From contig CAXTYC010000028.1 of NCBI GenBank assembly GCA_964248365.1, forward strand, positions 8,470 to 72,469: a DNA stretch of 64,000 nt. Reading direction: 5' to 3'. This document shows positions 1-64,000 of the stretch, in pieces. A model generated the notes under the pieces. The model made no database searches and was not told where the DNA came from. It was given only the letters and a program-made list of their open reading frames with translations. The number at the start of each line of letters is the position of its first letter. Within the stretch, counting starts at the first letter, position 1. Made by a program: the position numbers and the translations under genes. The DNA is from an uncultured Chroococcidiopsis sp. GTDB lineage: Bacteria > Cyanobacteriota > Cyanobacteriia > Cyanobacteriales > Chroococcidiopsidaceae.

Positions 1-2
1 AA

Positions 3-1580
3 GTTAAAGCAGCTATTTCTGAAGAAGCAGCAATTGAGTATCGCAGTGATGAGCTAGGACGTTCTGAAATTGAAGAGATTATTTTTGAACATCCTGATTT
101 AGAATTATGCCGCAATGGTGTTGAAATTGTTGATTCTCCAGGTTTAAATGAACATCCTGATCGTACTGCAATTACCTCAAAGCTTCTAAAAAATACTGAT
201 GCAGTTATTTTCTTAACTAGCGCATTACAAGTATTAACGGAAGCAGAACGCCACCTACTGAATGTTGTTTTGAAACCTCAACTAAATGGTGGTAATGAAA
301 ATGAACCTGCTAATAATCTTTTTGTAGTAGTCAATTTCATCGATCAACTACGGCGCGAAAAGGATAAGCAGCAAGTACAGCAACTAGTTGAAAAGTTTGT
401 GCAGGGTCAAAATCCCATTATTCACGGTGAAAACCGCATTCATTTTATTTCTGCCCAAGCAGCGCTAGATGCAATTTTGGATGGAATTGAAGATGATTAT
501 CTGAAATTATTTGAATTTTTCTGCCAGTCTCTTGAGAAGTTTTTAACAAACGAACGTGGTTTAATCAAACTTCAGCAATCTGTTACAGACATTACGATAT
601 TAATTCAGTTGTGTCTATCCGAATTTTATCAAGCTAATAATAAGCTGGATGAAAAAGTAAAAGATTCGGAAGCAGAAAAGCAGAAAATATTAGAGCAAAT
701 TGGGGAAGCCAGTGGACGTGATGTGAGAATTAAGGATCTGGCAATCCAACTGGTAGATGAAGCATTCGCTCAAGCTATTGATTCTTTCGAGCAATGGTGT
801 GAGAGCTTAATTGATCGGATGGTAGAAAAAAGTGAATACTGGCATTCAGAGCATTCACACATTTGGAGTCAAGATAAGCTAATCAAAGACTACGCCAATC
901 AATTTATTCGAGATTTCCAAACAGAAATAAACGATTGGGGTAATAGCCAGCTTAAAAATGTAATTTTGAAGCAAAGCATCAAAAAAATCAACCAAGTAAT
1001 TATTCAAGAATTACAGGGGATTCAAAACAATTTGAAGCTTATCGAACTGCAAACAAATACAAAATTCAGTCAACAGACTAACTTCAATATTAGTGGAATT
1101 GAGGGTGATATCACGGGTGCTGGTGGTTTTATGGGTGGTATAGGTGCTGGTGGTGCTTTAGCAGCTGGATTATTCGCTTTTACAGGGATTGGTCTTATCC
1201 CAATCATCATAGGCGCTGTAGCAACTGCTATTGCTGGCTCATTTGGACTGGGGTTGTTAGACGTTGATGGGATTCACGACCAAATCAAAGCCAAAGTTCT
1301 TGAGCAAGGCTTTGAGAAGTTTAGTGAGTCTATTGACAAAATAGGAAATAGGTTAGAGGAAATTATTATTTCAGCCTTCGATAGCCAAGTTGAAGCAGCT
1401 GAAGAAGCTATCAAACATTTTATCTCGTCTTATGAAAAATTGCTCGAACATCAGGAGAAAGCCCAAAAAGAAATAATGGCAGAAAGTAAGGCTGAAAAAG
1501 CTTTTATCTATCAAAAATGTCAGGAACTTGAGCAGGTGCAAAAGCGTATTGAAGCAATTTTAAATCAATCTGTTGAATAG
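3..1580 (+). CDS. Bacterial dynamin-like GTPase, 5'-truncated by the window edge
   Basis: The frame is open from base 3 and reads ...HPDLELCRNGVEIVDSPGLNEHPDRTAITSKLLKNTDAVIFL (G3 DxPG), then VVVNFID (G4-like), a helical stalk, a Gly-rich hydrophobic paddle (GAGGFMGGIGAGGALAAGLFAFTG) and a C-terminal coiled coil. Confidence 0.85.
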   Translation, partial: VKAAISEEAAIEYRSDELGRSEIEEIIFEHPDLELCRNGVEIVDSPGLNEHPDRTAITSKLLKNTDAVIFLTSALQVLTEAERHLLNVVLKPQLNGGNENEPANNLFVVVNFIDQLRREKDKQQVQQLVEKFVQGQNPIIHGENRIHFISAQAALDAILDGIEDDYLKLFEFFCQSLEKFLTNERGLIKLQQSVTDITILIQLCLSEFYQANNKLDEKVKDSEAEKQKILEQIGEASGRDVRIKDLAIQLVDEAFAQAIDSFEQWCESLIDRMVEKSEYWHSEHSHIWSQDKLIKDYANQFIRDFQTEINDWGNSQLKNVILKQSIKKINQVIIQELQGIQNNLKLIELQTNTKFSQQTNFNISGIEGDITGAGGFMGGIGAGGALAAGLFAFTGIGLIPIIIGAVATAIAGSFGLGLLDVDGIHDQIKAKVLEQGFEKFSESIDKIGNRLEEIIISAFDSQVEAAEEAIKHFISSYEKLLEHQEKAQKEIMAESKAEKAFIYQKCQELEQVQKRIEAILNQSVE

Positions 1581-1663
1581 CGATCGCTCTACTTCTGCAT
1601 AACTAATAATATTAAATGCGATCGCCCTTCGGTAATTAAGGTAAGGTGAGGTGCGATCGCACT

Positions 1664-2020
1664 TCAAGGGTATCGAACAACAATACCCAATGCCAATACA
1701 ATTTCTTCAAGTGTCGTTTCTTCCACCACACCTACTTTATCAGTGAAACCCTCCAGAGAAACAGAGCGGGTTTGTAAAGGATTGGCAGCAGAAACTTTTG
1801 TTAAACCGTTTTGTGGTGTGGGAGTAATTTGCACTAACCAAGCAATGTTAGCAAAAGCTGATTTCCAAGCTGTTATCGGGACAACTAAACGTAGCCTCAA
1901 TCCTGCTAATCCATCTGCACTGATAACAACTGCTGGGCGTGTTTTCTAAATTTCGCCGCCTCTAGTTGGATTAAACTGAACTCGCCAAATTTCACCCCGC
2001 CGAGGCTGGCTATTGCTCAT
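1664..2020 (-). pseudogene. PemK/MazF-family toxin interrupted by an in-frame amber stop
   Basis: From ATG 2020 it reads MSNSQPRRGEIWRVQFNPTRGGEI*KTRPAVVISADG...VVPIT. The TAG at 1946-1948 is codon 25 and the frame continues into ORF 1664-1900. Confidence 0.85.
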
Positions 2021-2249
2021 CCGAGATGTCATCATCTATAAACTCATCTGTCCATTCCATACCCTCTGCACCAGGAAGAAAGTATTGAGCTACTGTAGCA
2101 ACTTGTTGAGCAAGTATTGCATCGCGTTGTTCAACTGGTAGTTTCAAGAAAGCCCTTCGATCAATTGCTTGAAATTCAGATGAATTAGATGTTAGTGCAG
2201 GCGAGTGTTGGGTATCCTTGGTAGAAATGAATTCTTGATCCTTACTCAT
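2010..2249 (-). CDS. Probable antitoxin partner of the MazF-type toxin
   Basis: About 79 aa with an acidic C-terminus; its stop overlaps the toxin start, as in a type II toxin-antitoxin pair. Confidence 0.6.
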   Translation of the reverse strand: MSKDQEFISTKDTQHSPALTSNSSEFQAIDRRAFLKLPVEQRDAILAQQVATVAQYFLPGAEGMEWTDEFIDDDISDEQ

Positions 2250-2393
2250 AGTCAACACCTACCGACTATCGGACGTTGATTAGATTTTATCTTTGCTAGT
2301 GATGTTCGCAAAGCATATTGTAGCCGATTGGCTAAATTTATCAGATGCGATCGCCTGATAATAAGTATTGGCGCTTTATTTAATTCCACTGAT

Positions 2394-3083
2394 ATGAGCC
2401 AAATATCCCTCAATTTAATTGCTATTTCTATTTTTGTAATCACATTTTCGACTCTGCTGGAACCATTATTCAACTTGTCGCCAACTATTCCGGCGATCGC
2501 CACCTTTAGTTTACTAGGACTTGCTACCCTGGATAATTTCGGCTTCGGGGGTAAGGGAGGTAACTTATTGTTAGATACGCTTGGTAGTTTCTCACCTCAA
2601 CACCGCGATCGCATTATCCGTCACGAAGCGGGACACTTTTTAGTCGCTCACTTGATGGGAATTCCTGTCACTAGCTATACTCTCAGTGCTTGGGAAGCGC
2701 TAAAGCAGAAACAACCAGGACTAGGTGGCGTAAGTTTTGACGATCGGGAATTAGCATCGCAGTTAGAAAAGGGTACTCTCTCAGCCCAAATGTTAGATCG
2801 TTATTGCACTGTTTGGATGGCTGGCGGTGTAGCTGAAGACTTAGTTTACGGTAATACTGAAGGCGGAACCGACGATTTACAAAAAATTAGAACTGTCTTG
2901 ACACCTTTAGGATTTTCTGCTAAAGCCCAAGAGCAAAAGCAAAGATTCGCAGCATTACAAGCTCGTACCTTAATACAAAATAATTGGTCAGCTTATGAAG
3001 CTTTAGTTAATACTATGAGACAACGGGCTGATGTATCTGAATGTTGTCGGGCGATTGAACAAGCTGAAGGGCTGGGAGCCTGA
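2394..3083 (+). CDS. Membrane-anchored M41-like Zn protease-domain protein (conserved cyanobacterial type)
   Basis: Two N-terminal hydrophobic helices, HEAGH motif, AGGVAE motif; ATG at 2394 preferred. Confidence 0.8.
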   Translation: MSQISLNLIAISIFVITFSTLLEPLFNLSPTIPAIATFSLLGLATLDNFGFGGKGGNLLLDTLGSFSPQHRDRIIRHEAGHFLVAHLMGIPVTSYTLSAWEALKQKQPGLGGVSFDDRELASQLEKGTLSAQMLDRYCTVWMAGGVAEDLVYGNTEGGTDDLQKIRTVLTPLGFSAKAQEQKQRFAALQARTLIQNNWSAYEALVNTMRQRADVSECCRAIEQAEGLGA

Positions 3084-3182
3084 AAAGTATAAAGTATGAA
3101 GTATGAAGGAGTCAGGAGTCAGGAGTCAGGAGTTCTGCCCCTCTGCCCCTCTGCTCTTTCCCTAGCCCCCAACCCCTAGCCC

Positions 3183-4691
3183 CTAGCCCCTTTGATCGCA
3201 CTGCTGCAAAAATCGCGCCGCAATTTCTGGGTGTTCGCCAAAATGTAGATGAATGTAGGAAGCATGAAGGTGAGGCGATCGCCATCCTTCTGAGGTTGTA
3301 GATGAGCTTTTATCAGCTCCTCTTGTTTGAAACAATGGCTGTGTGGGCATTATAGACAGGTGTGAGCGATGAAATTCATGTCCCCAAACTATATCCCCAG
3401 CTTTCACCAATGGACTATCTTGCAAAGCAGTTGCCTGTCGATAACCTAATGTTAGACGAGAACCCATTACAGCCTCTGTTGCGATCGCTCCCACCATTGA
3501 CCAGGACTTACTATCAAAGTCTATAATTTGCTCAGACAGATACATTAACCCGCCACACTCTGCCAAGGTCGGCATTCCAGCTTGAATGGCTGCTTGCACA
3601 GATGCAATAGCCTGGGTATTTGCTGCCAATTCTGGGGCAAACACTTCGGGGAAGCCACCACCAAAATATAATCCGTGTACGTTTTCGGGTAAACCAGAGT
3701 CAACAAGCGGACTCCAAGGAACTAATTCAGCCCCCAGTTGTTGCAACAAATCCAAATTGTCTTGGTAGTAGAAACTAAAAGCGCGATCAAGAGCAATTGC
3801 CAAACGGAGGGGTGAGGAGTGAATTTGTAGGGGCAGGTTTTTCTGAGTTATCTGTGTGATTACAGGTATGTCTGGTAAACCCGCCCGTACAGAGTGTGAA
3901 TTTGTAGGGGCGGGTTTTTCTGAGTTATCTGTGTGATTACAGGTATGTCTGGTAAACCCGCCCGTACACAGTTGTGAATATCCCTTGTCTTCTGTCTTCA
4001 AAAGTGGTAATAAGCGTTCCCAGTCAAAGCACGTATCACCTAAAGTCGCTAGCTGATCTATTAATGTATCCAGTTGACTCAGTTCGGCTGTGGGTACTAA
4101 ACCGAGATGGCGATCGGGAATTGTGATATTATCAGATCGTCGCAAGACTCCCACAATAGGGATTTGCAATGGTTCTAAAGCATCCTTGAGTAATTGCAGA
4201 TGGCGATCGCTTCCTACTCGATTTAGCACCACGTGGGCTATTTTTACGTTGGGATCGAATGAGCGATAACCGTGTGCGATCGCTGCTACAGATCCAGATA
4301 ACCGACTACAATCAATTACTAAGACTACAGGTAAATTAAGTAACCTAGCAATGTGAGCCGTACTGGCAAAATCAGTCATTTGATCTTGTTCGACAAATGA
4401 CGAAATGCCATCAAATAGCCCCATAACCCCTTCTACCAGGGCATATTCACTCACCTGGGTATGACGAGCGAAACATTGCTGAACATAAGCCTGGGAGGTT
4501 AACACTGGGTCTAAATTCCGACAAGCACGTCCAGTGACGTACTGATGAAACATCGGATCAATATAATCTGGACCCACCTTAAAAGATTGCACCTGCAAAC
4601 AGCGACGGCGCAAAGAAGCTAACAGGGTGAGCGTCACAGTTGTTTTGCCCACCTGGCTACGTTCTCCAGCAATTACTAATGTCATAGCCAC
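3183..4691 (-). CDS. cobB: Cobyrinate a,c-diamide synthase with an internal repeat-derived insertion
   Basis: GKTT P-loop, FKVGPDYIDP, EGVMGLFDG, RHLGLV, glutaminase motifs AECGGLMYL and GHEFH. Confidence 0.95.
   Translation of the reverse strand: MAMTLVIAGERSQVGKTTVTLTLLASLRRRCLQVQSFKVGPDYIDPMFHQYVTGRACRNLDPVLTSQAYVQQCFARHTQVSEYALVEGVMGLFDGISSFVEQDQMTDFASTAHIARLLNLPVVLVIDCSRLSGSVAAIAHGYRSFDPNVKIAHVVLNRVGSDRHLQLLKDALEPLQIPIVGVLRRSDNITIPDRHLGLVPTAELSQLDTLIDQLATLGDTCFDWERLLPLLKTEDKGYSQLCTGGFTRHTCNHTDNSEKPAPTNSHSVRAGLPDIPVITQITQKNLPLQIHSSPLRLAIALDRAFSFYYQDNLDLLQQLGAELVPWSPLVDSGLPENVHGLYFGGGFPEVFAPELAANTQAIASVQAAIQAGMPTLAECGGLMYLSEQIIDFDSKSWSMVGAIATEAVMGSRLTLGYRQATALQDSPLVKAGDIVWGHEFHRSHLSIMPTQPLFQTRGADKSSSTTSEGWRSPHLHASYIHLHFGEHPEIAARFLQQCDQRG
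3819..3978. repeat. Two tandem copies (77-bp period) of a REP-like palindromic element inside cobB
   Basis: GTGAATTTGTAGGGGCRGGTTTTTCTGAGTTATCTGTGTGATTACAGGTATGTCTGGTAAACCCGCCCGTACA begins at 3819 and 3896; the arms GTAGGGGCGGGTTT and AAACCCGCCCGTAC are inverted repeats. A degenerate relative lies at about 4733-4798. Confidence 0.9.
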
Positions 4692-4829
4692 AGATGGTAA
4701 TTGGTAATTGGTAGGGGCGCTCTTTAAATCAAGTAGGGGCGCACTTTAAATGAGTTATCTTGCGCCTCACAAGTATGTCTGATAAACCCGCGCGTACGGT
4801 AGTTGGTGAAAGGTTAAATCAATTACCCA

Positions 4830-6197
4830 TTACCCATTAGCTAATTTGAGCATTCCAGCTGTAACGGCAAGGCTTTCTTCATATAGCACATCGCGCCCCC
4901 AGCGTTGTAGTTGCTGTGAGAGTAATTCTTCTGCACTTTGATCGGAAAGAGAGCTTACTTGCACAAAGCGACAATTTTGAGCGCCGCCACCTAGTTCCAT
5001 TCGCATACAACCAGTTGTTTCAGAACACAGAACTGTACAACAGTCTGCCTCTTGATTGGTCGAGTTCAAGCGCAGAGCAATTAAATCGCCTGGAATATCG
5101 CCTGAATTAGCTGTGGGAACTCCAGCTACTTCTGCTTCTACTTGCCGCCCGTCTGAGGTAACAAAGTGGATGCACTTGATGTTATAATCCCCCTCTTCCT
5201 GTTGATAGCCAGAAGGATGCCAATTTAACCGACTTGCCAACCACCCCAAAAACATCAGTGCTTGTGATGGATTGCCTTTTTCGTAATCTATCGTTACTCT
5301 GTCAACTTCCTTAAGAGCTGCTCGACGCTGAGGAGGATCGAAAGCTTCAGCAGTCAACTCTTGCCATGCTGCCAATCGACTCCAGTTTAAGTCATTTACT
5401 GGTACACCCGCTTCTATGAGTTCTTGAATATTCAGCAAATTTTGTTCTACTTGAGTAAAGCCGCTAGAATCAAAGATTACAGAATTGCAAACTGCTGATA
5501 GTCGCTTGAATATCCCATTGTTGGGATCGGGCGTTGCTTTCCACCAGAGAAACTTCGGCAAATCGCCAATTAATAACGCTGGAACCATGCCCCCCACTCT
5601 TTCCAAGGCTTCAACAGTTCCCGTGAGGGTGATGTACTCGCAGCATACAAGTGTAGTTGACGACTGCTTTTGAATAGGGCAATAAGCAGATACTTGTGCC
5701 TTTACGCCTTCGTCATCCCCAGTTACTGGACACAGGGCAATAATGCGGCAAGGGTTGCGACTAGCGATCGCATCGGCAATTGTTGGGCTTTTCGTATCCA
5801 AAGCATAAGACAAACTTGCCGTGCCGTCTACACTCGTAGCACCACGACGTTTAACAAGTTCTTCCCGTAGAAGGTCAAGCAATTGGGGGGTTGGCTTCCC
5901 AGTTGTCTCTAATCCATAAGCTTTCTGTGCTTCTCGCACAGCAGTGGCGGTGCGCGGTCCTGGAATACCATCTATTGGACCACTGTAAAATCCCAAAGCT
6001 GCTAACAGGTGTTGAGTTTGTTCTGGTTCGTAAACGAGCAAACTAAAGGTTTTTGCCCGTGTTGCGGCGGGTATTCCCCCATTATCGCCTGCTAGTCCGT
6101 AACTTTGCCAAATCTGATTAAGTTCCGCTTCAATTTCACCGACTGAAATATCCTTGGGAGCCTGAAGCGAAAAAATTGGAGGAGATTGAGTAGCCAT
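4830..6197 (-). CDS. opcA: Glucose-6-phosphate dehydrogenase assembly/activator protein OpcA
   Basis: Directly downstream of zwf; PG-binding-like segment (GFYSGPIDG), PCRII, VSAYCP, LPKFLWW, DLNWSRL. Confidence 0.93.
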   Translation of the reverse strand: MATQSPPIFSLQAPKDISVGEIEAELNQIWQSYGLAGDNGGIPAATRAKTFSLLVYEPEQTQHLLAALGFYSGPIDGIPGPRTATAVREAQKAYGLETTGKPTPQLLDLLREELVKRRGATSVDGTASLSYALDTKSPTIADAIASRNPCRIIALCPVTGDDEGVKAQVSAYCPIQKQSSTTLVCCEYITLTGTVEALERVGGMVPALLIGDLPKFLWWKATPDPNNGIFKRLSAVCNSVIFDSSGFTQVEQNLLNIQELIEAGVPVNDLNWSRLAAWQELTAEAFDPPQRRAALKEVDRVTIDYEKGNPSQALMFLGWLASRLNWHPSGYQQEEGDYNIKCIHFVTSDGRQVEAEVAGVPTANSGDIPGDLIALRLNSTNQEADCCTVLCSETTGCMRMELGGGAQNCRFVQVSSLSDQSAEELLSQQLQRWGRDVLYEESLAVTAGMLKLANG

Positions 6198-6306
6198 AAA
6201 AAAAGTGTGAAATAGGAAGTTTAAAGTATGAAGTAGGAAGTATAAAGTATGAAGTAGGAAATTTAATGTTTATTCTTTACACTTCATCCCTTATCCTTCT
6301 TCATTT

Positions 6307-7836
6307 TTACAGTCTGCGCCAGCGACGACCATCTCGTTCGATCAGAAGTTCCGCTTCCGCAGGTTCCCAAGTGCCAGCTTCATATTGTGGAATCGATGCA
6401 GGATCTGTTGGTGCATCCCAAACGCTCAGTGCTGGAGTCACCACCTGCCAAGCTGCTTCTACCTCATCTGCTCGTGTAAACAAGGTTTGGTCGCCTATCA
6501 TACAATCGATCAACAGGCGATCGTAAGAATCCGCAGATCCTATCCCAAAAGCAGATCCGTAACTAAAGTCCATTTCTACCGAACGACTGCGTAGTTCTGG
6601 TCCTGGCATCTTCACTTCAAACCGCAGCGAAATTCCTTCATTCGGCTGAATTCGCATTGCTAAAATATTAGCATTTGCCTGTTTGGTAGCTGATTGAAAG
6701 ATCAGATACGGCACTTCACGGAAGTGGATCGATATTTCACTCACTTTTTTCGGCAGGCGTTTACCAGTACGTAGATAAAAAGGTACACCTTGCCAACGCC
6801 AGTTATCGATCGCAAACTTCATCGCTACATAAGTCGGTGTAGTCGAGTTGGGATTAACTCCAGGTTCCTCCCGATACCCAGGCACACGTTTACCTTTCAT
6901 CCAGCCAGCACTATATTGACCGCGCACTGCCGACCGCTCTAGGTTTTGCAAATCTGCCAAATGAGTAGCTTGCAGTACTTTCAGTTTTTCTGTGCGGATG
7001 CTATCGGCATCTAAAGCGTTGGGTGGTTCCATCGCGGTGAAGCAAAAAATTTGCATCAGGTGATTTTGCAACATATCCCGCAATGCACCAGAGGATTCAT
7101 AGTATCCTGCTCTGTCTTCTACGCCTACTGTCTCTCCTACAGTGAGCTGAACATGATCGACAAATTGGCGATTCCACAATGGTTCAAAAATCGCATTGGC
7201 AAAACGAAATACCAATAAATTTTGTACAGTTTCTTTACCGAGATAGTGGTCAATGCGGTATACTTGTTCTTCTTTGCAAACTTGCTGTACTACTCGGTTA
7301 AGACTTCGCGCCGAAGCCAAGTCTCGCCCAAAGGGTTTTTCAATTACCAGCCGAGTCTTGGTTGGATCGGCTAGCATCTGCGCCCGTCCTAATTGCTCGA
7401 TCGCTTCTGGAAAGAATTTCGGGGCGACAGACAGGTAAAACACGCGATTGCCCCGCGTTCCTCGTTTGTCGTCCAATTCTGCCAAGAAGTCTTTTAATTT
7501 CTGGTAGCTTTCTGGATTGTCCATATCTCCAGAGCAATAGAAAAGACCTTGTGAAAAGTCTTGCCATAATTCCTCAGCACCAATACCGTCGGAAAACTGC
7601 TCTATCCCCTCACGCATCTGTTCCCGAAAGTAGTCGTCACTCCAGTCTCTGCGTGCTACTCCCACAATAGTGGTTTCTGGTGGAATACGGCGTTCTCGTC
7701 TGAGTTTGTAAAGTGCTGGTACTAATTTGCGCTGGGTTAGATCCCCTGATGCACCAAAGATCACCAAAATTTGAGGATCAGGAGTTTTTTGTTGTTGCAG
7801 CCCTACACGCAAGGGATTTTCTAGCAGCGTGACCAT
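6307..7836 (-). CDS. zwf: Glucose-6-phosphate 1-dehydrogenase
   Basis: [34 protein letters not shown]. Confidence 0.98.
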
Positions 7837-7837
7837 A

Positions 7838-7912
7838 TTAGTGGTTAGTGGTTAGTGGTTAGTGGCGAAGCTAGAGGCTAGAGGCTAGAGGCTAGAGGCT
7901 AGAGGCTAGAGG
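7838..7912. repeat. Heptamer tandem repeats (STRR-like)
   Basis: (TTAGTGG)x4 followed by (GCTAGAG)x6 between zwf and tal. Confidence 0.9.
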
Positions 7913-8034
7913 AAAGCTGGGGGAGCTGAGGGAGATGAGGGGTTTGTTTATACCATATCCTTGCTTTCAAGTCAAGAAAGTTGAATGCACTTTCTCCCTC
8001 AGCCTCCTCAGCCTCCTCAGCCTCCTCAGCTCTC

Positions 8035-9198
8035 CTAGACGGGTGACAACTGATTTATCTTCTCTTCCAAGGAGTTCATCAGCGACTGGAAGGGTTGAAC
8101 AAACTTGTCAATTCCTTCCACGAGTAATTCATCCATTACTTGATCTAAGTTGATGTTGATGTCTGGATCTTTGAGGTTTTCGAGCAATGTATATGCTTCT
8201 TCCACGCCAGTTTCAACACGATTGTCAGGATCGCAGTGATCGGCGCAAGCCTCAATTGTGCTAGGTGGTAGGGTATTAACAGTGTCGGGTCCTACTAGCT
8301 CATCGACATACATCACGTCGCTGTAGTTAGGATCTTTGGTGCTGGTGCTTGCCCACAGTAGCCGCTGTACATTTGCGTCTTTGGCTGACAAAGCTTTCCA
8401 GCGATCGCTTTGGATAATTTCTTTGTATTTTTGGTAAGCTACTTTAGCATTGGCGATCGCTACTTTGCCTTTAACCGCTCTCAGCTTTGCTTCAAAGGCA
8501 ATATCATCAGTACCCTTTTTGAGTTTTTCATCAATCAGCTTATCAATTTTGATGTCAATTCGGCTGAGGAAGAAACTTGCTACTGACGAGATTTTGCTGA
8601 TGTCCTCACCTTTAGCCACCCGCTTTTCCAATCCTCGAATATAAGTCCAGGCGGTTTCAACGTAGCTTGAGACAGCAAACAGCAGGGTGACATTTACATT
8701 GATACCTTCTGAGATTACTTGCTCAACCGCAGGTAAACCCTCATTAGTACCAGGTATCTTGATCATTACGTTTTCTTTACCAATTTCTTGGTAATAACGG
8801 CGGGCTTCCTTGATCGTTGCTTCGGTATCATGAGCGATCGTTGGTGGTACTTCGATACTCACGTAACCATCTAATCCACCAGACGAGTCATATATGGGGC
8901 GTAAGATATCACACGCATGGCGAATATCTTCAAAAATCAAGGATTCGTAAATTTTATCAACTGGTAATCCAGCCCGTACCCCAGCTTCGATATCTGCGTC
9001 ATACATGGCGTTACCCATCATCGCCTTTTCAAAAATTGCTGGGTTGGTGGTAATTCCACAAATCCCCCCATTCTCAACCAAGCCTTTAAGTTCACCCGAT
9101 TGGATTAAATCACGAGTCAAATTATCCATCCAGATACTTTGACCGAATTGCTTGATTTCGATTAAATGGTTGTTTGGTTTAGTTGCTTGATCTGTCAT
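8035..9198 (-). CDS. tal: Transaldolase (long type)
   Basis: GITTNPAIF, VSIEV, VMIKIPGT, NVNVTLLF, QRLLWASTSTK. Confidence 0.97.
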   Translation of the reverse strand: MTDQATKPNNHLIEIKQFGQSIWMDNLTRDLIQSGELKGLVENGGICGITTNPAIFEKAMMGNAMYDADIEAGVRAGLPVDKIYESLIFEDIRHACDILRPIYDSSGGLDGYVSIEVPPTIAHDTEATIKEARRYYQEIGKENVMIKIPGTNEGLPAVEQVISEGINVNVTLLFAVSSYVETAWTYIRGLEKRVAKGEDISKISSVASFFLSRIDIKIDKLIDEKLKKGTDDIAFEAKLRAVKGKVAIANAKVAYQKYKEIIQSDRWKALSAKDANVQRLLWASTSTKDPNYSDVMYVDELVGPDTVNTLPPSTIEACADHCDPDNRVETGVEEAYTLLENLKDPDININLDQVMDELLVEGIDKFVQPFQSLMNSLEEKINQLSPV

Positions 9199-9277
9199 CT
9201 TCTAAACTCCTATCAGTTATATTTGCCTTTCTGCATTATGGTCTTACCCTAGCCCCTAGCCCCTAACCCCTAGCCCC

Positions 9278-10360
9278 TTATTGAGGTACACGCGATCGCT
9301 CAATTAAGCTACGCTCATCTTGTGCTTTGATCTGTTTTTGAATGAAAGACTCGACCAAAGCCACATCGTCTTTACTACCAATAATCAACGGTGTGCGCTG
9401 ATGTAGCTTTTCTGGCACTACATCCAAAATTTCCCCACTTCCTGTACTTGCTCTTCCTCCTGCTTGTTCAATTAGGAAAGCTAGAGGTGCAGTTTCATAC
9501 AGCAAGCGTAATTTACCTTCTGGTTTCTTAACTGTGCCTGGGTACAGAAACACACCACCTTGAACCAAAATGCGATGGATATCGCTCACCATTGCTCCAC
9601 TATAGCGAGCGGTATATCCTTCTGTACGATGAACATAGCGGATATATTCACGGATTGATTCATCCCATTGCCAGAAATTTCCCTCATTAACGCTATAAAT
9701 TGCTCCGTGATTGGGAATTTGAATGTTTTCGTCTGAAAGGATAAACTCTCCTAAGCTGGGATCGAGCGTAAACGAATGAACTCCCTTGCCAATCGAATAG
9801 ACTAGCATTGTGCTGGGACCATAAAGGATATAACCAGCGGCGATTTGTTTACGTCCACTTTGCAAAATATCCTGGGCTGTTCCGTCGGGATCGTTTCCTT
9901 GTTGTTGTCTAATCGCAAAGATCGAACCTAAACTGAGATTAATATCCGTGTTGGAAGAGCCATCAATCGGGTCATATAACAGAGTGTAGCGACCAATTGG
10001 GCAGTTTTCGGGAATGTAGTATGGTTTTTCCATTTCCTCGGAAGCCAAGCGACAGACAAGACCGCTTTGCTTGAATACTGAGATAAAAACATCATTGGCA
10101 TAGACATCCATTTTTTTGACGGATTCGCCTTGCACATTCACGCTACCAGTAAATCCAAGCACACCTTCCATTAAACCCGCACGGCTGAGGCGACGGGCAA
10201 TCAGTTTGCCAGCCAAAGCAATGCGATTCATCAAGGCACTTAAATCTTGGGCATCTGCTGAGAAACTCTGAAGTTGCTGTAGGACGTGACGGGATAGAGT
10301 TGTGCAATCATGCTCCAGGGCATTGTCATTATCTAGTATTTGTTGCACATCGTCAGCCAT
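9278..10360 (-). CDS. fbp: Class I fructose-1,6-bisphosphatase
   Basis: [28 protein letters not shown] at 10360. Confidence 0.97.
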
Positions 10361-10907
10361 TGTTTTCGTCCTTCCTTTAGAGTGGAACGGTTGGCACGGG
10401 ATTGGCAATTGTGCTTAATACCCGCTTCTGCTTTCTATCTTAGAAACCCAATTAGTTTATGAAATCTGACTTTAGGCGAACTACAGAAATTATTACAAGA
10501 TTGGCGTGGTTAGAAAGGAAGTAATACAGTAGATATCCTTGCTAAACGTGAACTTTAATGCTATTATACTCTTCTTTGCTAAGATGACGAGGAGCGATCG
10601 CACCTGTCGGCGGCAACTCTATAGCTGCTAACAAGTGTCAAACAAACAAGTTCGCTTCGGAATAATCAATAATTGACAATTGATTAGTTACCACAGCTTT
10701 GTTTATTTTTGCAACAAAGTACTGGGTGAAACAAGAGTTAAGATAAGCTGTAACTGGTCAAAGCCTTTCGCTATGCAACTTTATTAGGTAAAGGGGAAAG
10801 GGGCAAGGGAAAGAATAATCAATTATCAATTGATTATTGATTATTGCTCCGTAAAGCCCCTGAAGTTCCCTGAAGCTTTTCTTAGTCAAGGCTGTGGTGG
10901 GCGAAAG

Positions 10908-11204
10908 TTACTCTGCATATCTCCTTTGCCCACCACCACCGCGCCGAAAGTTGTTGTTTTCTTCGCGTGGCTTGGCTTTATTGACTCTGAGCTGTCGCCC
11001 CATCCACTCAGCTCCATCTAATTCTGTAATTGCCGCCTCTTCTTGGGCATCCTCCATCATATCAACAAAGGCAAAACCCCGCATTCGCCCCGATTCTCTA
11101 TCCATCGGTAAGACAATTCGTTTAATTGTGCCGTAATCTGTAAACACTTCTCTCAAGTCTTCTTCAGTAGCACGGTAAGAAAGGTTTCCAACGTAGATAG
11201 TCAT
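10908..11204 (-). CDS. RRM-type RNA-binding protein (Rbp family)
   Basis: IYVGNL (RNP2), RGFAFV (RNP1), short Gly-rich tail; ATG at 11204. Confidence 0.95.
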   Translation of the reverse strand: MTIYVGNLSYRATEEDLREVFTDYGTIKRIVLPMDRESGRMRGFAFVDMMEDAQEEAAITELDGAEWMGRQLRVNKAKPREENNNFRRGGGGQRRYAE

Positions 11205-11529
11205 ATCGATCACGCAAGTCTGAACGAAAAGCATAAGTTCAGATCTAGATACAGACTACCAAGTTTGCAAACAAGAGCAAATTTTCGTCTGATTGACCAG
11301 TAATGAAGTTTAAAGGTTGACAACCACACAGGCAGCAGCTTCTAAAACTTAACCAGTAACAGGACTGAACTTACGCTTACCGTCTTATCATACCCCATCG
11401 GCTGGGTAGGTATTAGTCGCCTGTATTACAAATACTCTAAACGATTAGCCAGTAGCGATTAGCGAGTAGCTGTAACTGGTAGTTGGTAGTTGGTAATAGC
11501 TAACAGCGCACCTGCTAACCGCTGACAGC

Positions 11530-11748
11530 TTAATCAATTGAAATCGTTTGAGGTCCAGCAGTTTTACCGTTGTGCGCCCCACTTGTCGAAGTAGTGTAGC
11601 TAGTCGAAGTCCTTTGCCCGTCGAGCCAGCTTTTCACAGGATCATCAGCTAGGCTGAGTCTCAGTACGCCAGAGACAAAGCCTCCTAAGAATGAAACGGG
11701 GTGCTGTGTCAATTCTTTGAAGAGCGGAGTCAATTCATCAAGAAACAT
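11530..11748 (-). CDS. Small conserved hypothetical protein
   Basis: 72-aa ATG-started ORF (PVSFLGGFVSGVLRLSLADDPVKSWL) resembling a conserved cyanobacterial/plastid small protein. Confidence 0.7.
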   Translation of the reverse strand: MFLDELTPLFKELTQHPVSFLGGFVSGVLRLSLADDPVKSWLDGQRTSTSYTTSTSGAHNGKTAGPQTISID

Positions 11749-11966
11749 ATAGAGTATCCTATGCCTTTGTATTCATTGTCTGTCGGAATTCTAGCGTGTG
11801 AATAGAGTAGTTAGGGAGTAGGGGCGTTTAAGAGGGACTAGGGGCTAGGGGCAAAGGGGCTAGGGAAAGAGGGACAACCCGACAAGGGGACAAGGGGAAA
11901 CTACATCAATTCTCCCCCCTCCTGTTCTAGTTCCTCTAGCCCCTAGTTCCTTTGCCCCTAGCCTCT

Positions 11967-14900
11967 CTATTTTGATTGGGGATTTTGTTCGGGCATGATG
12001 CATTTGTCAGAGTCGCAACCGGATGGACCTGCTTCGGTTAATTCATCTAAATCATAGCGATTTAGTGCTGCCTGAAAATCAGCGGTTTTGCGTTGCTTTT
12101 CTACTTGTATGAGCAACTGCTCATACAATTGTTTTGTGATTGGCTCGAAAGGTAAGCGGGGAAAACTTTGATGAGCATCAAATCGTGCCAAAAGTGCAGC
12201 TGAAATATAACCTTCATCATCTTGGATAGTTTGATAAATTCTTTCGCCCAAAGCTTCTACTTCGTTTTCTCGTAGCTCAATTGTGGCTGAGGTGTTATGG
12301 GTGACGTAGAATTTTTGCACCTGCATATAAAAATCCATCTGTGCCAAGGCGCTAAACTTGCTGATATCAATTTCATCAGCACCTGGTAAGTCAGCCCAAG
12401 GAACAGCAACAGGGATTTCTACTAACCATTCTGTACAACGCGAGTCAAAGGGATCGTTTAACAGATTTCCGTTTTTATCTTTATCAGATTGAGAAGGAAC
12501 AACGTTGTATCCATAGTCAATGCAAGCTAGTGCTACGGGGTCATTTTTGCGAAATGTGATGCGTCTAATGAAACGTTGCGCTTTGGGAGGATGCCAACCT
12601 GGAGATGCACCAGTAAGTAGGGATTTAGTGCCACTTGGTTGGACAGTGGTGCAGCGATTTGGACGTTTTATGTTGTGGCGATCGCAATAATCCCATACTA
12701 CTTGCTGCACAATTTCTTTCCAGCGACTTAAATATTCCTGTTCTTGCTGTTTAAATGCTCTTCCTTCTGGCGTTTCTGGTCTTCCAGCCTCCCACCATTG
12801 CAACCATTTTACTCCCAAAGCATGAACAAAAAAGTCAAATAAACCTGTAAAAGATACGCCGACAATTGGGTCTAATTCCCGTGATTTTTGGTAACGTTCT
12901 TCTCCAAATTTATGATTCAACAAAGATGCAACAGATAGCGCTCCAGCCCTAAAAGCTTCCTCTTGTTCTTTATAGTTTTTCGGGTCAATTTGATTGAGGT
13001 GAATCTCCGAAAGATTGCAGTGGAAATTAGCACCAATTATTTCACCGCAAGGATTCAAGCCATATCTTGAAAGTCTATGTTCTATTTCTTCATTTGATAT
13101 TTTAGGAAAGTTATTCTGCACCCAAAAACGAGCTTTTTCTTTTGATGTTGCGTAAGTGAGGATAAACTCTTCCTTGAGTTCGGAACTATTCAAAATATCT
13201 GCATTAGCACGGGCGATGGCTTCACCAGCCCATTGAATAGCACCTTCGCCAGAATAATATTGCGTGCGAACTGCTTCAATACATTCTTCTAAACTAGGTT
13301 TGTGGTGAAATACTCTTGTATGGTTTGCCATCCTAAGCGCATCTCTTTGGGGATCTATGCGCCAGTTACCATTTTCATCTTGTTGCCAAAGATTACTTTT
13401 AGCTTGGGCAAATAGCTCATCTTCACTGGTACTTTGACGCATACCAGCGCTGTTGTGGACGAGTAAACCATCAGCAATAAATTCGTGGTTGCCTTCAACT
13501 TCAATATCAAAAGTTTCAGCTTGACCAGCTGGTGCAATGAATTGTACTTCCATTGGTAGCCAATGAGGATTAACGGCATCTTCCACAATCAGCGCGTCCC
13601 AATTAGCATCTCTATACTTTTGATTGTTTTTGGACGGATGAATTAAATCCGACGGAAATTTCTTTACAGATGGTCGCCAACCTGCAACAGCAGCTTCTTG
13701 GACAAACTGATACGGTAGGGAAAGTCCGTTTTTCTTCCCAGTTTTTAATCTAAATCCATCATGAACAGCAAACTGATTAATTAGCGCCACTGCTAGGGCT
13801 TGTGACTGTAAACCACGAATGTGGAGCCAGTGACAACCTTCATAAACCAAATCCCGTCCTACAAGGGTTTTGGAGGAGCGCTCATGCACTCTAGTAGCGA
13901 TCCCCAAAGATAGGGCTAGGCGCTGCACATCTCGCAAGAATTCCAATTTATTCGAGTTAAGCAGTACATTACGGGAAGGAGTGCCGTCTGCGTCACTTAG
14001 TCCTGCTAAAAATGCTGCTCGAATCTCACGAGAACCGCGCCAAACAAATTCAGGAATTACTGGTGTTCCCCACGCTTGTTTATACTGACCTAGTTCCAGC
14101 GCTAACTCCTTGCGGTAAATAAGGATATGAGCATAAGTTTCTTGAATATGCACTGCAGGGTTGTGACCCAAACTCGTCAAGATTCTTAAAATTTTTTGTC
14201 CTAGCCCACCATGTAGGCGGTTGGTTGAAATAGCAAAGCTTACACTACCTCCGCCGCCATTGCGTTTTGTTGACTGGATATCTGCATGACCATCACCAAG
14301 GAAAAATCCAACCAGCCAAGCGTAATCTGTTGTAGAACAAGGTAAGCCTTTGGTATGAGGTACGCAAATCAGGCGATCGCCCTTTTGGAGTTCACAAGAG
14401 CGCTTCCATTTATATGAGCGCAACCCATCATACACAGCTACACGGTGGTTAGCTGTACAGCGGATTGAAGCAGCAGTAGTTCGGATTTCGAGAACATCTT
14501 GAACGCCCTGAATAAATTTGTTTAATACAGGGCGGTACTCGCCCGATGAAGTTAAAACCAAATCTCCAACTTGGATGTCTTGTATCGGCAGCATACCGTG
14601 AGCGGCACAAACCCTTGTCCCGTAAGCAATACAGCGGCGGACGTTCCCAGCAACTACAACAACAGCAGCTTCATCAATTAACAGACAACATTCCACAGAA
14701 TTGAGTTGTCTACCTACAGCTTTATTCAGAATAGTTGCACAACGAGTATACAGTTCTGGTAATTTAACTGGGTTGGCAACGCCGCCAAATCCTTTGAGTT
14801 TTTCCCCAACTGGACGCACATCGCCCAAATCGATTTGAACAGTTACTTCTTTTGAAAATCGCTCATCTGTAGATAGTTCTAGTAAAGTTTGATAAGACTT

Positions 14901-15455
14901 TACCCAACCTCGGCGACTATCTCCAACGCGGATTTTGACTGTATTACCTTCGATATTGATGCTGGTTTGTTCTTGCCGTTTACTCGCTTTCGTAGTGCCA
15001 ATTTCACCTACAACAATAACATTGAGGTGATTACGAATTGGTGGCAGAGAGTTGATGTATTGTGGTTCGAGGAGTGCACCTGTACCACAGCCCATCATTG
15101 CTAAATCCATCATCAAGCCAAAGGCTCGCCAGTCCACTACATTGGTCGAGGTACAATTGTATGCCCCAGAATAGTTTTCAGGCAGATCGATCCAATCGGT
15201 TCCGCCCACCCATAGCCATCGTCCGCTGGGTAGAGATTTCAGCTCGTGCTGCATTTTTTCTATGATGGCGGCTTCAGAGGGTGTAAGGAAGCCTAACTCG
15301 ATTAATCCTCGCAAGGTGCGATCGCACACTTCTTCCCAAGTCTCACGCCGTCCTGATATCCTACGGCTGTAAGTCCTATAAAATACTGGGTTAGCTGCTG
15401 GGGCTGTCTGGGGAAACTGAACTGTTTGGCGTACCCGCTCTAAATCTCGCACCAT
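11967..15455 (-). CDS. nrdJ: Adenosylcobalamin-dependent ribonucleoside-triphosphate reductase (class II) containing an intein
   Basis: RTYSR, SGRWLW, GAYNC, AGNVRR|SA, GLNPCGEI, TTVQPSGT, C-terminal CDSDKC; ATG at 15455. Confidence 0.95.
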   Translation of the reverse strand: MVRDLERVRQTVQFPQTAPAANPVFYRTYSRRISGRRETWEEVCDRTLRGLIELGFLTPSEAAIIEKMQHELKSLPSGRWLWVGGTDWIDLPENYSGAYNCTSTNVVDWRAFGLMMDLAMMGCGTGALLEPQYINSLPPIRNHLNVIVVGEIGTTKASKRQEQTSINIEGNTVKIRVGDSRRGWVKSYQTLLELSTDERFSKEVTVQIDLGDVRPVGEKLKGFGGVANPVKLPELYTRCATILNKAVGRQLNSVECCLLIDEAAVVVVAGNVRRCIAYGTRVCAAHGMLPIQDIQVGDLVLTSSGEYRPVLNKFIQGVQDVLEIRTTAASIRCTANHRVAVYDGLRSYKWKRSCELQKGDRLICVPHTKGLPCSTTDYAWLVGFFLGDGHADIQSTKRNGGGGSVSFAISTNRLHGGLGQKILRILTSLGHNPAVHIQETYAHILIYRKELALELGQYKQAWGTPVIPEFVWRGSREIRAAFLAGLSDADGTPSRNVLLNSNKLEFLRDVQRLALSLGIATRVHERSSKTLVGRDLVYEGCHWLHIRGLQSQALAVALINQFAVHDGFRLKTGKKNGLSLPYQFVQEAAVAGWRPSVKKFPSDLIHPSKNNQKYRDANWDALIVEDAVNPHWLPMEVQFIAPAGQAETFDIEVEGNHEFIADGLLVHNSAGMRQSTSEDELFAQAKSNLWQQDENGNWRIDPQRDALRMANHTRVFHHKPSLEECIEAVRTQYYSGEGAIQWAGEAIARANADILNSSELKEEFILTYATSKEKARFWVQNNFPKISNEEIEHRLSRYGLNPCGEIIGANFHCNLSEIHLNQIDPKNYKEQEEAFRAGALSVASLLNHKFGEERYQKSRELDPIVGVSFTGLFDFFVHALGVKWLQWWEAGRPETPEGRAFKQQEQEYLSRWKEIVQQVVWDYCDRHNIKRPNRCTTVQPSGTKSLLTGASPGWHPPKAQRFIRRITFRKNDPVALACIDYGYNVVPSQSDKDKNGNLLNDPFDSRCTEWLVEIPVAVPWADLPGADEIDISKFSALAQMDFYMQVQKFYVTHNTSATIELRENEVEALGERIYQTIQDDEGYISAALLARFDAHQSFPRLPFEPITKQLYEQLLIQVEKQRKTADFQAALNRYDLDELTEAGPSGCDSDKCIMPEQNPQSK
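13452..14633 (-). mobile_element. Intein (394 aa) with a LAGLIDADG homing endonuclease
   Basis: Starts CIAYGTRV, has block B TANHRV, motifs LVGFFLGDG and FLAGLSDADG, and ends FDIEVEGNHEFIADGLLVHN followed by a +1 Ser. Confidence 0.95.
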
Positions 15456-15527
15456 AGAAAAAGTCTTGTTATTTAAAGACAGATTAAGAATATAAGCCCT
15501 GCTCTTAAATAGATCAAGACTGCCCAA

Positions 15528-15584
15528 ATTACATATATAGTGGTAAAGGGTGCAAATTTAATAAATCTGCCCTAGCTATAGGGG
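15528..15584 (-). promoter_or_regulatory. Pair of NrdR-box-like sites upstream of nrdJ
   Basis: Minus strand CCACTATATATGTAAT (15528-15543) and CCCCTATAGCTAGGGC (15569-15584) resemble the NrdR consensus; they are offset by 41 bp. Confidence 0.5.
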
Positions 15585-15594
15585 GTATACTAGT

Positions 15595-16737
15595 TCAACT
15601 TAATTGATGCCGGAACTGACGGATACTCAAACTCATCAGCACGGCGGCGAAAATGAGTAAAATCACTACCTGATGCCAGAGCGTCTCTATACCAACTCCT
15701 TTGAGCAAAACTCCGCGACAGACTTCGATAAAATAGCGCATGGGATCAAGATAAGTCAACCATTGCATGAAGGTTGGCATAGAGGTAATTGGAGTAGTAG
15801 CTCCAGACAATAGAACTAAAGGTGGATTGACAAAAAAAGCTGTTAATTGAGTCTGCTGTTCGCTTTTTGAATAGGTAGCAATGAGAATGCCGATGCTGAT
15901 ACCCACCCAGAAGTAAAGTATGGCAATAATCAGGAACACCAGTAAATTACCCCGCAGCGGTACACTAAACACTAGTCTTGCTAAAACAAGAGCGATTAAG
16001 ACATCACTTGTAAGCAATACTAGTAATGGACAGACCTTTGCAAGGATCACCTCTGTATTTGAGGCTGGAGTCATAATCAACTGCTCGATAGTTCCCGCTT
16101 CTTTTTCCCGTACTACCAATGAAGCAGCTGCTTGAGAACCGATTACCGTCAGCACCACTCCAATTAGACCTGAGACAATAAACCAAGAGGTTTCCAGCCC
16201 AGGATTATATAACACTGATGTCTGAACCTGCACCCTTCGCTTTACAGTTGGCGCAAGGCGGGTATTGAGTTGACGCAAGTTGTAATCGTTGACTAATTGA
16301 CTGACATAGCTCGAAGCAATTCTTGCTGTATTGGCATCTACAGCATCGTACAGAGCCTGCACCGAAGCTGTGCGCCTGCGGGCAATGTCATTATCGAATT
16401 CTGGTGGAATCGTAATCCCGACTGTCAGCTTACCCGTAGCTAAATCAGCAGCCATATCTTCTTGGTCGCTATAGTACCGACTAACCACAAAAGCATCAGT
16501 CTGTTGGAATATTTCAATAAACTCACGCGCAGCCCTGCTATTGCCACCGTCAGTGATGCCAACCTTCAAGTCTTGAAAATCAGGACTCAGAGCAAAGCCA
16601 AATACAATTAAAAAGACAGTGGGTGGAACCAACAATTGAATTACTAGCTGACGATTACGAAATATCTGAGCAAATTCTTTTTTAAATAATGCCCAAAAGC
16701 GACTGCCCAAAATTGTGTCTATTAGTTGAGTAAACAT
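15595..16737 (-). CDS. ABC-2 type exporter permease (YbhR-like)
   Basis: N-terminal TM, extracytoplasmic loop, YNPGL, REKEAGTIEQL, multi-TM C-terminus. Confidence 0.9.
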   Translation of the reverse strand: MFTQLIDTILGSRFWALFKKEFAQIFRNRQLVIQLLVPPTVFLIVFGFALSPDFQDLKVGITDGGNSRAAREFIEIFQQTDAFVVSRYYSDQEDMAADLATGKLTVGITIPPEFDNDIARRRTASVQALYDAVDANTARIASSYVSQLVNDYNLRQLNTRLAPTVKRRVQVQTSVLYNPGLETSWFIVSGLIGVVLTVIGSQAAASLVVREKEAGTIEQLIMTPASNTEVILAKVCPLLVLLTSDVLIALVLARLVFSVPLRGNLLVFLIIAILYFWVGISIGILIATYSKSEQQTQLTAFFVNPPLVLLSGATTPITSMPTFMQWLTYLDPMRYFIEVCRGVLLKGVGIETLWHQVVILLIFAAVLMSLSIRQFRHQLS

Positions 16738-16747
16738 TAGGATCTCA

Positions 16748-16987
16748 CTTGATGAGTGGCAAGAGGTTACAGGAAGCGCGAGGAAATTAGATATATAACT
16801 TGAGTAAATGAGGCTCCGTCTCTATTTTTGGTGACAAGGCTAAGCCTTGCCTTTGAGGGTTAGGAGGCAAGAGCCTCCTGGCAATCTTGGCAGATGCAAG
16901 ATATGAGTAAATCCAAGGCTCCAAAATCGCTTGACGAGTGGCAAGAGGTTAGAGGAAGCGCGAGGAAATTAGATATATAACTTGAGT
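16748..16987. repeat. 58-bp direct repeat, two copies
   Basis: CTTGAYGAGTGGCAAGAGGTTASAGGAAGCGCGAGGAAATTAGATATATAACTTGAGT at 16748-16805 and 16930-16987. Confidence 0.9.
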
Positions 16988-17016
16988 TATTAGGAGCAAA
17001 AGGAGACAATTACGAA

Positions 17017-18129
17017 TTACGAACTAACTTGCATTTTTTGCAATTTGCGCCAAGCTAGGAAGAAAAAGAAACTTGTTAGTAGTGTCAAAGCCAGCATTTG
17101 AAACCAGACTCCCAACCAACCCACACCGCGAACATAGGTATCGCGTGTCAACTCAATGTAGTACCTAGCTGGGATAATATTGGAAATCCAACGAATAGCA
17201 ACGGGAATATTAGCTATTGGGTAGACGAAGCCGGATAACTGGAGTGATAACAAAAAGGCGGTGAAGGAAACTGCTTGGATTGCAGCACTCTGAATTTTGG
17301 TATTGCTGCCGATAAAGATGCCCCAAAATACACCACAAGCAATGTAAAGAGCCGAACCCAAAATCATGGGAGTGGGATCGCCTGCAAACCATAAACCGAA
17401 GAACAGCCATGCCTCTAGATTCACTAACAACACTTCTGCCATGCCCACTAGCCAGAAGGCAGCTGCTAACCCTAGCAAGTATTCAGTGCCTGAAAGGCTA
17501 GAGGCGTAAACCTGGATGATGGTTCCCTGTTCATGCTCTTTGGCTACAGCTAAGCTAGCAAGAAGAGGGGGAAATAAAGTGACAGTAAGCGCTAAAGCCC
17601 CAGGGCCAATGTATCTCAAGGTATCTAAGCCAGGATTATACCATAGGCGCGATTGGAGGCTTACGGGAAGCGTCTTATTGCCTTGCAAATTTTCCACAAA
17701 TGTGTTATTGGTTGCTTTGGCATAGCCTCGGACAATGTTGGCAGTGTTGGCATCAGTGCCATCTACTAAGATTTGTACTTGGGCGACACGTCCTAGTCGC
17801 TGTAAGTCGCGTGAAAACTCTGGCGGGATAATCAATCCGGCTGAGATACTACCGCGATCTAGTAGTCGAGGTACATCCACTGTCGCACCTTGAGCAACTA
17901 TTTTAAACTTGTTGGTGCGTTCAAACGTGGCAATATACTCGCGGCTAGTAGGTGTGCGATCTAGATCCTGAATGGCAAAGTTAATTTTGTTGACTTCTAG
18001 CGAGACGGCAAAGCCAAACAGCAGTAGAAGAATTAATGGCAACCCTAATGCTAGGGTTAGGGTAAGGCGATCGCGCCCTAGTTGTGTTAGTTCTTTGATC
18101 GTCTGGGCAAAGATACGTTTTGGTCGCAT
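17017..18129 (-). CDS. ABC-2 type exporter permease (YbhS-like)
   Basis: VDGTDAN, WYNPGL, KEHEQGT, multiple TM segments. Confidence 0.9.
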   Translation of the reverse strand: MRPKRIFAQTIKELTQLGRDRLTLTLALGLPLILLLLFGFAVSLEVNKINFAIQDLDRTPTSREYIATFERTNKFKIVAQGATVDVPRLLDRGSISAGLIIPPEFSRDLQRLGRVAQVQILVDGTDANTANIVRGYAKATNNTFVENLQGNKTLPVSLQSRLWYNPGLDTLRYIGPGALALTVTLFPPLLASLAVAKEHEQGTIIQVYASSLSGTEYLLGLAAAFWLVGMAEVLLVNLEAWLFFGLWFAGDPTPMILGSALYIACGVFWGIFIGSNTKIQSAAIQAVSFTAFLLSLQLSGFVYPIANIPVAIRWISNIIPARYYIELTRDTYVRGVGWLGVWFQMLALTLLTSFFFFLAWRKLQKMQVSS

Positions 18130-18137
18130 ACTGATTT

Positions 18138-18181
18138 GAGTTTTTAGATTTATGTCGCGCCTCGACGCAAAGGCGCTAAGG
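18138..18181. repeat. Short dispersed repeat; an inverted copy lies at about 46948-46988
   Basis: GAGTTTTTAGATTTATGTCGCGCCTCGACGCAAAGGCGCTAAG versus the reverse complement of 46948-46988, GAGTTTTGATTTATGTCGCGCAAAGGCGCAAAGGCGCTAAG. Confidence 0.75.
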
Positions 18182-18204
18182 AAGGAAGGGAAGGAAGAGG
18201 GGGT

Positions 18205-20181
18205 TTAATTGGTTGGTATGTCTAAGCCACGTTGCCGCGCTTGCTCTACTACACTGATAAATACGTCTTCAAGTGAAAATTCAATTTCTCTGTGGCTTTT
18301 AACTGTTATGCCAGCCGCTTGAAGCCAGGTTTGGATGGCGGGAATTTGGATACGTGGATCTTCTAAAATGGTGTGCAGGCGAGAACCGAAGATGGAGACT
18401 CGCCAAGGAGCGAATTTTTCTTTAAGAAGATCGGATGCTTTTTGTAGTGGGCTACACTCCCATTCCACTAATTGCCCAGGTTGCTCATCTTTGACTGATC
18501 GCGGTGTTCCTTGCGCCACGAGTTCTCCTGCTACCATAAATCCTAAGCGGTGACACTGTTCGGCTTCTTCTAGGTAGTGTGTAGTCACTAGAATAGCCAT
18601 ACCTTCACGGGCGAAATAATTTATCCAGCGCCAAAATTCTCTTCTTGCTAGAGGATCAACGCCGGATGTTGGTTCGTCTAGAAACACGACTTTCGGCTCG
18701 TGCATCACTGCTGCACCAAAAGCTACTCGCTGCTTCCATCCTCCTGGTAAGTCACCAGTCAGCCTATCTTCTTGACCTATTAAATCACTCATTTGGAGTA
18801 CCCAGTTTTTCTTCGCTCGTCGATAACGACGAGGTATGCCATAAACGCCGCAGTAAAACTCTAGGTTTTGTCCAATTGTTAGATCATCATAGAGGGTGAA
18901 TTTTTGCGACATATAGCCGATTTTCTGTCGCACTTTTGCACTACGTAATTGCCCTGTTTCCCCTGCCAAGCTTAATTTACCGGAACTGATTGGTAGTAAA
19001 CCACAGAGCATTTTAATTGTGGTTGTCTTCCCAGCACCATTTGCTCCCAAAAGACCAAATACTTCACCATATTTAATGTCTAAATTAATATCTTTGACGG
19101 CGTGAAAATTACCAAAAACTTTATTTAAGTTTTGCGCCCCGATCGCTGTTTGGGTAGATTGTTCCTCGTTATAAATTCGCGGAAAATTAGCCGCCTTACT
19201 ATCACCCTTGAGTTCCCGCAACCGAGCAACAAAGGTGTTTTCAAGAGTTGGGGTATCGGTGGTAATGTGTTCAATTGGAATTTGTTGCTGCTGCAAGATG
19301 CACTCAATGCGATCGCCTGTTTCTTTGGGTTGTGGTGTCAACACATCCAAGCGATCGCCAAAGCGTTGCACGTCAGAGACTACATCCTGCAAATCAGCAT
19401 TACTTTTGAGGATGTCTCCAGCTCGATCTAACTGTGCTACAGGTAGATAAACTTCTAACCTTTGCACCCCCAAACTAGCTTTCACTTGCGCTGGTGTGTC
19501 ACACTGTTGGATTTTGCCGTCATACATCAAAGCAATCCGCGAACAGCGCTCTGCTTCGTCTAGGTAAGGGGTAGCGACTACCCCAGTCATGCCTTCCGCT
19601 GTCAGTTGTGCCAAAATGTCCCAAAACTCCCGCCGCGATACCGGATCTACACCTGTAGTTGGCTCATCTAACAGCAAGATTTGCGGTTGATGAATTAGAC
19701 AACAGCACAAAGCAAGTTTCTGCTTCATTCCCCCTGAAAGTTTTCCGGCTAGACGGTCTTTAAATTGTGCTAAATCTAGTAATTTGAGGTAGCGATCGCT
19801 ACGAGTTCTAAACGCCCCCTCACTTACTTCGCGCAAACCTGCTGCATAGCGCAAATTTTCCCAAATGCTCATATCTAGGTAAAGACTGAAGCGCTGGGTA
19901 AGGTAGCCAAGAAAGGGGCGCACATCGAGGGGACTCGCGCCCAGAACTTGGACAATGCCAGCTTTTTGAGGCATTACACCGGAAAGAATCTGAAATGTTG
20001 TAGTTTTTCCGGCTCCATCTGGTCCAATTAGTCCAAAAATCTCACCTTGATAAATATCTAAGTTAATTCCGGCTACGGCTTCAAGATTTTGCTTACCGTA
20101 GGAGTGCCGCAGATCCCGGATAGAAATTACGGGTGCTTGGGGGCGCTCGGTTTTATTAGCTACCAGTTGAGTTGCGGTCAT
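18205..20181 (-). CDS. ABC exporter ATP-binding protein with two NBDs (YbhF-like)
   Basis: Two Walker A motifs (GPDGAGKTT, GANGAGKTT), LSGGMKQ and LPGGWKQ, two LDEPT motifs. Confidence 0.95.
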   Translation of the reverse strand: MTATQLVANKTERPQAPVISIRDLRHSYGKQNLEAVAGINLDIYQGEIFGLIGPDGAGKTTTFQILSGVMPQKAGIVQVLGASPLDVRPFLGYLTQRFSLYLDMSIWENLRYAAGLREVSEGAFRTRSDRYLKLLDLAQFKDRLAGKLSGGMKQKLALCCCLIHQPQILLLDEPTTGVDPVSRREFWDILAQLTAEGMTGVVATPYLDEAERCSRIALMYDGKIQQCDTPAQVKASLGVQRLEVYLPVAQLDRAGDILKSNADLQDVVSDVQRFGDRLDVLTPQPKETGDRIECILQQQQIPIEHITTDTPTLENTFVARLRELKGDSKAANFPRIYNEEQSTQTAIGAQNLNKVFGNFHAVKDINLDIKYGEVFGLLGANGAGKTTTIKMLCGLLPISSGKLSLAGETGQLRSAKVRQKIGYMSQKFTLYDDLTIGQNLEFYCGVYGIPRRYRRAKKNWVLQMSDLIGQEDRLTGDLPGGWKQRVAFGAAVMHEPKVVFLDEPTSGVDPLARREFWRWINYFAREGMAILVTTHYLEEAEQCHRLGFMVAGELVAQGTPRSVKDEQPGQLVEWECSPLQKASDLLKEKFAPWRVSIFGSRLHTILEDPRIQIPAIQTWLQAAGITVKSHREIEFSLEDVFISVVEQARQRGLDIPTN

Positions 20182-20225
20182 AGGAGGGGTTAGAGGCGCT
20201 TAGGCTAGAGGTTAAGGGCTAGAGG

Positions 20226-21587
20226 CTAGAGGCTAGAGGCTAGAGGAAGCGCGAGGATTTTGGATTGAAATTTCTCCTGTGCCCCCCTCTTCCCCCCTTG
20301 CCCCTGCTCCCCTGAAAAGAGAATTCTGCCATCAGCTGGCATTCCTGGTTTTGCAAAGCCCTGCGGATTTTTCAGCGTGAGTTCGACACCAAATACCTGA
20401 GTTACTCGATCTTTCTTGAAATAGATGTTTTCTGGGGTGAAGCTAGCTTTAGGATCTACCCGCGTGACTGTTGCTTGTAGTGGGCGATCGGGAAATGTAT
20501 CTAAATAAACTTTTCCTGGCTGACCGACTCTAACCATCCCGATTTCTCCTTCTGGAATGAAGCCACGCAGGTATAGATGATCGAGATTCACTAGTGTCAA
20601 TAAAGGCGCACCAGCTGCTATCACTTCGCCTGGTTCTGCATCCCGCGTGATGACGTTCCCGCTCATTGGGCTATTAATCACCAAATAATTCAAATTCGCC
20701 TGAATTTCTGCCTGCGTCGCTTTGGCATCGTCTACTTCCTGTCTAGACACCGAGACATCTGTACGGGCTTGGGCAATCTGTTTCTGGATTTGCAGCGCCG
20801 CTGCTGCGCGAATTGGTGTATTGCTTAGGGTAGACAAGGCTTGAGTTAGAGTTCCCGTTGCTGATTGCACTTGCTGGCGAGCAGCTACAACTCTGGCGTT
20901 GGCAGCGTCTGCCCCAGCGTCATCGCGATCGCGTTGCTGGGCTGACACAACTCCTTGAGCAAATAAATCTCTCGTCCGGCGTTGGTTTGCTTGCGCTAGC
21001 TTCAAATCTGCCTGGGCTTCAACTAACTGGGCGCGAGCGGCAGCCAAAGCATTTTTTGCCTGCTCGACTCGCCCCTGACTGTCTTGCTTTGCTTGCTGTG
21101 TGGTTAGATTAGCTTGCTCTAGCTGCGCTTGTAGTACGGGCAACTGTTGACGCGCCTTCTGCAACCGCTCTTGTGCTGCACGTACCCTGGCGGCAGCCCC
21201 CCGTAATTGAGCGCGTAAGTCAGCATCGTCGATTTTCACTAATAGCTGACGTGGCTTAACTACATCTCCTTCCCTGACGGCTACAGAGGCAATTCTTCCG
21301 CCAATCTTGGCTGATATATCTGTTTCATAACCCTCGATCCGACCGCTTAAAAATACACCATTCGGTTCCGGCTGATAAAAGAATAGGCGGTAAACGCCAT
21401 ACCCTACCCCAGCTACAAGGGCGATCGCAAGCAAAATTAACAATGGTTTAGGAATACGTCGCTTCGGCTTCTGGGGAGGCGGTTGCGGCTCCCCAGTTTT
21501 GGGCTGCTGTATTAGGGTTTGCTCTTTCTCTTCAACACTGGGAGCCTGTTTAAAGTCATTGGTGGGATCGGTCTGCGTTTGTTTCAT
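20226..21587 (-). CDS. HlyD-family membrane fusion protein (YbhG-like)
   Basis: N-terminal TM, SGRIEG, lipoyl half-motifs, long coiled coil, ASFTPEN, KPGMPADG. Confidence 0.92.
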   Translation of the reverse strand: MKQTQTDPTNDFKQAPSVEEKEQTLIQQPKTGEPQPPPQKPKRRIPKPLLILLAIALVAGVGYGVYRLFFYQPEPNGVFLSGRIEGYETDISAKIGGRIASVAVREGDVVKPRQLLVKIDDADLRAQLRGAAARVRAAQERLQKARQQLPVLQAQLEQANLTTQQAKQDSQGRVEQAKNALAAARAQLVEAQADLKLAQANQRRTRDLFAQGVVSAQQRDRDDAGADAANARVVAARQQVQSATGTLTQALSTLSNTPIRAAAALQIQKQIAQARTDVSVSRQEVDDAKATQAEIQANLNYLVINSPMSGNVITRDAEPGEVIAAGAPLLTLVNLDHLYLRGFIPEGEIGMVRVGQPGKVYLDTFPDRPLQATVTRVDPKASFTPENIYFKKDRVTQVFGVELTLKNPQGFAKPGMPADGRILFSGEQGQGGKRGAQEKFQSKILALPLASSL

Positions 21588-21614
21588 AACGACTCCTAAT
21601 TGATCAAATCTATT

Positions 21615-21631
21615 TGATTGATTGGTTAATC
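21615..21631. promoter_or_regulatory. Probable TetR operator (copy 1, upstream of hlyD)
   Basis: TGATTGATTGGTTAATC is identical to 22410-22426 and overlaps the inverted repeat TTGATT-GGTT-AATCAA. Confidence 0.7.
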
Positions 21632-21668
21632 AAAAATAAAATACAAAAAAAGTCTATATAGATATGTT

Positions 21669-22310
21669 TCATGAGTCTGTGCTAAAATCATTGGGAGAAA
21701 CCTGCATCCCTTGTAGGAAGACTTCAACGGCAGTTGCTACCATTGTATCGGCGCTGATTTTTTGAGCATCTGGCTGTAAAAATACTTCACGCGTGAGCAG
21801 ATAACCAACAAGAGAACCAACGAAACAACGCGCGGCGGCTCCCGGATGCATCGATTTGAGTACTCCAGTTGACATTTGCTGTTCCAAATAGCGAGTTAAG
21901 AAATCCACAGAACGGCTCGGACCAATGCTATTAACCATTTGTGCGACGTGTGGTTGTCGGATCGCTTCTCCTAATACCAACTTAAATAGGGCGATCGATG
22001 TTGGGTTTTCTGCGATTTTGAGAAAAGCATGACCAAAGATGGTTAGTACATCTTGTGGTGGTTTAGTCATGATTTCATCACTATGGTTTAGCAGTTGCAG
22101 TAAAGGTAGGCGTTGCTCAACTACTTGTCGAAACAAGTCTGCTTTATCCTTGAAGTAGTGGTAAATTAGACCAGGTGAGCCAATTCCGGCGGCGGCGGCA
22201 ATATCCTTATTGGTCGCCTTGTCAAAGCCTTTACTAGCAAAGACTTGCAACGCACCATCGATAATTTGCTGTCGCTTGACTTCAAAGTCTTGCTCGTCGC
22301 GCTTAGGCAT
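21669..22310 (-). CDS. TetR/AcrR-family transcriptional regulator
   Basis: IIDGALQVFASKGFDKATNKDIAAAAGIGSPGLIYHYFKDK helix-turn-helix. Confidence 0.95.
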   Translation of the reverse strand: MPKRDEQDFEVKRQQIIDGALQVFASKGFDKATNKDIAAAAGIGSPGLIYHYFKDKADLFRQVVEQRLPLLQLLNHSDEIMTKPPQDVLTIFGHAFLKIAENPTSIALFKLVLGEAIRQPHVAQMVNSIGPSRSVDFLTRYLEQQMSTGVLKSMHPGAAARCFVGSLVGYLLTREVFLQPDAQKISADTMVATAVEVFLQGMQVSPNDFSTDS

Positions 22311-22409
22311 AGTTCGTTTTGAGTTGAATATTTTTCGACGCGATCACAGGGGAGCAGAGGATAAAATCATCAATGCGCGAATTTCAAATTCCGAATTTCG
22401 AATTATTGA

Positions 22410-22426
22410 TGATTGATTGGTTAATC
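22410..22426. promoter_or_regulatory. Probable TetR operator (copy 2, upstream of tetR)
   Basis: Exact 17-bp match to 21615-21631. Confidence 0.7.
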
Positions 22427-22520
22427 TAAAGTGTAACATAACCTTTGAGGAGGGCAACAGCTAGGGTGAAATATTGTTACGGTAGGCAATCTCAATACTT
22501 GTGGCAGAAGTTGCTTTTAG

Positions 22521-22541
22521 TTTGACAAGCTGTCTTTTGAC
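22521..22541 (+). promoter_or_regulatory. Candidate PetR-type operator overlapping a -35-like TTGACA, upstream of the TonB-dependent receptor
   Basis: TTTGACAAGCTGTCTTTTGAC matches the box upstream of petJ (32431-32451) at 20 of 21 positions and contains GAC-N5-GTC. Confidence 0.65.
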
Positions 22542-22603
22542 AGAAAGAATCTACCCACTCAAAATCATACGAGTATAAAAAATATTAAGCGTGGGGAAAG
22601 TTC

Positions 22604-24708
22604 GTGCATCAACTGCATTGGCTGAAGCATCTAGGTCTAGCTTCGGCTGTTGTAATGCTAGCGAATCAGCCAGTTCGCGCTGATGTAGCTCAGGTTACTA
22701 GCGTTAGGCTTAATTCAGCTGAGAGTGTTTTGCAAGTCATTCTGAACACCTCAAGTAGCAATCCCCTTGAGGTCTTTACCACCACCTACAATCAGACCTT
22801 AATTGCTGACATTCCCAATACCCAGCTACGTTTACCCAACAGTGGTACATTCCGCCAGGATAACCCCACTGCTGACATCGCATCGGTTAGTGTTGTCCGC
22901 TTAAATGCCAATAGCATTCGAGTGATGATCGTTGGTAAAGCAGGCGCACCAAAAGCACAGGTACAAAAGAGCGATGCCTCCGGCGGGCTTCGCCAACGCA
23001 CTCTTGTTCTCAGCCTCACTCCAGTAGCAAATAATACAGCAAATCAGCCCACGCCAGCCAGTCCTTAAATCCAGCCATCAGACGCAACCCCCGATACTGA
23101 GGAATCACAAGCAGAATCAGACGAGGCAATTGAAATTAAGGTGACAGGTGAGCGAGAAAATGGATATAGCGTCCCAGAAACCTCAACTGGGACGAAGATA
23201 GATGCCCCAAACCGTGACATTCCCAGATCCATTCAGACAATCCCGCGTCAGGTGATTGAAGACCGTCAAATAGTACGTCCAGATGAATTAACAGACAATG
23301 TAAGCGCTGTCCAAAGGTTAGTAGGCTTAGCCTCATCTTCAGGCTTAGGTGCTGCGCTGGGTTACTATATTCGCGGTTTTTATAATTATGAAAGTGGGGC
23401 AATGGTTTTCGAGAATTTAGTCTTCTAAGTCCTCACGATCTCGCTAATGTTGAGCGGGTCGAATTTTTGAAAGGTCTTGCTGCTATTCTTTATGGCGGTG
23501 GTTTTTCCCCTGGAGGCGTAGTCAATACGATAACAAAAAAGCCACTTGATACGCCTTTCTATCGTGCGACCATGACTGTAGGTAACTACAGCTTTTATCG
23601 CCCGACGCTTGATATCACAGGTCCACTCACATCATTACCTATAACCTGGAACACAAATTCAGTGAGAATTGGAGATTTAGGCAGGGTTTTAACGCGCTCA
23701 ATAGCGATTTAGAAATTGGCTCTCGTTTCTACACTGGCACTTTGGAAGAGGATCGGCAGACACTCGATCGCATAACTTCAAAGGGACCACAAAACAATGA
23801 AAACTATACGTTGCAAAACGAATTTTATGGCGATTTTAATACAGGCTCTTTGCGTCACAAGCTTCTAGTAGGACTAGAGTTATCACGATTCCAATACGGC
23901 TATGAAGTTCTGGGTGCAGATTTAGCACCAATTAATATTTTTCGCCCCAGATATGGCGCACGACCTGGAGTGTTCGCACCACTTTTAACTGGGGAATATA
24001 TTTCAGATGACCTTGGGGTTTACGTGCAAGATTTGATTGAGATTTTGCCTAATCTCAAGCTTTTGGCTGCTGGTCGGTTTGACACAACCGATTCAACTCT
24101 AAAAGATCGCATAGATGGTCCGACAGTTTTTAAGCAATCGAGCGATCGCTTCTTGCCATCAGTCGGTATTGTCTACCAACCCGTCGAATCCACGTCGCTT
24201 TATTTTAACTGGTCTAACTCTTTTTCTCTCCCGTTCCTGGGCAGAAGTCGGACAAACGAAGCATTCAAACTCAGAGGGCGAACAATTTGAAGTTGGGGTC
24301 AAGCAGGATTTGATCCAAGATCGGCTATCAGCGACTTTGACTTTTTATCAAATCACCAAACAAAACGTGCTGACACCAGATCCAGTCGCTCCGACTTTCA
24401 GCATCGTCACAGGCGAACAAAAAAGTCGTGGTGTCGAGCTGGATCTAGCCGGAGAAATTTTACCTGGCTGGAACATTATCGCCTTTTATGCATATACCGA
24501 TGCTTTTGTCAACAAAGACATTGTTATTCCCGTTGGAGATCAATTAGTTGGTGCGCCGTATAATAGTGCCAGCTTGTGGACGACTTACGAGCTTCAAGAG
24601 GGGAATTTGCAGGGATTGGGGTTTGGGCTAGGACTTGTGTATGTAGGCGATCGCCAAGTTTCTCTACCCAATACATTCACCAGTCCCTCATATCTTAGAA
24701 CCGATGCC
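22604..24708 (+). pseudogene. AMIN-domain TonB-dependent receptor, degraded
   Basis: Signal peptide plus AMIN domain, nonsense TAA at 23066, plug (TGTKIDAPNRDIPRSIQ, VERVEFLKG), frameshifts near 23400 and 24270, an apparent internal deletion near 23630, barrel motifs (QFEVGVK, GEQKSRGVELD); cut at YLRTDA by an IS. Confidence 0.92.
22976..22996 (+). mobile_element. 21-nt short dispersed element inserted into a HIP1 site (SDR5-like)
   Basis: GCGAT[GCCTCCGGCGGGCTTCGCCAA]CGC; removing the 21 nt restores GCGATCGC and keeps the frame. Confidence 0.75.
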
Positions 24709-25995
24709 CTGAAGGGGTGACAGCCACCTCAAAAGGCTTGCCAGTTGGGCATGGGAGCAACTTATGGTAAAAAAAGATCGGTCTATTTTTGTCAATAAGA
24801 CCGACCAGTTGAAAAATGTTGCCTCAATTTTACATTACCTGCCTTCAAAGTCAACTTAGTTCTACTCAATTTCTTACCCTACAAATCCGGCGTTGGGATA
24901 CTGCAATTTCACAAACAAGTGCGGATTGAGAGATTAGCAGCACTTTTCCCACAACCAATCCTTTTTGAGAGTCGTCGTCGCAGTCTGCAAAAATTTTTCA
25001 TCTTGCCGCAACTAAGCATACCTCTACTCTGGTTCCCCATCATCAAATACCTTTTAAGAACCGAATTCAAGGAAAATAAGCCAATAATAATTGCAATTGA
25101 TAGAACTCACGGGAAACAGAACAACTTATTTGTAGCTAGCTTAATTTGGGAGCAACGAGCGATTCCGATTTACTGGCAATTTTTGCCCAAGATTGGCAGT
25201 AGTAACATAGGCGAACAAAAAGCTTTACTCCGTCCAGTTATTCGCCTGTTCAGAGGTAATAAAATTATTGTAGTAGGAGAGCGTGAGTTTCGTAGTGTTG
25301 AACTGGCTAGTTGGCTTGGGCAGCAGAATGTGTACTTCGCCTTTAGGCAAAAAAAAGATACTTACATTCAACAAAGTGGTGAAGACTACCAAACATTGGA
25401 ATCTTTAGGTTTAGCACCAGGAATGAAGATGTACCTGACTGGGATAAAAATTACCAAAAAACAAGGATTTGGTACTTTTAATCTTGCCGCCTACTGGAAG
25501 CGGAAATATCGGGGCAACGTGCCACAAGAGGGGTGGTACATCTTGACTAACCTGACAGATTTATCAACTGCACTTCAAGTCTTTAAAGCCCGCAGTGGCA
25601 TAGAAGCAATGTTCAAAGACTGCAAAACTGGTGGCTAAACCAACGAAGGTTCCAAAGCTTCGATTGAGCGCCTAACTCGCGAGCGTTTTACTGATAGCAA
25701 TTGCTTACACTTGTGCTGGGCTTAGCGGCAGAAAAATTAAACACTCAGGACAGCAAAAATATATTAGTCGTCTACAGGAACTAGGGCGGTTGCACAAAAG
25801 ACACAGTAGTTTTTGGGTAGGCTTATACGGACAACTGTGGATAGCTAGCATGGAGTTTTGGTCAGATAAAGCAACACAATTAATCCAACTTAAGCGCCAA
25901 AAGCTATCTAGCCAAAAGCTATCTAATTTTCAACGAGGTCTTCAAGCTATGACCTTTATCCAGTCTACTTTATAAGCTTCCTGCCACCCCGTCAG
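24709..25995 (+). mobile_element. IS4-like insertion sequence with an inactivated DDE transposase
   Basis: Terminal inverted repeats CTGAAGGGGTGACAG and CTGCCACCCCGTCAG (13/15). Transposase from about 24816 (MLPQFY) with a frameshift, IAIDRT, GEREF, RSGIEAMFKDCKTGG then a premature TAA at 25636-25638 and further frameshifting. No target duplication. Confidence 0.9.
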
Positions 25996-26001
25996 CAGGA
26001 A

Positions 26002-27233
26002 CTAGTCTGTTTGAGAACGACGTAAAGCTTGCTGTAACCTACTTTGACTATCGGACGGGGCAGGTTGTGAGTTGTTGGTAGACTGAGTTTGTTGTTGTTG
26101 CTGTCTGGGTGCAGCTGCTTGGGAAGGACGCTGTTGTGAGGATGCATCCTCTTGCTGGCGTTTTCTACGTGCTTCTGTGCGTTTGCGACGTTCTTCTGCT
26201 CTGCGCGCTCTTTGAGATCCTTCGAGGGCAAAATCAACTTTGGCTACAACTTTTTGTGTTCCACCTTTTGGATTTTTTAGCTTCCAGCGCCTTGCTGTTC
26301 TGACTGCTTCTTCATCAAGATCGGAATCACCGCTTGATTGTGCTACCTTAACATCGGTAACATTACCTCTTTCATCAACTTCTAATTTGACTTTGATGCT
26401 ACCTTCTATACCTCTACGTCGAGCTTTTTCTGGATACTTAGGTTTAGCACATTCGCGGCAAGCTAAACGACCGCTACCCGTACCTTCTGCATTGCCTGCA
26501 CCGCTACCTCGCCCTTGAGGAGTTCCCCTCGTGGCACTTCCCGAACCAGTGCTATTATTGCCTGTACTCCTATCCGTACCAAAGGTGTTGCCCGTGCTGA
26601 CTCTTGAACCAGTAGCAACGCTCGTTGATCCTTGTATATTACCAACAGGTGGGGCTGAAGGTGCTGTATTGGTAGATGTATTCGCTTGACTTGCTCTAGC
26701 TGCTCTTGCTTCTGCTAGGGTATCTTTTAACTGTTGATTAGATACTGCGGTGGGTGCTGTTTGGACTGGCTTTGGTGTGGCAGCTATTTCTGGTGCTGGT
26801 TCCGGCTTCACGCTAGAGACAGGTTTTTGTATAGGTTGCGGTGTTGCTTGAGGTTGTTTTTCCGCTACAATCGCTGGTGATGGAGCCACGCGCTAAAGGC
26901 GAGGGTATTTTAGTGGCAACTTTTGGCGCTGGGGACTGACTGCGAATTCTGCTATAACCTGGTGATTTAGTTACTGGTGCTTTTGATGGCTGCATTGGCT
27001 GTCGTTGAGGTTCCGGTTGTGGTTTAACTTGTTCCACTTTGGGAGGATCGACGATCGCAACTTCCATTGGCTTGTCTTCTAGATCCGGTGTTTTAGACAA
27101 AAAATTGCCTATACCCGAAGCTAGTAAACTAATATGCAATGTTATTGAGCCAATTAGACTAAAAGCAAGAAAAGATTTGAGGGATGATCGCTTCTTTTTC
27201 TCGCTGCTGCACCGCGATGCTAGACAGGAACAT
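26002..27233 (-). pseudogene. tonB: TonB energy transducer with two frameshifts
   Basis: ATG 27233 MFLSSIAVQQREKEA shifts near 27185 into SLKSFLAFSLIGSITLH (TM with SxxxH), shifts again near 26890, then a Pro/Gly-rich linker and TonB_C (KPKYPEKARRRGIEG, SSGDSDLDEEA). Confidence 0.85.
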
Positions 27234-27442
27234 ACTCTACTGCCACTTATTTTCACTAATCTCCTGAGACTAAAATGTGGTAACAGCAAAAGTCAAGCTA
27301 AATTATTGAAAGTATTTCTTTTCTTAACGAACTCAAAAAAACTACCTAATGCTTGTCTAGTCACACTTTCAGAGCAAAAATTTTTTCTATACATCTTGAA
27401 GTGAGTTGTGATAAACTGCTTGAGATTGATTTCCATTGGTAA

Positions 27443-27462
27443 TACTTCTCTATTGAGAAGTA
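27443..27462. promoter_or_regulatory. Palindrome in the tonB/exbB divergent promoter, possibly a Fur-type site
   Basis: Perfect 8-bp inverted repeat TACTTCTC-tatt-GAGAAGTA in an AT-rich region. Confidence 0.4.
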
Positions 27463-27531
27463 ATATCACTTGAATAGCCGAGTTAGCTAGGAAACTGGCT
27501 GTGCCTAATTTGATTATTCTTGAACAAGTAC

Positions 27532-28185
27532 ATGAGAATTAATAATGTGTTTACAGCAGGCGGCGTAGTTATGTTTCCCCTGCTGGGGTTTTCAATATTG
27601 GCGATCGCGCTAATTGTCGAGCGTGTAACATTTTGGGTGCGGATTACTAAACGACAGCGCCGAGTTGTGCGAGAAGTGTTAAATCTCTATCGGCATGATA
27701 ACGTCGTATCAGCTATAGATTTGCTCAAACACAATGCAGATTTGCCAATGGCAAGAATTTTTTTAGCAGCTTTAGAACTTGAGCAACCTAACCCAGAAGA
27801 ATTTCGCCTCGCCTTAGAAAGTGAAGCACAAGCCGAAATTCCATTACTTAAAAGATTTAACAACATTTTTGAGACAATTATTAGCCTTGCACCCCTGTTG
27901 GGTTTACTTGGTACTGTTTTGGGATTGATTGCATCCTTTGCCTCTCTCGATATCGGGGATGTGGGAGGTAGCAAAACAGCTAGTGTTACATCTGGAATTA
28001 GTGAAGCTCTAGTTTCAACAGCATCAGGCTTGGTGGTTGCTATCTTTACGCTTTTATTTGCAAATACATTTCGGGGATTATACATCCGCCAAATTGCACA
28101 GATTCAAGAATACGGTGGTCAGCTAGAATTACTCTACCGCCGTCGCTATGAACGAGGGGAAAAAACTTATGCGTCTACCAGATGA
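27532..28185 (+). CDS. exbB: ExbB/TolQ proton-channel protein
   Basis: GGVVMFPL, APLLGLLGTVLGLI, GISEALVSTASGL. Confidence 0.93.
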   Translation: MRINNVFTAGGVVMFPLLGFSILAIALIVERVTFWVRITKRQRRVVREVLNLYRHDNVVSAIDLLKHNADLPMARIFLAALELEQPNPEEFRLALESEAQAEIPLLKRFNNIFETIISLAPLLGLLGTVLGLIASFASLDIGDVGGSKTASVTSGISEALVSTASGLVVAIFTLLFANTFRGLYIRQIAQIQEYGGQLELLYRRRYERGEKTYASTR

Positions 28186-28573
28186 ACCGGATATTCCAGC
28201 GCAGATCAACATCGTGCCGATGATCGATGTCATCTTCGCAATTTTGACCTTTTTTATCATGTCAACGCTGTTTCTGACTCGTTCTGAGGGGCTGTCAGTC
28301 AATTTACCCCAAGCTTCCTCAGCAAAAGCTCAGCCGGCAGCTCCAATTACAATTACGATAGATGCCCAAGGAAAACTAGCATTAAATCGAAAGTCAATTC
28401 AACTCCAAGCGCTAGATGGTGAAGTACGGCAGATGATTAAGCCAAATCAGGAAGCGTTGGTAGTTTTGAATGCAGATAAGTCTGTAACTCATGGTCAAGT
28501 GGTGAGTGTAATGGATATATTACGACAAGTACCAGGAGCAAAGTTGGCGATCGCCACGCAGAGGATTCGTTAA
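28169..28573 (+). CDS. exbD: ExbD/TolR protein
   Basis: INIVPMIDVIF, VNLPQA, NADKSV; overlaps the exbB stop. Confidence 0.93.
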   Translation: MRLPDEPDIPAQINIVPMIDVIFAILTFFIMSTLFLTRSEGLSVNLPQASSAKAQPAAPITITIDAQGKLALNRKSIQLQALDGEVRQMIKPNQEALVVLNADKSVTHGQVVSVMDILRQVPGAKLAIATQRIR

Positions 28574-28597
28574 GAAAGATAGATTTTTCGTTAGGGC

Positions 28598-28785
28598 AGG
28601 CAGGGGGAGAGTGGGAGAGGGGGAGAGTGGGAGAGGGGGAGAGGAGAAAATCATCAATTTCCCTTTACCCTTTACCCTTTACCCTTTTTTCTAGCCTCCA
28701 GCCTCTAGCCTCTAGCCTCTAGCCTCTAGCCTCCAGCCTCTAGCCTCTAGCCTCTTGCCCCTAGCCCCTAGCCTCCAGCCCCTGC
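28598..28785. repeat. Mixed tandem short repeats (STRR-like)
   Basis: GGGAGAG-rich units, (CCCTTTA)n and a long (CTAGCCT)n run between convergent genes. Confidence 0.9.
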
Positions 28786-29634
28786 TTAAGAATGAAATGG
28801 TACAGTTGCTAAAGGTAGGAATGCCAAGAGCAACCATAGTAATGACCACTTTAGTTGAGGCTGGGTGGTTGGTTCAGGGGAAGTTAGTAGGGCTTCGATG
28901 CGTTCTGTAAAGCGATCGCTTTGAGCAATGGCACTGAACGCAGCACAGAAGCTTGTCATCGGCATGATTGAAGAACGCACTACTAACACTAGAGACTCTG
29001 CCAACACTAGCGGATCTACTTGTTGTGCTGCCCAAGCGTCAGCTCGTATTTCCCGTAAAAGTAAGAGTTCTTGCCATAAGGCTTCTGTATTCGGCAACCA
29101 AGCGGTACAATTGCGTATCCAGCCAAGCCAGAAAAACCAGAAGGTATCTCGGTAATAGTAATGTGCTTGTTCATGGGCAATGACGGCTGATAATTGCTCT
29201 GGTCGGAGTGTGTGCAACAAACCGAGGCTGACAACTAATTCTGGCTGCCAAAAACCAACTAATGCACTAAATAGGGCGTTCGTTTCCAGCACTCGACTGT
29301 TTCTATCACCCAGATTTTGCACAGGGTATGTACGGGTTTTTTGTACAGAACGCCATCCCTCCCAGGCAAGTTTCAATCCTAAAAAGCCAACTATTGCAAA
29401 CAAAAACCAAGTTAGCCAGTAGCTAAATCGTCCGACTTGCAACCCGATCATGGTTCCCTGGGTTCCCATGCAAAGCACTGCCAAGCCTGTGATGAATAGT
29501 AGCAGTGGCGGGAACAGAAAGAAAAATAGCGATCGCCCCCAACGCCGATTCCAATTATCTTTAGTATCCGCACACCAGCTTTGTCGTACAGCGATTGCCA
29601 TTGTCAATGCAGCCAAAATCATGAATAAATGCAT
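28786..29634 (-). CDS. petP: BlaR1/M56-like membrane metalloprotease, probable PetP copper-responsive protease
   Basis: N-terminal MH, TM helices with PPLL and LCMG, HEQAH, REIRAD, C-terminal PFH; coupled to the upstream BlaI-family gene. Confidence 0.85.
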   Translation of the reverse strand: MHLFMILAALTMAIAVRQSWCADTKDNWNRRWGRSLFFFLFPPLLLFITGLAVLCMGTQGTMIGLQVGRFSYWLTWFLFAIVGFLGLKLAWEGWRSVQKTRTYPVQNLGDRNSRVLETNALFSALVGFWQPELVVSLGLLHTLRPEQLSAVIAHEQAHYYYRDTFWFFWLGWIRNCTAWLPNTEALWQELLLLREIRADAWAAQQVDPLVLAESLVLVVRSSIMPMTSFCAAFSAIAQSDRFTERIEALLTSPEPTTQPQLKWSLLWLLLAFLPLATVPFHS

Positions 29635-30053
29635 TACTGTTCCTCCCTAGCGCGACGTGCGGCTTGAATTCGTTCGGCGATCGCTTCTAATTGTTCGCAG
29701 CTGGCATAATCAAGACTATCTGCAAATGCAGCTACCACATCTGGGTTGCCTACTGCTAAAAATTTGTGTAAATTTTCATGTGCAACGATCATCTGCGCCT
29801 GTTCTTTCGACACCAGTGGATGCCAATAAAAGGCACGTTCTTGTTTATCACACCTTAGCCAGCCTTTTTCAGTCAACCGACGTAGTACGGTAGTGACCGA
29901 GGTATAAGCTAATTCTCGATTGGGATCGGTGAGAATGCGATCGTGTACGTCCTTGACAGTGACAGAACCGAGTTCCCAGACTATATGCAAAATCTCTGTT
30001 TCTAGTGGACCTAAAGACAGTTGTTTAGGACGGTAATCAGGCAGAGGAGCCAT
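29634..30053 (-). CDS. petR: BlaI/MecI/CopY-family regulator, probable PetR
   Basis: LGPLETEILHIVW, LAYTSVTTVLRRLTEKGWL; paired with a protease and close to petJ. Confidence 0.85.
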   Translation of the reverse strand: MAPLPDYRPKQLSLGPLETEILHIVWELGSVTVKDVHDRILTDPNRELAYTSVTTVLRRLTEKGWLRCDKQERAFYWHPLVSKEQAQMIVAHENLHKFLAVGNPDVVAAFADSLDYASCEQLEAIAERIQAARRAREEQ

Positions 30054-30098
30054 AATACTTAAATTAATTTATTTCAATCAACAACTAAGCTGATATTA

Positions 30099-32201
30099 TC
30101 AAGTTTCTATTAGCTTTTGTACTTGATTAATCAACTCTGTCATCGGAAAAAGATATTTTCCGATTTCTGGATGGTCTTTTAAATTTTTCAAAACACGAGA
30201 GTTATCTGGAATAAAAAAGATGTGTTTGTAAGATACAAGTTCAGTTTTTTTTTCACTTAAATCAGAATCTTCACTTATTACCCACAAAATATTGCTAATT
30301 TTATGTTGATTGTAAAATTCATCTTCTGTCGTATAAGTCTGCTTCCATCTTTCACGCAAAGTTCTTTTTAAAGTTACTCCTATATACCATCCACTTTTCG
30401 TTTCAACCCAGTTATCTATTTCTAGCCCTGCCGTAAGCATAGGTTTTCCACCTGTTTTAATCCCAAAATAATTAAAAATGAATTCAATACTATTTTCTAA
30501 AGCTCTGCCTGCTCTAGTTTTTCTTTTTTGTGCAACTCTTTTTTCATACTCTTGGCATAATGCTGTTAATACAACATCCAAATCACTTTCACATATATTT
30601 TCATCAAAAATATTTAATCTTGCTCCCAAGTTTTCTTTTACACTTCTATATATTTCAACGATTAAATCTCGTTCTTTATTAATAGCCAGCATTCCTGTAA
30701 AATCATCCCACTCTCTAATCAATGTCACTAAACCTTGCTCTTTTTTTGTATCAAGTATAGCTTTCGCATACTTTTTAACAAAGTCATTGGTTTCAGTTAC
30801 TGGCACTTTTTCTAGTGCTGCATTAGTAGGGATCATTAATTCTTTTATTGCTATTGCAAAAATCAAATAATCTTTAGGAGTTATTAAAATTTTTTCTAAA
30901 TCTATTAACAATTTTTCATATTCAAGTCTAATCCTACTATCTTCTACTAATTGCTCGAACAACGATTGCTCAAAAACAGAACGTAAAATTTTTAGTTGAT
31001 TTTCTACTGTTTCTTCTCTTAAAGATGTAAGCTTATAGGTGGTTGTTAAAGTATTGTAGATTGTTTCAATGCGTTTAGTATCTTTTCCTAATTGTTTAGC
31101 GCCGCTTCTAATTATGTAGCGCAAATACCAGTAACATTTCTCCCAAACTGTTAAGTTAGTTACTGTTTTAAATCCTGCCTGTTGTAGTTCTTCTGGTCGA
31201 TATGTCATGGTATCAAGTTTTTCCAAAATGTTTGCTGCTATTTTAACTACCACAGGTACAGCAACACCATTACCAAACTGCCTGTAAGCAGCAGCAGCAC
31301 TTTCAGGCAGTATAAATTCTTCAGGGAAACCTTGTAATCTTGCACACTCACGGGGTGTCAACATTCTAGGGTTTTTACCTTCTTGTACAATTAAACATTC
31401 TTTTCCATCTTTGTAGTATCTTGAAACTAAAGTATTAGATGGTTTGTCCAAATTTGCTAATTGTACAACAAATCCAACTCCTCTTTCTTTATTTCTTTCT
31501 GAGCGTTTTTGATGTCCTGCCCACAGCTTGTCAGATATGGTAAATTTATCTGATACAGTTTCTTCTAGTATTGACCTTAAAGGTATCGCCACGCCTTGAA
31601 TATCTGGAAACTCATAATTTAAATTTTCTCTAAAACAAACCATGTAAAATCTCTCTCGTCTTTGAGGAACAAGAGAGCTAGAGTCTATAATTTTGCAATG
31701 TAACGAATAATTTAATTTATTTTCAATAAGTTCTTTAACTATATTGAATGTTTTTCCTTTGTCGTGAGAAGGAAAATTTTTCACGTTTTCTAATAGTAAT
31801 ACTTTCGGTCTTTTTACCTGCGCTATTCTGATAATATCAAAAAATAGATTTCCCTGCTCCAAATCATCAAAACCATGATTTTGACCCAGATAATTCCTGG
31901 CTGATACTCCGGCTAGACTAAAAGGTTGACAAGGAAACCCAGCAGTTAATAAATCATGTGAGGGAATAAGCTGGTCTAGTTGTTCATCTGATATTTCTAT
32001 TTTTGTAAATTCTTTAATATCTCCACTCGGACATTCACCAAAGTTTGTTTTATAGGTTCTTCTCGCTGTTGCATCAATTTCTGACGAGAATACACACTTT
32101 CCGCCAAGTGCTTGTAAAGCTATCCTAAAGCCTCCTATTCCGGCAAATAAATCTATGAATGTAAACTTTGGTTTTTCTGGTGGTGGGAATGGAATATTCA
32201 T
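30099..32201 (-). CDS. Fused C5-cytosine DNA methyltransferase plus EcoRII-C/SsoII-like restriction endonuclease
   Basis: N-half: DLFAGIGG, GFPCQPFS, ENV, QRRER, TPRECARLQGFP, QFGNGV. C-half (from MTYRPEE at 31208): RKTRAGRALE, EID, KRTLRERWKQ. No stop between the halves; visibly AT-rich. Confidence 0.88.
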   Translation of the reverse strand: MNIPFPPPEKPKFTFIDLFAGIGGFRIALQALGGKCVFSSEIDATARRTYKTNFGECPSGDIKEFTKIEISDEQLDQLIPSHDLLTAGFPCQPFSLAGVSARNYLGQNHGFDDLEQGNLFFDIIRIAQVKRPKVLLLENVKNFPSHDKGKTFNIVKELIENKLNYSLHCKIIDSSSLVPQRRERFYMVCFRENLNYEFPDIQGVAIPLRSILEETVSDKFTISDKLWAGHQKRSERNKERGVGFVVQLANLDKPSNTLVSRYYKDGKECLIVQEGKNPRMLTPRECARLQGFPEEFILPESAAAAYRQFGNGVAVPVVVKIAANILEKLDTMTYRPEELQQAGFKTVTNLTVWEKCYWYLRYIIRSGAKQLGKDTKRIETIYNTLTTTYKLTSLREETVENQLKILRSVFEQSLFEQLVEDSRIRLEYEKLLIDLEKILITPKDYLIFAIAIKELMIPTNAALEKVPVTETNDFVKKYAKAILDTKKEQGLVTLIREWDDFTGMLAINKERDLIVEIYRSVKENLGARLNIFDENICESDLDVVLTALCQEYEKRVAQKRKTRAGRALENSIEFIFNYFGIKTGGKPMLTAGLEIDNWVETKSGWYIGVTLKRTLRERWKQTYTTEDEFYNQHKISNILWVISEDSDLSEKKTELVSYKHIFFIPDNSRVLKNLKDHPEIGKYLFPMTELINQVQKLIET

Positions 32202-32430
32202 CTAATTCAACGGTGAATTGTAAGCCCTGACAAGAAGCGTTAGAGTTGCAAATATAGCATAGGTTATTTTTGGTTAACCTTGTGATGAGTCATTTATATT
32301 TATAGTTAACTGATTCAGTTGTGTAGCTTTTGTCTTGGAAAATATTGGGGAAGGCGTAGCCTTGCCAATTTTTCCGCTGGGCGTTGCGGGTACTTTCGCT
32401 TCAGTGCAATATTTAGGGCTATGTACGAAC

Positions 32431-32451
32431 TTTGACAGGCTGTCTTTTGAC
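32431..32451 (+). promoter_or_regulatory. Candidate PetR operator overlapping the petJ -35 region
   Basis: TTTGACAGGCTGTCTTTTGAC with GAC-N5-GTC, starting 98 bp before the petJ start. Confidence 0.7.
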
Positions 32452-32528
32452 TAAAACAGCAGGCTTGCCTAAAAATTAGGTTTGGCATTTTGTGCCAAAT
32501 GCGCGTTTTTAAAGAAAGGAGAGCCACT

Positions 32529-32864
32529 GTGAAAAAGATTTTATCACTCCTACTGCTGGCTGTAGCGTTTTTTACCATCGCCTTCAGCCGTCCGGCTTTA
32601 GCTGCGGATGCAGCCAACGGAGCAAAAATTTTTAGTGCCAACTGTGCCGCTTGTCACATGGGTGGGCGCAATGTTGTCATGGCTGCAAAAACTTTGCAAA
32701 AAGAAGCCCTTGAAAAATACAACATGAACTCGCTAGAGGCGATTGTCAATCAAGTACACAATGGCAAAAATGCCATGCCTGCCTTCAAGGGTAAATTAAA
32801 TGATCAGCAAATTGAAGATGTAGCAACCTACGTACTGGAACAATCAGAAAAAGGTTGGAGTTAA
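32529..32864 (+). CDS. petJ: Cytochrome c6
   Basis: GTG start after AAAGGAG, signal peptide, [29 protein letters not shown]. Confidence 0.97.
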
Positions 32865-32947
32865 GAAAATTCGAAATTCGGAATTCGAAATTCGAAATTG
32901 ATGATTCTTTCCCTAGCAAGAGCGCCCCTAACCCCTAGCCCCTATTT

Positions 32948-33556
32948 ATGAATTGCCTTTACCGTATCATTTTCATCTTCATTCTGGCAGCTGCCATGAT
33001 GTTTTTGCCGCAGCCTATATCAATAGCAGCCACGAATATTAACCACACAAATCAATTGAGCGCTGACGACTTGTTCAAACGCGGAGTATATGAGGCGCTA
33101 ATTGGCAACTACAAGCTAGCAATTGAGGACTTTAACCAAGTGATTCAGATTCGTCCTAATGATGCTATAGCATACGCTAATAAAGGTTTAGCACGGGCGG
33201 CAACTGGAGAGCAACACGAAGCGATCGCAGATTTTAACTCTGCACTACGCCTCAATCCTGATCTAGAAGTTGCTTACTACAACCGAGGTTATATTCGCTT
33301 TGAACTGCAAGACTATCAAGGAGCGTTGGCAGACTTTAATCAAGCAATTGCGATCGATCCCCAAAATGCAGATGCTTATCACTGTCGCTGTCTAGTTCGC
33401 CACCAACTTGGAGATATGCGGGGAGTAGTTGAGGATTTACATACAAGCGGTGAACTCTATTTAAAACGAGGAAAGCTAGATAAATACCAAAGTTTACTCG
33501 ACGTAATTAAACAGTTGCATTCACCAACAAAAGCAAACTATTTTTCTATTTCTTAG
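32948..33556 (+). CDS. Exported TPR-repeat protein
   Basis: Signal peptide and TPR units (AIEDFNQVI, AIADFNSAL, ALADFNQAI). Confidence 0.9.
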   Translation: MNCLYRIIFIFILAAAMMFLPQPISIAATNINHTNQLSADDLFKRGVYEALIGNYKLAIEDFNQVIQIRPNDAIAYANKGLARAATGEQHEAIADFNSALRLNPDLEVAYYNRGYIRFELQDYQGALADFNQAIAIDPQNADAYHCRCLVRHQLGDMRGVVEDLHTSGELYLKRGKLDKYQSLLDVIKQLHSPTKANYFSIS

Positions 33557-33750
33557 AAAATGTCTGCGTAATTACATTAGCCAGTCGCCTGAGCATTAAC
33601 CGTTCTATTATGAGCAGCTTAACAATAAATCTATAACACTACCGTATTATCAAAAGGGTCAGGGCTAGGTCGCATATCCTCTATATATTATAGCCTCTTG
33701 CCTCTTGCCTCTTGCCTCTAAACCTATCATCACTAAAAATTAAATGTACA

Positions 33751-35466
33751 TCAGCTTATCTTTGTTGCAGCTTTGATACATTCAGCTTTGAGGAGAACTA
33801 AATTATCAGTCTTTATAACAGCACAAGCATCCATTAATGTCGATAAGATAGGGGGATTCTGTAAGTTATTAATCGCTTGTTGTGCTGCTGGCTGATATTG
33901 TTGCAACCAGTTATTATTAACTATATATTCAGACGTAAATGCAGAACGTTCTAACAACCAATAAGTAATGCGGTGTTTTTGGATGAAATCTTTAAGTTGG
34001 TTAATATTATGACTATATTGAGTGTTAATTAAATCAAGCATTCGCTGCTTGAATTGAGCGTAATATTTGGTATGGAAGGGTAAAGCGAATTCTTTACCTA
34101 CCAAAACCGACCTGTTCGCAAAGATGGGAATGTTATCTGCTTCTTCAGAAGTGGATGCAATGACAATATCTTGCGGTTGTTGCAGTAAAAACTCATACAA
34201 TACAGGTACAGTACCCGTTACATAGGGAGTTTTGGGGAAAGATTTTAAAGTGCTAGGGTAAAAAATTAGCACAACACCAATAATACCTGCGCACCCGAAA
34301 GCGACAAATTGCCTTTTATTCGCTTTCGACCATTGCACTACAGCATCCACAATTACAGTCAGCGCGATCGCACTAGCTAAAGCAAGTACCATCTTAAAGG
34401 TATGATGGGTGTACCGACTAGGCCAATGTAGCTTAAATGCGACGGCATGAGCAGTAAAAAACATCGTTAAACACGCTATTACTACCTGTGGCAAAATTTT
34501 GATATTATCTTTTACCTGCTTAACTAGGGGAAAGCGAGACGGGAACTTGAGGATAATTGGTAATAAAAAGCCGATTAATAGTTGCAAAGGTGCAATTAAT
34601 GCCAAACAACCGCTATCTCTACCATCTAGCCAAAAACTAATAGTATTATGAGTAAAGTAACTGACTCTGCCTCCATGCCAATACTCTGGCATAGTTCGAG
34701 CGGAGGCAGCAGTAATTGTTGGTCCGAATTGACCCGCTTGAATTGCATAAGGTAAAATTATTGCACCACAAATAATCACCGCAGCAGCGAATAGTCGAAA
34801 ATCTTTGCGGTTTTGAGCAAAGCTGATTCTTCGATTATGTAAGCTAAATAACCTCAGAAATAAAATTAATAAATCTACGAAAGCTATTAAAGGATATATT
34901 AAAGCTTGGAGTGCGATCGCACTCAATGTACCTAACCAAGAATTTCGTAATAAATAATATATAAATGCCAAAAATAGCGGATAAATAAAATCTCTAGGAG
35001 TGGCAGAAAATAAATCATCGTGCAAACCAAGACTTTGGTTCAAAAGTAAGGTAGCCATAAATCCTGCCATTGGTACTGCGAGTATCTGCATACAGACTAC
35101 AAAGCAATAGCTAGTTGTAATCGTTCCCACCACTATTGGGAAAATTTTGCTAAACGAAATCGGGTCGATGCCAAGAAAAGTAGTTATTTTATAAATAAGA
35201 CTATACCCAATTGGTGTAACTGACTGAAAATAATCAGCAATCAAATCATTTGGAAATAAATTTTTGTTGAAGTAGCGATATACCCAAGGGAGATATTCTC
35301 GTGCATCATCGCTAACTACATACTTACTACTAAAACCTTGCCGCATTCCGATGACAATGTAAGTAATCGCAAAAGCTAGGCTTAAGCTGTACCAAAAAAT
35401 CACAGCTGACCGAGATTTATTTTGTTGATTTTCTTGATTAATTGGTATTGTCGAAAATACTTGCAT
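33751..35466 (-). CDS. Polytopic membrane protein, possibly a GT-C-fold glycosyltransferase
   Basis: Many hydrophobic helices, an acidic DD motif after TM1 (VSDDARE) and a soluble C-terminal domain. Confidence 0.6.
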   Translation of the reverse strand: MQVFSTIPINQENQQNKSRSAVIFWYSLSLAFAITYIVIGMRQGFSSKYVVSDDAREYLPWVYRYFNKNLFPNDLIADYFQSVTPIGYSLIYKITTFLGIDPISFSKIFPIVVGTITTSYCFVVCMQILAVPMAGFMATLLLNQSLGLHDDLFSATPRDFIYPLFLAFIYYLLRNSWLGTLSAIALQALIYPLIAFVDLLILFLRLFSLHNRRISFAQNRKDFRLFAAAVIICGAIILPYAIQAGQFGPTITAASARTMPEYWHGGRVSYFTHNTISFWLDGRDSGCLALIAPLQLLIGFLLPIILKFPSRFPLVKQVKDNIKILPQVVIACLTMFFTAHAVAFKLHWPSRYTHHTFKMVLALASAIALTVIVDAVVQWSKANKRQFVAFGCAGIIGVVLIFYPSTLKSFPKTPYVTGTVPVLYEFLLQQPQDIVIASTSEEADNIPIFANRSVLVGKEFALPFHTKYYAQFKQRMLDLINTQYSHNINQLKDFIQKHRITYWLLERSAFTSEYIVNNNWLQQYQPAAQQAINNLQNPPILSTLMDACAVIKTDNLVLLKAECIKAATKIS

Positions 35467-35962
35467 TTGGCTCTTACAGTAAAAACATAAGCCCACTTTA
35501 CTATATTTGGTGTTGGTTATTACCTAACGAACCGCAAAATATAAAAGTTTGTAACTACTCAGGTTGCAGAGGAAGAAAAACAGGGACTTCCATAAAAACT
35601 TGCAAGCTGTAAAAAATCCGTTGATGCCAGGCTGAGCCTGGAAATGAAGCATTTTCTACTCGCACTCAGGCTTAGCCCACAAGGCATAGGGCGCTCTGCT
35701 CCCTACCGTTTGCATACTCATAGGCATTACCAACCTTTCTGATTAAATACCACAGAATTAACTCCTAAATTCTTAAAGATTTTAAGTATTTCTTAAGTGA
35801 TATTACTGATGACCCAAGTTAGCATGGCTAGGCTAACTTAGTACAAATAAATTCAGCCTTTGCAAGTTTCAAATCCCCATTTGAAGGGAAAGAAACTTTG
35901 CTATAAAGCTTGAATTATCTTCATCAATTCAGCAATTCATTTATAACTCATCTGTCTTTTCT

Positions 35963-37093
35963 GTGGCACTTCCAACAGTTACTCCAGGTCAATCACTTAG
36001 CCCTCAACAAAAAACGGGTTTAAATCTAGTTACTCATTTACACAAAGGACGTGATGTTGTATTAGCAATTGACCTGACCGAGAGTGTAGGAATAAACAGC
36101 GAAGGTCGCATCCGCCTACGTCAGATTATAGAAGATAGCTTAAAGCCTGGGGATTCAGTATATGTTGTTCCTTTTGCATCTGATGTAAGTTCACTTGAGA
36201 GCGTATCAGATTCAAATCCATTGGGAACCCCGATCAATTTTGGTAGCAAAAGTCAAGACAATATTGAAAAAATTTTACAAAAAATACCACAATCAGCCGA
36301 TTTAAAGCTGCAAAATACAGATATTCAACGAGCAGAGTTAACCGTTTATCAAGGTGTAGCTCAACTGAATCAAAATCGTCTGCAACAAAATCAACCAATC
36401 AAGCCACAATCAATTGTTTGGATTACTGATGCGCCACTTTTAGCTAATTCAGGTAAAGAGTGGATTGAAACTCCAGCTAATAGCCCTTTTAGAGTAAAAG
36501 ATTCTCCAGAAAGTCAAGCTCGTCAGGCTTGGCTGAAAACTTTACCGTTGCATAAACGAGAGTTATTAATTAAGAATAACCATAAAGAATACAAAATTGC
36601 TGTTGTTGATATAGATCCAACCGTTCAAGAGTTTTGCACTATAGCACCCAGCGGTCAGGAAATTTGTAAAGTAAATTCTTACTTATTTGGGCAGTTATGG
36701 TTCCCTACATTAATATTATCTCTTGGATTAGCTTTTATCCCATTTTTACTGTGGTATTTGATTAGTCTTCGCAAAAAATGGCGGATTATAGTAACTTCTG
36801 ATTTTAACGAAGATGAAAAAGAATGCCGTCCTCTACTACCTGGTAAATGTTACGCCATTGGTGCGGCAGACTCTAGGTGTGTAGATGAAATTGAGTGTCC
36901 TGGTTCAGAAGTAAGAGCTTATCTAGAACGTAGAGGCAATCAACTTTATTTAGTGCCTACTATATTAGCACCAATTCACTGGAATGGTAAAGAACTTATT
37001 AAGCGGACTCGCTTAACTGGTAATCGAATAAAACTGAATTGCCCCGACGAAAAAAGTGGTGATTTCTATATCGACCTCAAACTTAAGAAATAA
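35963..37093 (+). CDS. vWA-domain protein with one TM helix and a small C-terminal beta-rich (FHA-like) domain
   Basis: DVVLAIDLTES (MIDAS-like), VVPFA, NTDI, VWITDA; TM LWFPTLILSLGLAFIPFLLWYL; C-terminal AIG...WNG pattern. Confidence 0.8.
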   Translation: MALPTVTPGQSLSPQQKTGLNLVTHLHKGRDVVLAIDLTESVGINSEGRIRLRQIIEDSLKPGDSVYVVPFASDVSSLESVSDSNPLGTPINFGSKSQDNIEKILQKIPQSADLKLQNTDIQRAELTVYQGVAQLNQNRLQQNQPIKPQSIVWITDAPLLANSGKEWIETPANSPFRVKDSPESQARQAWLKTLPLHKRELLIKNNHKEYKIAVVDIDPTVQEFCTIAPSGQEICKVNSYLFGQLWFPTLILSLGLAFIPFLLWYLISLRKKWRIIVTSDFNEDEKECRPLLPGKCYAIGAADSRCVDEIECPGSEVRAYLERRGNQLYLVPTILAPIHWNGKELIKRTRLTGNRIKLNCPDEKSGDFYIDLKLKK

Positions 37094-37113
37094 CTTTATA
37101 ACGAAGGTAAATT

Positions 37114-40100
37114 ATGTACAATCAATCTTCGGCAAATGAAAGACAGTATCAGGGAATCAACCGTACTATTTGCATCGGCTTAGGAGGTACAGGTAGAGAT
37201 GTATTAATGCGAATTCGTCGTCTAATTGTAGACCAATACAAAGATTTGAGTAACTTACCCGTTGTTAGCTTTGTTCATATTGATACTGACAAAGAAGCAA
37301 CTCAATCTGTTAGTTTGCGTACAGGTAACATCTATCAAGGTGTTGACTTGGGATTTCAAGATGCAGAAAAAGTCAACGCTACAATGACGGCGCAGCAAGT
37401 TTCTGAGTTAGTTCAAGGACTAGAGCAATGTCGTTCTAACCGTCTTCAACCCAGTCCTTACGAACATATTGCTCAGTGGTTCCCGCCACAGCTTTTACGC
37501 AATGTCAGAGCAATAGATCAAGGTGCACAAGGTATTAGACCTGTAGGTAGATTAGCCTTCTTTCACAACTATCTGAAAATTAAGCAAGCTATTGAAATCG
37601 CAGAACAGCGGACAAGAGGACATGAGCAAGATTTACTGCGAAATTTTGGTTTAATTGTTGACCCAGGATTGAATATTGTTGTTGTAGGTTCTCTGTGCGG
37701 TGGTACAGGTAGTGGCACATTTTTAGACATAGCTTATAGTCTTAGATATGCCTACCCTGATGTCAAACAACTTCTCGGTTATTTAGTTATTAGTCCTGAG
37801 TTATATGGTAACACTCCTAATATGTGTGCCAATACTTACGCTGCTTTGATGGAACTTGACTATTATTCTAGCCCTGGTACAGAGTTTAAGGCTTGCTATA
37901 ACCAGCAATATCTCACAGTTGTACAAGAAAAACGTCCTCCTTTTGACTATACTTATTTAGTTTCTAAATCTACTGAGCAGGGTAATTATGTTATTGATAA
38001 ACAGCGAAAGCTTTGTAATGTAATTGCTCATAAGATTGCTCTAGATTTTTCGAGCGAATTGGCTCCCATTGTCAAGGGAATGAGAGATAATTTTGCTCAA
38101 CATCTAATTCAGGAAGACGATCATCCTCGTCCTAATAGCCAAGGGTATCTAACATTTGGGTTAGCTGCTATTTATTTTCCACGCGATCGCATTTCCCAAA
38201 TCACAGTAGCACGGATTAATTCAAAACTAGTTAATTTCTGGCTGATGGGAGAAGGACAAAGCCCAGATCCTGTTAAATTGCTAGATCAATTTCTAATTGA
38301 ATATCGCTGGCACAGTAATTTAGACAAAAAAGATGGTCTAATTACGAAACTAGAAGCAACAACCCTAGAATCAGAAAAAAATTTCACTAACTTAATGAAT
38401 GCTTGGAAAACTAAGCAAGAAAATAAAATTAGTGAATGCAAAAATAAAGACGATCGCTCTAGTTTGCTCCGACAACTACAAAGAGATTTCAAAGAGCAAT
38501 TTTATAAGATTAAATTTGGAGAAACAGAAAGTAACAGAGGAATTTGGTTAACCAAGCTAATTAAGAGTCGTGCAAATTTAGCTTTGCAACTGCGGCAAGA
38601 TATTGATAGTTACTTATCTGGTATACTTACACCCAGTAACCAACACTTTTCTATTGCCAACGTTCGTAACTGGCTAGATACTCTTCAGACAGAGTTGAAT
38701 ACCTATCAATATGATTTAGAAGAAAAAATCAGAGGATTGAATAATTCCAGAAACCTGGAAGAACTAGAGAAGAAATGGGAACAGACAAACAAAACTATTC
38801 AAGACATTGAGGAAGAATTTAACTTACCAGTATTCAGTAATAAAAACAGTCGTGTACAAGATGAAGCAAGAAAGGTAGCTAAAGAGACTGAAAATGCTAT
38901 TAAACATAACTTTAATCTGGCTGTAGCACTTGAAGCTCTAGAAATCGTTAAGGTTTTACAACAGCACACGCAAATAAGAGCTAGTCAGTCAACCAACTTA
39001 TATCGCCTAGTAGATGACTTAAAAAGTCACTATGAGAAAATGCAAGCTGCGCTCAAACAATCAAATTCTGACGAAATGAGCGGCGAGGAAATCTTTTCTG
39101 ATGAAGACCTTGATATTTGTTACAATGCTTTGTTGCCACAAAAAGAATACCGCTCTCAGGTTGTACAAATTACTCAGAAAATCTTAGAACCAATAGGAGT
39201 CGGACAATCTTTAGCAATTCTTTTAGATCAAAGTCTCACAAATACCGAACAGCTTAAACACGAAATTGACTCTACAGTTAACCATTTATTTGGTTCTCGT
39301 AGTGCTGATATTGTACAATCTGTAATCAAGCGCTTCACCCACAAATATCCGTCTTCAGAACGTGCAGTTCGGTTAGGACAAATTCTCCGCGAAGCTCAAC
39401 CGCTTCTACCGCTTAACTTAACTGCTCCATACTTTCACAATAATTCTGCTAAACAAAGTAAGCTGGTGGGTTTCAAAGTTACTGATGAGCCTGAAGTTAA
39501 ACAATTCAATACTGTTTTAACAGACAAATTGGCAATTCCAGATAACGTACTCAAGCCTACTCAAGCAGAGGATAAAGTTGTAATTGTCAGTGAATATGCT
39601 GCTTTTCCACTTAGATTAATTGATGGTTTGCAGCAGTTGAAAGATCATTACTACCTGCAAAGAAAACATTCGGCTAATGCTCCACTGCATAACGAGCGCC
39701 GCGACGACATATTTACAGACATTATTCCACCAGATGTATCAGTCATGCAGGATTTACAGGATATTTTCTATCCTTGTCTTGCTTTTGAATTAATTCAACA
39801 GAACCAGGAAACACAGCAACTAGAGTTTCAATATTTTGATGAATTCCGAGGTGTTTACAAAACAGATTCTCTTAGTCCAACTTGGAAACAAGGCCTTCAA
39901 GAATTGGTTAATAATTCTAACATGAGAGTGGCTCTCCAGCAATTACTTGATAGAGCCATTACAGACATAGAAAATCAACGGACAAAATGGCAGGGATACT
40001 ACTTGCCTAAACTCCAAAAATTTGTTGATCAGGTTGATAATTTGCCAGATGACGATATTAATTATCCTTACCGTTTTATGGTAGTTGGTTCACGGGGAAC

Positions 40101-40392
40101 TGATGACACTTCTGCTAAAGAAGGAGTTATTAACCGCTTTTATACACGAATGCAACAGCGAGTTAAAGCTTTACCAGAGCAAAATAAAGTTTTACCAGCA
40201 AGTACCCCAAGTCAAAAAGTTCTCACTGGCGAAGTAGTTGACGATTATGCAACAGATTCTGGTGACAATAGAACACGACGGCGGGTAGAACTGGAAAGGC
40301 TAAAACAGGATGTTGATGATGGCATTATTACCCAAGAAGAGTATGAATACGAACGCCAGGAAATCCTGAATAAATATCCTTTGCGGAGATAA
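37114..40392 (+). CDS. Large tubulin/FtsZ-like GTPase (Tubulin_2/FtsZl1 type) with a long helical region and SHOCT-like tail
   Basis: IGLGGTG, HIDTD, GAQGIRPVGRLAF, GSLCGGTGSG, NTYAALMEL; C-terminus ELERLKQDVDDGIITQEEYEYERQEIL. Confidence 0.9.
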   Translation: MYNQSSANERQYQGINRTICIGLGGTGRDVLMRIRRLIVDQYKDLSNLPVVSFVHIDTDKEATQSVSLRTGNIYQGVDLGFQDAEKVNATMTAQQVSELVQGLEQCRSNRLQPSPYEHIAQWFPPQLLRNVRAIDQGAQGIRPVGRLAFFHNYLKIKQAIEIAEQRTRGHEQDLLRNFGLIVDPGLNIVVVGSLCGGTGSGTFLDIAYSLRYAYPDVKQLLGYLVISPELYGNTPNMCANTYAALMELDYYSSPGTEFKACYNQQYLTVVQEKRPPFDYTYLVSKSTEQGNYVIDKQRKLCNVIAHKIALDFSSELAPIVKGMRDNFAQHLIQEDDHPRPNSQGYLTFGLAAIYFPRDRISQITVARINSKLVNFWLMGEGQSPDPVKLLDQFLIEYRWHSNLDKKDGLITKLEATTLESEKNFTNLMNAWKTKQENKISECKNKDDRSSLLRQLQRDFKEQFYKIKFGETESNRGIWLTKLIKSRANLALQLRQDIDSYLSGILTPSNQHFSIANVRNWLDTLQTELNTYQYDLEEKIRGLNNSRNLEELEKKWEQTNKTIQDIEEEFNLPVFSNKNSRVQDEARKVAKETENAIKHNFNLAVALEALEIVKVLQQHTQIRASQSTNLYRLVDDLKSHYEKMQAALKQSNSDEMSGEEIFSDEDLDICYNALLPQKEYRSQVVQITQKILEPIGVGQSLAILLDQSLTNTEQLKHEIDSTVNHLFGSRSADIVQSVIKRFTHKYPSSERAVRLGQILREAQPLLPLNLTAPYFHNNSAKQSKLVGFKVTDEPEVKQFNTVLTDKLAIPDNVLKPTQAEDKVVIVSEYAAFPLRLIDGLQQLKDHYYLQRKHSANAPLHNERRDDIFTDIIPPDVSVMQDLQDIFYPCLAFELIQQNQETQQLEFQYFDEFRGVYKTDSLSPTWKQGLQELVNNSNMRVALQQLLDRAITDIENQRTKWQGYYLPKLQKFVDQVDNLPDDDINYPYRFMVVGSRGTDDTSAKEGVINRFYTRMQQRVKALPEQNKVLPASTPSQKVLTGEVVDDYATDSGDNRTRRRVELERLKQDVDDGIITQEEYEYERQEILNKYPLRR

Positions 40393-40460
40393 GTATTTAG
40401 TGTTTTTTTAGGTGGGCAATGCCCACCCTACGGATTTATCTAATTTGAGATTAAAAGTTT

Positions 40461-42041
40461 ATGGATATTTCACTTGCGAAATTTATAGCTTTATTGCCAC
40501 CGTATTTAGTTATTCTTATTTTTGTATTGGTAATTTTACCATCTTTAGCAACTATTTGTTTACGCTTTGCTCTATATAAGCGTCTTGTTTTTTTAGAAAA
40601 GCGTGTCAGAAGACTAATTAATCGGGGAGAGCGAGGTAAGCAGCCAGAAATTATTGAAGAATTGGAAAGAAGGTTCAAGGAAGCTAGCAGCAACTTAGAT
40701 CATGTTAATACAGCAGCATTAATAGAGCAAGTTTATAGCCGCGAGAAGGTTTTGTTTTTTTCTTGTGAACAAATTGATTACTTCTGCCGTAATCTACCTA
40801 ATTTGCTAATAGCTTTTGGTTTGTTAGGAACTTTTATAGGTATTACAGTAAATTTGACTTCCTTGAGTCAATCAATTAGTCAAACTAATAGTAACGATGT
40901 TACCAGTTTAGTGCGCGAACTACAGGAACCTTTAAAAGGTATGGGTATTGCCTTTACTACTAGCTTGACTGGTATATTCTGTAGTGCTTCATTAACAATA
41001 TTTAATTTAATTTTCAATACCAATGTAACTAAGTATAAGCTGATTAGTGCTATTGAAGATTATCTAGATAATATTTATTTACCGAAAGTTCAAGGAAATA
41101 ATCGCTTAGATAAAGCTGTCGATCGCTTAGTATTTGAATTTAAAGATTTTTTGGGCAGATTTGGTACTACTGTACGCGATGCGGTAGAGTCATCGCTAGG
41201 GGCAAAAATTCAACAAATTGTTGATGTCAATAAACAAGCAACTGATCTAGCTCGTCAAGTTTACACTGGATTTCAAGAATCTTCAGGCACAATATCTAGT
41301 TCTGCTAGTGAATTCAAATATGCTATTTCTACTTTTGAGAATGCTGTAGCGGCGATGATTGCCAATACTGAGAAATATCAACAAGTGGCTAACTTATTTG
41401 AAAATAGTCAATTTCCTGAAAAATTATCAAAGGCTACAGACAAATTAGCTGATATACAGAATAGGTTTTCTCAGTCTGCTTTTAGTTTAGCTAACACGGC
41501 TGAATCTATCGAAACGGCAGTAATTGAAACTAGAAGCTCTAGTCAAAATATCACAAAGTTAGCAGAAGAAATCAGCAATATTAATCAAACCTCGATTCAA
41601 GTACTGGAGTTACATCAAAGCAGCCAGCAGTCTCTTGGTGAAATCATTCCACAACTGAAGGAAGGAGCGCAGAGTTTCCAATTAGCTGTTACCAAGCTTG
41701 ATAAGCTAGAAAAACGAATTGCAGATAAACCCGATAGTTGGAGTGATGTACAAGTTGAGTTGGCGCAGTTGGTGGAGACTCTGAAAAATTATACAGAGCA
41801 GGTAAATTTGGGGATTGAGAACGTAGGCGATCGCTTTGTAGAAAGTATTAGCAATCACACAGATAATAATAAACATCATCTTCTAGCTATTGAACAAAAT
41901 CTTGAGCAATGTATTAATTCTTTACTTGATACCAAATATGAAAATCGCTGGATGACACAATTAATAGAAAAACAGGAAGATACAAATAAATCTAGTAAGT
42001 CTGAGTTAAATAATTTATTTAATGGATTAACTAAACAATAA
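40461..42041 (+). CDS. ZorA-like MotA/TolQ/ExbB channel subunit with a long cytoplasmic helical tail
   Basis: TM1 near the N-terminus, LPNLLIAFGLLGTFIGI, GMGIAFTTSLTGI, then more than 300 aa of heptad-like tail. Confidence 0.8.
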   Translation: MDISLAKFIALLPPYLVILIFVLVILPSLATICLRFALYKRLVFLEKRVRRLINRGERGKQPEIIEELERRFKEASSNLDHVNTAALIEQVYSREKVLFFSCEQIDYFCRNLPNLLIAFGLLGTFIGITVNLTSLSQSISQTNSNDVTSLVRELQEPLKGMGIAFTTSLTGIFCSASLTIFNLIFNTNVTKYKLISAIEDYLDNIYLPKVQGNNRLDKAVDRLVFEFKDFLGRFGTTVRDAVESSLGAKIQQIVDVNKQATDLARQVYTGFQESSGTISSSASEFKYAISTFENAVAAMIANTEKYQQVANLFENSQFPEKLSKATDKLADIQNRFSQSAFSLANTAESIETAVIETRSSSQNITKLAEEISNINQTSIQVLELHQSSQQSLGEIIPQLKEGAQSFQLAVTKLDKLEKRIADKPDSWSDVQVELAQLVETLKNYTEQVNLGIENVGDRFVESISNHTDNNKHHLLAIEQNLEQCINSLLDTKYENRWMTQLIEKQEDTNKSSKSELNNLFNGLTKQ

Positions 42042-42099
42042 CTTCTAAAGAGGAACCGGAGTTTTCTAAGCCTCATAAATACTATTTGAGCTTTTTATT

Positions 42100-42894
42100 A
42101 TGCGTCATCGTTCACGATATGTTGAGTCGAATGAAGACTTAAATATTTGGTCTGCTTTTACAGATTTAATGTCTAATGCTTTCATGATAGCAATCTTATT
42201 TTTATTACTAATGATCGTTAAATCTGTAGTTGCACAATCAACATTAGACAAAACTCTTAATAGTCTAGGTAATAGAAAAGATGAAGTGGGAACATTGGCT
42301 AGACAGGTTAAAGTTTTACAAGCGAAAGCAAATAGAACTGATGAATTAGAGCGTCAAGTTGCAGTTTTACAAAAACAGCTATCAGGACAAAGAGAAACAG
42401 GCGCACCACCGATTATTGTGATTGAAGATGAACAAGCCTATCGATTTGCTTCAGGTAGTGCAGAAATTCCGCCGCCAATGAAGACTTATATCAAAAATAA
42501 GATAGTACCTGAAATTGAACGCAATACGCAGCAATATCATATCAATGTGGTAGAGTTAATTGGTCACACTGACGGTCAGGCTAATGGCAGTGCAGCTAGT
42601 AATCTAGACGAGAATTTGGAGAAAGTAGCGATCGCTCAAAATCCTGTTAGTAATCTGCATTCAGGCTCTAACGCAGATTTGGGACTGATGCGAGCGTTGG
42701 CAGTGGTAAGATTACTGCGTGACATCCAGACGAAAACTGGACATCTAAAAGGGCTGAAATTTCGAGCCTATTCTGCTGCACAGCTAATTTTACCAAATGG
42801 AGAGTTTGCCTCTGTTAGTCGTCATCCAGATGCAACCAGGCGACGGATAGAAATTCGTTTTACTCGTTTGGGTGAGGTGACAAGGGTTAGATAG
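42100..42894 (+). CDS. ZorB/MotB-like subunit with an OmpA-type peptidoglycan-binding domain
   Basis: NIWSAFTDLMS (conserved TM Asp), coiled coil, FASGSAEI, IGHTD, SNADLGLMRA, RRIEIRF. Confidence 0.85.
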   Translation: MRHRSRYVESNEDLNIWSAFTDLMSNAFMIAILFLLLMIVKSVVAQSTLDKTLNSLGNRKDEVGTLARQVKVLQAKANRTDELERQVAVLQKQLSGQRETGAPPIIVIEDEQAYRFASGSAEIPPPMKTYIKNKIVPEIERNTQQYHINVVELIGHTDGQANGSAASNLDENLEKVAIAQNPVSNLHSGSNADLGLMRALAVVRLLRDIQTKTGHLKGLKFRAYSAAQLILPNGEFASVSRHPDATRRRIEIRFTRLGEVTRVR

Positions 42895-43155
42895 CAAGCG
42901 CGATCGCACAATCCGCAATAAACGTATACACACAAATGTTTTGTCGGGGCGGGTTTAGTCAAGCTACTTGGATAATTATGCCTTCAGTCGCTTAGGATGA
43001 ATTTAAAAGTATAAAGGTGCTGTATTGAACCTCGCAGCAATTGTACAGGAGGTCTCATGGTGGCGCTCATGCTAAATGTTAAAGGGGCAAAGAAAATTCA
43101 ATCCCTTTTCCCCTTTCCCTTTCCCCTTTTCCCTACGAGGCAAGAAGTCTATTGT

Positions 43156-43833
43156 ATGGCAGCCAGTCGCATAACTAATATTCCTCCACTCGAAAGTGGC
43201 GATCGCTTGACTTGCTCTGAATTTGAGCGTCGTTATCAAGCAATGCCACAGATTAAAAAAGCTGAATTAATTGAAGGAGTCGTGTACGTAGCTTCACCTG
43301 TACGTGCTAGCCGTCATGGTAGACCCCATGCTCAAATCGTCGGTTGGTTATTAGTCTACAGTGCCGCGACACCCCTAGTTGATGTCGCCGATAACGCCAC
43401 AGTACGCCTGGATGCAAATAATGAGCCTCAACCCGATGCTTTATTACGACTAGAGCCCCAAGCGGGAGGCTCCTCTCGCATTAGTGATGATGACTATATT
43501 GAGGGTGTACCAGAATTAATTGCAGAAATCGCTGCTAGTAGTGCCTCCTATGACCTGAATGACAAACTTAATGCTTATCGTCGTAATGGGGTTCGGGAAT
43601 ATATCGTCTGGCAAATTTACGAGAACCGCCTTGACTGGTTTTATCTAGATAATGGTCGATATGTTTCGCTGCAACCGGATGCTATAGGCGTAATCCGCAG
43701 TCAGATTTTCCCAGGATTATGGCTGGCGGTAAACGCCCTGCGTGAGGGAGATTTAGCCCAGGTGTTAGCAACCCTACAGCAGGGACTACAATCAGCAGAA
43801 CATCAAAGTTTTGTGCAGCAATTGCGTCTTTAA
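43156..43833 (+). CDS. Uma2 (DUF820) family endonuclease-fold protein
   Basis: LESGDRL, AELIEG, EPQPDA, PELIAEI, YRRNGVREYIVW; ATG at 43156. Confidence 0.92.
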   Translation: MAASRITNIPPLESGDRLTCSEFERRYQAMPQIKKAELIEGVVYVASPVRASRHGRPHAQIVGWLLVYSAATPLVDVADNATVRLDANNEPQPDALLRLEPQAGGSSRISDDDYIEGVPELIAEIAASSASYDLNDKLNAYRRNGVREYIVWQIYENRLDWFYLDNGRYVSLQPDAIGVIRSQIFPGLWLAVNALREGDLAQVLATLQQGLQSAEHQSFVQQLRL

Positions 43834-43947
43834 CAGTTACCAGTTATCAGTTATTAGTTACCAGTTATCAGTTATCAATTTAAGGTCACTGTTTACTGTT
43901 CACTGTTTACTGTTTACTGTTCACTGTTCACTGGTAACTGGTCACTG
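43834..43947. repeat. Heptamer tandem repeats (STRR-like), partly in inverted orientation
   Basis: (CAGTTAY)n followed by (ACTGTTY)n between convergent genes. Confidence 0.85.
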
Positions 43948-45558
43948 TCAACTTAACTGCGCTACGACTTGATCTTGTAGCAAGGCTTGGTTTGTTAGCA
44001 AGTCTTCTACTGTCATGCGTAAAAAGCGCTGTTTGTCAACTTGAAACAATACTCTAATGCGATCGCTCCCTGGATAACCAGGCGGTGTCAAAGAGGCGAT
44101 CGTTCTTGCACCTTCACGATCATTGAGTGGCTGCACTTGTTTTTTCCCGCTATCTAGACGCTTGGTGATTAGGCGATCGCCATCAAAATACACTTCTGTA
44201 CCACCAGTTTCCGCCCCCAATTCGCCGATGATTAATTCAATACTGGGCTGCTGATCCACCGATGCGCCTAAAACTAATTCTACAGGCGTATCCATTGGGT
44301 AAGGCTGTCCTTCTTTAATCAAAGGATGCCAGTTATGACAATTATTTCGCCTATCCCAGTAGCGGATACCGTAACTGTGGTAGAGAAAATCTTTCAGTTC
44401 CACACCTTGAGATATTTGCAACGCACCAAGGGCGATCGCTTCAAACGGACGTTCGCAACGAATTTTTTCAGGCTCAAAATACTGCTGTACCCATGTCTGC
44501 ACAGCTGGCATTTGTGCTGTACCACCAACCAACAACACAGCCTTAATATCTGTATTTTCTAATCCTTGTCGCCGTGCTTGTTGCAATAGCTGATTCATCG
44601 ACTGATCTAGCTGCTCAAAAAACGAGTGTTCGGCGAGAATTTTTTCTAACTGATCGCGGTCTAATTCCAGTTCGTAGCTTTCAAATGTCTCATCATTAAA
44701 GTAAACTTCATTTGCCCCAGTTTGGGAAGATAACTGAATCTTTAACCGTTCTGCTAGTCGAGTAGTCAAAGGAGTTGCCGCCAATCCTTGTCTAGTGGCA
44801 AAATAATCAACAATCCAGTTATCAATATCAGAACCACCTAAATTCTGCCCTGCTTTTGCTAATACACGGGCTGTTTTTACCTTCTGTCCTGATTTTTCCG
44901 CCAGGGATTTTTTACCCCATTTAAGTAGAAACCCAGGCTGCTTCTTAGTCGCACCACCATCGAGCCGCACTAGAGAAAGATCGAGTGTACCGCCGCCGAA
45001 ATCAATTACTAGCAAAATGTCCTGTTCTACCATCCCATATCCCAAAGCAGCAGCTGTCGGCTCATCCAAAAGCCGCACCTGTTCTACTGGTAGCGATTGG
45101 CACACTTGCCCAAGCCAGAGACGGTAAGCCTCAAAGCTGTCTACTGGTACAGTCAAGATCAAAGATTCAGTAGGCGAGGTTGCAAGTTTGTCAATGATTT
45201 GGCTGAGGAACCATTGCCCGACTTGTTCAAACGAGACAATTTGCCCGTCTAGCTCTGGCAAGAAGCCTTGAATATCTGCACCAATTCCTCTTTTGAAGCT
45301 GCGAAAAAATCGCGGATCTGTGGTTAAATCAAGCCCGCGATCGCGTACAGCCTGTCCTACTACTACCTTATTTTGTGCCGCATCTTCTACATATACCAAA
45401 CTAGGGATCAGGGGAGGATTCTGCCCCAATTGCTCAGATAAACCAGGTAAACTTAGGGTTTCTGGTTGCTGGGTAACAGGGTTCCAACGGGCTATACAAG
45501 TGTTGCTAGTACCGAAGTCAATTGCGTAGGATGAAGTCCTTGTCGTAGACATCGCCAT
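43948..45558 (-). CDS. Hsp70-family (DnaK-like) protein
   Basis: AIDFGTSNT, DEPTAAALGY, IDFGGGTLD, LGGSDID, LLVGG. Confidence 0.92.
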   Translation of the reverse strand: MAMSTTRTSSYAIDFGTSNTCIARWNPVTQQPETLSLPGLSEQLGQNPPLIPSLVYVEDAAQNKVVVGQAVRDRGLDLTTDPRFFRSFKRGIGADIQGFLPELDGQIVSFEQVGQWFLSQIIDKLATSPTESLILTVPVDSFEAYRLWLGQVCQSLPVEQVRLLDEPTAAALGYGMVEQDILLVIDFGGGTLDLSLVRLDGGATKKQPGFLLKWGKKSLAEKSGQKVKTARVLAKAGQNLGGSDIDNWIVDYFATRQGLAATPLTTRLAERLKIQLSSQTGANEVYFNDETFESYELELDRDQLEKILAEHSFFEQLDQSMNQLLQQARRQGLENTDIKAVLLVGGTAQMPAVQTWVQQYFEPEKIRCERPFEAIALGALQISQGVELKDFLYHSYGIRYWDRRNNCHNWHPLIKEGQPYPMDTPVELVLGASVDQQPSIELIIGELGAETGGTEVYFDGDRLITKRLDSGKKQVQPLNDREGARTIASLTPPGYPGSDRIRVLFQVDKQRFLRMTVEDLLTNQALLQDQVVAQLS

Positions 45559-45804
45559 GAATAGTAAAGTCAACAGTCTTTGTAACTTAATGTTATCTTT
45601 ACCAGCGGTCTATACTATTTTAGATTTTGGAGCCATAGATTTTGGATTGGAAAATCCAACTATAGCAATCCTATTTAACGAACCGCAAAGGCGCAAAGAA
45701 CGCGAAGTGAAGAAGTAGAGGGAGGTTTACAAATCCTGCACGGAATGCTATATCAGGAGTTTTAGCAACATTTGTAGCAGTCAGAAAACCTTATGGTATA
45801 ATAT

Positions 45805-46794
45805 CTAGCTTACCAACCACCCAGCTTGTAAACGGGCGATCGCTTCTTCCTTTGCTTTTGCCTCAATTTCAATCCAGGGTGCTTCCCGATAAACACTTGG
45901 CATTACAGTAATGTATTCGCTGTGCTGTCTGTCATTGAAAGCTGATTCACCGTTAGAAATATGGACTAACTGCCATTCGGGGTTTTCCCAAGTTTCTCTT
46001 GCTGCATAAAACATTTCGGCTACCGATGGATCTTCATAGCTATCAAGTCCTTCATGACAGATATGATGATGAGCATCAAACACCATTGGTACACCAGTAC
46101 GCTGACAGACTTCTAAAATCTCCAGGGAACTATAAGCATATTCATCATTTTCAAAAGTCAAGCGGTTGCGGATCTCCATTGGTAGTTCATTAACTACTTT
46201 GACAAGTTGATCTATCCTTTGAGATTTACCACCATGTATATTCATTAAAGACCAAGGCGATCGCGGTAAACCTAACAAATCGAATGTTCGAGCGTGTCGT
46301 GCCAAAATATTGATACTATTTTGTACAACAGTAGGCGAATCAGAACTCAACACCACATATTGATCTGGATGTAGCACCATCCTAATCCCCAATTGATGCG
46401 ATCGCTTACCAATATTACCCAGATCAGCACTCATTTCCTCTAAAATTCGCGCTCCGATTCCGTCTTCCATATCACTCAACGGAAACAATGCTGAGGAAAT
46501 GCGATAAAGCCCAATTTGACGCTGCTGACAAAATGTTATCGCCGCATCCAACCGATTTAAATTACTAACATAAAGTTCCTTCAAAGCGGTTTCCCGTTCT
46601 GCTAAACTTAATTTAAGGTAGCGCGTCCGAGTCATAGCACGGAAACGTATTTCCTTAGAGAAAGTAATACAAACCAAACCCAACTGAGGGCGAACGCTAT
46701 CTTTTGCTACAGACGTTCCTCGTACTTCCTCTATAGCAACATTGCTCTTAGCTAATAACTCCATATTACTTAAATTATTAGTATTCATAAACAC
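45805..46794 (-). CDS. uvsE: UV DNA damage endonuclease
   Basis: LGLVC, YRISS, HPDQY, NIHGG, FENDE, FDAHH, IEAKAKE. Confidence 0.93.
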   Translation of the reverse strand: MFMNTNNLSNMELLAKSNVAIEEVRGTSVAKDSVRPQLGLVCITFSKEIRFRAMTRTRYLKLSLAERETALKELYVSNLNRLDAAITFCQQRQIGLYRISSALFPLSDMEDGIGARILEEMSADLGNIGKRSHQLGIRMVLHPDQYVVLSSDSPTVVQNSINILARHARTFDLLGLPRSPWSLMNIHGGKSQRIDQLVKVVNELPMEIRNRLTFENDEYAYSSLEILEVCQRTGVPMVFDAHHHICHEGLDSYEDPSVAEMFYAARETWENPEWQLVHISNGESAFNDRQHSEYITVMPSVYREAPWIEIEAKAKEEAIARLQAGWLVS

Positions 46795-47284
46795 TTAGTC
46801 TTGTGCATCAACAACACACCCTACTTCTAGGGTTGCCGCATCATATATAAAATTTAATCTTCAAAAGAGCGATCGCACATCTACACGTAGTCATAGCATT
46901 TCAACTTAGGGCGATCTTTACTACCTTAAATTCTTCTTTTTTCTTCTCTTAGCGCCTTTGCGCCTTTGCGCGACATAAATCAAAACTCTCCTACCCTTCC
47001 TTAGATAGATGTATAAAAATGCCACCTATCTAATGACAGATATTAAAAACCACTCAAAATCAGCTTTTAGAGAGGCATCTGGAACTAATACCAGCCTACC
47101 TTAGAGCTAATTTAAATAGAGTAAAATTTGTCAAGTATCTGAAATACTTCTTTAGAATAATGGCAGGAAAAAAAACATTTCTTAACCTGTAAATGCATTG
47201 GGAGAGTAAGGCGTAAAAAACCGAACACCTGAAACCCTCATGACTACTTAATTACCAAATCGTCACCTCTAAGGGACTAGAAGC

Positions 47285-47503
47285 ATGGAAAACCGCCAAA
47301 CATCAGAATCTTCGATATTTTTGGGTTCCCTTAAGAACGGAATTTGGTTAGTGGGAATTTCATCTTGGCTATTTGGTATCACCGATAGAAGCATTGCTTC
47401 TTTATCAGATGGCTACTTATCAGCATTAGATATAGCTCAGTTATTTACAGCTGCTTTCTTCTTTGTAAGCTGGCTGTTCTTAAAACCCACATCCAAGGTG
47501 TGA
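47285..47503 (+). CDS. Small two-TM hypothetical protein
   Basis: 72 aa, ATG with an upstream purine tract, two hydrophobic segments. Confidence 0.65.
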   Translation: MENRQTSESSIFLGSLKNGIWLVGISSWLFGITDRSIASLSDGYLSALDIAQLFTAAFFFVSWLFLKPTSKV

Positions 47504-47609
47504 ACGTATTACTGGGAAAAGATTATCCTATGCCGCAAACATCGTTTTTCCTGGGGGGGTTAAGGTAAACTTAAAGGCAAAATTAGATTGGCTTAACTCC
47601 TAGCAAGCC

Positions 47610-48830
47610 ATGCATAAACGGCAAAGTGACTTTTATCCACCTCGACTAAATCTGAAGCTGGTAAATCTAGCACAGCGAATTGCTCCTCTAGCTGCTCACT
47701 GGTACTATCGCTTTGACTTGGTGGTTAGTCAGGAGGATTTAGACTGCTTGCGATCGCTCCAACACAAGCGTTTGCTACTGTTACCCAATCATCCCACATT
47801 TGACGACCCGATTGTAATTTTTCTATTGTCCGCTCGTCTAGGTATACCGTTTTACTACCTGTCAGCGCGAGAAACATTACTGGGGAAGCAAGGATATTGG
47901 TTGCAACGGTTAGGTGTATATTCGATTCGGCGGGGAATGGTTGACCGAGCGAGTTTTGCCCAAACTCTGGAAATATTAACTCAGAACAGTTGTAAATTAG
48001 TGATTTTTGCCGAGGGGGGCGTATCGTTCCAGAATGATACGGTGATGCCATTTCGAGTAGGCGCAATTCAAATGGCTTTTCAGGCGATGAATAAAGTACT
48101 CAAACAGGAAAAATCTGTGCCAGATCTCTACGCCGTACCGATCGCTATCAAGTATCACTATACCGGAGATATGACAGCGGCGATCGCGCACAGCCTCAAG
48201 AAACTGGAACAAGCTCTACAGATTCAGCCGCAAGGGAACTTTTACCAACGACTGAGAACTGTTGCTGGAGAGGTTCTGCTTAGATGTGAACAAGAATATG
48301 GTTTACACAAACCGGAGGTAACAGACTGGAATCAAAGAGTATTCAATCTCAAGGAACACGTTTTGCAACAGTGTGAGCAAAGATTGGGGCTAACTTCGTC
48401 ACCTGGAGAACGAGGGCGCGAACGCACTTACCGAATTCAACAAGCACTTGAAGAGGCTACAGACCAGGCAAGCCATTCTAATACTACATTAGATCAAATT
48501 TGGACATGGGAAGTGATGGCTAAGGCTGCTTGGCGGGTACTAAATTTTGATGCAATTTATGATGGTTATGTCGCAGCTTCGATTACGCCCGAACGTTTCC
48601 TAGATACCCTCATCCGCCTAGAACGAGATGTGTTTAATATCGATAAACCTCGGCCATTAGGTCATCGTCAGGCACTGGTACACGTTGCCGAACCGATAAA
48701 TCTCAAAGATTGGTTTGCTGATTATCAGCAAAATCGGACGCTTACAGTTAACACTGTAATGCAAAAAATTCACCAGACGGTACAACAAAAGTTGGATTCG
48801 TTAGCTGGGCAAAATTACTTCTCCAATTAA
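47610..48830 (+). CDS. Phospholipid/glycerol acyltransferase (PlsC family)
   Basis: PNHPTFDD (HX4D), SIRRG, IFAEGG, VPIAIKY. Confidence 0.9.
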   Translation: MHKRQSDFYPPRLNLKLVNLAQRIAPLAAHWYYRFDLVVSQEDLDCLRSLQHKRLLLLPNHPTFDDPIVIFLLSARLGIPFYYLSARETLLGKQGYWLQRLGVYSIRRGMVDRASFAQTLEILTQNSCKLVIFAEGGVSFQNDTVMPFRVGAIQMAFQAMNKVLKQEKSVPDLYAVPIAIKYHYTGDMTAAIAHSLKKLEQALQIQPQGNFYQRLRTVAGEVLLRCEQEYGLHKPEVTDWNQRVFNLKEHVLQQCEQRLGLTSSPGERGRERTYRIQQALEEATDQASHSNTTLDQIWTWEVMAKAAWRVLNFDAIYDGYVAASITPERFLDTLIRLERDVFNIDKPRPLGHRQALVHVAEPINLKDWFADYQQNRTLTVNTVMQKIHQTVQQKLDSLAGQNYFSN

Positions 48831-48939
48831 AAATTACCTGTTGAGGTGGGCATGGGTGGCATACAAAATTACTTCCTTTTCAATTAAAGATTATCTGTTG
48901 CGGTGGGCAATGCCCACCCTACGTTATTGGTAACACCAC

Positions 48940-50361
48940 TTATGTGGAGACTAACTCTGGCTGTGGTTGCGCCTCTTGCACATTATCAGTGATGCCAAAA
49001 ATCGAGTTGTACATTTTTATGTACTCTTTGGCGGATTGCTCCCAGCTAAAGTCTTGCTGCATACCGCGCACTTCAAGTGCTTTCCAGTCTTGTTTATAGC
49101 GGAAGCCTTCCCAGGCGCGAACCATGCAAGTATATAAGTCTAGTGGTTCATAGCGATCGAAGCAGTAACCTGTACCTGTATGATTTGTTGGATCGTGGTG
49201 GAAAACGGTATCAACTAAACCGCCAGTACGTCTGACAATAGGTACACTACCGTAGCGCAGTGCCATCATTTGGCTAATTCCGCAAGGTTCAAAGCGGCTA
49301 GGCATGAGGAAGGCATCGCTACCAGCATAAATCCGACGAGAAAGCGCGTCACTGTAGAGTAAGTAAGTTGACATCCGCCCAGGGAAACGAGATGCCATTT
49401 GCCACATTTGGGTTTCGTAATAGCGATCGCCTGTTCCCAATAATATAAACTGAGCATCGGTGTAAGATAGGAAGCGATCCATTGTTTGCAACACCAGATC
49501 AATTCCTTTTTGTTCCACCAGCCGTGTCACCATACCAATCAAAAAGGCTTTGGCATTGACTTCTAACCCCAGTTCTTCTTGCAGAGCTACTTTATTAGCT
49601 TTGCGTTGATCTATGGTATCAGCAGTGAAGGTTTGAGCAATGTATTTATCATCAGCTGGGTTGTAAACTTCGGTATCAACACCATTAACAATCCCCCATA
49701 ATTTACCACTGATGAAAGACATCAACCCTTCTAGAGTCTCGCCATACTCGGCTGTCTGAATTTGTTTGGCGTAGGTTGGGGAAACAGTGTTAACGCGATC
49801 GGCATACTGCACAGCCGCTGCCATTGTATTATGTCCTTGCATATACCAAGGACACCAGGTAATCTTTTCTAGATACCACCGCCAAGGTCCTTGATAGGCA
49901 AGGTTATGAATTGTAAACACACTGCTGATATCTGGATCTTGGTGCATCCAAACTGGTATCATACCTGTATGCCAGTCGTGGCAGTGAACTATTTGCGGTT
50001 TCCAGTAGTTCCAGCAAAATTCAGCCGCACCATTGGCAAACAAAGTGAACCGCCAGTCTTCATCTTCCCCAGAATAAATTCGGCGGGGTGAAAAAGCTGG
50101 ATGTCCGAATAAATACAAGGGGACATCTGTACCAGGTAGAACACTCTCGTAAACCGAGAAATTTTGGAACATAGCAGATCCCGACCAGATGGGATCTGTA
50201 GGAATCTCCATTTTGTCTGGCAGGAAGCCGTAGTATGGTATGAAGATTCGCACATCATGTCCCATTGCTCGTAGTATTTTAGGCAAAGCACCCACTACAT
50301 CTCCCATTCCGCCTACTTTGGCGATCGGCGCTGCTTCTGCGGCTACAAACAGAATTCGCAT
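48940..50361 (-). CDS. glgA: Glycogen synthase
   Basis: [39 protein letters not shown]. Confidence 0.98.
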
Positions 50362-50548
50362 CTATGTCCCCTGAATTATGTATTCTACTCTAAGCGAGTC
50401 TAGTACATTGTATAGGGGCGCAGGCGCAGGGGCTAGAGGCGAGAGGAACTAGGGGCGCTGGGGCTAGGGAAAGCTGGGGACAAGGGGACAAGGGGAAACT
50501 ACATAAATTCTCCCCCCCTCTCCAAGTCTTCCCACTCCCCCCCTTCTC

Positions 50549-51529
50549 TTAAGCGCCTCTTTGAATTTGGGCAAAGATTTGCTCTAAAATCTCTGTAGCT
50601 CCTTGTTTACGTAATTTTTGAGCTAGTTCGATTCCTAGCTGTTCGGCATCGCTGGCGCTACCTGAGACAGTACCTTTAACTAGTTTTTGACCGTCTACAC
50701 TGACGACAATACCAGTTAAAGTTAGATTACCTTCGTTTAATTGGGTGTTAACACCAATTGGCACTTGACAGCCGCCTTCGAGTTCGCGCAAAAAGGCGCG
50801 TTCAGCTAATGCGCGATCACGTGTTGGTATATGTTCAATTACCTTGAGTAGGGACAACACTTCTGTATCATCAGCCCTACATTCTATCCCCAACGCTCCT
50901 TGTCCGACTGCGTGTAAGGATACTTCATCTGGTAGGATTTGATGAATGCGATCGCTCATACCAAGTCGATGCAATCCAGCCACTGCCAAAATAATTGCGT
51001 CATACTCGCCAGCATCAAGTTTTTGCAGTCGTGTATTTAAATTTCCTCGAATATCTTTAAAAGCTAGGTGCGGGAAGTGATGGCGTAATTGAGCTAACCG
51101 TCGTAGAGAGGATGTACCCACTACTGATCCTGATGGTAAAGTGTCAATTTGCTTATCTTTATGCTTTTGATGCACAACCATTGCATCAGCCGGATTTTCC
51201 CGTTCGGTGACGCAACCCAAAATTAAACCCTCTGGTAAACGTGTCGGTAAGTCTTTGAGGGAATGTACTGCAAAGTCAATTTCCTGGCTTTGCATTCCGA
51301 CTTCGAGTTCTTTGGTAAACAAACCCTTGTCACCAATCTTGGCTAGGGCGACATCGAGAATTTTATCACCTTGGGTAGACATGGTGTGGACTTCAAACGT
51401 GCGATCGGGAAAGGCTTTTTGAAGTTGTTCTTTTACCCAATGTGTTTGAACTAAAGCAAGTTGACTTTTGCGGGAACCGATGCGGATAGTACGAGGAGGA
51501 CTGGAAATTAGTGCAGCGTTCGGGGACAT
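50549..51529 (-). CDS. hemC: Hydroxymethylbilane synthase
   Basis: [37 protein letters not shown]. Confidence 0.98.
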
Positions 51530-51680
51530 ATAACAGTAGGATTAAAAGCGAAAATTAAATCACTTGATCTAGACTACCTCAGTGATTGTACAAAAAGGGA
51601 CTAGAGGCTGGGGGCTAGGGGCAAGAATTGAGCAGGGATCGCTGTGGGGACCAGGGATCGCTGTGGGGGGAAAGGGAAAT

Positions 51681-52625
51681 TTAAGAATTGCGAATTACGA
51701 TTTTGCCTACTGCACGTTCGGTTTCACTATAGGTATGAGCGGCTGCTATTTCTGACAAGGGGTAGGTGCGATCGACGATCGCTCGAATCTTCCCTGCTTC
51801 AACTTGCTCTTTCAGGTAAGCCAGATCTGAACCCCTGGATTTTAATAATACTACTTTATATTTTTGACCAGGTGTGAGCCAAGTTAAGAAACTTTTGAGG
51901 TAATTTTCTGGGTAGGGTTGGGTTGTAATGTAAATTGCCTTGGGTTGCAGCACATTTTTGCACTCGGTTAAAGAACTGTTACCAACTACATCAAAGATAA
52001 TGTCATATTTAGCTGTGTCCTTGGTGAAGTCCTGTTGCTTGTAATCAATAACGCGATCAGCACCCAAGCTTTTCACCAGTTCTACATTACTAGTACCACA
52101 AACCGCCGTTACCTCTGCTCCCAGCACCTTGGCAATCTGGACAGCAAAAGTACCTACACCCCCTGAAGCACCATTAATTAGTACCTTTTGCCCAGGCAAG
52201 AGATTCCCCTCATCTCTAAAAGCCTGCAATGCTGTCATAGCTGCTAGAGGCACAGCGGCAGCTTCTTCATAGCTCATAACAGTTGGTTTAGCCGCCGCAA
52301 CCTTTTGTGAAACAGCAGCGTATTGCGCGTAAGCACCACCTGGCAAAGAGTTGAGGTGAGCATAGATTTGATCGCCCTTTTTGAAAGAGTTGACATTCTC
52401 CCCCACTTCTACCACTTCGCCTGAAACATCAAACCCCAATATCATAGGGAATTTGTTGCCCGTCAAAATTTTGAGCATTCCTGATCTTATCTTCCAGTCA
52501 ATCGGGTTAACGCTGGTGGCGTATACTCTAACCAGCATTTGGTCTGGTTGAAAACGCGGTTTTTCGACTTCTGTATATTGGAAGACTTCAGGAGAACCAT
52601 AGCGATCGATAATTGCTGCTTTCAT
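51681..52625 (-). CDS. MDR-superfamily NAD(P)-dependent oxidoreductase (quinone-reductase-like)
   Basis: SVNPIDW, GFDVSG, NGASGGVG, LGADRVIDY. Confidence 0.92.
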   Translation of the reverse strand: MKAAIIDRYGSPEVFQYTEVEKPRFQPDQMLVRVYATSVNPIDWKIRSGMLKILTGNKFPMILGFDVSGEVVEVGENVNSFKKGDQIYAHLNSLPGGAYAQYAAVSQKVAAAKPTVMSYEEAAAVPLAAMTALQAFRDEGNLLPGQKVLINGASGGVGTFAVQIAKVLGAEVTAVCGTSNVELVKSLGADRVIDYKQQDFTKDTAKYDIIFDVVGNSSLTECKNVLQPKAIYITTQPYPENYLKSFLTWLTPGQKYKVVLLKSRGSDLAYLKEQVEAGKIRAIVDRTYPLSEIAAAHTYSETERAVGKIVIRNS

Positions 52626-53400
52626 AAAGTCTCTACAGGATCTAAAAAAGGTGCTAGTGGTAAGTGGGGGAGAGGGGGAGAATTCAAAAATTACGAATTA
52701 CGTTGGGACTCTTTCATGCTGATTTAATCTGCTGCCAGAACAAATCTACCCGCAGGTGGAAGGAGGAAAGGTGTGTTTTGGCAGAGCTAATTGATTTGAT
52801 GGAATAAAGGTGGCGAGCGCGCATTTCCTATTCCTTTGTATTTATTATTACAAACCCATTCAGCATTTCTGTCTTGCGATAGTAAACTGCAATAAAGTAA
52901 TGTATCCTCCGATAGAAGGAGGCGCTAGATATTATTAGCTATCCATAAAGGCATATCCAAAACCGAACCTGCGATCGCTAAGAAACTACACCAAACTGAT
53001 AAAAATAATAATTTCACAGCAGGAAACTTTCTCTAATGACGCGCTCAAAAATTCCTACTCTACTGGGGATGAATAGCTACGCCAACCATTAGATAACGTC
53101 TTTTGTAGTTAATTTAGTAACTCAAGATATTTTTGAAGGCGTTATCTCACTCATCATAGTTATTTTTATAACAAAATGTATCAAAAGATTTATTTTTCAT
53201 AAAAAAATGTTTTATTCGTTACTTTATAATTGCCAAAATTGATCTGACTTTAGACAATACTTTGTACTCAAATATTTTAACTATAGATAGAGTTAGCAAC
53301 AGCTTTTATTTGTAAAAATACAACTATAAATTAGGTACTAGCTAATTTAAATATCTATTTGCATTACTAGCTCACTGATTTTTGTTAGGAGGATTTTGTC

Positions 53401-53637
53401 ATGTCTGATCAAATGTGTTGGCTTTCTATGGGAGCAGACAAAGAAAAAATATTGCATTTACGGAGGGAGCCGAATCAACCTTGGAAGCCCTATACAAGTT
53501 GCCCTGAATATGCTGTACCCGATTATAGAGTACCTGGAGGTTCAAAAGGTTGGGCGACTTATCAAAAACTATTGAAGGCAGGTTGGACGATAGATCCCAC
53601 TGCTCAAGCACAAGAGTCTTTATTAGTAATTTATTAG
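53401..53637 (+). CDS. Small hypothetical protein
   Basis: Strong RBS AGGAGG; 78 aa with PWKPY and GGSKGWATYQKLLKAGW. Confidence 0.75.
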   Translation: MSDQMCWLSMGADKEKILHLRREPNQPWKPYTSCPEYAVPDYRVPGGSKGWATYQKLLKAGWTIDPTAQAQESLLVIY

Positions 53638-53840
53638 TAGATAGGAGTAGAACTTAACAAAAATCAAATATCAAATTATTTTGATTTTTTGTTGTAATTT
53701 TTTGCTGAAAAGTTACATATCTAAATATAGCTGCTTCTAATGATTATTTTAAAATAAGTAAACCTATGCAGCTATTGATTATTCAGTTTCTCATCGAAGA
53801 GTTGTAAAAATAGCCACAGGCTTGGATATTGGAGACAAAT

Positions 53841-54071
53841 ATGAACAGCATTCAATGGGCAGAGCAAGAAAAGACATTACCCAGGTTCAATACAAATCAA
53901 ATTGTTCACTTTGTTGGAGGCATCGGTACAATTAAAAACTTACGTCCTGATTCAGGTACATGGACTTATGCTGTTGAAATGGAAATGGGTCCATTACCAG
54001 ACGTGGGCAGAGTAGGTTTTGAAACAACAATCCTCCTTCAAGAATCAGACATTCAGGGAGTAATAAAGTAA
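53841..54071 (+). CDS. Small hypothetical beta-rich protein
   Basis: GGAG RBS before ATG 53841; FVGGIGTI, WTYAVEMEMG. Confidence 0.7.
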   Translation: MNSIQWAEQEKTLPRFNTNQIVHFVGGIGTIKNLRPDSGTWTYAVEMEMGPLPDVGRVGFETTILLQESDIQGVIK

Positions 54072-54442
54072 ATTCACCAATTCATTAATTCGCAGCGCTT
54101 AATTAACTAGCTAAAGTGCGATTGTGTTAAGTGATAACAGGAATACTCGTATTAATTTATACAAAAATACCTGATCCATTGGATTATATAGCAAGACGCA
54201 TTAAGATTAGGATAAGTTTACCTGGCATTCGTTGTTGAGCTAAAAAAACCTTGAAAAAAGCTAATAGCTAATAGCTAGTAGCTAATTGCTATAGCAGTTA
54301 TTGAAACGCGCGACCTTAGTTAGAGGAAATTGATGCAGGACTAATGTAAAACATGAGAAAGGGAGCGTGATTGAGTAGAGGCAAGCTATATCTTGCCCTT
54401 GGGCGTGGCTAAAAATAATCCGCATTCCTTGGAGGATAGATT

Positions 54443-54793
54443 GTGAAAGTTCCACCAGAGATTACTTATAGGGGTGTCGAGAAAACTGATGCGATCGCCA
54501 CATTAGTTGATGACAAGATAGCCAAGCTTGAAAAAATTTGCAATTACATTAATAGCTGCCATATTGCAATTGAAAAGATTCACGATCGCCCGCGTCATGG
54601 TTCCCCGTATCGGGTGCGGCTCGATATTACTGTACCCCCAAATCATGAAATTGTGGGTGAAAATCATCACGCAGAAAGCAACCAGTACCAGCCAATTGAT
54701 GCAGCCATTCGGGAAGCGTTCGATGCTGCTCGTCATCAGCTGACTAAACTTACCAAGCGACAGCACGAAAGCGATCAAGCCAAAACTCACTAA
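54443..54793 (+). CDS. HPF/RaiA-family ribosome-associated protein
   Basis: GGAGG RBS; EITYRGVEKTDAI, KIAKLE, YRVRLDITVP, AIREAFDAARHQL. Confidence 0.85.
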   Translation: MKVPPEITYRGVEKTDAIATLVDDKIAKLEKICNYINSCHIAIEKIHDRPRHGSPYRVRLDITVPPNHEIVGENHHAESNQYQPIDAAIREAFDAARHQLTKLTKRQHESDQAKTH

Positions 54794-54811
54794 ACGCAGG
54801 AGATAAAAGCT

Positions 54812-55050
54812 ATGCACCTTCACACTCCAGCTTTTTTCATTGGTGGCGCTATCCCCTTTAAATACACCTGCGACGGGGAAAATCTCTCTCCTCCCCTGCA
54901 TTGGAATCAAGCACCAGATGGGACAAATAGCTTTGCCTAATTGTAGAAGATCCTGACGCACCCACCATAACTTTTACCCATTGGGTTCTTTACAATTTAT
55001 CTGGCGATCGCCACGAACTACCACAAGCAGCTGCAAATCAAGCCACACTG
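54812..55050 (+). pseudogene. YbhB/YbcL (PEBP) family remnant
   Basis: MHLHTPAF...IPFKYTCDGENLSPPLHW...SFA, a frameshift at about 54937, then LIVEDPDAP...FTHWVLYNL; the C-terminal half is missing. Confidence 0.85.
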
Positions 55051-55367
55051 CACTTGACTTTGTTCAACGGAGGAAACGAGGCACACAAGTGTCCTCGCCT
55101 ACCTATAACTGATCGCAGTTCGCCTTAAAGCCGTCCTTTATTCATAAAAAACTGTTAACTTGCCTGATTAGACCGCAGGGGGGCTTGAGGTGCTTTATGA
55201 GAGGAATTTACCGCTTTTTCCCTATTTTCAGAATATGTACGTTAAGTGTGCGACAGCTTATTAAAAAACAGTTGGAGCAAATAATTTTTTAGTTTTTAAT
55301 ACTTATATAATTATACAATAAGCATAATTTAGTTTAGCTTACAAAGCTCAAATTGGAGAATAAAAAC

Positions 55368-55700
55368 ATGGTAATCGAACAAGAGTCTAATAACTTTGAA
55401 GAGCTTATTTCTAGCTCAGATTTACCAGTTTTAGGTTTTTTTTACGCCCCTACCAGTGGACCTGATCACCTGATGCTCTCAGTTATAGAGCAAGTAGATA
55501 ACCAGATAAAAGAACAGCTACGGATTGTAAAAATTGATAGCGAAAAATATCCTCATTTGGCTTCTGAGTATCAGGTTCATGCCCTACCAACGTTGCTGCT
55601 TTTTAAGAATGGACAGATTGTAGAGCGGATTGAAGAGGAACACAGTGAGGTTTTAATGTCTCCCGAACGGCTGATTCAACGTCTACAACCCGTGCTTTAA
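55368..55700 (+). CDS. Thioredoxin-fold protein without cysteines
   Basis: FEELISSSDLPVL, IVKIDSEKYP, ALPTLLLFKNG; the active-site position reads TSGPD instead of WCGPC. Confidence 0.8.
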   Translation: MVIEQESNNFEELISSSDLPVLGFFYAPTSGPDHLMLSVIEQVDNQIKEQLRIVKIDSEKYPHLASEYQVHALPTLLLFKNGQIVERIEEEHSEVLMSPERLIQRLQPVL

Positions 55701-55811
55701 AAACCCTAAGCTAGAAAAACTTGCCTTGCCTTGCACCCTTCAATAGATATATTTATTGTTAAGTGGGCATCTTGGGTGGGCAAGATGCAATATAAATGCA
55801 CATTAGATTAT

Positions 55812-56561
55812 CTATTCAATTGTCCAATTTGCTGGTGGTAGCGGCATCTGTTCTTCGAGTTGAGAAGATTGGGAAACTTGTTGCATACTAGCTGAAAGCC
55901 AGATAAACAACTCCTTAAAATTCAGCCCTCCCAGTTTTAGCGGCTGACGTACAACTATTTGACTTAGGCGAGTCATGTTTGCTTCTTCCACCCCTATAGC
56001 AAAGAAGGCAACACGCTTATTAGCTTCGTCGTCTTTAATACGTTTTGTTGCCTGCTCTACCACACTATCTGCTTCTCCTTGTGGTTCGCCATCGGTAATC
56101 AAAAATACCCAAGGGCGATAGTAGGCAACTCCATTAGCACGATACATGGCTTTGCGGACTTCGAGCAGATCAAGCCCTTGGAGAATTGCTCCCCCCATTT
56201 GAGTCAAACCCTCAGCCGAAAGAGTTGGCGGCTCAAACTCATCGGCTGTTGTAAAGCCCTGAACTACCTCTACTTCAGTGTTAAAAGTTACAATTGCTAC
56301 CTCGACTCGCTTTTTTGCCAGATTGTCATGATTTAGTTCCTCCTTAAAGGTACGTAAACCATCATTTAAGGCGTTAATTGCTTCACCTTGCATCGAGCCA
56401 GAAGTGTCTAGTAGCAAAACACATGGGCAACGCGGCTCTGGGTTTTCGGCAAATTCAACCGCCTCTTCCCAGCTCAATGGTTCAGGTTCTGCTGTGTCAT
56501 TGTCAATACCACTATCAGTAGATTTTGATTGCAGCGATCGCGGATTCCAAAACTTCATCAA
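55812..56561 (-). CDS. TerY/YegL-like vWA protein
   Basis: ENPEPRCPCVLLLDTSGSM, YYRPWVFLITDGEP, FIWLSASM. Confidence 0.9.
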   Translation of the reverse strand: MMKFWNPRSLQSKSTDSGIDNDTAEPEPLSWEEAVEFAENPEPRCPCVLLLDTSGSMQGEAINALNDGLRTFKEELNHDNLAKKRVEVAIVTFNTEVEVVQGFTTADEFEPPTLSAEGLTQMGGAILQGLDLLEVRKAMYRANGVAYYRPWVFLITDGEPQGEADSVVEQATKRIKDDEANKRVAFFAIGVEEANMTRLSQIVVRQPLKLGGLNFKELFIWLSASMQQVSQSSQLEEQMPLPPANWTIE

Positions 56562-56639
56562 GCACCCCTGTCAACACAATAACTAATAAGTGATAAATGG
56601 TTAGCGTTAAGTTTTCTTCACTATTTTCTCCTTTTCTAC

Positions 56640-57035
56640 TCAAATATGCTTACCTAGAAAGTTTTGCAGGTTGTGGAAAAACTCCTGTCGGGTTTGTGTC
56701 TTGAGCAAATAGCGGTAAGTAAACCAAATTGAGTAGCCAATACCTATTAACTTAAACGTTGATTCCAACAAAGGGATATCATTGAGGGCATCTATCACTG
56801 CCAAGACCACCCGCAGTGTAACGAATGCCGCCCCAATCAGAACTAGACTAATAATTGACTGCTTGTATGTGTTAAAAAAGCTACCTATGTAGTCAAAAAT
56901 ATGTGCTAAAAAGTTAAAAGTTAGTGTAAATATCCACTGTGCTTTTTGAATAGACTGACTAGTTGGAGAGAAGCTTGATTGGTTCACGGTTTCTAAGGTG
57001 TTGCTCTTATCTTCTGATTGTTGCATTTGAGCCAT
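56640..57035 (-). CDS. CAAD/CURT1-domain membrane protein
   Basis: VLAVIDALNDIPLL...LIGIGYSIWFTYRYLL...RQE. Confidence 0.88.
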   Translation of the reverse strand: MAQMQQSEDKSNTLETVNQSSFSPTSQSIQKAQWIFTLTFNFLAHIFDYIGSFFNTYKQSIISLVLIGAAFVTLRVVLAVIDALNDIPLLESTFKLIGIGYSIWFTYRYLLKTQTRQEFFHNLQNFLGKHI

Positions 57036-57580
57036 AGTTTAGATATTGCTAATAGGGAAAGGGGTATTTGCTGCTGTTAATTGAGTAATACCTTAAATTT
57101 TAGATTATTTAGCTTACCAGTTGCTTTGGTATGATTTCAAGCATACATAAATTCTAAAACCATACTGTATCAATTACCAAATCAAAAATAATTTGCTAGT
57201 TAAAAATAAGCAAAATTTAAGATTCTTATACACATTCAACAATGTACGAGTACTGATCTATACCGTTGGATTTTATTGGTGCAACATTTAAATTAGAGCA
57301 AACGAATTGCACACTAAGGGTTCTATAATCTTTAAATATATGGTTTCCACGCATCCAAAATTGTATAGGTTTCGTCTTTTTGTGCTTTGTTACCTCAATC
57401 CGCTCAAGCAGATAGTAGATCAAGAGACAAAAATATTTTTAGATGGCATAGAGCATAAAATCTAGCTAAGGTTAAACAAATATGCTAGCGGCAAAGTAAG
57501 CCCTACCTGAAACCTGTTTAAAAAGAGTCAATCTAGACGCTACGCTACACTACCCCTTCGGGATCGCTGTGCTACGTGAA

Positions 57581-57660
57581 GGCAAAAAAGGCGGTATTCC
57601 TTGTCAACAACCAGAGTTTTTGTCAATAGTGCCGCCTTTTTTGCCCACAACCAGAGTTTT
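57581..57660 (+). repeat. 14-bp inverted repeat interleaved with a 14-bp direct repeat
   Basis: GGCAAAAAAGGCGG (57581-57594) pairs with CCGCCTTTTTTGCC (57632-57645); ACAACCAGAGTTTT occurs at 57607 and 57647. Confidence 0.85.
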
Positions 57661-57736
57661 CTGTGTAGCCAAAACTAGTAACTAGTAAAGATTGACTCTT
57701 TTTAGATAACTTTTTCGTAACCCCACGTTCTTCCCG

Positions 57737-58849
57737 ATGTCACTTTCCCAACCGTCACAGCAGTTGATAGAAAATCTGATGGCTTTATTAGATCACTACC
57801 AAGCCCAGCTTATAGAGGCTGAATACAAGGCTAATTTAGCACTTGAGCAACTTTCACACGTAAATGCGTTGTTAGTAGATCAGGTGGGAGATCAGCAGTT
57901 TGCCCAAAGTTTAATCGATTTGCGATCGCACTATCAATCACTAGCGGCACAGCATCAACAAACAGCTACTCATGCCAAAGCACAACTGGCACACATTAAC
58001 GCTCTACTGGCAGATCAATTAGCCTGGAGTTTAAACCCCAAGCAGCAACAACAGTTAGAAGCTATCCCAGCACCTAATACAGTCGAGCCTCAAACTGAAC
58101 CGAGGCAACTGCCAACCCCAGAGCCAGCCCCCCAAGCAGATTTAACAGAAGAAGCACCTCTAGGTACATTTGAGCATCCTAATACTAGCCCAGTTGAAGC
58201 ATCACAACCATCCCAGCCCCCATTTCAAGACTCGGATGATCCGACGGTGGTTTCTTCCACTAAGACACGAATGCTACCTCAATATCAACATCTGAGCAAA
58301 ATTCAAGCAGTTGAAAAGCTCCTGCGGGAAAATCAGGGCAGCATTCTACACGTAGACTATATCATTCGCGCTTTGTACGGGGAGATGGATGCAGTTGCGA
58401 TCAAAGACGAAAAGCCTCGGATGTATGACACCCTCACCCAAGGCACAAAAAAAGGACTGTGGGTGAAAGTGCCAGACTCTCCCAGTTGCTATACTTTTGA
58501 TCTGAAGCTAGTACAGCCTGATTCGACAGCTAAACAGAAATTACCTCCCCCTCGTTCCCGTCGTCGCACAACGCCAGCTAGAGGCAAGGCACACGAAGAA
58601 TTACTTCCCCCTTATCAACACCTCAATCTCACGGCAGCGGTTGAGAGTGTAGTGCATGAGTATGCAGGTGAGATCTTGACTACAGAGAAAATTGCCCAGG
58701 AATTGTATGGCAATCTCTCAGGATCGGCTCTCACCCAAGCCAAGGATAAAATTGGTAAAACTCTATGGAGTGGTACTAGACAAGGACGGTGGCAACACGT
58801 ACCAGGGAAAATCGGATGCTATACGCTCGATCTCAATCAGTTGAAGTAG
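57737..58849 (+). CDS. Hypothetical protein: two coiled-coil repeats, a Pro-rich linker and two putative winged-helix repeats
   Basis: Two HY...L.H.NALL.DQ units; two LP.YQHL...LYG...W..VP....YT.DL units. Confidence 0.8.
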   Translation: MSLSQPSQQLIENLMALLDHYQAQLIEAEYKANLALEQLSHVNALLVDQVGDQQFAQSLIDLRSHYQSLAAQHQQTATHAKAQLAHINALLADQLAWSLNPKQQQQLEAIPAPNTVEPQTEPRQLPTPEPAPQADLTEEAPLGTFEHPNTSPVEASQPSQPPFQDSDDPTVVSSTKTRMLPQYQHLSKIQAVEKLLRENQGSILHVDYIIRALYGEMDAVAIKDEKPRMYDTLTQGTKKGLWVKVPDSPSCYTFDLKLVQPDSTAKQKLPPPRSRRRTTPARGKAHEELLPPYQHLNLTAAVESVVHEYAGEILTTEKIAQELYGNLSGSALTQAKDKIGKTLWSGTRQGRWQHVPGKIGCYTLDLNQLK

Positions 58850-59051
58850 TTAGGAGGCAGAAGGCAGGAGTTGTGAAGGCAGAAGTCAGAAGTCAAAAGA
58901 CCCACGACAGGAGTCAGGAGACAGAATTCGGAATTCGGAATTAATGATTCTCCCCCAGCTCCCCTTTGCTCCCTCAGATCTCCTCTAGCCACTCAATAAA
59001 AGTCGGTTAAGATGTATTGTGCGATCGCATCTACTGCCTACCTGTTGATAT

Positions 59052-59819
59052 ATGAAAGCTACGCTCATCACTAGTGCTGTATTACTAACCACGCTCTGCC
59101 TAGTACCTCCGGCAAAAGCAGAAAACTCTGAACATATTAGACAACTACTGGCAACCAAGCAATGTGAAAGTTGCGATCTAGGTGGTGCAGGTTTAGTGAT
59201 GGCTAATTTGTCTGGGGCAAATTTGCGTGGAGCAAATCTGAGTGGTAGTAATCTCAGTCGTGCTAACTTGAGTGGAGCAGATCTGAGCTACGCTAACCTC
59301 AGCGGTGCTTCTCTATACGGTGCAAATCTGAGCGGCGCTAAATTGAATGGAGCAGATCTGACAGGAACCGATCTGAGAGATTCTTACTTAGCTAATATAG
59401 ATTTGGGTAGTAGTAACCTAAACAGCACTAATTTGCAGGGGGCGATCGCTATACCTAACTCCTCTGGCAAACCTGAAGACTTCTACCGCTTGGGGATGGC
59501 TCAAGGTCAAAAAGGCGACCCCAAGGGAGCGATCGAATATTTCAACCAAGCATTAAGTATTAATTCTAAATATGCCCCCGCTTATCTGGCGCGTGGCGTT
59601 GCTCGTTACCAACTATTAGATCGAGCAGGCGCAATGCGGGATGCGGGGCAAGCTAAAGCACTATTCTTATTTCAAGGAAATCAGGATGGTTATCAAACAG
59701 CCCAAGCATTTGTCAAAGAGCTACAAACGCCGGAAACTACATCTGTAAGTAAAGGCAAGCCCAATTTCTTCAACTTCTTAGGTGGGGTTAGTTCGCTTTT
59801 GTTACAGTTTTTACTGTAA
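59052..59819 (+). CDS. Exported pentapeptide-repeat plus TPR protein
   Basis: Signal peptide, QLLATKQCESCDL, ANLSG repeats, TPR (AIEYFNQAL). Confidence 0.92.
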   Translation: MKATLITSAVLLTTLCLVPPAKAENSEHIRQLLATKQCESCDLGGAGLVMANLSGANLRGANLSGSNLSRANLSGADLSYANLSGASLYGANLSGAKLNGADLTGTDLRDSYLANIDLGSSNLNSTNLQGAIAIPNSSGKPEDFYRLGMAQGQKGDPKGAIEYFNQALSINSKYAPAYLARGVARYQLLDRAGAMRDAGQAKALFLFQGNQDGYQTAQAFVKELQTPETTSVSKGKPNFFNFLGGVSSLLLQFLL

Positions 59820-59920
59820 TTAGGAGCGCTTAAGAGGGCTTGGGGGGGTTTGGGGGGCGAGAGGCGAGATAGAACCAACTACCAACTACCAATTACCAAC
59901 TACCAATTACCCTACTTGCA

Positions 59921-60595
59921 ATGAATATATCAAATGAATTATGGCAAGCTAATCAAGATCTAGTTTTAGCTTGCTTAAAGCATCCATTTGTTCAAGGCAT
60001 TGGTGATGGCACACTTGAACGCAAAAAATTTGCTTACTATGTAGGGCAAGATGCTTTTTTTCTCGAAGCCTTTGCCCGTGCATATAGCATAGTAGCTGCT
60101 AAAAGTCAAGATTGGGAAGGATTCTGTGTTTTTCACAATTTAGCAGGTGGTGTCTTGGCAGAACTGAGACTGCATGAAAGCTATGCCGCAGTGTGGGAAG
60201 TTGACTTAGGTTCTGTTCAACCGTCAGCAGCAACACGTCGATATACAGATTTTTTGCTGGCGCTGGCTTGGGGTGGTGATGTGGGTTTAACAACCGCCGC
60301 TATGTCACCTTGTATGAGTCTATATGTCTTTCTGGGACAACAGTTAGCTGAAAATGGCATTCCAGAACACCAGTATGCAGACTGGATTCGCACTTATAGC
60401 AGCCCAGAGTTTGAGCAGCTGGCTCAACAACTGGCAAGTTTAGGCGATCGCACGACTATTATCACACCGCAAGTACATCAAACTTACCGTTATGCCATGT
60501 TGTGTGAACGAGATTTTTTTCAAGCAGCATGGGAAAGCAGTTTGGTGCGTTACGGCACAAACCTAACACACCAGAACCATTTGCAAAGGGAATGA
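59921..60595 (+). CDS. tenA: TenA-family protein (thiamine salvage)
   Basis: HPFVQGI, YVGQDAFFL, YTDFL, PCMSLY, YADWIRTYS, ERDFF. Confidence 0.88.
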   Translation: MNISNELWQANQDLVLACLKHPFVQGIGDGTLERKKFAYYVGQDAFFLEAFARAYSIVAAKSQDWEGFCVFHNLAGGVLAELRLHESYAAVWEVDLGSVQPSAATRRYTDFLLALAWGGDVGLTTAAMSPCMSLYVFLGQQLAENGIPEHQYADWIRTYSSPEFEQLAQQLASLGDRTTIITPQVHQTYRYAMLCERDFFQAAWESSLVRYGTNLTHQNHLQRE

Positions 60596-60603
60596 CGATT
60601 AGC

Positions 60604-61608
60604 TTACTCACTTACTTCAATTGAAGGATTTGCGCCGACCTTAGATTCTGGCATAGCATTTTCTGGTAACTGGTAACTGGTAACTGGTAACTTTTTGCGC
60701 TTTGGCTTTTGAGGCTCTACTTTCGTGCCTTGGCAAGTGGGGCAAAAATAAATAATTCTGGTTTTATCTTCCTCGTCGTCACTTCTAGTTACTTGACGCA
60801 GCTGACGAATTGTGGTATTGCATCTCAAGCAGGGTAAGTTAGTGCGGCGAAAGACATAGTGACGAGTACCAAACTCGCTTCCTAGTCGATAGACTAGTGA
60901 ACTGTCGCTAGCCAGACGCATTCTATCTTCTGGGGACACTGTAAAGCCACCAGTCGAGTATGCCCGTTGCGCCATCAATACTATTGAATTACCCAGCCGT
61001 TCTAAGTCATCTGGTGTCAGATCAGCAATTCTTCGCCAGGGATCGAGTTGACAATCGAATAAAATTTCTGCTCTGAGATAATTACCAATTCCTGCCACTA
61101 TTTGTTGATCTAGTAGAGTAGCACCAATCGCGCGATCGCTATTTTCAGGTTTGAGTAGTCGTGTTTTGAAAGTGAGTCGATCAAATGGCGCTTGCGAGGG
61201 GTACGGTAAAATATCAGCCCCTAAACTTTTGAGTGTTTCAACTGATTCAAATGGATCGCCTATACCTAGTTCAAAAATGGGTGCTGAGTATAGAATAGCA
61301 GTTGCATCTGGTACGACAATTCGCGCCCGTTCCCGACGATCTATTTCCATCGGTTCCTGTTCAACCGTTAGCCATCGCCCCCACATCATTAGATGGGAGT
61401 AGAAATAATAACCGCCTTCAATCCAGCCGATCAAGTACTTGCCACGCGATCGCACGATTTCAATTCGTCTTCCAGTTAAAATACCAGAATGTTCACTTAG
61501 CCAAGCTTTTGCCCTACGTGTCCGTGCTGTCAGCGAAACAATGGGCTTACCTTCAAGTGCAGTATTCACCCTTTGTGCAAACCGCCTCACTTCTGGTCCT
61601 TCCGGCAT
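60604..61608 (-). CDS. Fpg/Nei-family DNA glycosylase (endonuclease VIII-like)
   Basis: MPEGPE start, RGKYL, HLMMWG, H2TH (LLDQQIVAGIGNYLRAE), zinc finger CLRC...FCPTCQ. Confidence 0.92.
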   Translation of the reverse strand: MPEGPEVRRFAQRVNTALEGKPIVSLTARTRRAKAWLSEHSGILTGRRIEIVRSRGKYLIGWIEGGYYFYSHLMMWGRWLTVEQEPMEIDRRERARIVVPDATAILYSAPIFELGIGDPFESVETLKSLGADILPYPSQAPFDRLTFKTRLLKPENSDRAIGATLLDQQIVAGIGNYLRAEILFDCQLDPWRRIADLTPDDLERLGNSIVLMAQRAYSTGGFTVSPEDRMRLASDSSLVYRLGSEFGTRHYVFRRTNLPCLRCNTTIRQLRQVTRSDDEEDKTRIIYFCPTCQGTKVEPQKPKRKKLPVTSYQLPENAMPESKVGANPSIEVSE

Positions 61609-61736
61609 TTGTTCTCCTACTTCTATCAGTTATCAGTTATCAGTTAGCAGTTACCAACTACCAATTACCAACTACCAGTTACCAGGTTACTGATGTTAAA
61701 CATACTCTAATGCAACAGAATGAGGATTCAAGGTTT

Positions 61737-62201
61737 ATGGCAAGTAGAATCAGGCAGAGTGCATTTTTTTTTGTAACTCTATTAAGTTTAGTGTTTGCAG
61801 ACAGTGCCAAAGCAGATTTGAAAGGCAACCTGATTATAGAAGTAGATTCATTAAACAATCAAAAAGGAGAAGTCTGCTTCAAAATTTTTTCGGGTAGTCA
61901 AGGATTTCCCGATGGCAATGAAAGTGCTATTAAACGTCAGTGTGTGGGAGTAACGGGTAATTCGTTAGCGATTACGCTGAAGAATATTCCAGCAGGTAGC
62001 TACGCTGTTAGCGTTTTTCATGATACAAATGGCGATCGCAAACTCAACCGCAACTCTCTGGGTATGCCAACCGAAGGCTACGGATTTTCTAATAATCCAA
62101 TTGTTAGTCGTGGTGTGCCTAACTATGGACAATGTGTATTTCTAGTAGCAGGCTCCAACACCAGTATCAAAATTCATATGAAGTACTCTGTCGGAAACTA
62201 G
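61737..62201 (+). CDS. DUF2141-family exported protein
   Basis: Signal peptide, GSYAVSVFHDTNGDRKLN...GMPTEGYGFSNN; ATG 61737 preferred over the repeat-derived longer ORF. Confidence 0.88.
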   Translation: MASRIRQSAFFFVTLLSLVFADSAKADLKGNLIIEVDSLNNQKGEVCFKIFSGSQGFPDGNESAIKRQCVGVTGNSLAITLKNIPAGSYAVSVFHDTNGDRKLNRNSLGMPTEGYGFSNNPIVSRGVPNYGQCVFLVAGSNTSIKIHMKYSVGN

Positions 62202-62213
62202 AAATATGTAACT

Positions 62214-62621
62214 CTATTGTCTGAGCAGCTTGCCAGTCGGGGGGATAGTATTACTATTAACATCAATGCGCGAACCATCTCGATAGTAGTAACTCTTAGA
62301 ACCGTCACCGCGATCAATCGTGACACCAGGGAGATAATTTTCTCCTTGCGGCGTAGAGATAACACCATTTGTACCAATTCGCGATCCGTAGGGATAAGCG
62401 TTGCGATCGCCTACTACCTTGCCGTTTTGGGTAGGAGTAATCGGGTTGGTGTTCACCTGATTGATCGAATTGTTAGGAGTAATGAGTCGAATCGGAGCTA
62501 CCGAATTATTTCCTAGTGGCTGTTGTGCATCTGCCCCAAGTATGATTAAAGAACTAATTCCTAACGCTCCAACCCCTCCTATCAGGATTTTTTTGATTGG
62601 ATGCAAGATTGGTTTTGACAT
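62214..62621 (-). CDS. Hypothetical secreted protein
   Basis: Signal peptide ending ADA, followed by a Gly/Asn/Thr-rich domain. Confidence 0.65.
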   Translation of the reverse strand: MSKPILHPIKKILIGGVGALGISSLIILGADAQQPLGNNSVAPIRLITPNNSINQVNTNPITPTQNGKVVGDRNAYPYGSRIGTNGVISTPQGENYLPGVTIDRGDGSKSYYYRDGSRIDVNSNTIPPTGKLLRQ

Positions 62622-62972
62622 CACGATTAAACTGCACAGGAGGCAGCAACATTTTAGGCTCTATTTATACTCTAGCGAGTTTGAGTTGAACTACAATAGA
62701 CTTCTTACTCCAAGTCGGGAAAAGGGACTCGGGAAAAGGGAAAAGGTAAATAAAACAGGTTTAACTTTTAACCTAAAACTATTACCCATATCTTGCAAAA
62801 GTCACTTTTGCAAGAGGTCTAATCCTTTGTGCCTTTGAAGGTTGTTAGCTTACCCAATAGCTAATGTAGTAATAAGATTGCATTTTGTGGGATGGGCATC
62901 TTGCCCGTACCACAACAAGATGCCTATCCCATAATAGTTTCAAGAATTTAAGTGTGCTTGTTGGAATGTCTG

Positions 62973-63305
62973 TTAGCTTACGAATGTAGAAGCAGCCATC
63001 TGGTTTTGCAACTGGCTTTTAGCTGTTTTAAATTCAGTAGCCATTTGCTTTCGCTGCTCGTGGCTAAAGTTATCGCGGAGCTTGGGGAATATATCGTTCT
63101 CTTCTTGATTTATATGAGTTCGTAGCGCAGTCCTTAGCTGCTCAATTTTTGCTTTGAACTCGGATGAAGAAGGGCTAAGAGGTTTAATTTCGTCTAACAT
63201 CTGCATCACTTCGTCAGTCTGAACAACTATTTCCTGTGTGTGTTCGTAATACGGACGAATTGCGGGATATAAAACTTGTTCTTCGGCTGTACCATGAATC
63301 CCCAC
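62973..63305 (-). pseudogene. C-terminal fragment of a hemerythrin/HHE-domain protein
   Basis: HGTAEEQVLYP and HINQEENDIFP motifs; the N-terminal helices and a credible start are missing. Confidence 0.7.
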
Positions 63306-63318
63306 AGAAAATCTCTGC

Positions 63319-63762
63319 TTAATGACTTATTTCAGTACGTAGTGCCTTCAACCGATTTAACCAACCCTTGAGGAATTGCGATTGACTCCCAACTCCCCAG
63401 CGCCGATAACACCCCTCGCGTACAGCGCAATAGCGATCGCATAACCATGATTCTTTGTGGGTTGAAAGCGCATTCGCTATCGCCCGCCCCGTCACAGAAC
63501 CGATAATACCATCAGTCTTTACCCCAACTACCTGTTGCAGAGTCTTAATTGCGCGATCGCATCCAGCATTTACAGCCCAATCGAAATGGCATAGTGCTAA
63601 AAAGCTTGGGAGACCATTATCTGTATCGGCAGTTACATTAATAAAGTTCGCGGCTGCTACTCCTTTGTTACTCATATTAATTTCGCCACTTTGAAGCAAA
63701 AAAGCCAATTCTAAAAAAGCGCCCTCAAGGGTTTTTGATTGCAATTGTGGTAAAGCAGCCAT
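63319..63762 (-). pseudogene. Chimeric remnant: unknown N-terminus fused to the C-terminal half of a GH108-type lysozyme/endolysin
   Basis: FDWAVNAG...LQQVVGVKTDGIIGSVT...FLKGWLNRL is present, but the catalytic EGGY N-terminus is absent. Confidence 0.7.
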
Positions 63763-63998
63763 TATGTAAACTCCCTCACAGTAACGCTGATAGTTCCACC
63801 TTTAGCAATAGCCCAAACATCGCCTACCCAGTGAATATCTGAAACATAAGCTGACCCTGGAGGAACAACAAAAGCTGCGACAGTTGTACTCACAGTATTG
63901 GCTAAATCAACATATAGAGTATTTTTATTATCAGAGTTATAGATAGTAATACCAGTTCTCCAAAAGAAAACAACAGATGATAAAATGAGTATAAATAC
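63762..63998 (-). CDS. Partial beta-rich, possibly phage-derived protein running off the window
   Basis: Open frame ...RTGITIYNSDNKNTLYVDLANTVSTTVAAFVVPPGSAY...VTVREFT*; its TAA overlaps the next ATG (TAATG). Confidence 0.55.
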   Translation of the reverse strand, partial: VFILILSSVVFFWRTGITIYNSDNKNTLYVDLANTVSTTVAAFVVPPGSAYVSDIHWVGDVWAIAKGGTISVTVREFT

Positions 63999-64000
63999 TA

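Follow-up and report, generated by a model that had tools for sequence, protein, structure and literature searches.

A conserved cyanobacterial gene cluster predicted to combine a tubulin-like GTPase with a distant relative of the ZorAB motor

Results

Four consecutive genes with short spacers

The stretch of Chroococcidiopsis DNA analysed here, 64,000 nucleotides long and called the window, contains four open reading frames in a row on the plus strand (g1 to g4, spanning 35963-42894; Table 1), separated by 20 bp (g1-g2), 68 bp (g2-g3) and 58 bp (g3-g4). The genes are AT-rich, with a GC content of 0.377, 0.378, 0.342 and 0.397, respectively, against about 0.44-0.47 across much of the window. 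The ORF coordinates and GC values confirm the original prediction of four co-directional, AT-rich genes, and its domain calls for the four proteins all hold when judged by Pfam, AF2 models and fold matches, PADLOC and sequence motifs. No consensus promoter was found in the spacer upstream of g1. The g2-g3 spacer, which bears a short hairpin here, differs on the contig of one relative.

Table 1 Position of the genes and other features of the locus in the window
Feature	Positions	Strand	Size or source
Upstream spacer, presumed promoter region of the putative operon	35497..35962	+	466 bp
g1, putative membrane adaptor, vWA-TM-FHA-like	35963..37093	+	376 aa
g2, predicted FtsZl1/Tubulin_2 GTPase	37114..40392	+	1092 aa
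Short GC-rich hairpin, GGTGGG-CAATG-CCCACC, in g2-g3 spacer	40411..40427	+	read from sequence
g3, ZorA-like MotA-superfamily subunit	40461..42041	+	526 aa
g4, ZorB/MotB-like anchor	42100..42894	+	264 aa

A tubulin-like GTPase and a vWA membrane protein

The g2 protein matches the Pfam family PF13809 (Tubulin_2) over residues 19-373 with 340.7 bits (cut-off 27, E 1.5e-101). Its tubulin domain starts at residue 13 and carries GGTGSG at 196-201, and E247 is invariant across 60 family representatives. In the AF2 model (pLDDT 90.5, pTM 0.80) this domain is followed by a helical region (424-650) and an alpha/beta domain (657-1018), beyond which a disordered linker (1024-1049) leads to a helical hairpin of SHOCT-like form (1052-1087). 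The modelled structure matches CetZ (VIA Z 24.5), TubZ, tubulin and FtsZ, and the model aligns with whole CetZ/tubulin chains. On balance we predict that g2 is a complete tubulin-superfamily GTPase, a view held jointly with the explanation of the whole operon given below.

The g1 protein has no match in Pfam, and its AF2 model (pLDDT 82) consists of three parts: a vWA-like alpha/beta domain (residues 28-216, boundaries approximate), a single TM helix (244-270) and a C-terminal FHA-fold sandwich (271-376; Z 8-10, Foldseek E ~2e-4). The first of these resembles the vWA domains of ITIH1, CLCA1, Cav alpha2delta and Rea1-MIDAS (VIA Z 7.2-8.0) and retains an intact MIDAS-type motif, D37xT39xS41, which is invariant. 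The canonical phosphothreonine-binding motifs of FHA domains were not evident on inspection by eye. The topology signals of g1 conflict: there is no signal peptide, yet positive residues (RKKWR) follow the TM helix. Homologues are named 'VWA domain-containing protein' by NCBI, among them Ava_1847, which is 58% identical to g1. As part of the same explanation, and with the same modest confidence, g1 is predicted to be a membrane adaptor that carries an FHA-like module and whose vWA domain binds in a metal-dependent way.

A motor pair related to ZorAB

The g3 protein has TM helices at about residues 8-37 (TM1), 112-135 (TM2) and about 160-185 (TM3). The second bears the motif LPNLLxxFGLLGTFxG, in which T124, invariant in 24 sequences, aligns with Thr147 of ZorA, the ion-path threonine of TM2. 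A 'LEDYLDN' motif is found at 198-204, and the ~330 residues past TM3, up to residue 526, are helical with SMC/coiled-coil matches and vary in length among orthologues. The g4 protein begins with a TM helix that includes FTDLMS with an invariant D22, followed by a coiled linker; its peptidoglycan-binding domain is of OmpA type, with IGHTD (154-158), GSNADLGLMRA (189-199; motif GSNxDLGLxRA) and RRRIEIRF (247-254).

In PADLOC, 11 ZorA models match g3 at E <= 1e-8 (best 2e-14) and ZorB1 matches g4 at 3.2e-9, while the true ExbB/ExbD of the window have no PADLOC match at 1e-8. When the whole genome is searched with the ZorA1 model, g3 is the sole match (45.6 bits). Compared with solved stators, the g3 profile finds ZorA chains only (8qyd_A, 1.1e-6; 8vvn_C, 5.4e-6), with no MotA, ExbB or TolQ chain among its best 60 PDB matches, and the g4 profile matches best the Shewanella ZorB 8vvn_B (9.1e-8), and also 8vvi_A (1.1e-3) and 8qyd_F (3.9e-3). 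The set 'ZorA-like_t1/MotA_ExbB' is common to 16 of the nearest 30 Atlas clusters that have names. By sequence comparison, the pair is closer to ZorAB than to ExbBD/TolQR/MotAB.

This relationship is only distant, because the scores are far under the curated NCBIfam cut-offs: g3 reaches 45.3, 43.6, 37.2 and 27.4 bits with ZorA_1 to ZorA_4 (cut-offs 190, 100, 250 and 500), and for the ZorA/ZorB models with g3/g4 the values are 45 vs 190, 44 vs 100 and 17 vs 400 bits. The 'Zorya-like' label of the original prediction is sound as a statement of resemblance, as seen in PADLOC, and does not extend to membership of the curated families.

Conservation and distribution

A survey of gene order, proposed with the original prediction, found the genes widely together: g1-g2-g3-g4 keep their order and share one strand in 53 of the 57 orthologous cyanobacterial loci with room on all sides for all four genes. 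Median spacers across the orthologous loci are 19, 79 and 49.5 bp. Four of the 57 loci miss a member, and one locus (L003) carries g2 alone. The adjacency is more than chance, because the order is kept so widely. From tables read by hand, a g3 orthologue lies directly downstream of g2 in 34 of 35 genomes, spanning lineages whose g2 proteins are just 30-40% identical, and the genes flanking the cluster are not conserved among orthologous loci.

The distribution is patchy, with a g2 orthologue (E < 1e-100) in 35 of the 301 cyanobacterial genomes sampled and none found in the other 266; at 6 of 66 loci the g2 gene is broken into fragments. The g2 tree follows cyanobacterial taxonomy, with Pseudanabaena and Thermosynechococcus basal, so that inheritance of the tubulin looks largely vertical, an uncommon pattern for defence systems that are mobile. 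Orthologues are chromosomal, none being found on the 72,556 plasmids searched, and viral contigs yielded one distant relative.

Genomic neighbourhood

The original prediction proposed a survey of enrichment in defence islands, and none was seen in the flanks: 19 of their 113 proteins have a PADLOC match, which is no excess over randomly chosen regions of this genome (17 of 115). The original prediction was right that the usual Zorya effectors are absent, since the PADLOC models for ZorC/D, ZorE and ZorF/G match neither g1, g2 nor their neighbours. No PADLOC model of any kind matches g1 or g2, and no nuclease or other toxic domain was found in g1-g4. Genes close to the cluster in the window encode a Uma2 nuclease and a C5 methylase, part of which is EcoRII-C-like. 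Distant, plasmid-borne Tubulin_2 paralogues adjoin BrxL in three of eight records, HmaC and PDC-S01 in one, a McrBC-like pair in one and caspase/CHAT genes in two.

Discussion

Proposed mechanism

With modest confidence, we propose that g1-g4 form one operon, the cyanobacterial FtsZl1 operon, for a single inner-membrane machine in which the gene pair previously listed as 'B7' and COG1360 encodes a stator of the ZorAB type. Homology suggests that g3 and g4 would assemble as a peptidoglycan-anchored, ion-driven 5:2 motor, with D22 of g4 as the ion-relay residue, T124 of g3 on the ion path and the pentameric g3 tail reaching into the cytoplasm. A change in the envelope might lead g4 to engage the wall and ions to flow, whereupon the g3 tail would turn and pass its motion to g1/g2; this signal could switch g2 at the membrane between states of GTP-dependent assembly, perhaps by filament formation. 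The operon may represent a new kind of envelope surveillance, in which a rotary ion motor of Zorya type would act not through a nuclease but through a tubulin-superfamily protein that is tethered to the membrane and assembles in a GTP-dependent manner, a suggestion that we consider speculative and on the unlikely side.

Biological role and alternative explanations

In biological terms, we would place the operon among accessory responses linked to the envelope. That it acts against phages or in conflict has a real, if minority, chance of being correct, about equal to that of a non-immune part in organising the membrane or the cell.

In its non-immune form, the machine would be a tubulin-like cytoskeletal element, tethered to the membrane, that remodels membranes or organises the envelope, as proposed by Makarova & Koonin, here powered or positioned by the wall-anchored ion motor. 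We regard this reading as tentative. It is consistent with an orthologue clade that lies deep in Cyanobacteria and follows taxonomy, a pattern also seen by Makarova & Koonin (2010, PMC2875224), with the constant gene make-up, with the presence of the operon in both unicellular and filamentous forms and with the lack of defence enrichment in its flanks; moreover, gliding, Tol-Pal and Ton functions are known for other motors of the 5:2 type (PMC12204202). However, an operon that was not found in most of the sampled genomes and is often broken cannot have a core function, the closest motor to have been characterised works in immunity, and the plasmid neighbours of the wider family resemble conflict genes.

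Slightly less probable, and in our opinion doubtful, is a true Zorya-type anti-phage system, in which g1 and g2 stand in for the ZorC/D, ZorE or ZorF/G output, so that envelope damage by phage would set the motor going, after which a tubulin-like polymer would stop the infection or kill the cell. Among the long-tailed relatives of g3/g4, only the anti-phage ZorAB proteins have been characterised, and the cluster is accessory, with a fragmented g2 at some loci and a GC content below its surroundings. The methylase and nuclease genes near the operon and the BrxL, HmaC/PDC-S01, McrBC-like and caspase/CHAT neighbours of the plasmid paralogues point in the same direction, as do the tubulin and vWA systems of Firmicutes and Actinobacteria, which were predicted to be conflict systems (Kaur et al. 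2020, PMC7159879). On the other hand, the flanks have no excess of PADLOC matches, the tree points to mostly vertical inheritance, the set of four genes stays fixed with no exchange of effectors, the orthologues are chromosomal, and the proteins offer neither a toxic domain nor, for g1 and g2, a PADLOC model.

Returning to the single machine that we favour, its two halves could instead be independent modules, a vWA/FtsZl1 pair (g1-g2) and an orphan stator (g3-g4), that are neighbours by chance. Split arrangements do occur, since genome G074 has g1-g2 at one site and a lone g3-like gene at another, and genome G274 has a second g3-g4 pair amid housekeeping genes; most FtsZl1 paralogues also have a vWA partner but no stator. 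This is nevertheless improbable, given an adjacency that holds in nearly all genomes and loci and across divergent lineages, the very short spacers and the recurrence of the tubulin/stator pairing in Deinococcus. It is highly improbable that g3 and g4 make up an ordinary pair of the ExbBD/TolQR or MotAB kind, as the weak match of g3 to PF01618 (16.9-17.8 bits, E 0.0054) is below the cut-off of 22.9 and far from the 122 and 109 bits of the two ExbB/TolQ genes in this genome, g4 is of OmpA and not ExbD type, and the PADLOC, PDB and PF01618 comparisons all favour ZorAB, as the original prediction had supposed.

Comparison with known systems

The four-gene cluster itself is not new, and in this respect the original prediction of a candidate new system has to be corrected: it was listed computationally in 2010, and its role is still predicted only. 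Makarova & Koonin (Biol Direct 5:33, PMC2875224, Additional file 5) tabulate it as vWA-FtsZl1-'B7'-COG1360 in Ava_1847-Ava_1850, with a COG2304 vWA protein (381 aa), FtsZl1 (1085 aa), the 'membrane-associated protein' B7 (524 aa) and the COG1360 'flagellar motor protein' (215 aa), and the same order occurs in Cyan8802_4287-4290 and MAE_58760-58800. The window has g1-g4 in identical order, and g3 corresponds to family B7. In the available text of that paper, B7 is not recognised as a MotA/ZorA-type subunit ('MotA' is absent from the main text), the OmpA-like partner is treated as a beta-barrel outer-membrane protein, whereas here g4 is a MotB/OmpA-type anchor, and the later parts of the tubulin fold in FtsZl1 are doubted, whereas the g2 model matches whole chains. 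What is new here is the assignment of B7 as ZorA-like, which we found stated in no paper.

The tubulin/vWA arm of the DO-GTPase-GAP1-N2 systems (Kaur, Burroughs, Iyer & Aravind 2020, PMC7159879) likewise joins a tubulin-superfamily protein with a coiled-coil/helical extension to a membrane vWA partner, with a predicted conflict role. Those systems belong to Firmicutes and Actinobacteria, and the portions of the paper at hand mention no stator. No DO-GTPase, GAP1 or FNIII is present at the operon, where a Pfam search of the cluster and the genes next to it gave no P-loop GTPase and GAP1 was judged from the lack of any extra gene inside it. The vWA force transducers described in 2025 (PMC12204202) also have a vWA membrane protein encoded beside a 5:2-type motor, but their motors are TolQ(R)-like, the vWA is a periplasmic TolA/TonB-like or TolR-like partner and, in the text as available, there is no tubulin-like gene.

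Zorya ZorAB (Hu et al. 2024, PMC11946911; Mariano et al. 2025, PMC11890865) gives the best HMM and PDB matches of g3/g4 among known families. ZorA and g3 share the MotA-superfamily core with three TM helices, a long helical cytoplasmic tail and the conserved threonine at the ZorA Thr147 position, and ZorB and g4 share the TM aspartate (Asp26 and D22, respectively) and an OmpA-type wall-binding domain. In contrast, the g3 tail has ~330 aa compared with ~500 in EcZorA, the partners, encoded upstream, are a predicted tubulin-like GTPase and a vWA-TM-FHA protein in place of ZorC/D, ZorE or ZorF/G, g3/g4 fall far under the curated cut-offs and g1-g4 include no nuclease.

The Deinococcus cluster (DR_0538-DR_0536; also on a plasmid of Deinococcus sp. 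QL22) has the tubulin/stator pairing in another phylum. A Tubulin_2 gene (~1070 aa) is directly followed by a ZorA-like, MotA-type gene with a helical tail and then an OmpA-domain gene. On the plasmid, these last two match ZorA1 (1e-8) and ZorB1 (9.4e-6), respectively, and the MotA-like protein is 38% identical to g3 over TM2-TM3. It differs in having two upstream proteins of no known family instead of vWA-FHA, a shorter MotA-like protein (403-411 aa) and an LRV-repeat protein that follows. If the proposed coupling is true, a 5:2 motor would be directly and mechanochemically linked to a cytoskeletal GTPase, and this link would be ancient in Cyanobacteria and recur in Deinococcota.

Layout of the gene cluster

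Re-reading of the open reading frames of the window bore out the coordinates and spacers of the original prediction: the genes for g1 (vWA-TM-FHA-like), g2 (Tubulin_2/FtsZl1), g3 (ZorA-like) and g4 (ZorB/MotB-like) are separated by 20, 68 and 58 bp, and the motifs named there are in place, with GGTGSG at residues 196-201 of g2 and FTDLM at residues 20-24 of g4. The GC content is 0.34-0.40 across g1-g4 vs about 0.44-0.47 over much of the window, and the low-GC stretch begins near 30 kb. Consensus scans for promoter-like and terminator-like sites were no richer than shuffled sequence. Only three sequencing runs contain about 9% of the sampled words, and the contigs in these runs come from relatives that are 90-99% alike across much of the cluster. 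Expression evidence from one run, recorded as a metatranscriptome, was rejected, as its contigs lack transcript ends and DNA carry-over is possible.

Features in and around the cluster (nucleotide positions in the window) and parts of g2 (residues)
Feature	Position	Strand	Remark
Ton cluster, whole	22604-28573		few kb upstream of g1-g4
TonB-dependent receptor, split in two ORFs	23742-24290 and 24115-24720		Ton cluster
DDE transposase	24919-25638		beside split TonB-dependent receptor
TonB	26002-26889	-	Ton cluster
ExbB	27520-28185		Ton cluster; internal control for g3/g4
ExbD	28148-28573		Ton cluster; internal control for g3/g4
BlaI-like repressor and M48/M56 peptidase pair	28786-30053	-	6 kb upstream of cluster
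C5 cytosine methylase	30099-32201	-	700 aa
p581, polytopic membrane protein	33751-35496	-	581 aa; divergent from g1
g1	35963-37093	+	376 aa ORF
g2	37114-40392	+	1092 aa ORF
g3	40461-42041	+	526 aa ORF
g4	42100-42894	+	264 aa ORF
Hsp70/actin-fold protein	43948-45573	-	541 aa; starts some 1 kb past the end of g4
Second vWA-domain protein	55812-56561	-	PF00092, 2.5e-12
g2 tubulin domain	from residue 13		AF2 model
g2 helices	424-650		AF2 model; one helix spanning 577-649
g2 alpha/beta domain	657-1018		AF2 model
g2 disordered linker	1024-1049		AF2 model
g2 helical hairpin	1052-1087		AF2 model

Conservation across cyanobacteria

In an evenly drawn sample of 301 cyanobacterial genomes, relatives of g3 occur in 48 and relatives of g2 in 52, with a g2 orthologue (E < 1e-100) in 35. 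In 34 of these 35 genomes, according to a comparison of the tables by hand, the next gene downstream, on the same strand, is a g3 orthologue; the sole exception is genome G074. A one-genome-per-species scan yielded 80 loci, and the 66 orthologues among these span many orders, including Nostocales, Microcoleaceae, Pleurocapsales, Microcystis, Chamaesiphon, Prochloron, Pseudanabaena and Thermosynechococcus. The four genes, taken as one candidate system in the original prediction, do recur together: g1-g2-g3-g4 keep the same order and strand in 53 of the 57 orthologous loci with room on all sides, with median spacers of 19, 79 and 49.5 bp in orthologous loci. Fragmentation affects g2 in 6 and g3 in 2 of the 66. 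The flanking genes do not recur between the loci, the sister genus (G011) included; there g2 is broken up into two ORFs. At 14 paralogous Tubulin_2 loci (25-36% identity) the partners are vWA, periplasmic-binding-protein-like and protein kinase genes, with stator genes at none of the 14.

The g2 tree (FastTree, 75 rows, six rows with a best ORF below 900 aa being omitted), built quickly and carrying only local supports, has the orthologues in a clade of 62 rows with an SH-like support of 100. The order within this clade tracks cyanobacterial taxonomy, and the heterocystous forms constitute a single clade of 31 rows.

In genome G274 a second g3-g4 pair (locus L111, 7994-10590; 47% and 45% identical) stands alone amid housekeeping genes, and G074 has a lone g3-like gene (locus L109, 6653-8476) apart from g1-g2. 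Since g1-g2 and g3(-g4) are apart in a few genomes, the modules can exist separately. The second-closest g2 orthologue (67% identity) is that of an Aphanothece MAG (L003), and g1, g3 and g4 were undetected within this 18-kb locus.

The g3/g4 pair resembles ZorAB

Zorya is now viewed as a rotary sensor anchored in the wall, with soluble effectors recruited by its tail. The predicted likeness of g3 and g4 to its motor was upheld by the PADLOC models: g3 matches 17 ZorA models, the best at 2e-14 and 11 at 1e-8 or better, and g4 matches ZorB1 at 3.2e-9, while the window's own ExbB and ExbD, used as a control, gave no PADLOC match at 1e-8. The pair also proved unlike ordinary ExbBD/TolQR, as predicted, since across the whole genome PF01618 gives 122 and 109 bits for two ExbB/TolQ genes vs 17.8 bits for g3, which is below the cut-off of 22.9; the ExbB of the window scores 121 bits, and the ZorA1 model finds g3 only.

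The only solved stators matched by the g3 sequence are EcZorA chains (8qyh, 2e-4). A g3 profile of 24 sequences run against the PDB retrieved, amid coiled-coil noise, EcZorA (8qyd_A, 1.1e-6) as well as the type I ZorA of Shewanella (8vvn_C, 5.4e-6), with no MotA, ExbB or TolQ chain among its best 60 matches. The g4 profile retrieved Shewanella ZorB first (8vvn_B, 9.1e-8), followed by PomB, type II ZorB (8vvi_A), EcZorB and MotB. Conserved residues of g3 are P113, L116, G120, L121, G123, T124, F125, G127 and N131 in TM2, and M161, A164, F165 and S168 in TM3, together with a LEDYLDN motif. In alignment, T124 is the counterpart of ZorA Thr147, a residue assigned to the ion filter by Hu et al. 2024 (PMC11946911). 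In g4 the conserved residues are T21, D22, L23 and S25, besides the OmpA-type motifs. The tail of g3 is highly variable among homologues in both length and sequence. In two orthologues (L039, 13321-15699; L056, 12105-14426) it ends in an extra globular part, which we take to resemble a GUN4-type domain.

The curated NCBIfam ZorA/ZorB models gave 17-45 bits vs cut-offs of 100-500, and PF28082 (ZorA-like_t1), named by Atlas, is precomputed on two g3 homologues. No Zorya effectors are present at the cluster according to the PADLOC models. On present evidence the g3/g4 pair would work like ZorAB, but it falls outside the curated Zorya families. The Ton cluster that supplied the controls is ordinary and includes an AMIN-domain protein.

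The tubulin-like GTPase and the vWA protein

The Tubulin_2 (PF13809) score of g2 is 340.7 bits (cut-off 27), and the FtsZl1/Tubulin_2 family comprises 3936 representatives at E <= 1e-3. In a set of 60 family representatives at <= 50% identity, G24, G25, G27, G196-G199 and E247 are invariant, and E247 is probably the catalytic residue of T7 type. Confidence is high for the AF2 model of the whole protein (pLDDT 90.5, pTM 0.80). Foldseek matched it to CetZ1 (1.4e-6) and to tubulins, BtubA and FtsZ across 345-400 alignment columns, and VIA to CetZ (3zid_B, Z 24.5, 302/342 residues aligned, rmsd 3.8) as well as TubZ, tubulins, FtsZ and PhuZ at Z 17-24. In VIA, which gives only the first and last residue of an alignment, the match extends from residue 15 to 855-875, and this suggests, as a lead from the model, that part of the tubulin fold may be supplied beyond the helical insertion. 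The later tubulin-fold elements of FtsZl1 were not found by Makarova and Koonin 2010 (PMC2875224), which would be explained if part of the fold does lie after that insertion. Modelling g2(1-420) as a dimer bound to GTP and Mg returned a score of 0.00 (mark 0.42), which counts neither for nor against polymerisation. The helical hairpin of g2, presumably SHOCT-like by its sequence motif, was rejected as a tether to g1, being absent from 4 of 23 orthologues that retain all partners.

g1 has no match among the models of Pfam, NCBIfam and PADLOC, and its profile retrieved nothing useful from the PDB by sequence; its homologues are named 'VWA domain-containing protein' by NCBI (e.g. Ava_1847, 58% identity). 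The AF2 model (pLDDT 82.2, pTM 0.67) has three parts. The alpha/beta domain at 28-216 aligns with vWA domains of ITIH1 (6fpy, Z 8.0) and CLCA1 (6pyo, Z 7.8) in VIA, and also with Cav alpha2delta and Rea1-MIDAS (6qta, Z 7.2); the tool's guidance ranks these Z values, like those for the third part, as middling. Thirty aligned homologues all have D37xT39xS41, and T119 and D156 reach a conservation of 90% or more, which makes a MIDAS-type set; the vWA call is based on this motif as well as on the fold match. A single long hydrophobic helix (Kyte-Doolittle peak 244-270) is followed by a positive cluster, RKKWR, and no signal peptide is present. The beta-sandwich at 271-376 has numerous FHA domains among its matches (Z 8-10 in VIA; E about 2e-4 and TM-score 0.7 on target in Foldseek), and is called FHA-like because about 30 structure matches are concordant. 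The GR, SxxH and NG motifs, which we take to be the usual FHA phosphothreonine-binding set, were not apparent in g1 on inspection by eye.

Neighbourhoods and the question of defence

A role in conflict or defence is a tentative reading of the cluster. The defence-island enrichment for which the original prediction proposed a survey did not materialize: PADLOC matches (E <= 1e-8; ORFs of 100 aa or more lying no further than 5 kb from the cluster) were found for 19/113 proteins in the flanks of 14 loci (two of the 16 chosen were left out as near-duplicates) vs 17/115 in 16 random 10-kb regions, a crude comparison that counts single-model matches, not system calls, and draws its control from the window's own genome only. 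The cluster flanks show no defence-gene enrichment. Orthologues on plasmids numbered 0 among 72,556 searched, the 8 plasmid matches being paralogues at <= 34% identity, and viral contigs gave only one distant relative.

The paralogues have other company. Three Thermaceae megaplasmids (L113, L114, L115) carry co-directional genes for a vWA protein, Tubulin_2, an unknown protein of ~680 aa and a BrxL-like Lon protease; in Meiothermus taiwanensis HmaC (PADLOC E = 0) and PDC-S01 come before this cassette, and in Allomeiothermus silvanus it is flanked by two IS701 copies. The cassette has the look of a self-standing defence-island module. The Nostoc punctiforme and Azospirillum plasmid paralogues adjoin caspase or CHAT genes. 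The neighbourhoods of the 8 plasmid paralogues are suggestive, but they are anecdotes on paralogues, not on the g1-g4 cluster.

Several neighbours in the window were also noted. The C5 cytosine methylase (PF00145, 3.1e-78), whose C-terminal part weakly resembles EcoRII-C (E 3.7e-4), sits in the lowest-GC stretch (GC 0.32). In Capsulimonas (L081, 8325-10406) a paralogous tubulin gene has a BlaI/BlaR1 pair immediately behind it, and the likeness of this pair to the BlaI-type pair near the cluster is probably coincidence. p581, which has no family, was considered as a GTPase partner because in Laspinema a paralogous Tubulin_2 gene, itself surrounded by Uma2 genes, has a close homologue of p581 (E 4.9e-158; L079, 6410-8227) immediately upstream; as a polytopic membrane protein it was ruled out as a hidden GTPase partner, and the two occurrences may reflect a shared insertion site. 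The Hsp70/actin-fold protein was considered because tubulin-like genes of other lineages come with Hsp70 genes (Kaur et al. 2020, PMC7159879; table of Makarova and Koonin, PMC2875224), and was rejected with homologues near only 3 fetched loci. The second vWA-domain protein is ordinary and unrelated to the cluster.

Overall reading and comparison with known systems

We lean towards reading g1-g4 as a single machine of the membrane, with a ZorAB-type motor that would be coupled to a tubulin-superfamily GTPase via a vWA/FHA adaptor. A tubulin gene and stator-like genes are also neighbours on a plasmid of Deinococcus sp. QL22, which carries another of the 8 plasmid paralogues: here a Tubulin_2 gene (230 bits) precedes a 403-aa MotA-like gene (ZorA1 1e-8; PF01618 21.1 bits; 38% identity to g3 over TM2-TM3) and then an OmpA gene (64 bits; ZorB1 9.4e-6), and the cluster adjoins an AAA ATPase and a DUF2357/PD-(D/E)xK pair. 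As to the role of g1-g4, a non-immune envelope or cytoskeletal function is a reading about as tentative as conflict or defence. The main text of Makarova and Koonin (PMC2875224) proposes membrane remodelling for FtsZl1, and never mentions MotA. If a ZorAB-like motor is wired to a tubulin-like GTPase, this would offer a concrete, testable hypothesis for FtsZl1 function and widen the known range of 5:2 motor outputs. Genetically tractable cyanobacteria carry the cluster, e.g. Trichormus variabilis (Ava_1847-1850), and g4 D22, g3 T124, g2 GGTGSG and E247, and g1 D37 are clear targets for point mutants.

The four-gene cluster is already known in part, as Additional files 5 and 6 of Makarova and Koonin 2010 (PMC2875224) list the same genes in Cyanothece PCC 8802 and Microcystis NIES-843. 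The claim of a new system gives way on this tabulation. No experimental work on, or functional test of, any FtsZl1/Tubulin_2 member was found in the literature. Six locus tags gave no literature mention, and no description of a tubulin/ZorAB pairing was found, Zorya-paper and bioRxiv supplements being outside the search. The words 'tubulin' and 'FtsZ' are absent from the Zorya structure papers and the 2025 survey of MotAB relatives (PMC11946911, PMC11890865, PMC12505986), and a 2023 FtsZ/tubulin phylogeny includes Tubulin_2 proteins only as a divergent outgroup. The accessible part of Kaur et al. 2020 (PMC7159879) assigns tubulin and vWA genes found in Firmicutes and Actinobacteria to predicted conflict systems and makes no mention of a stator.
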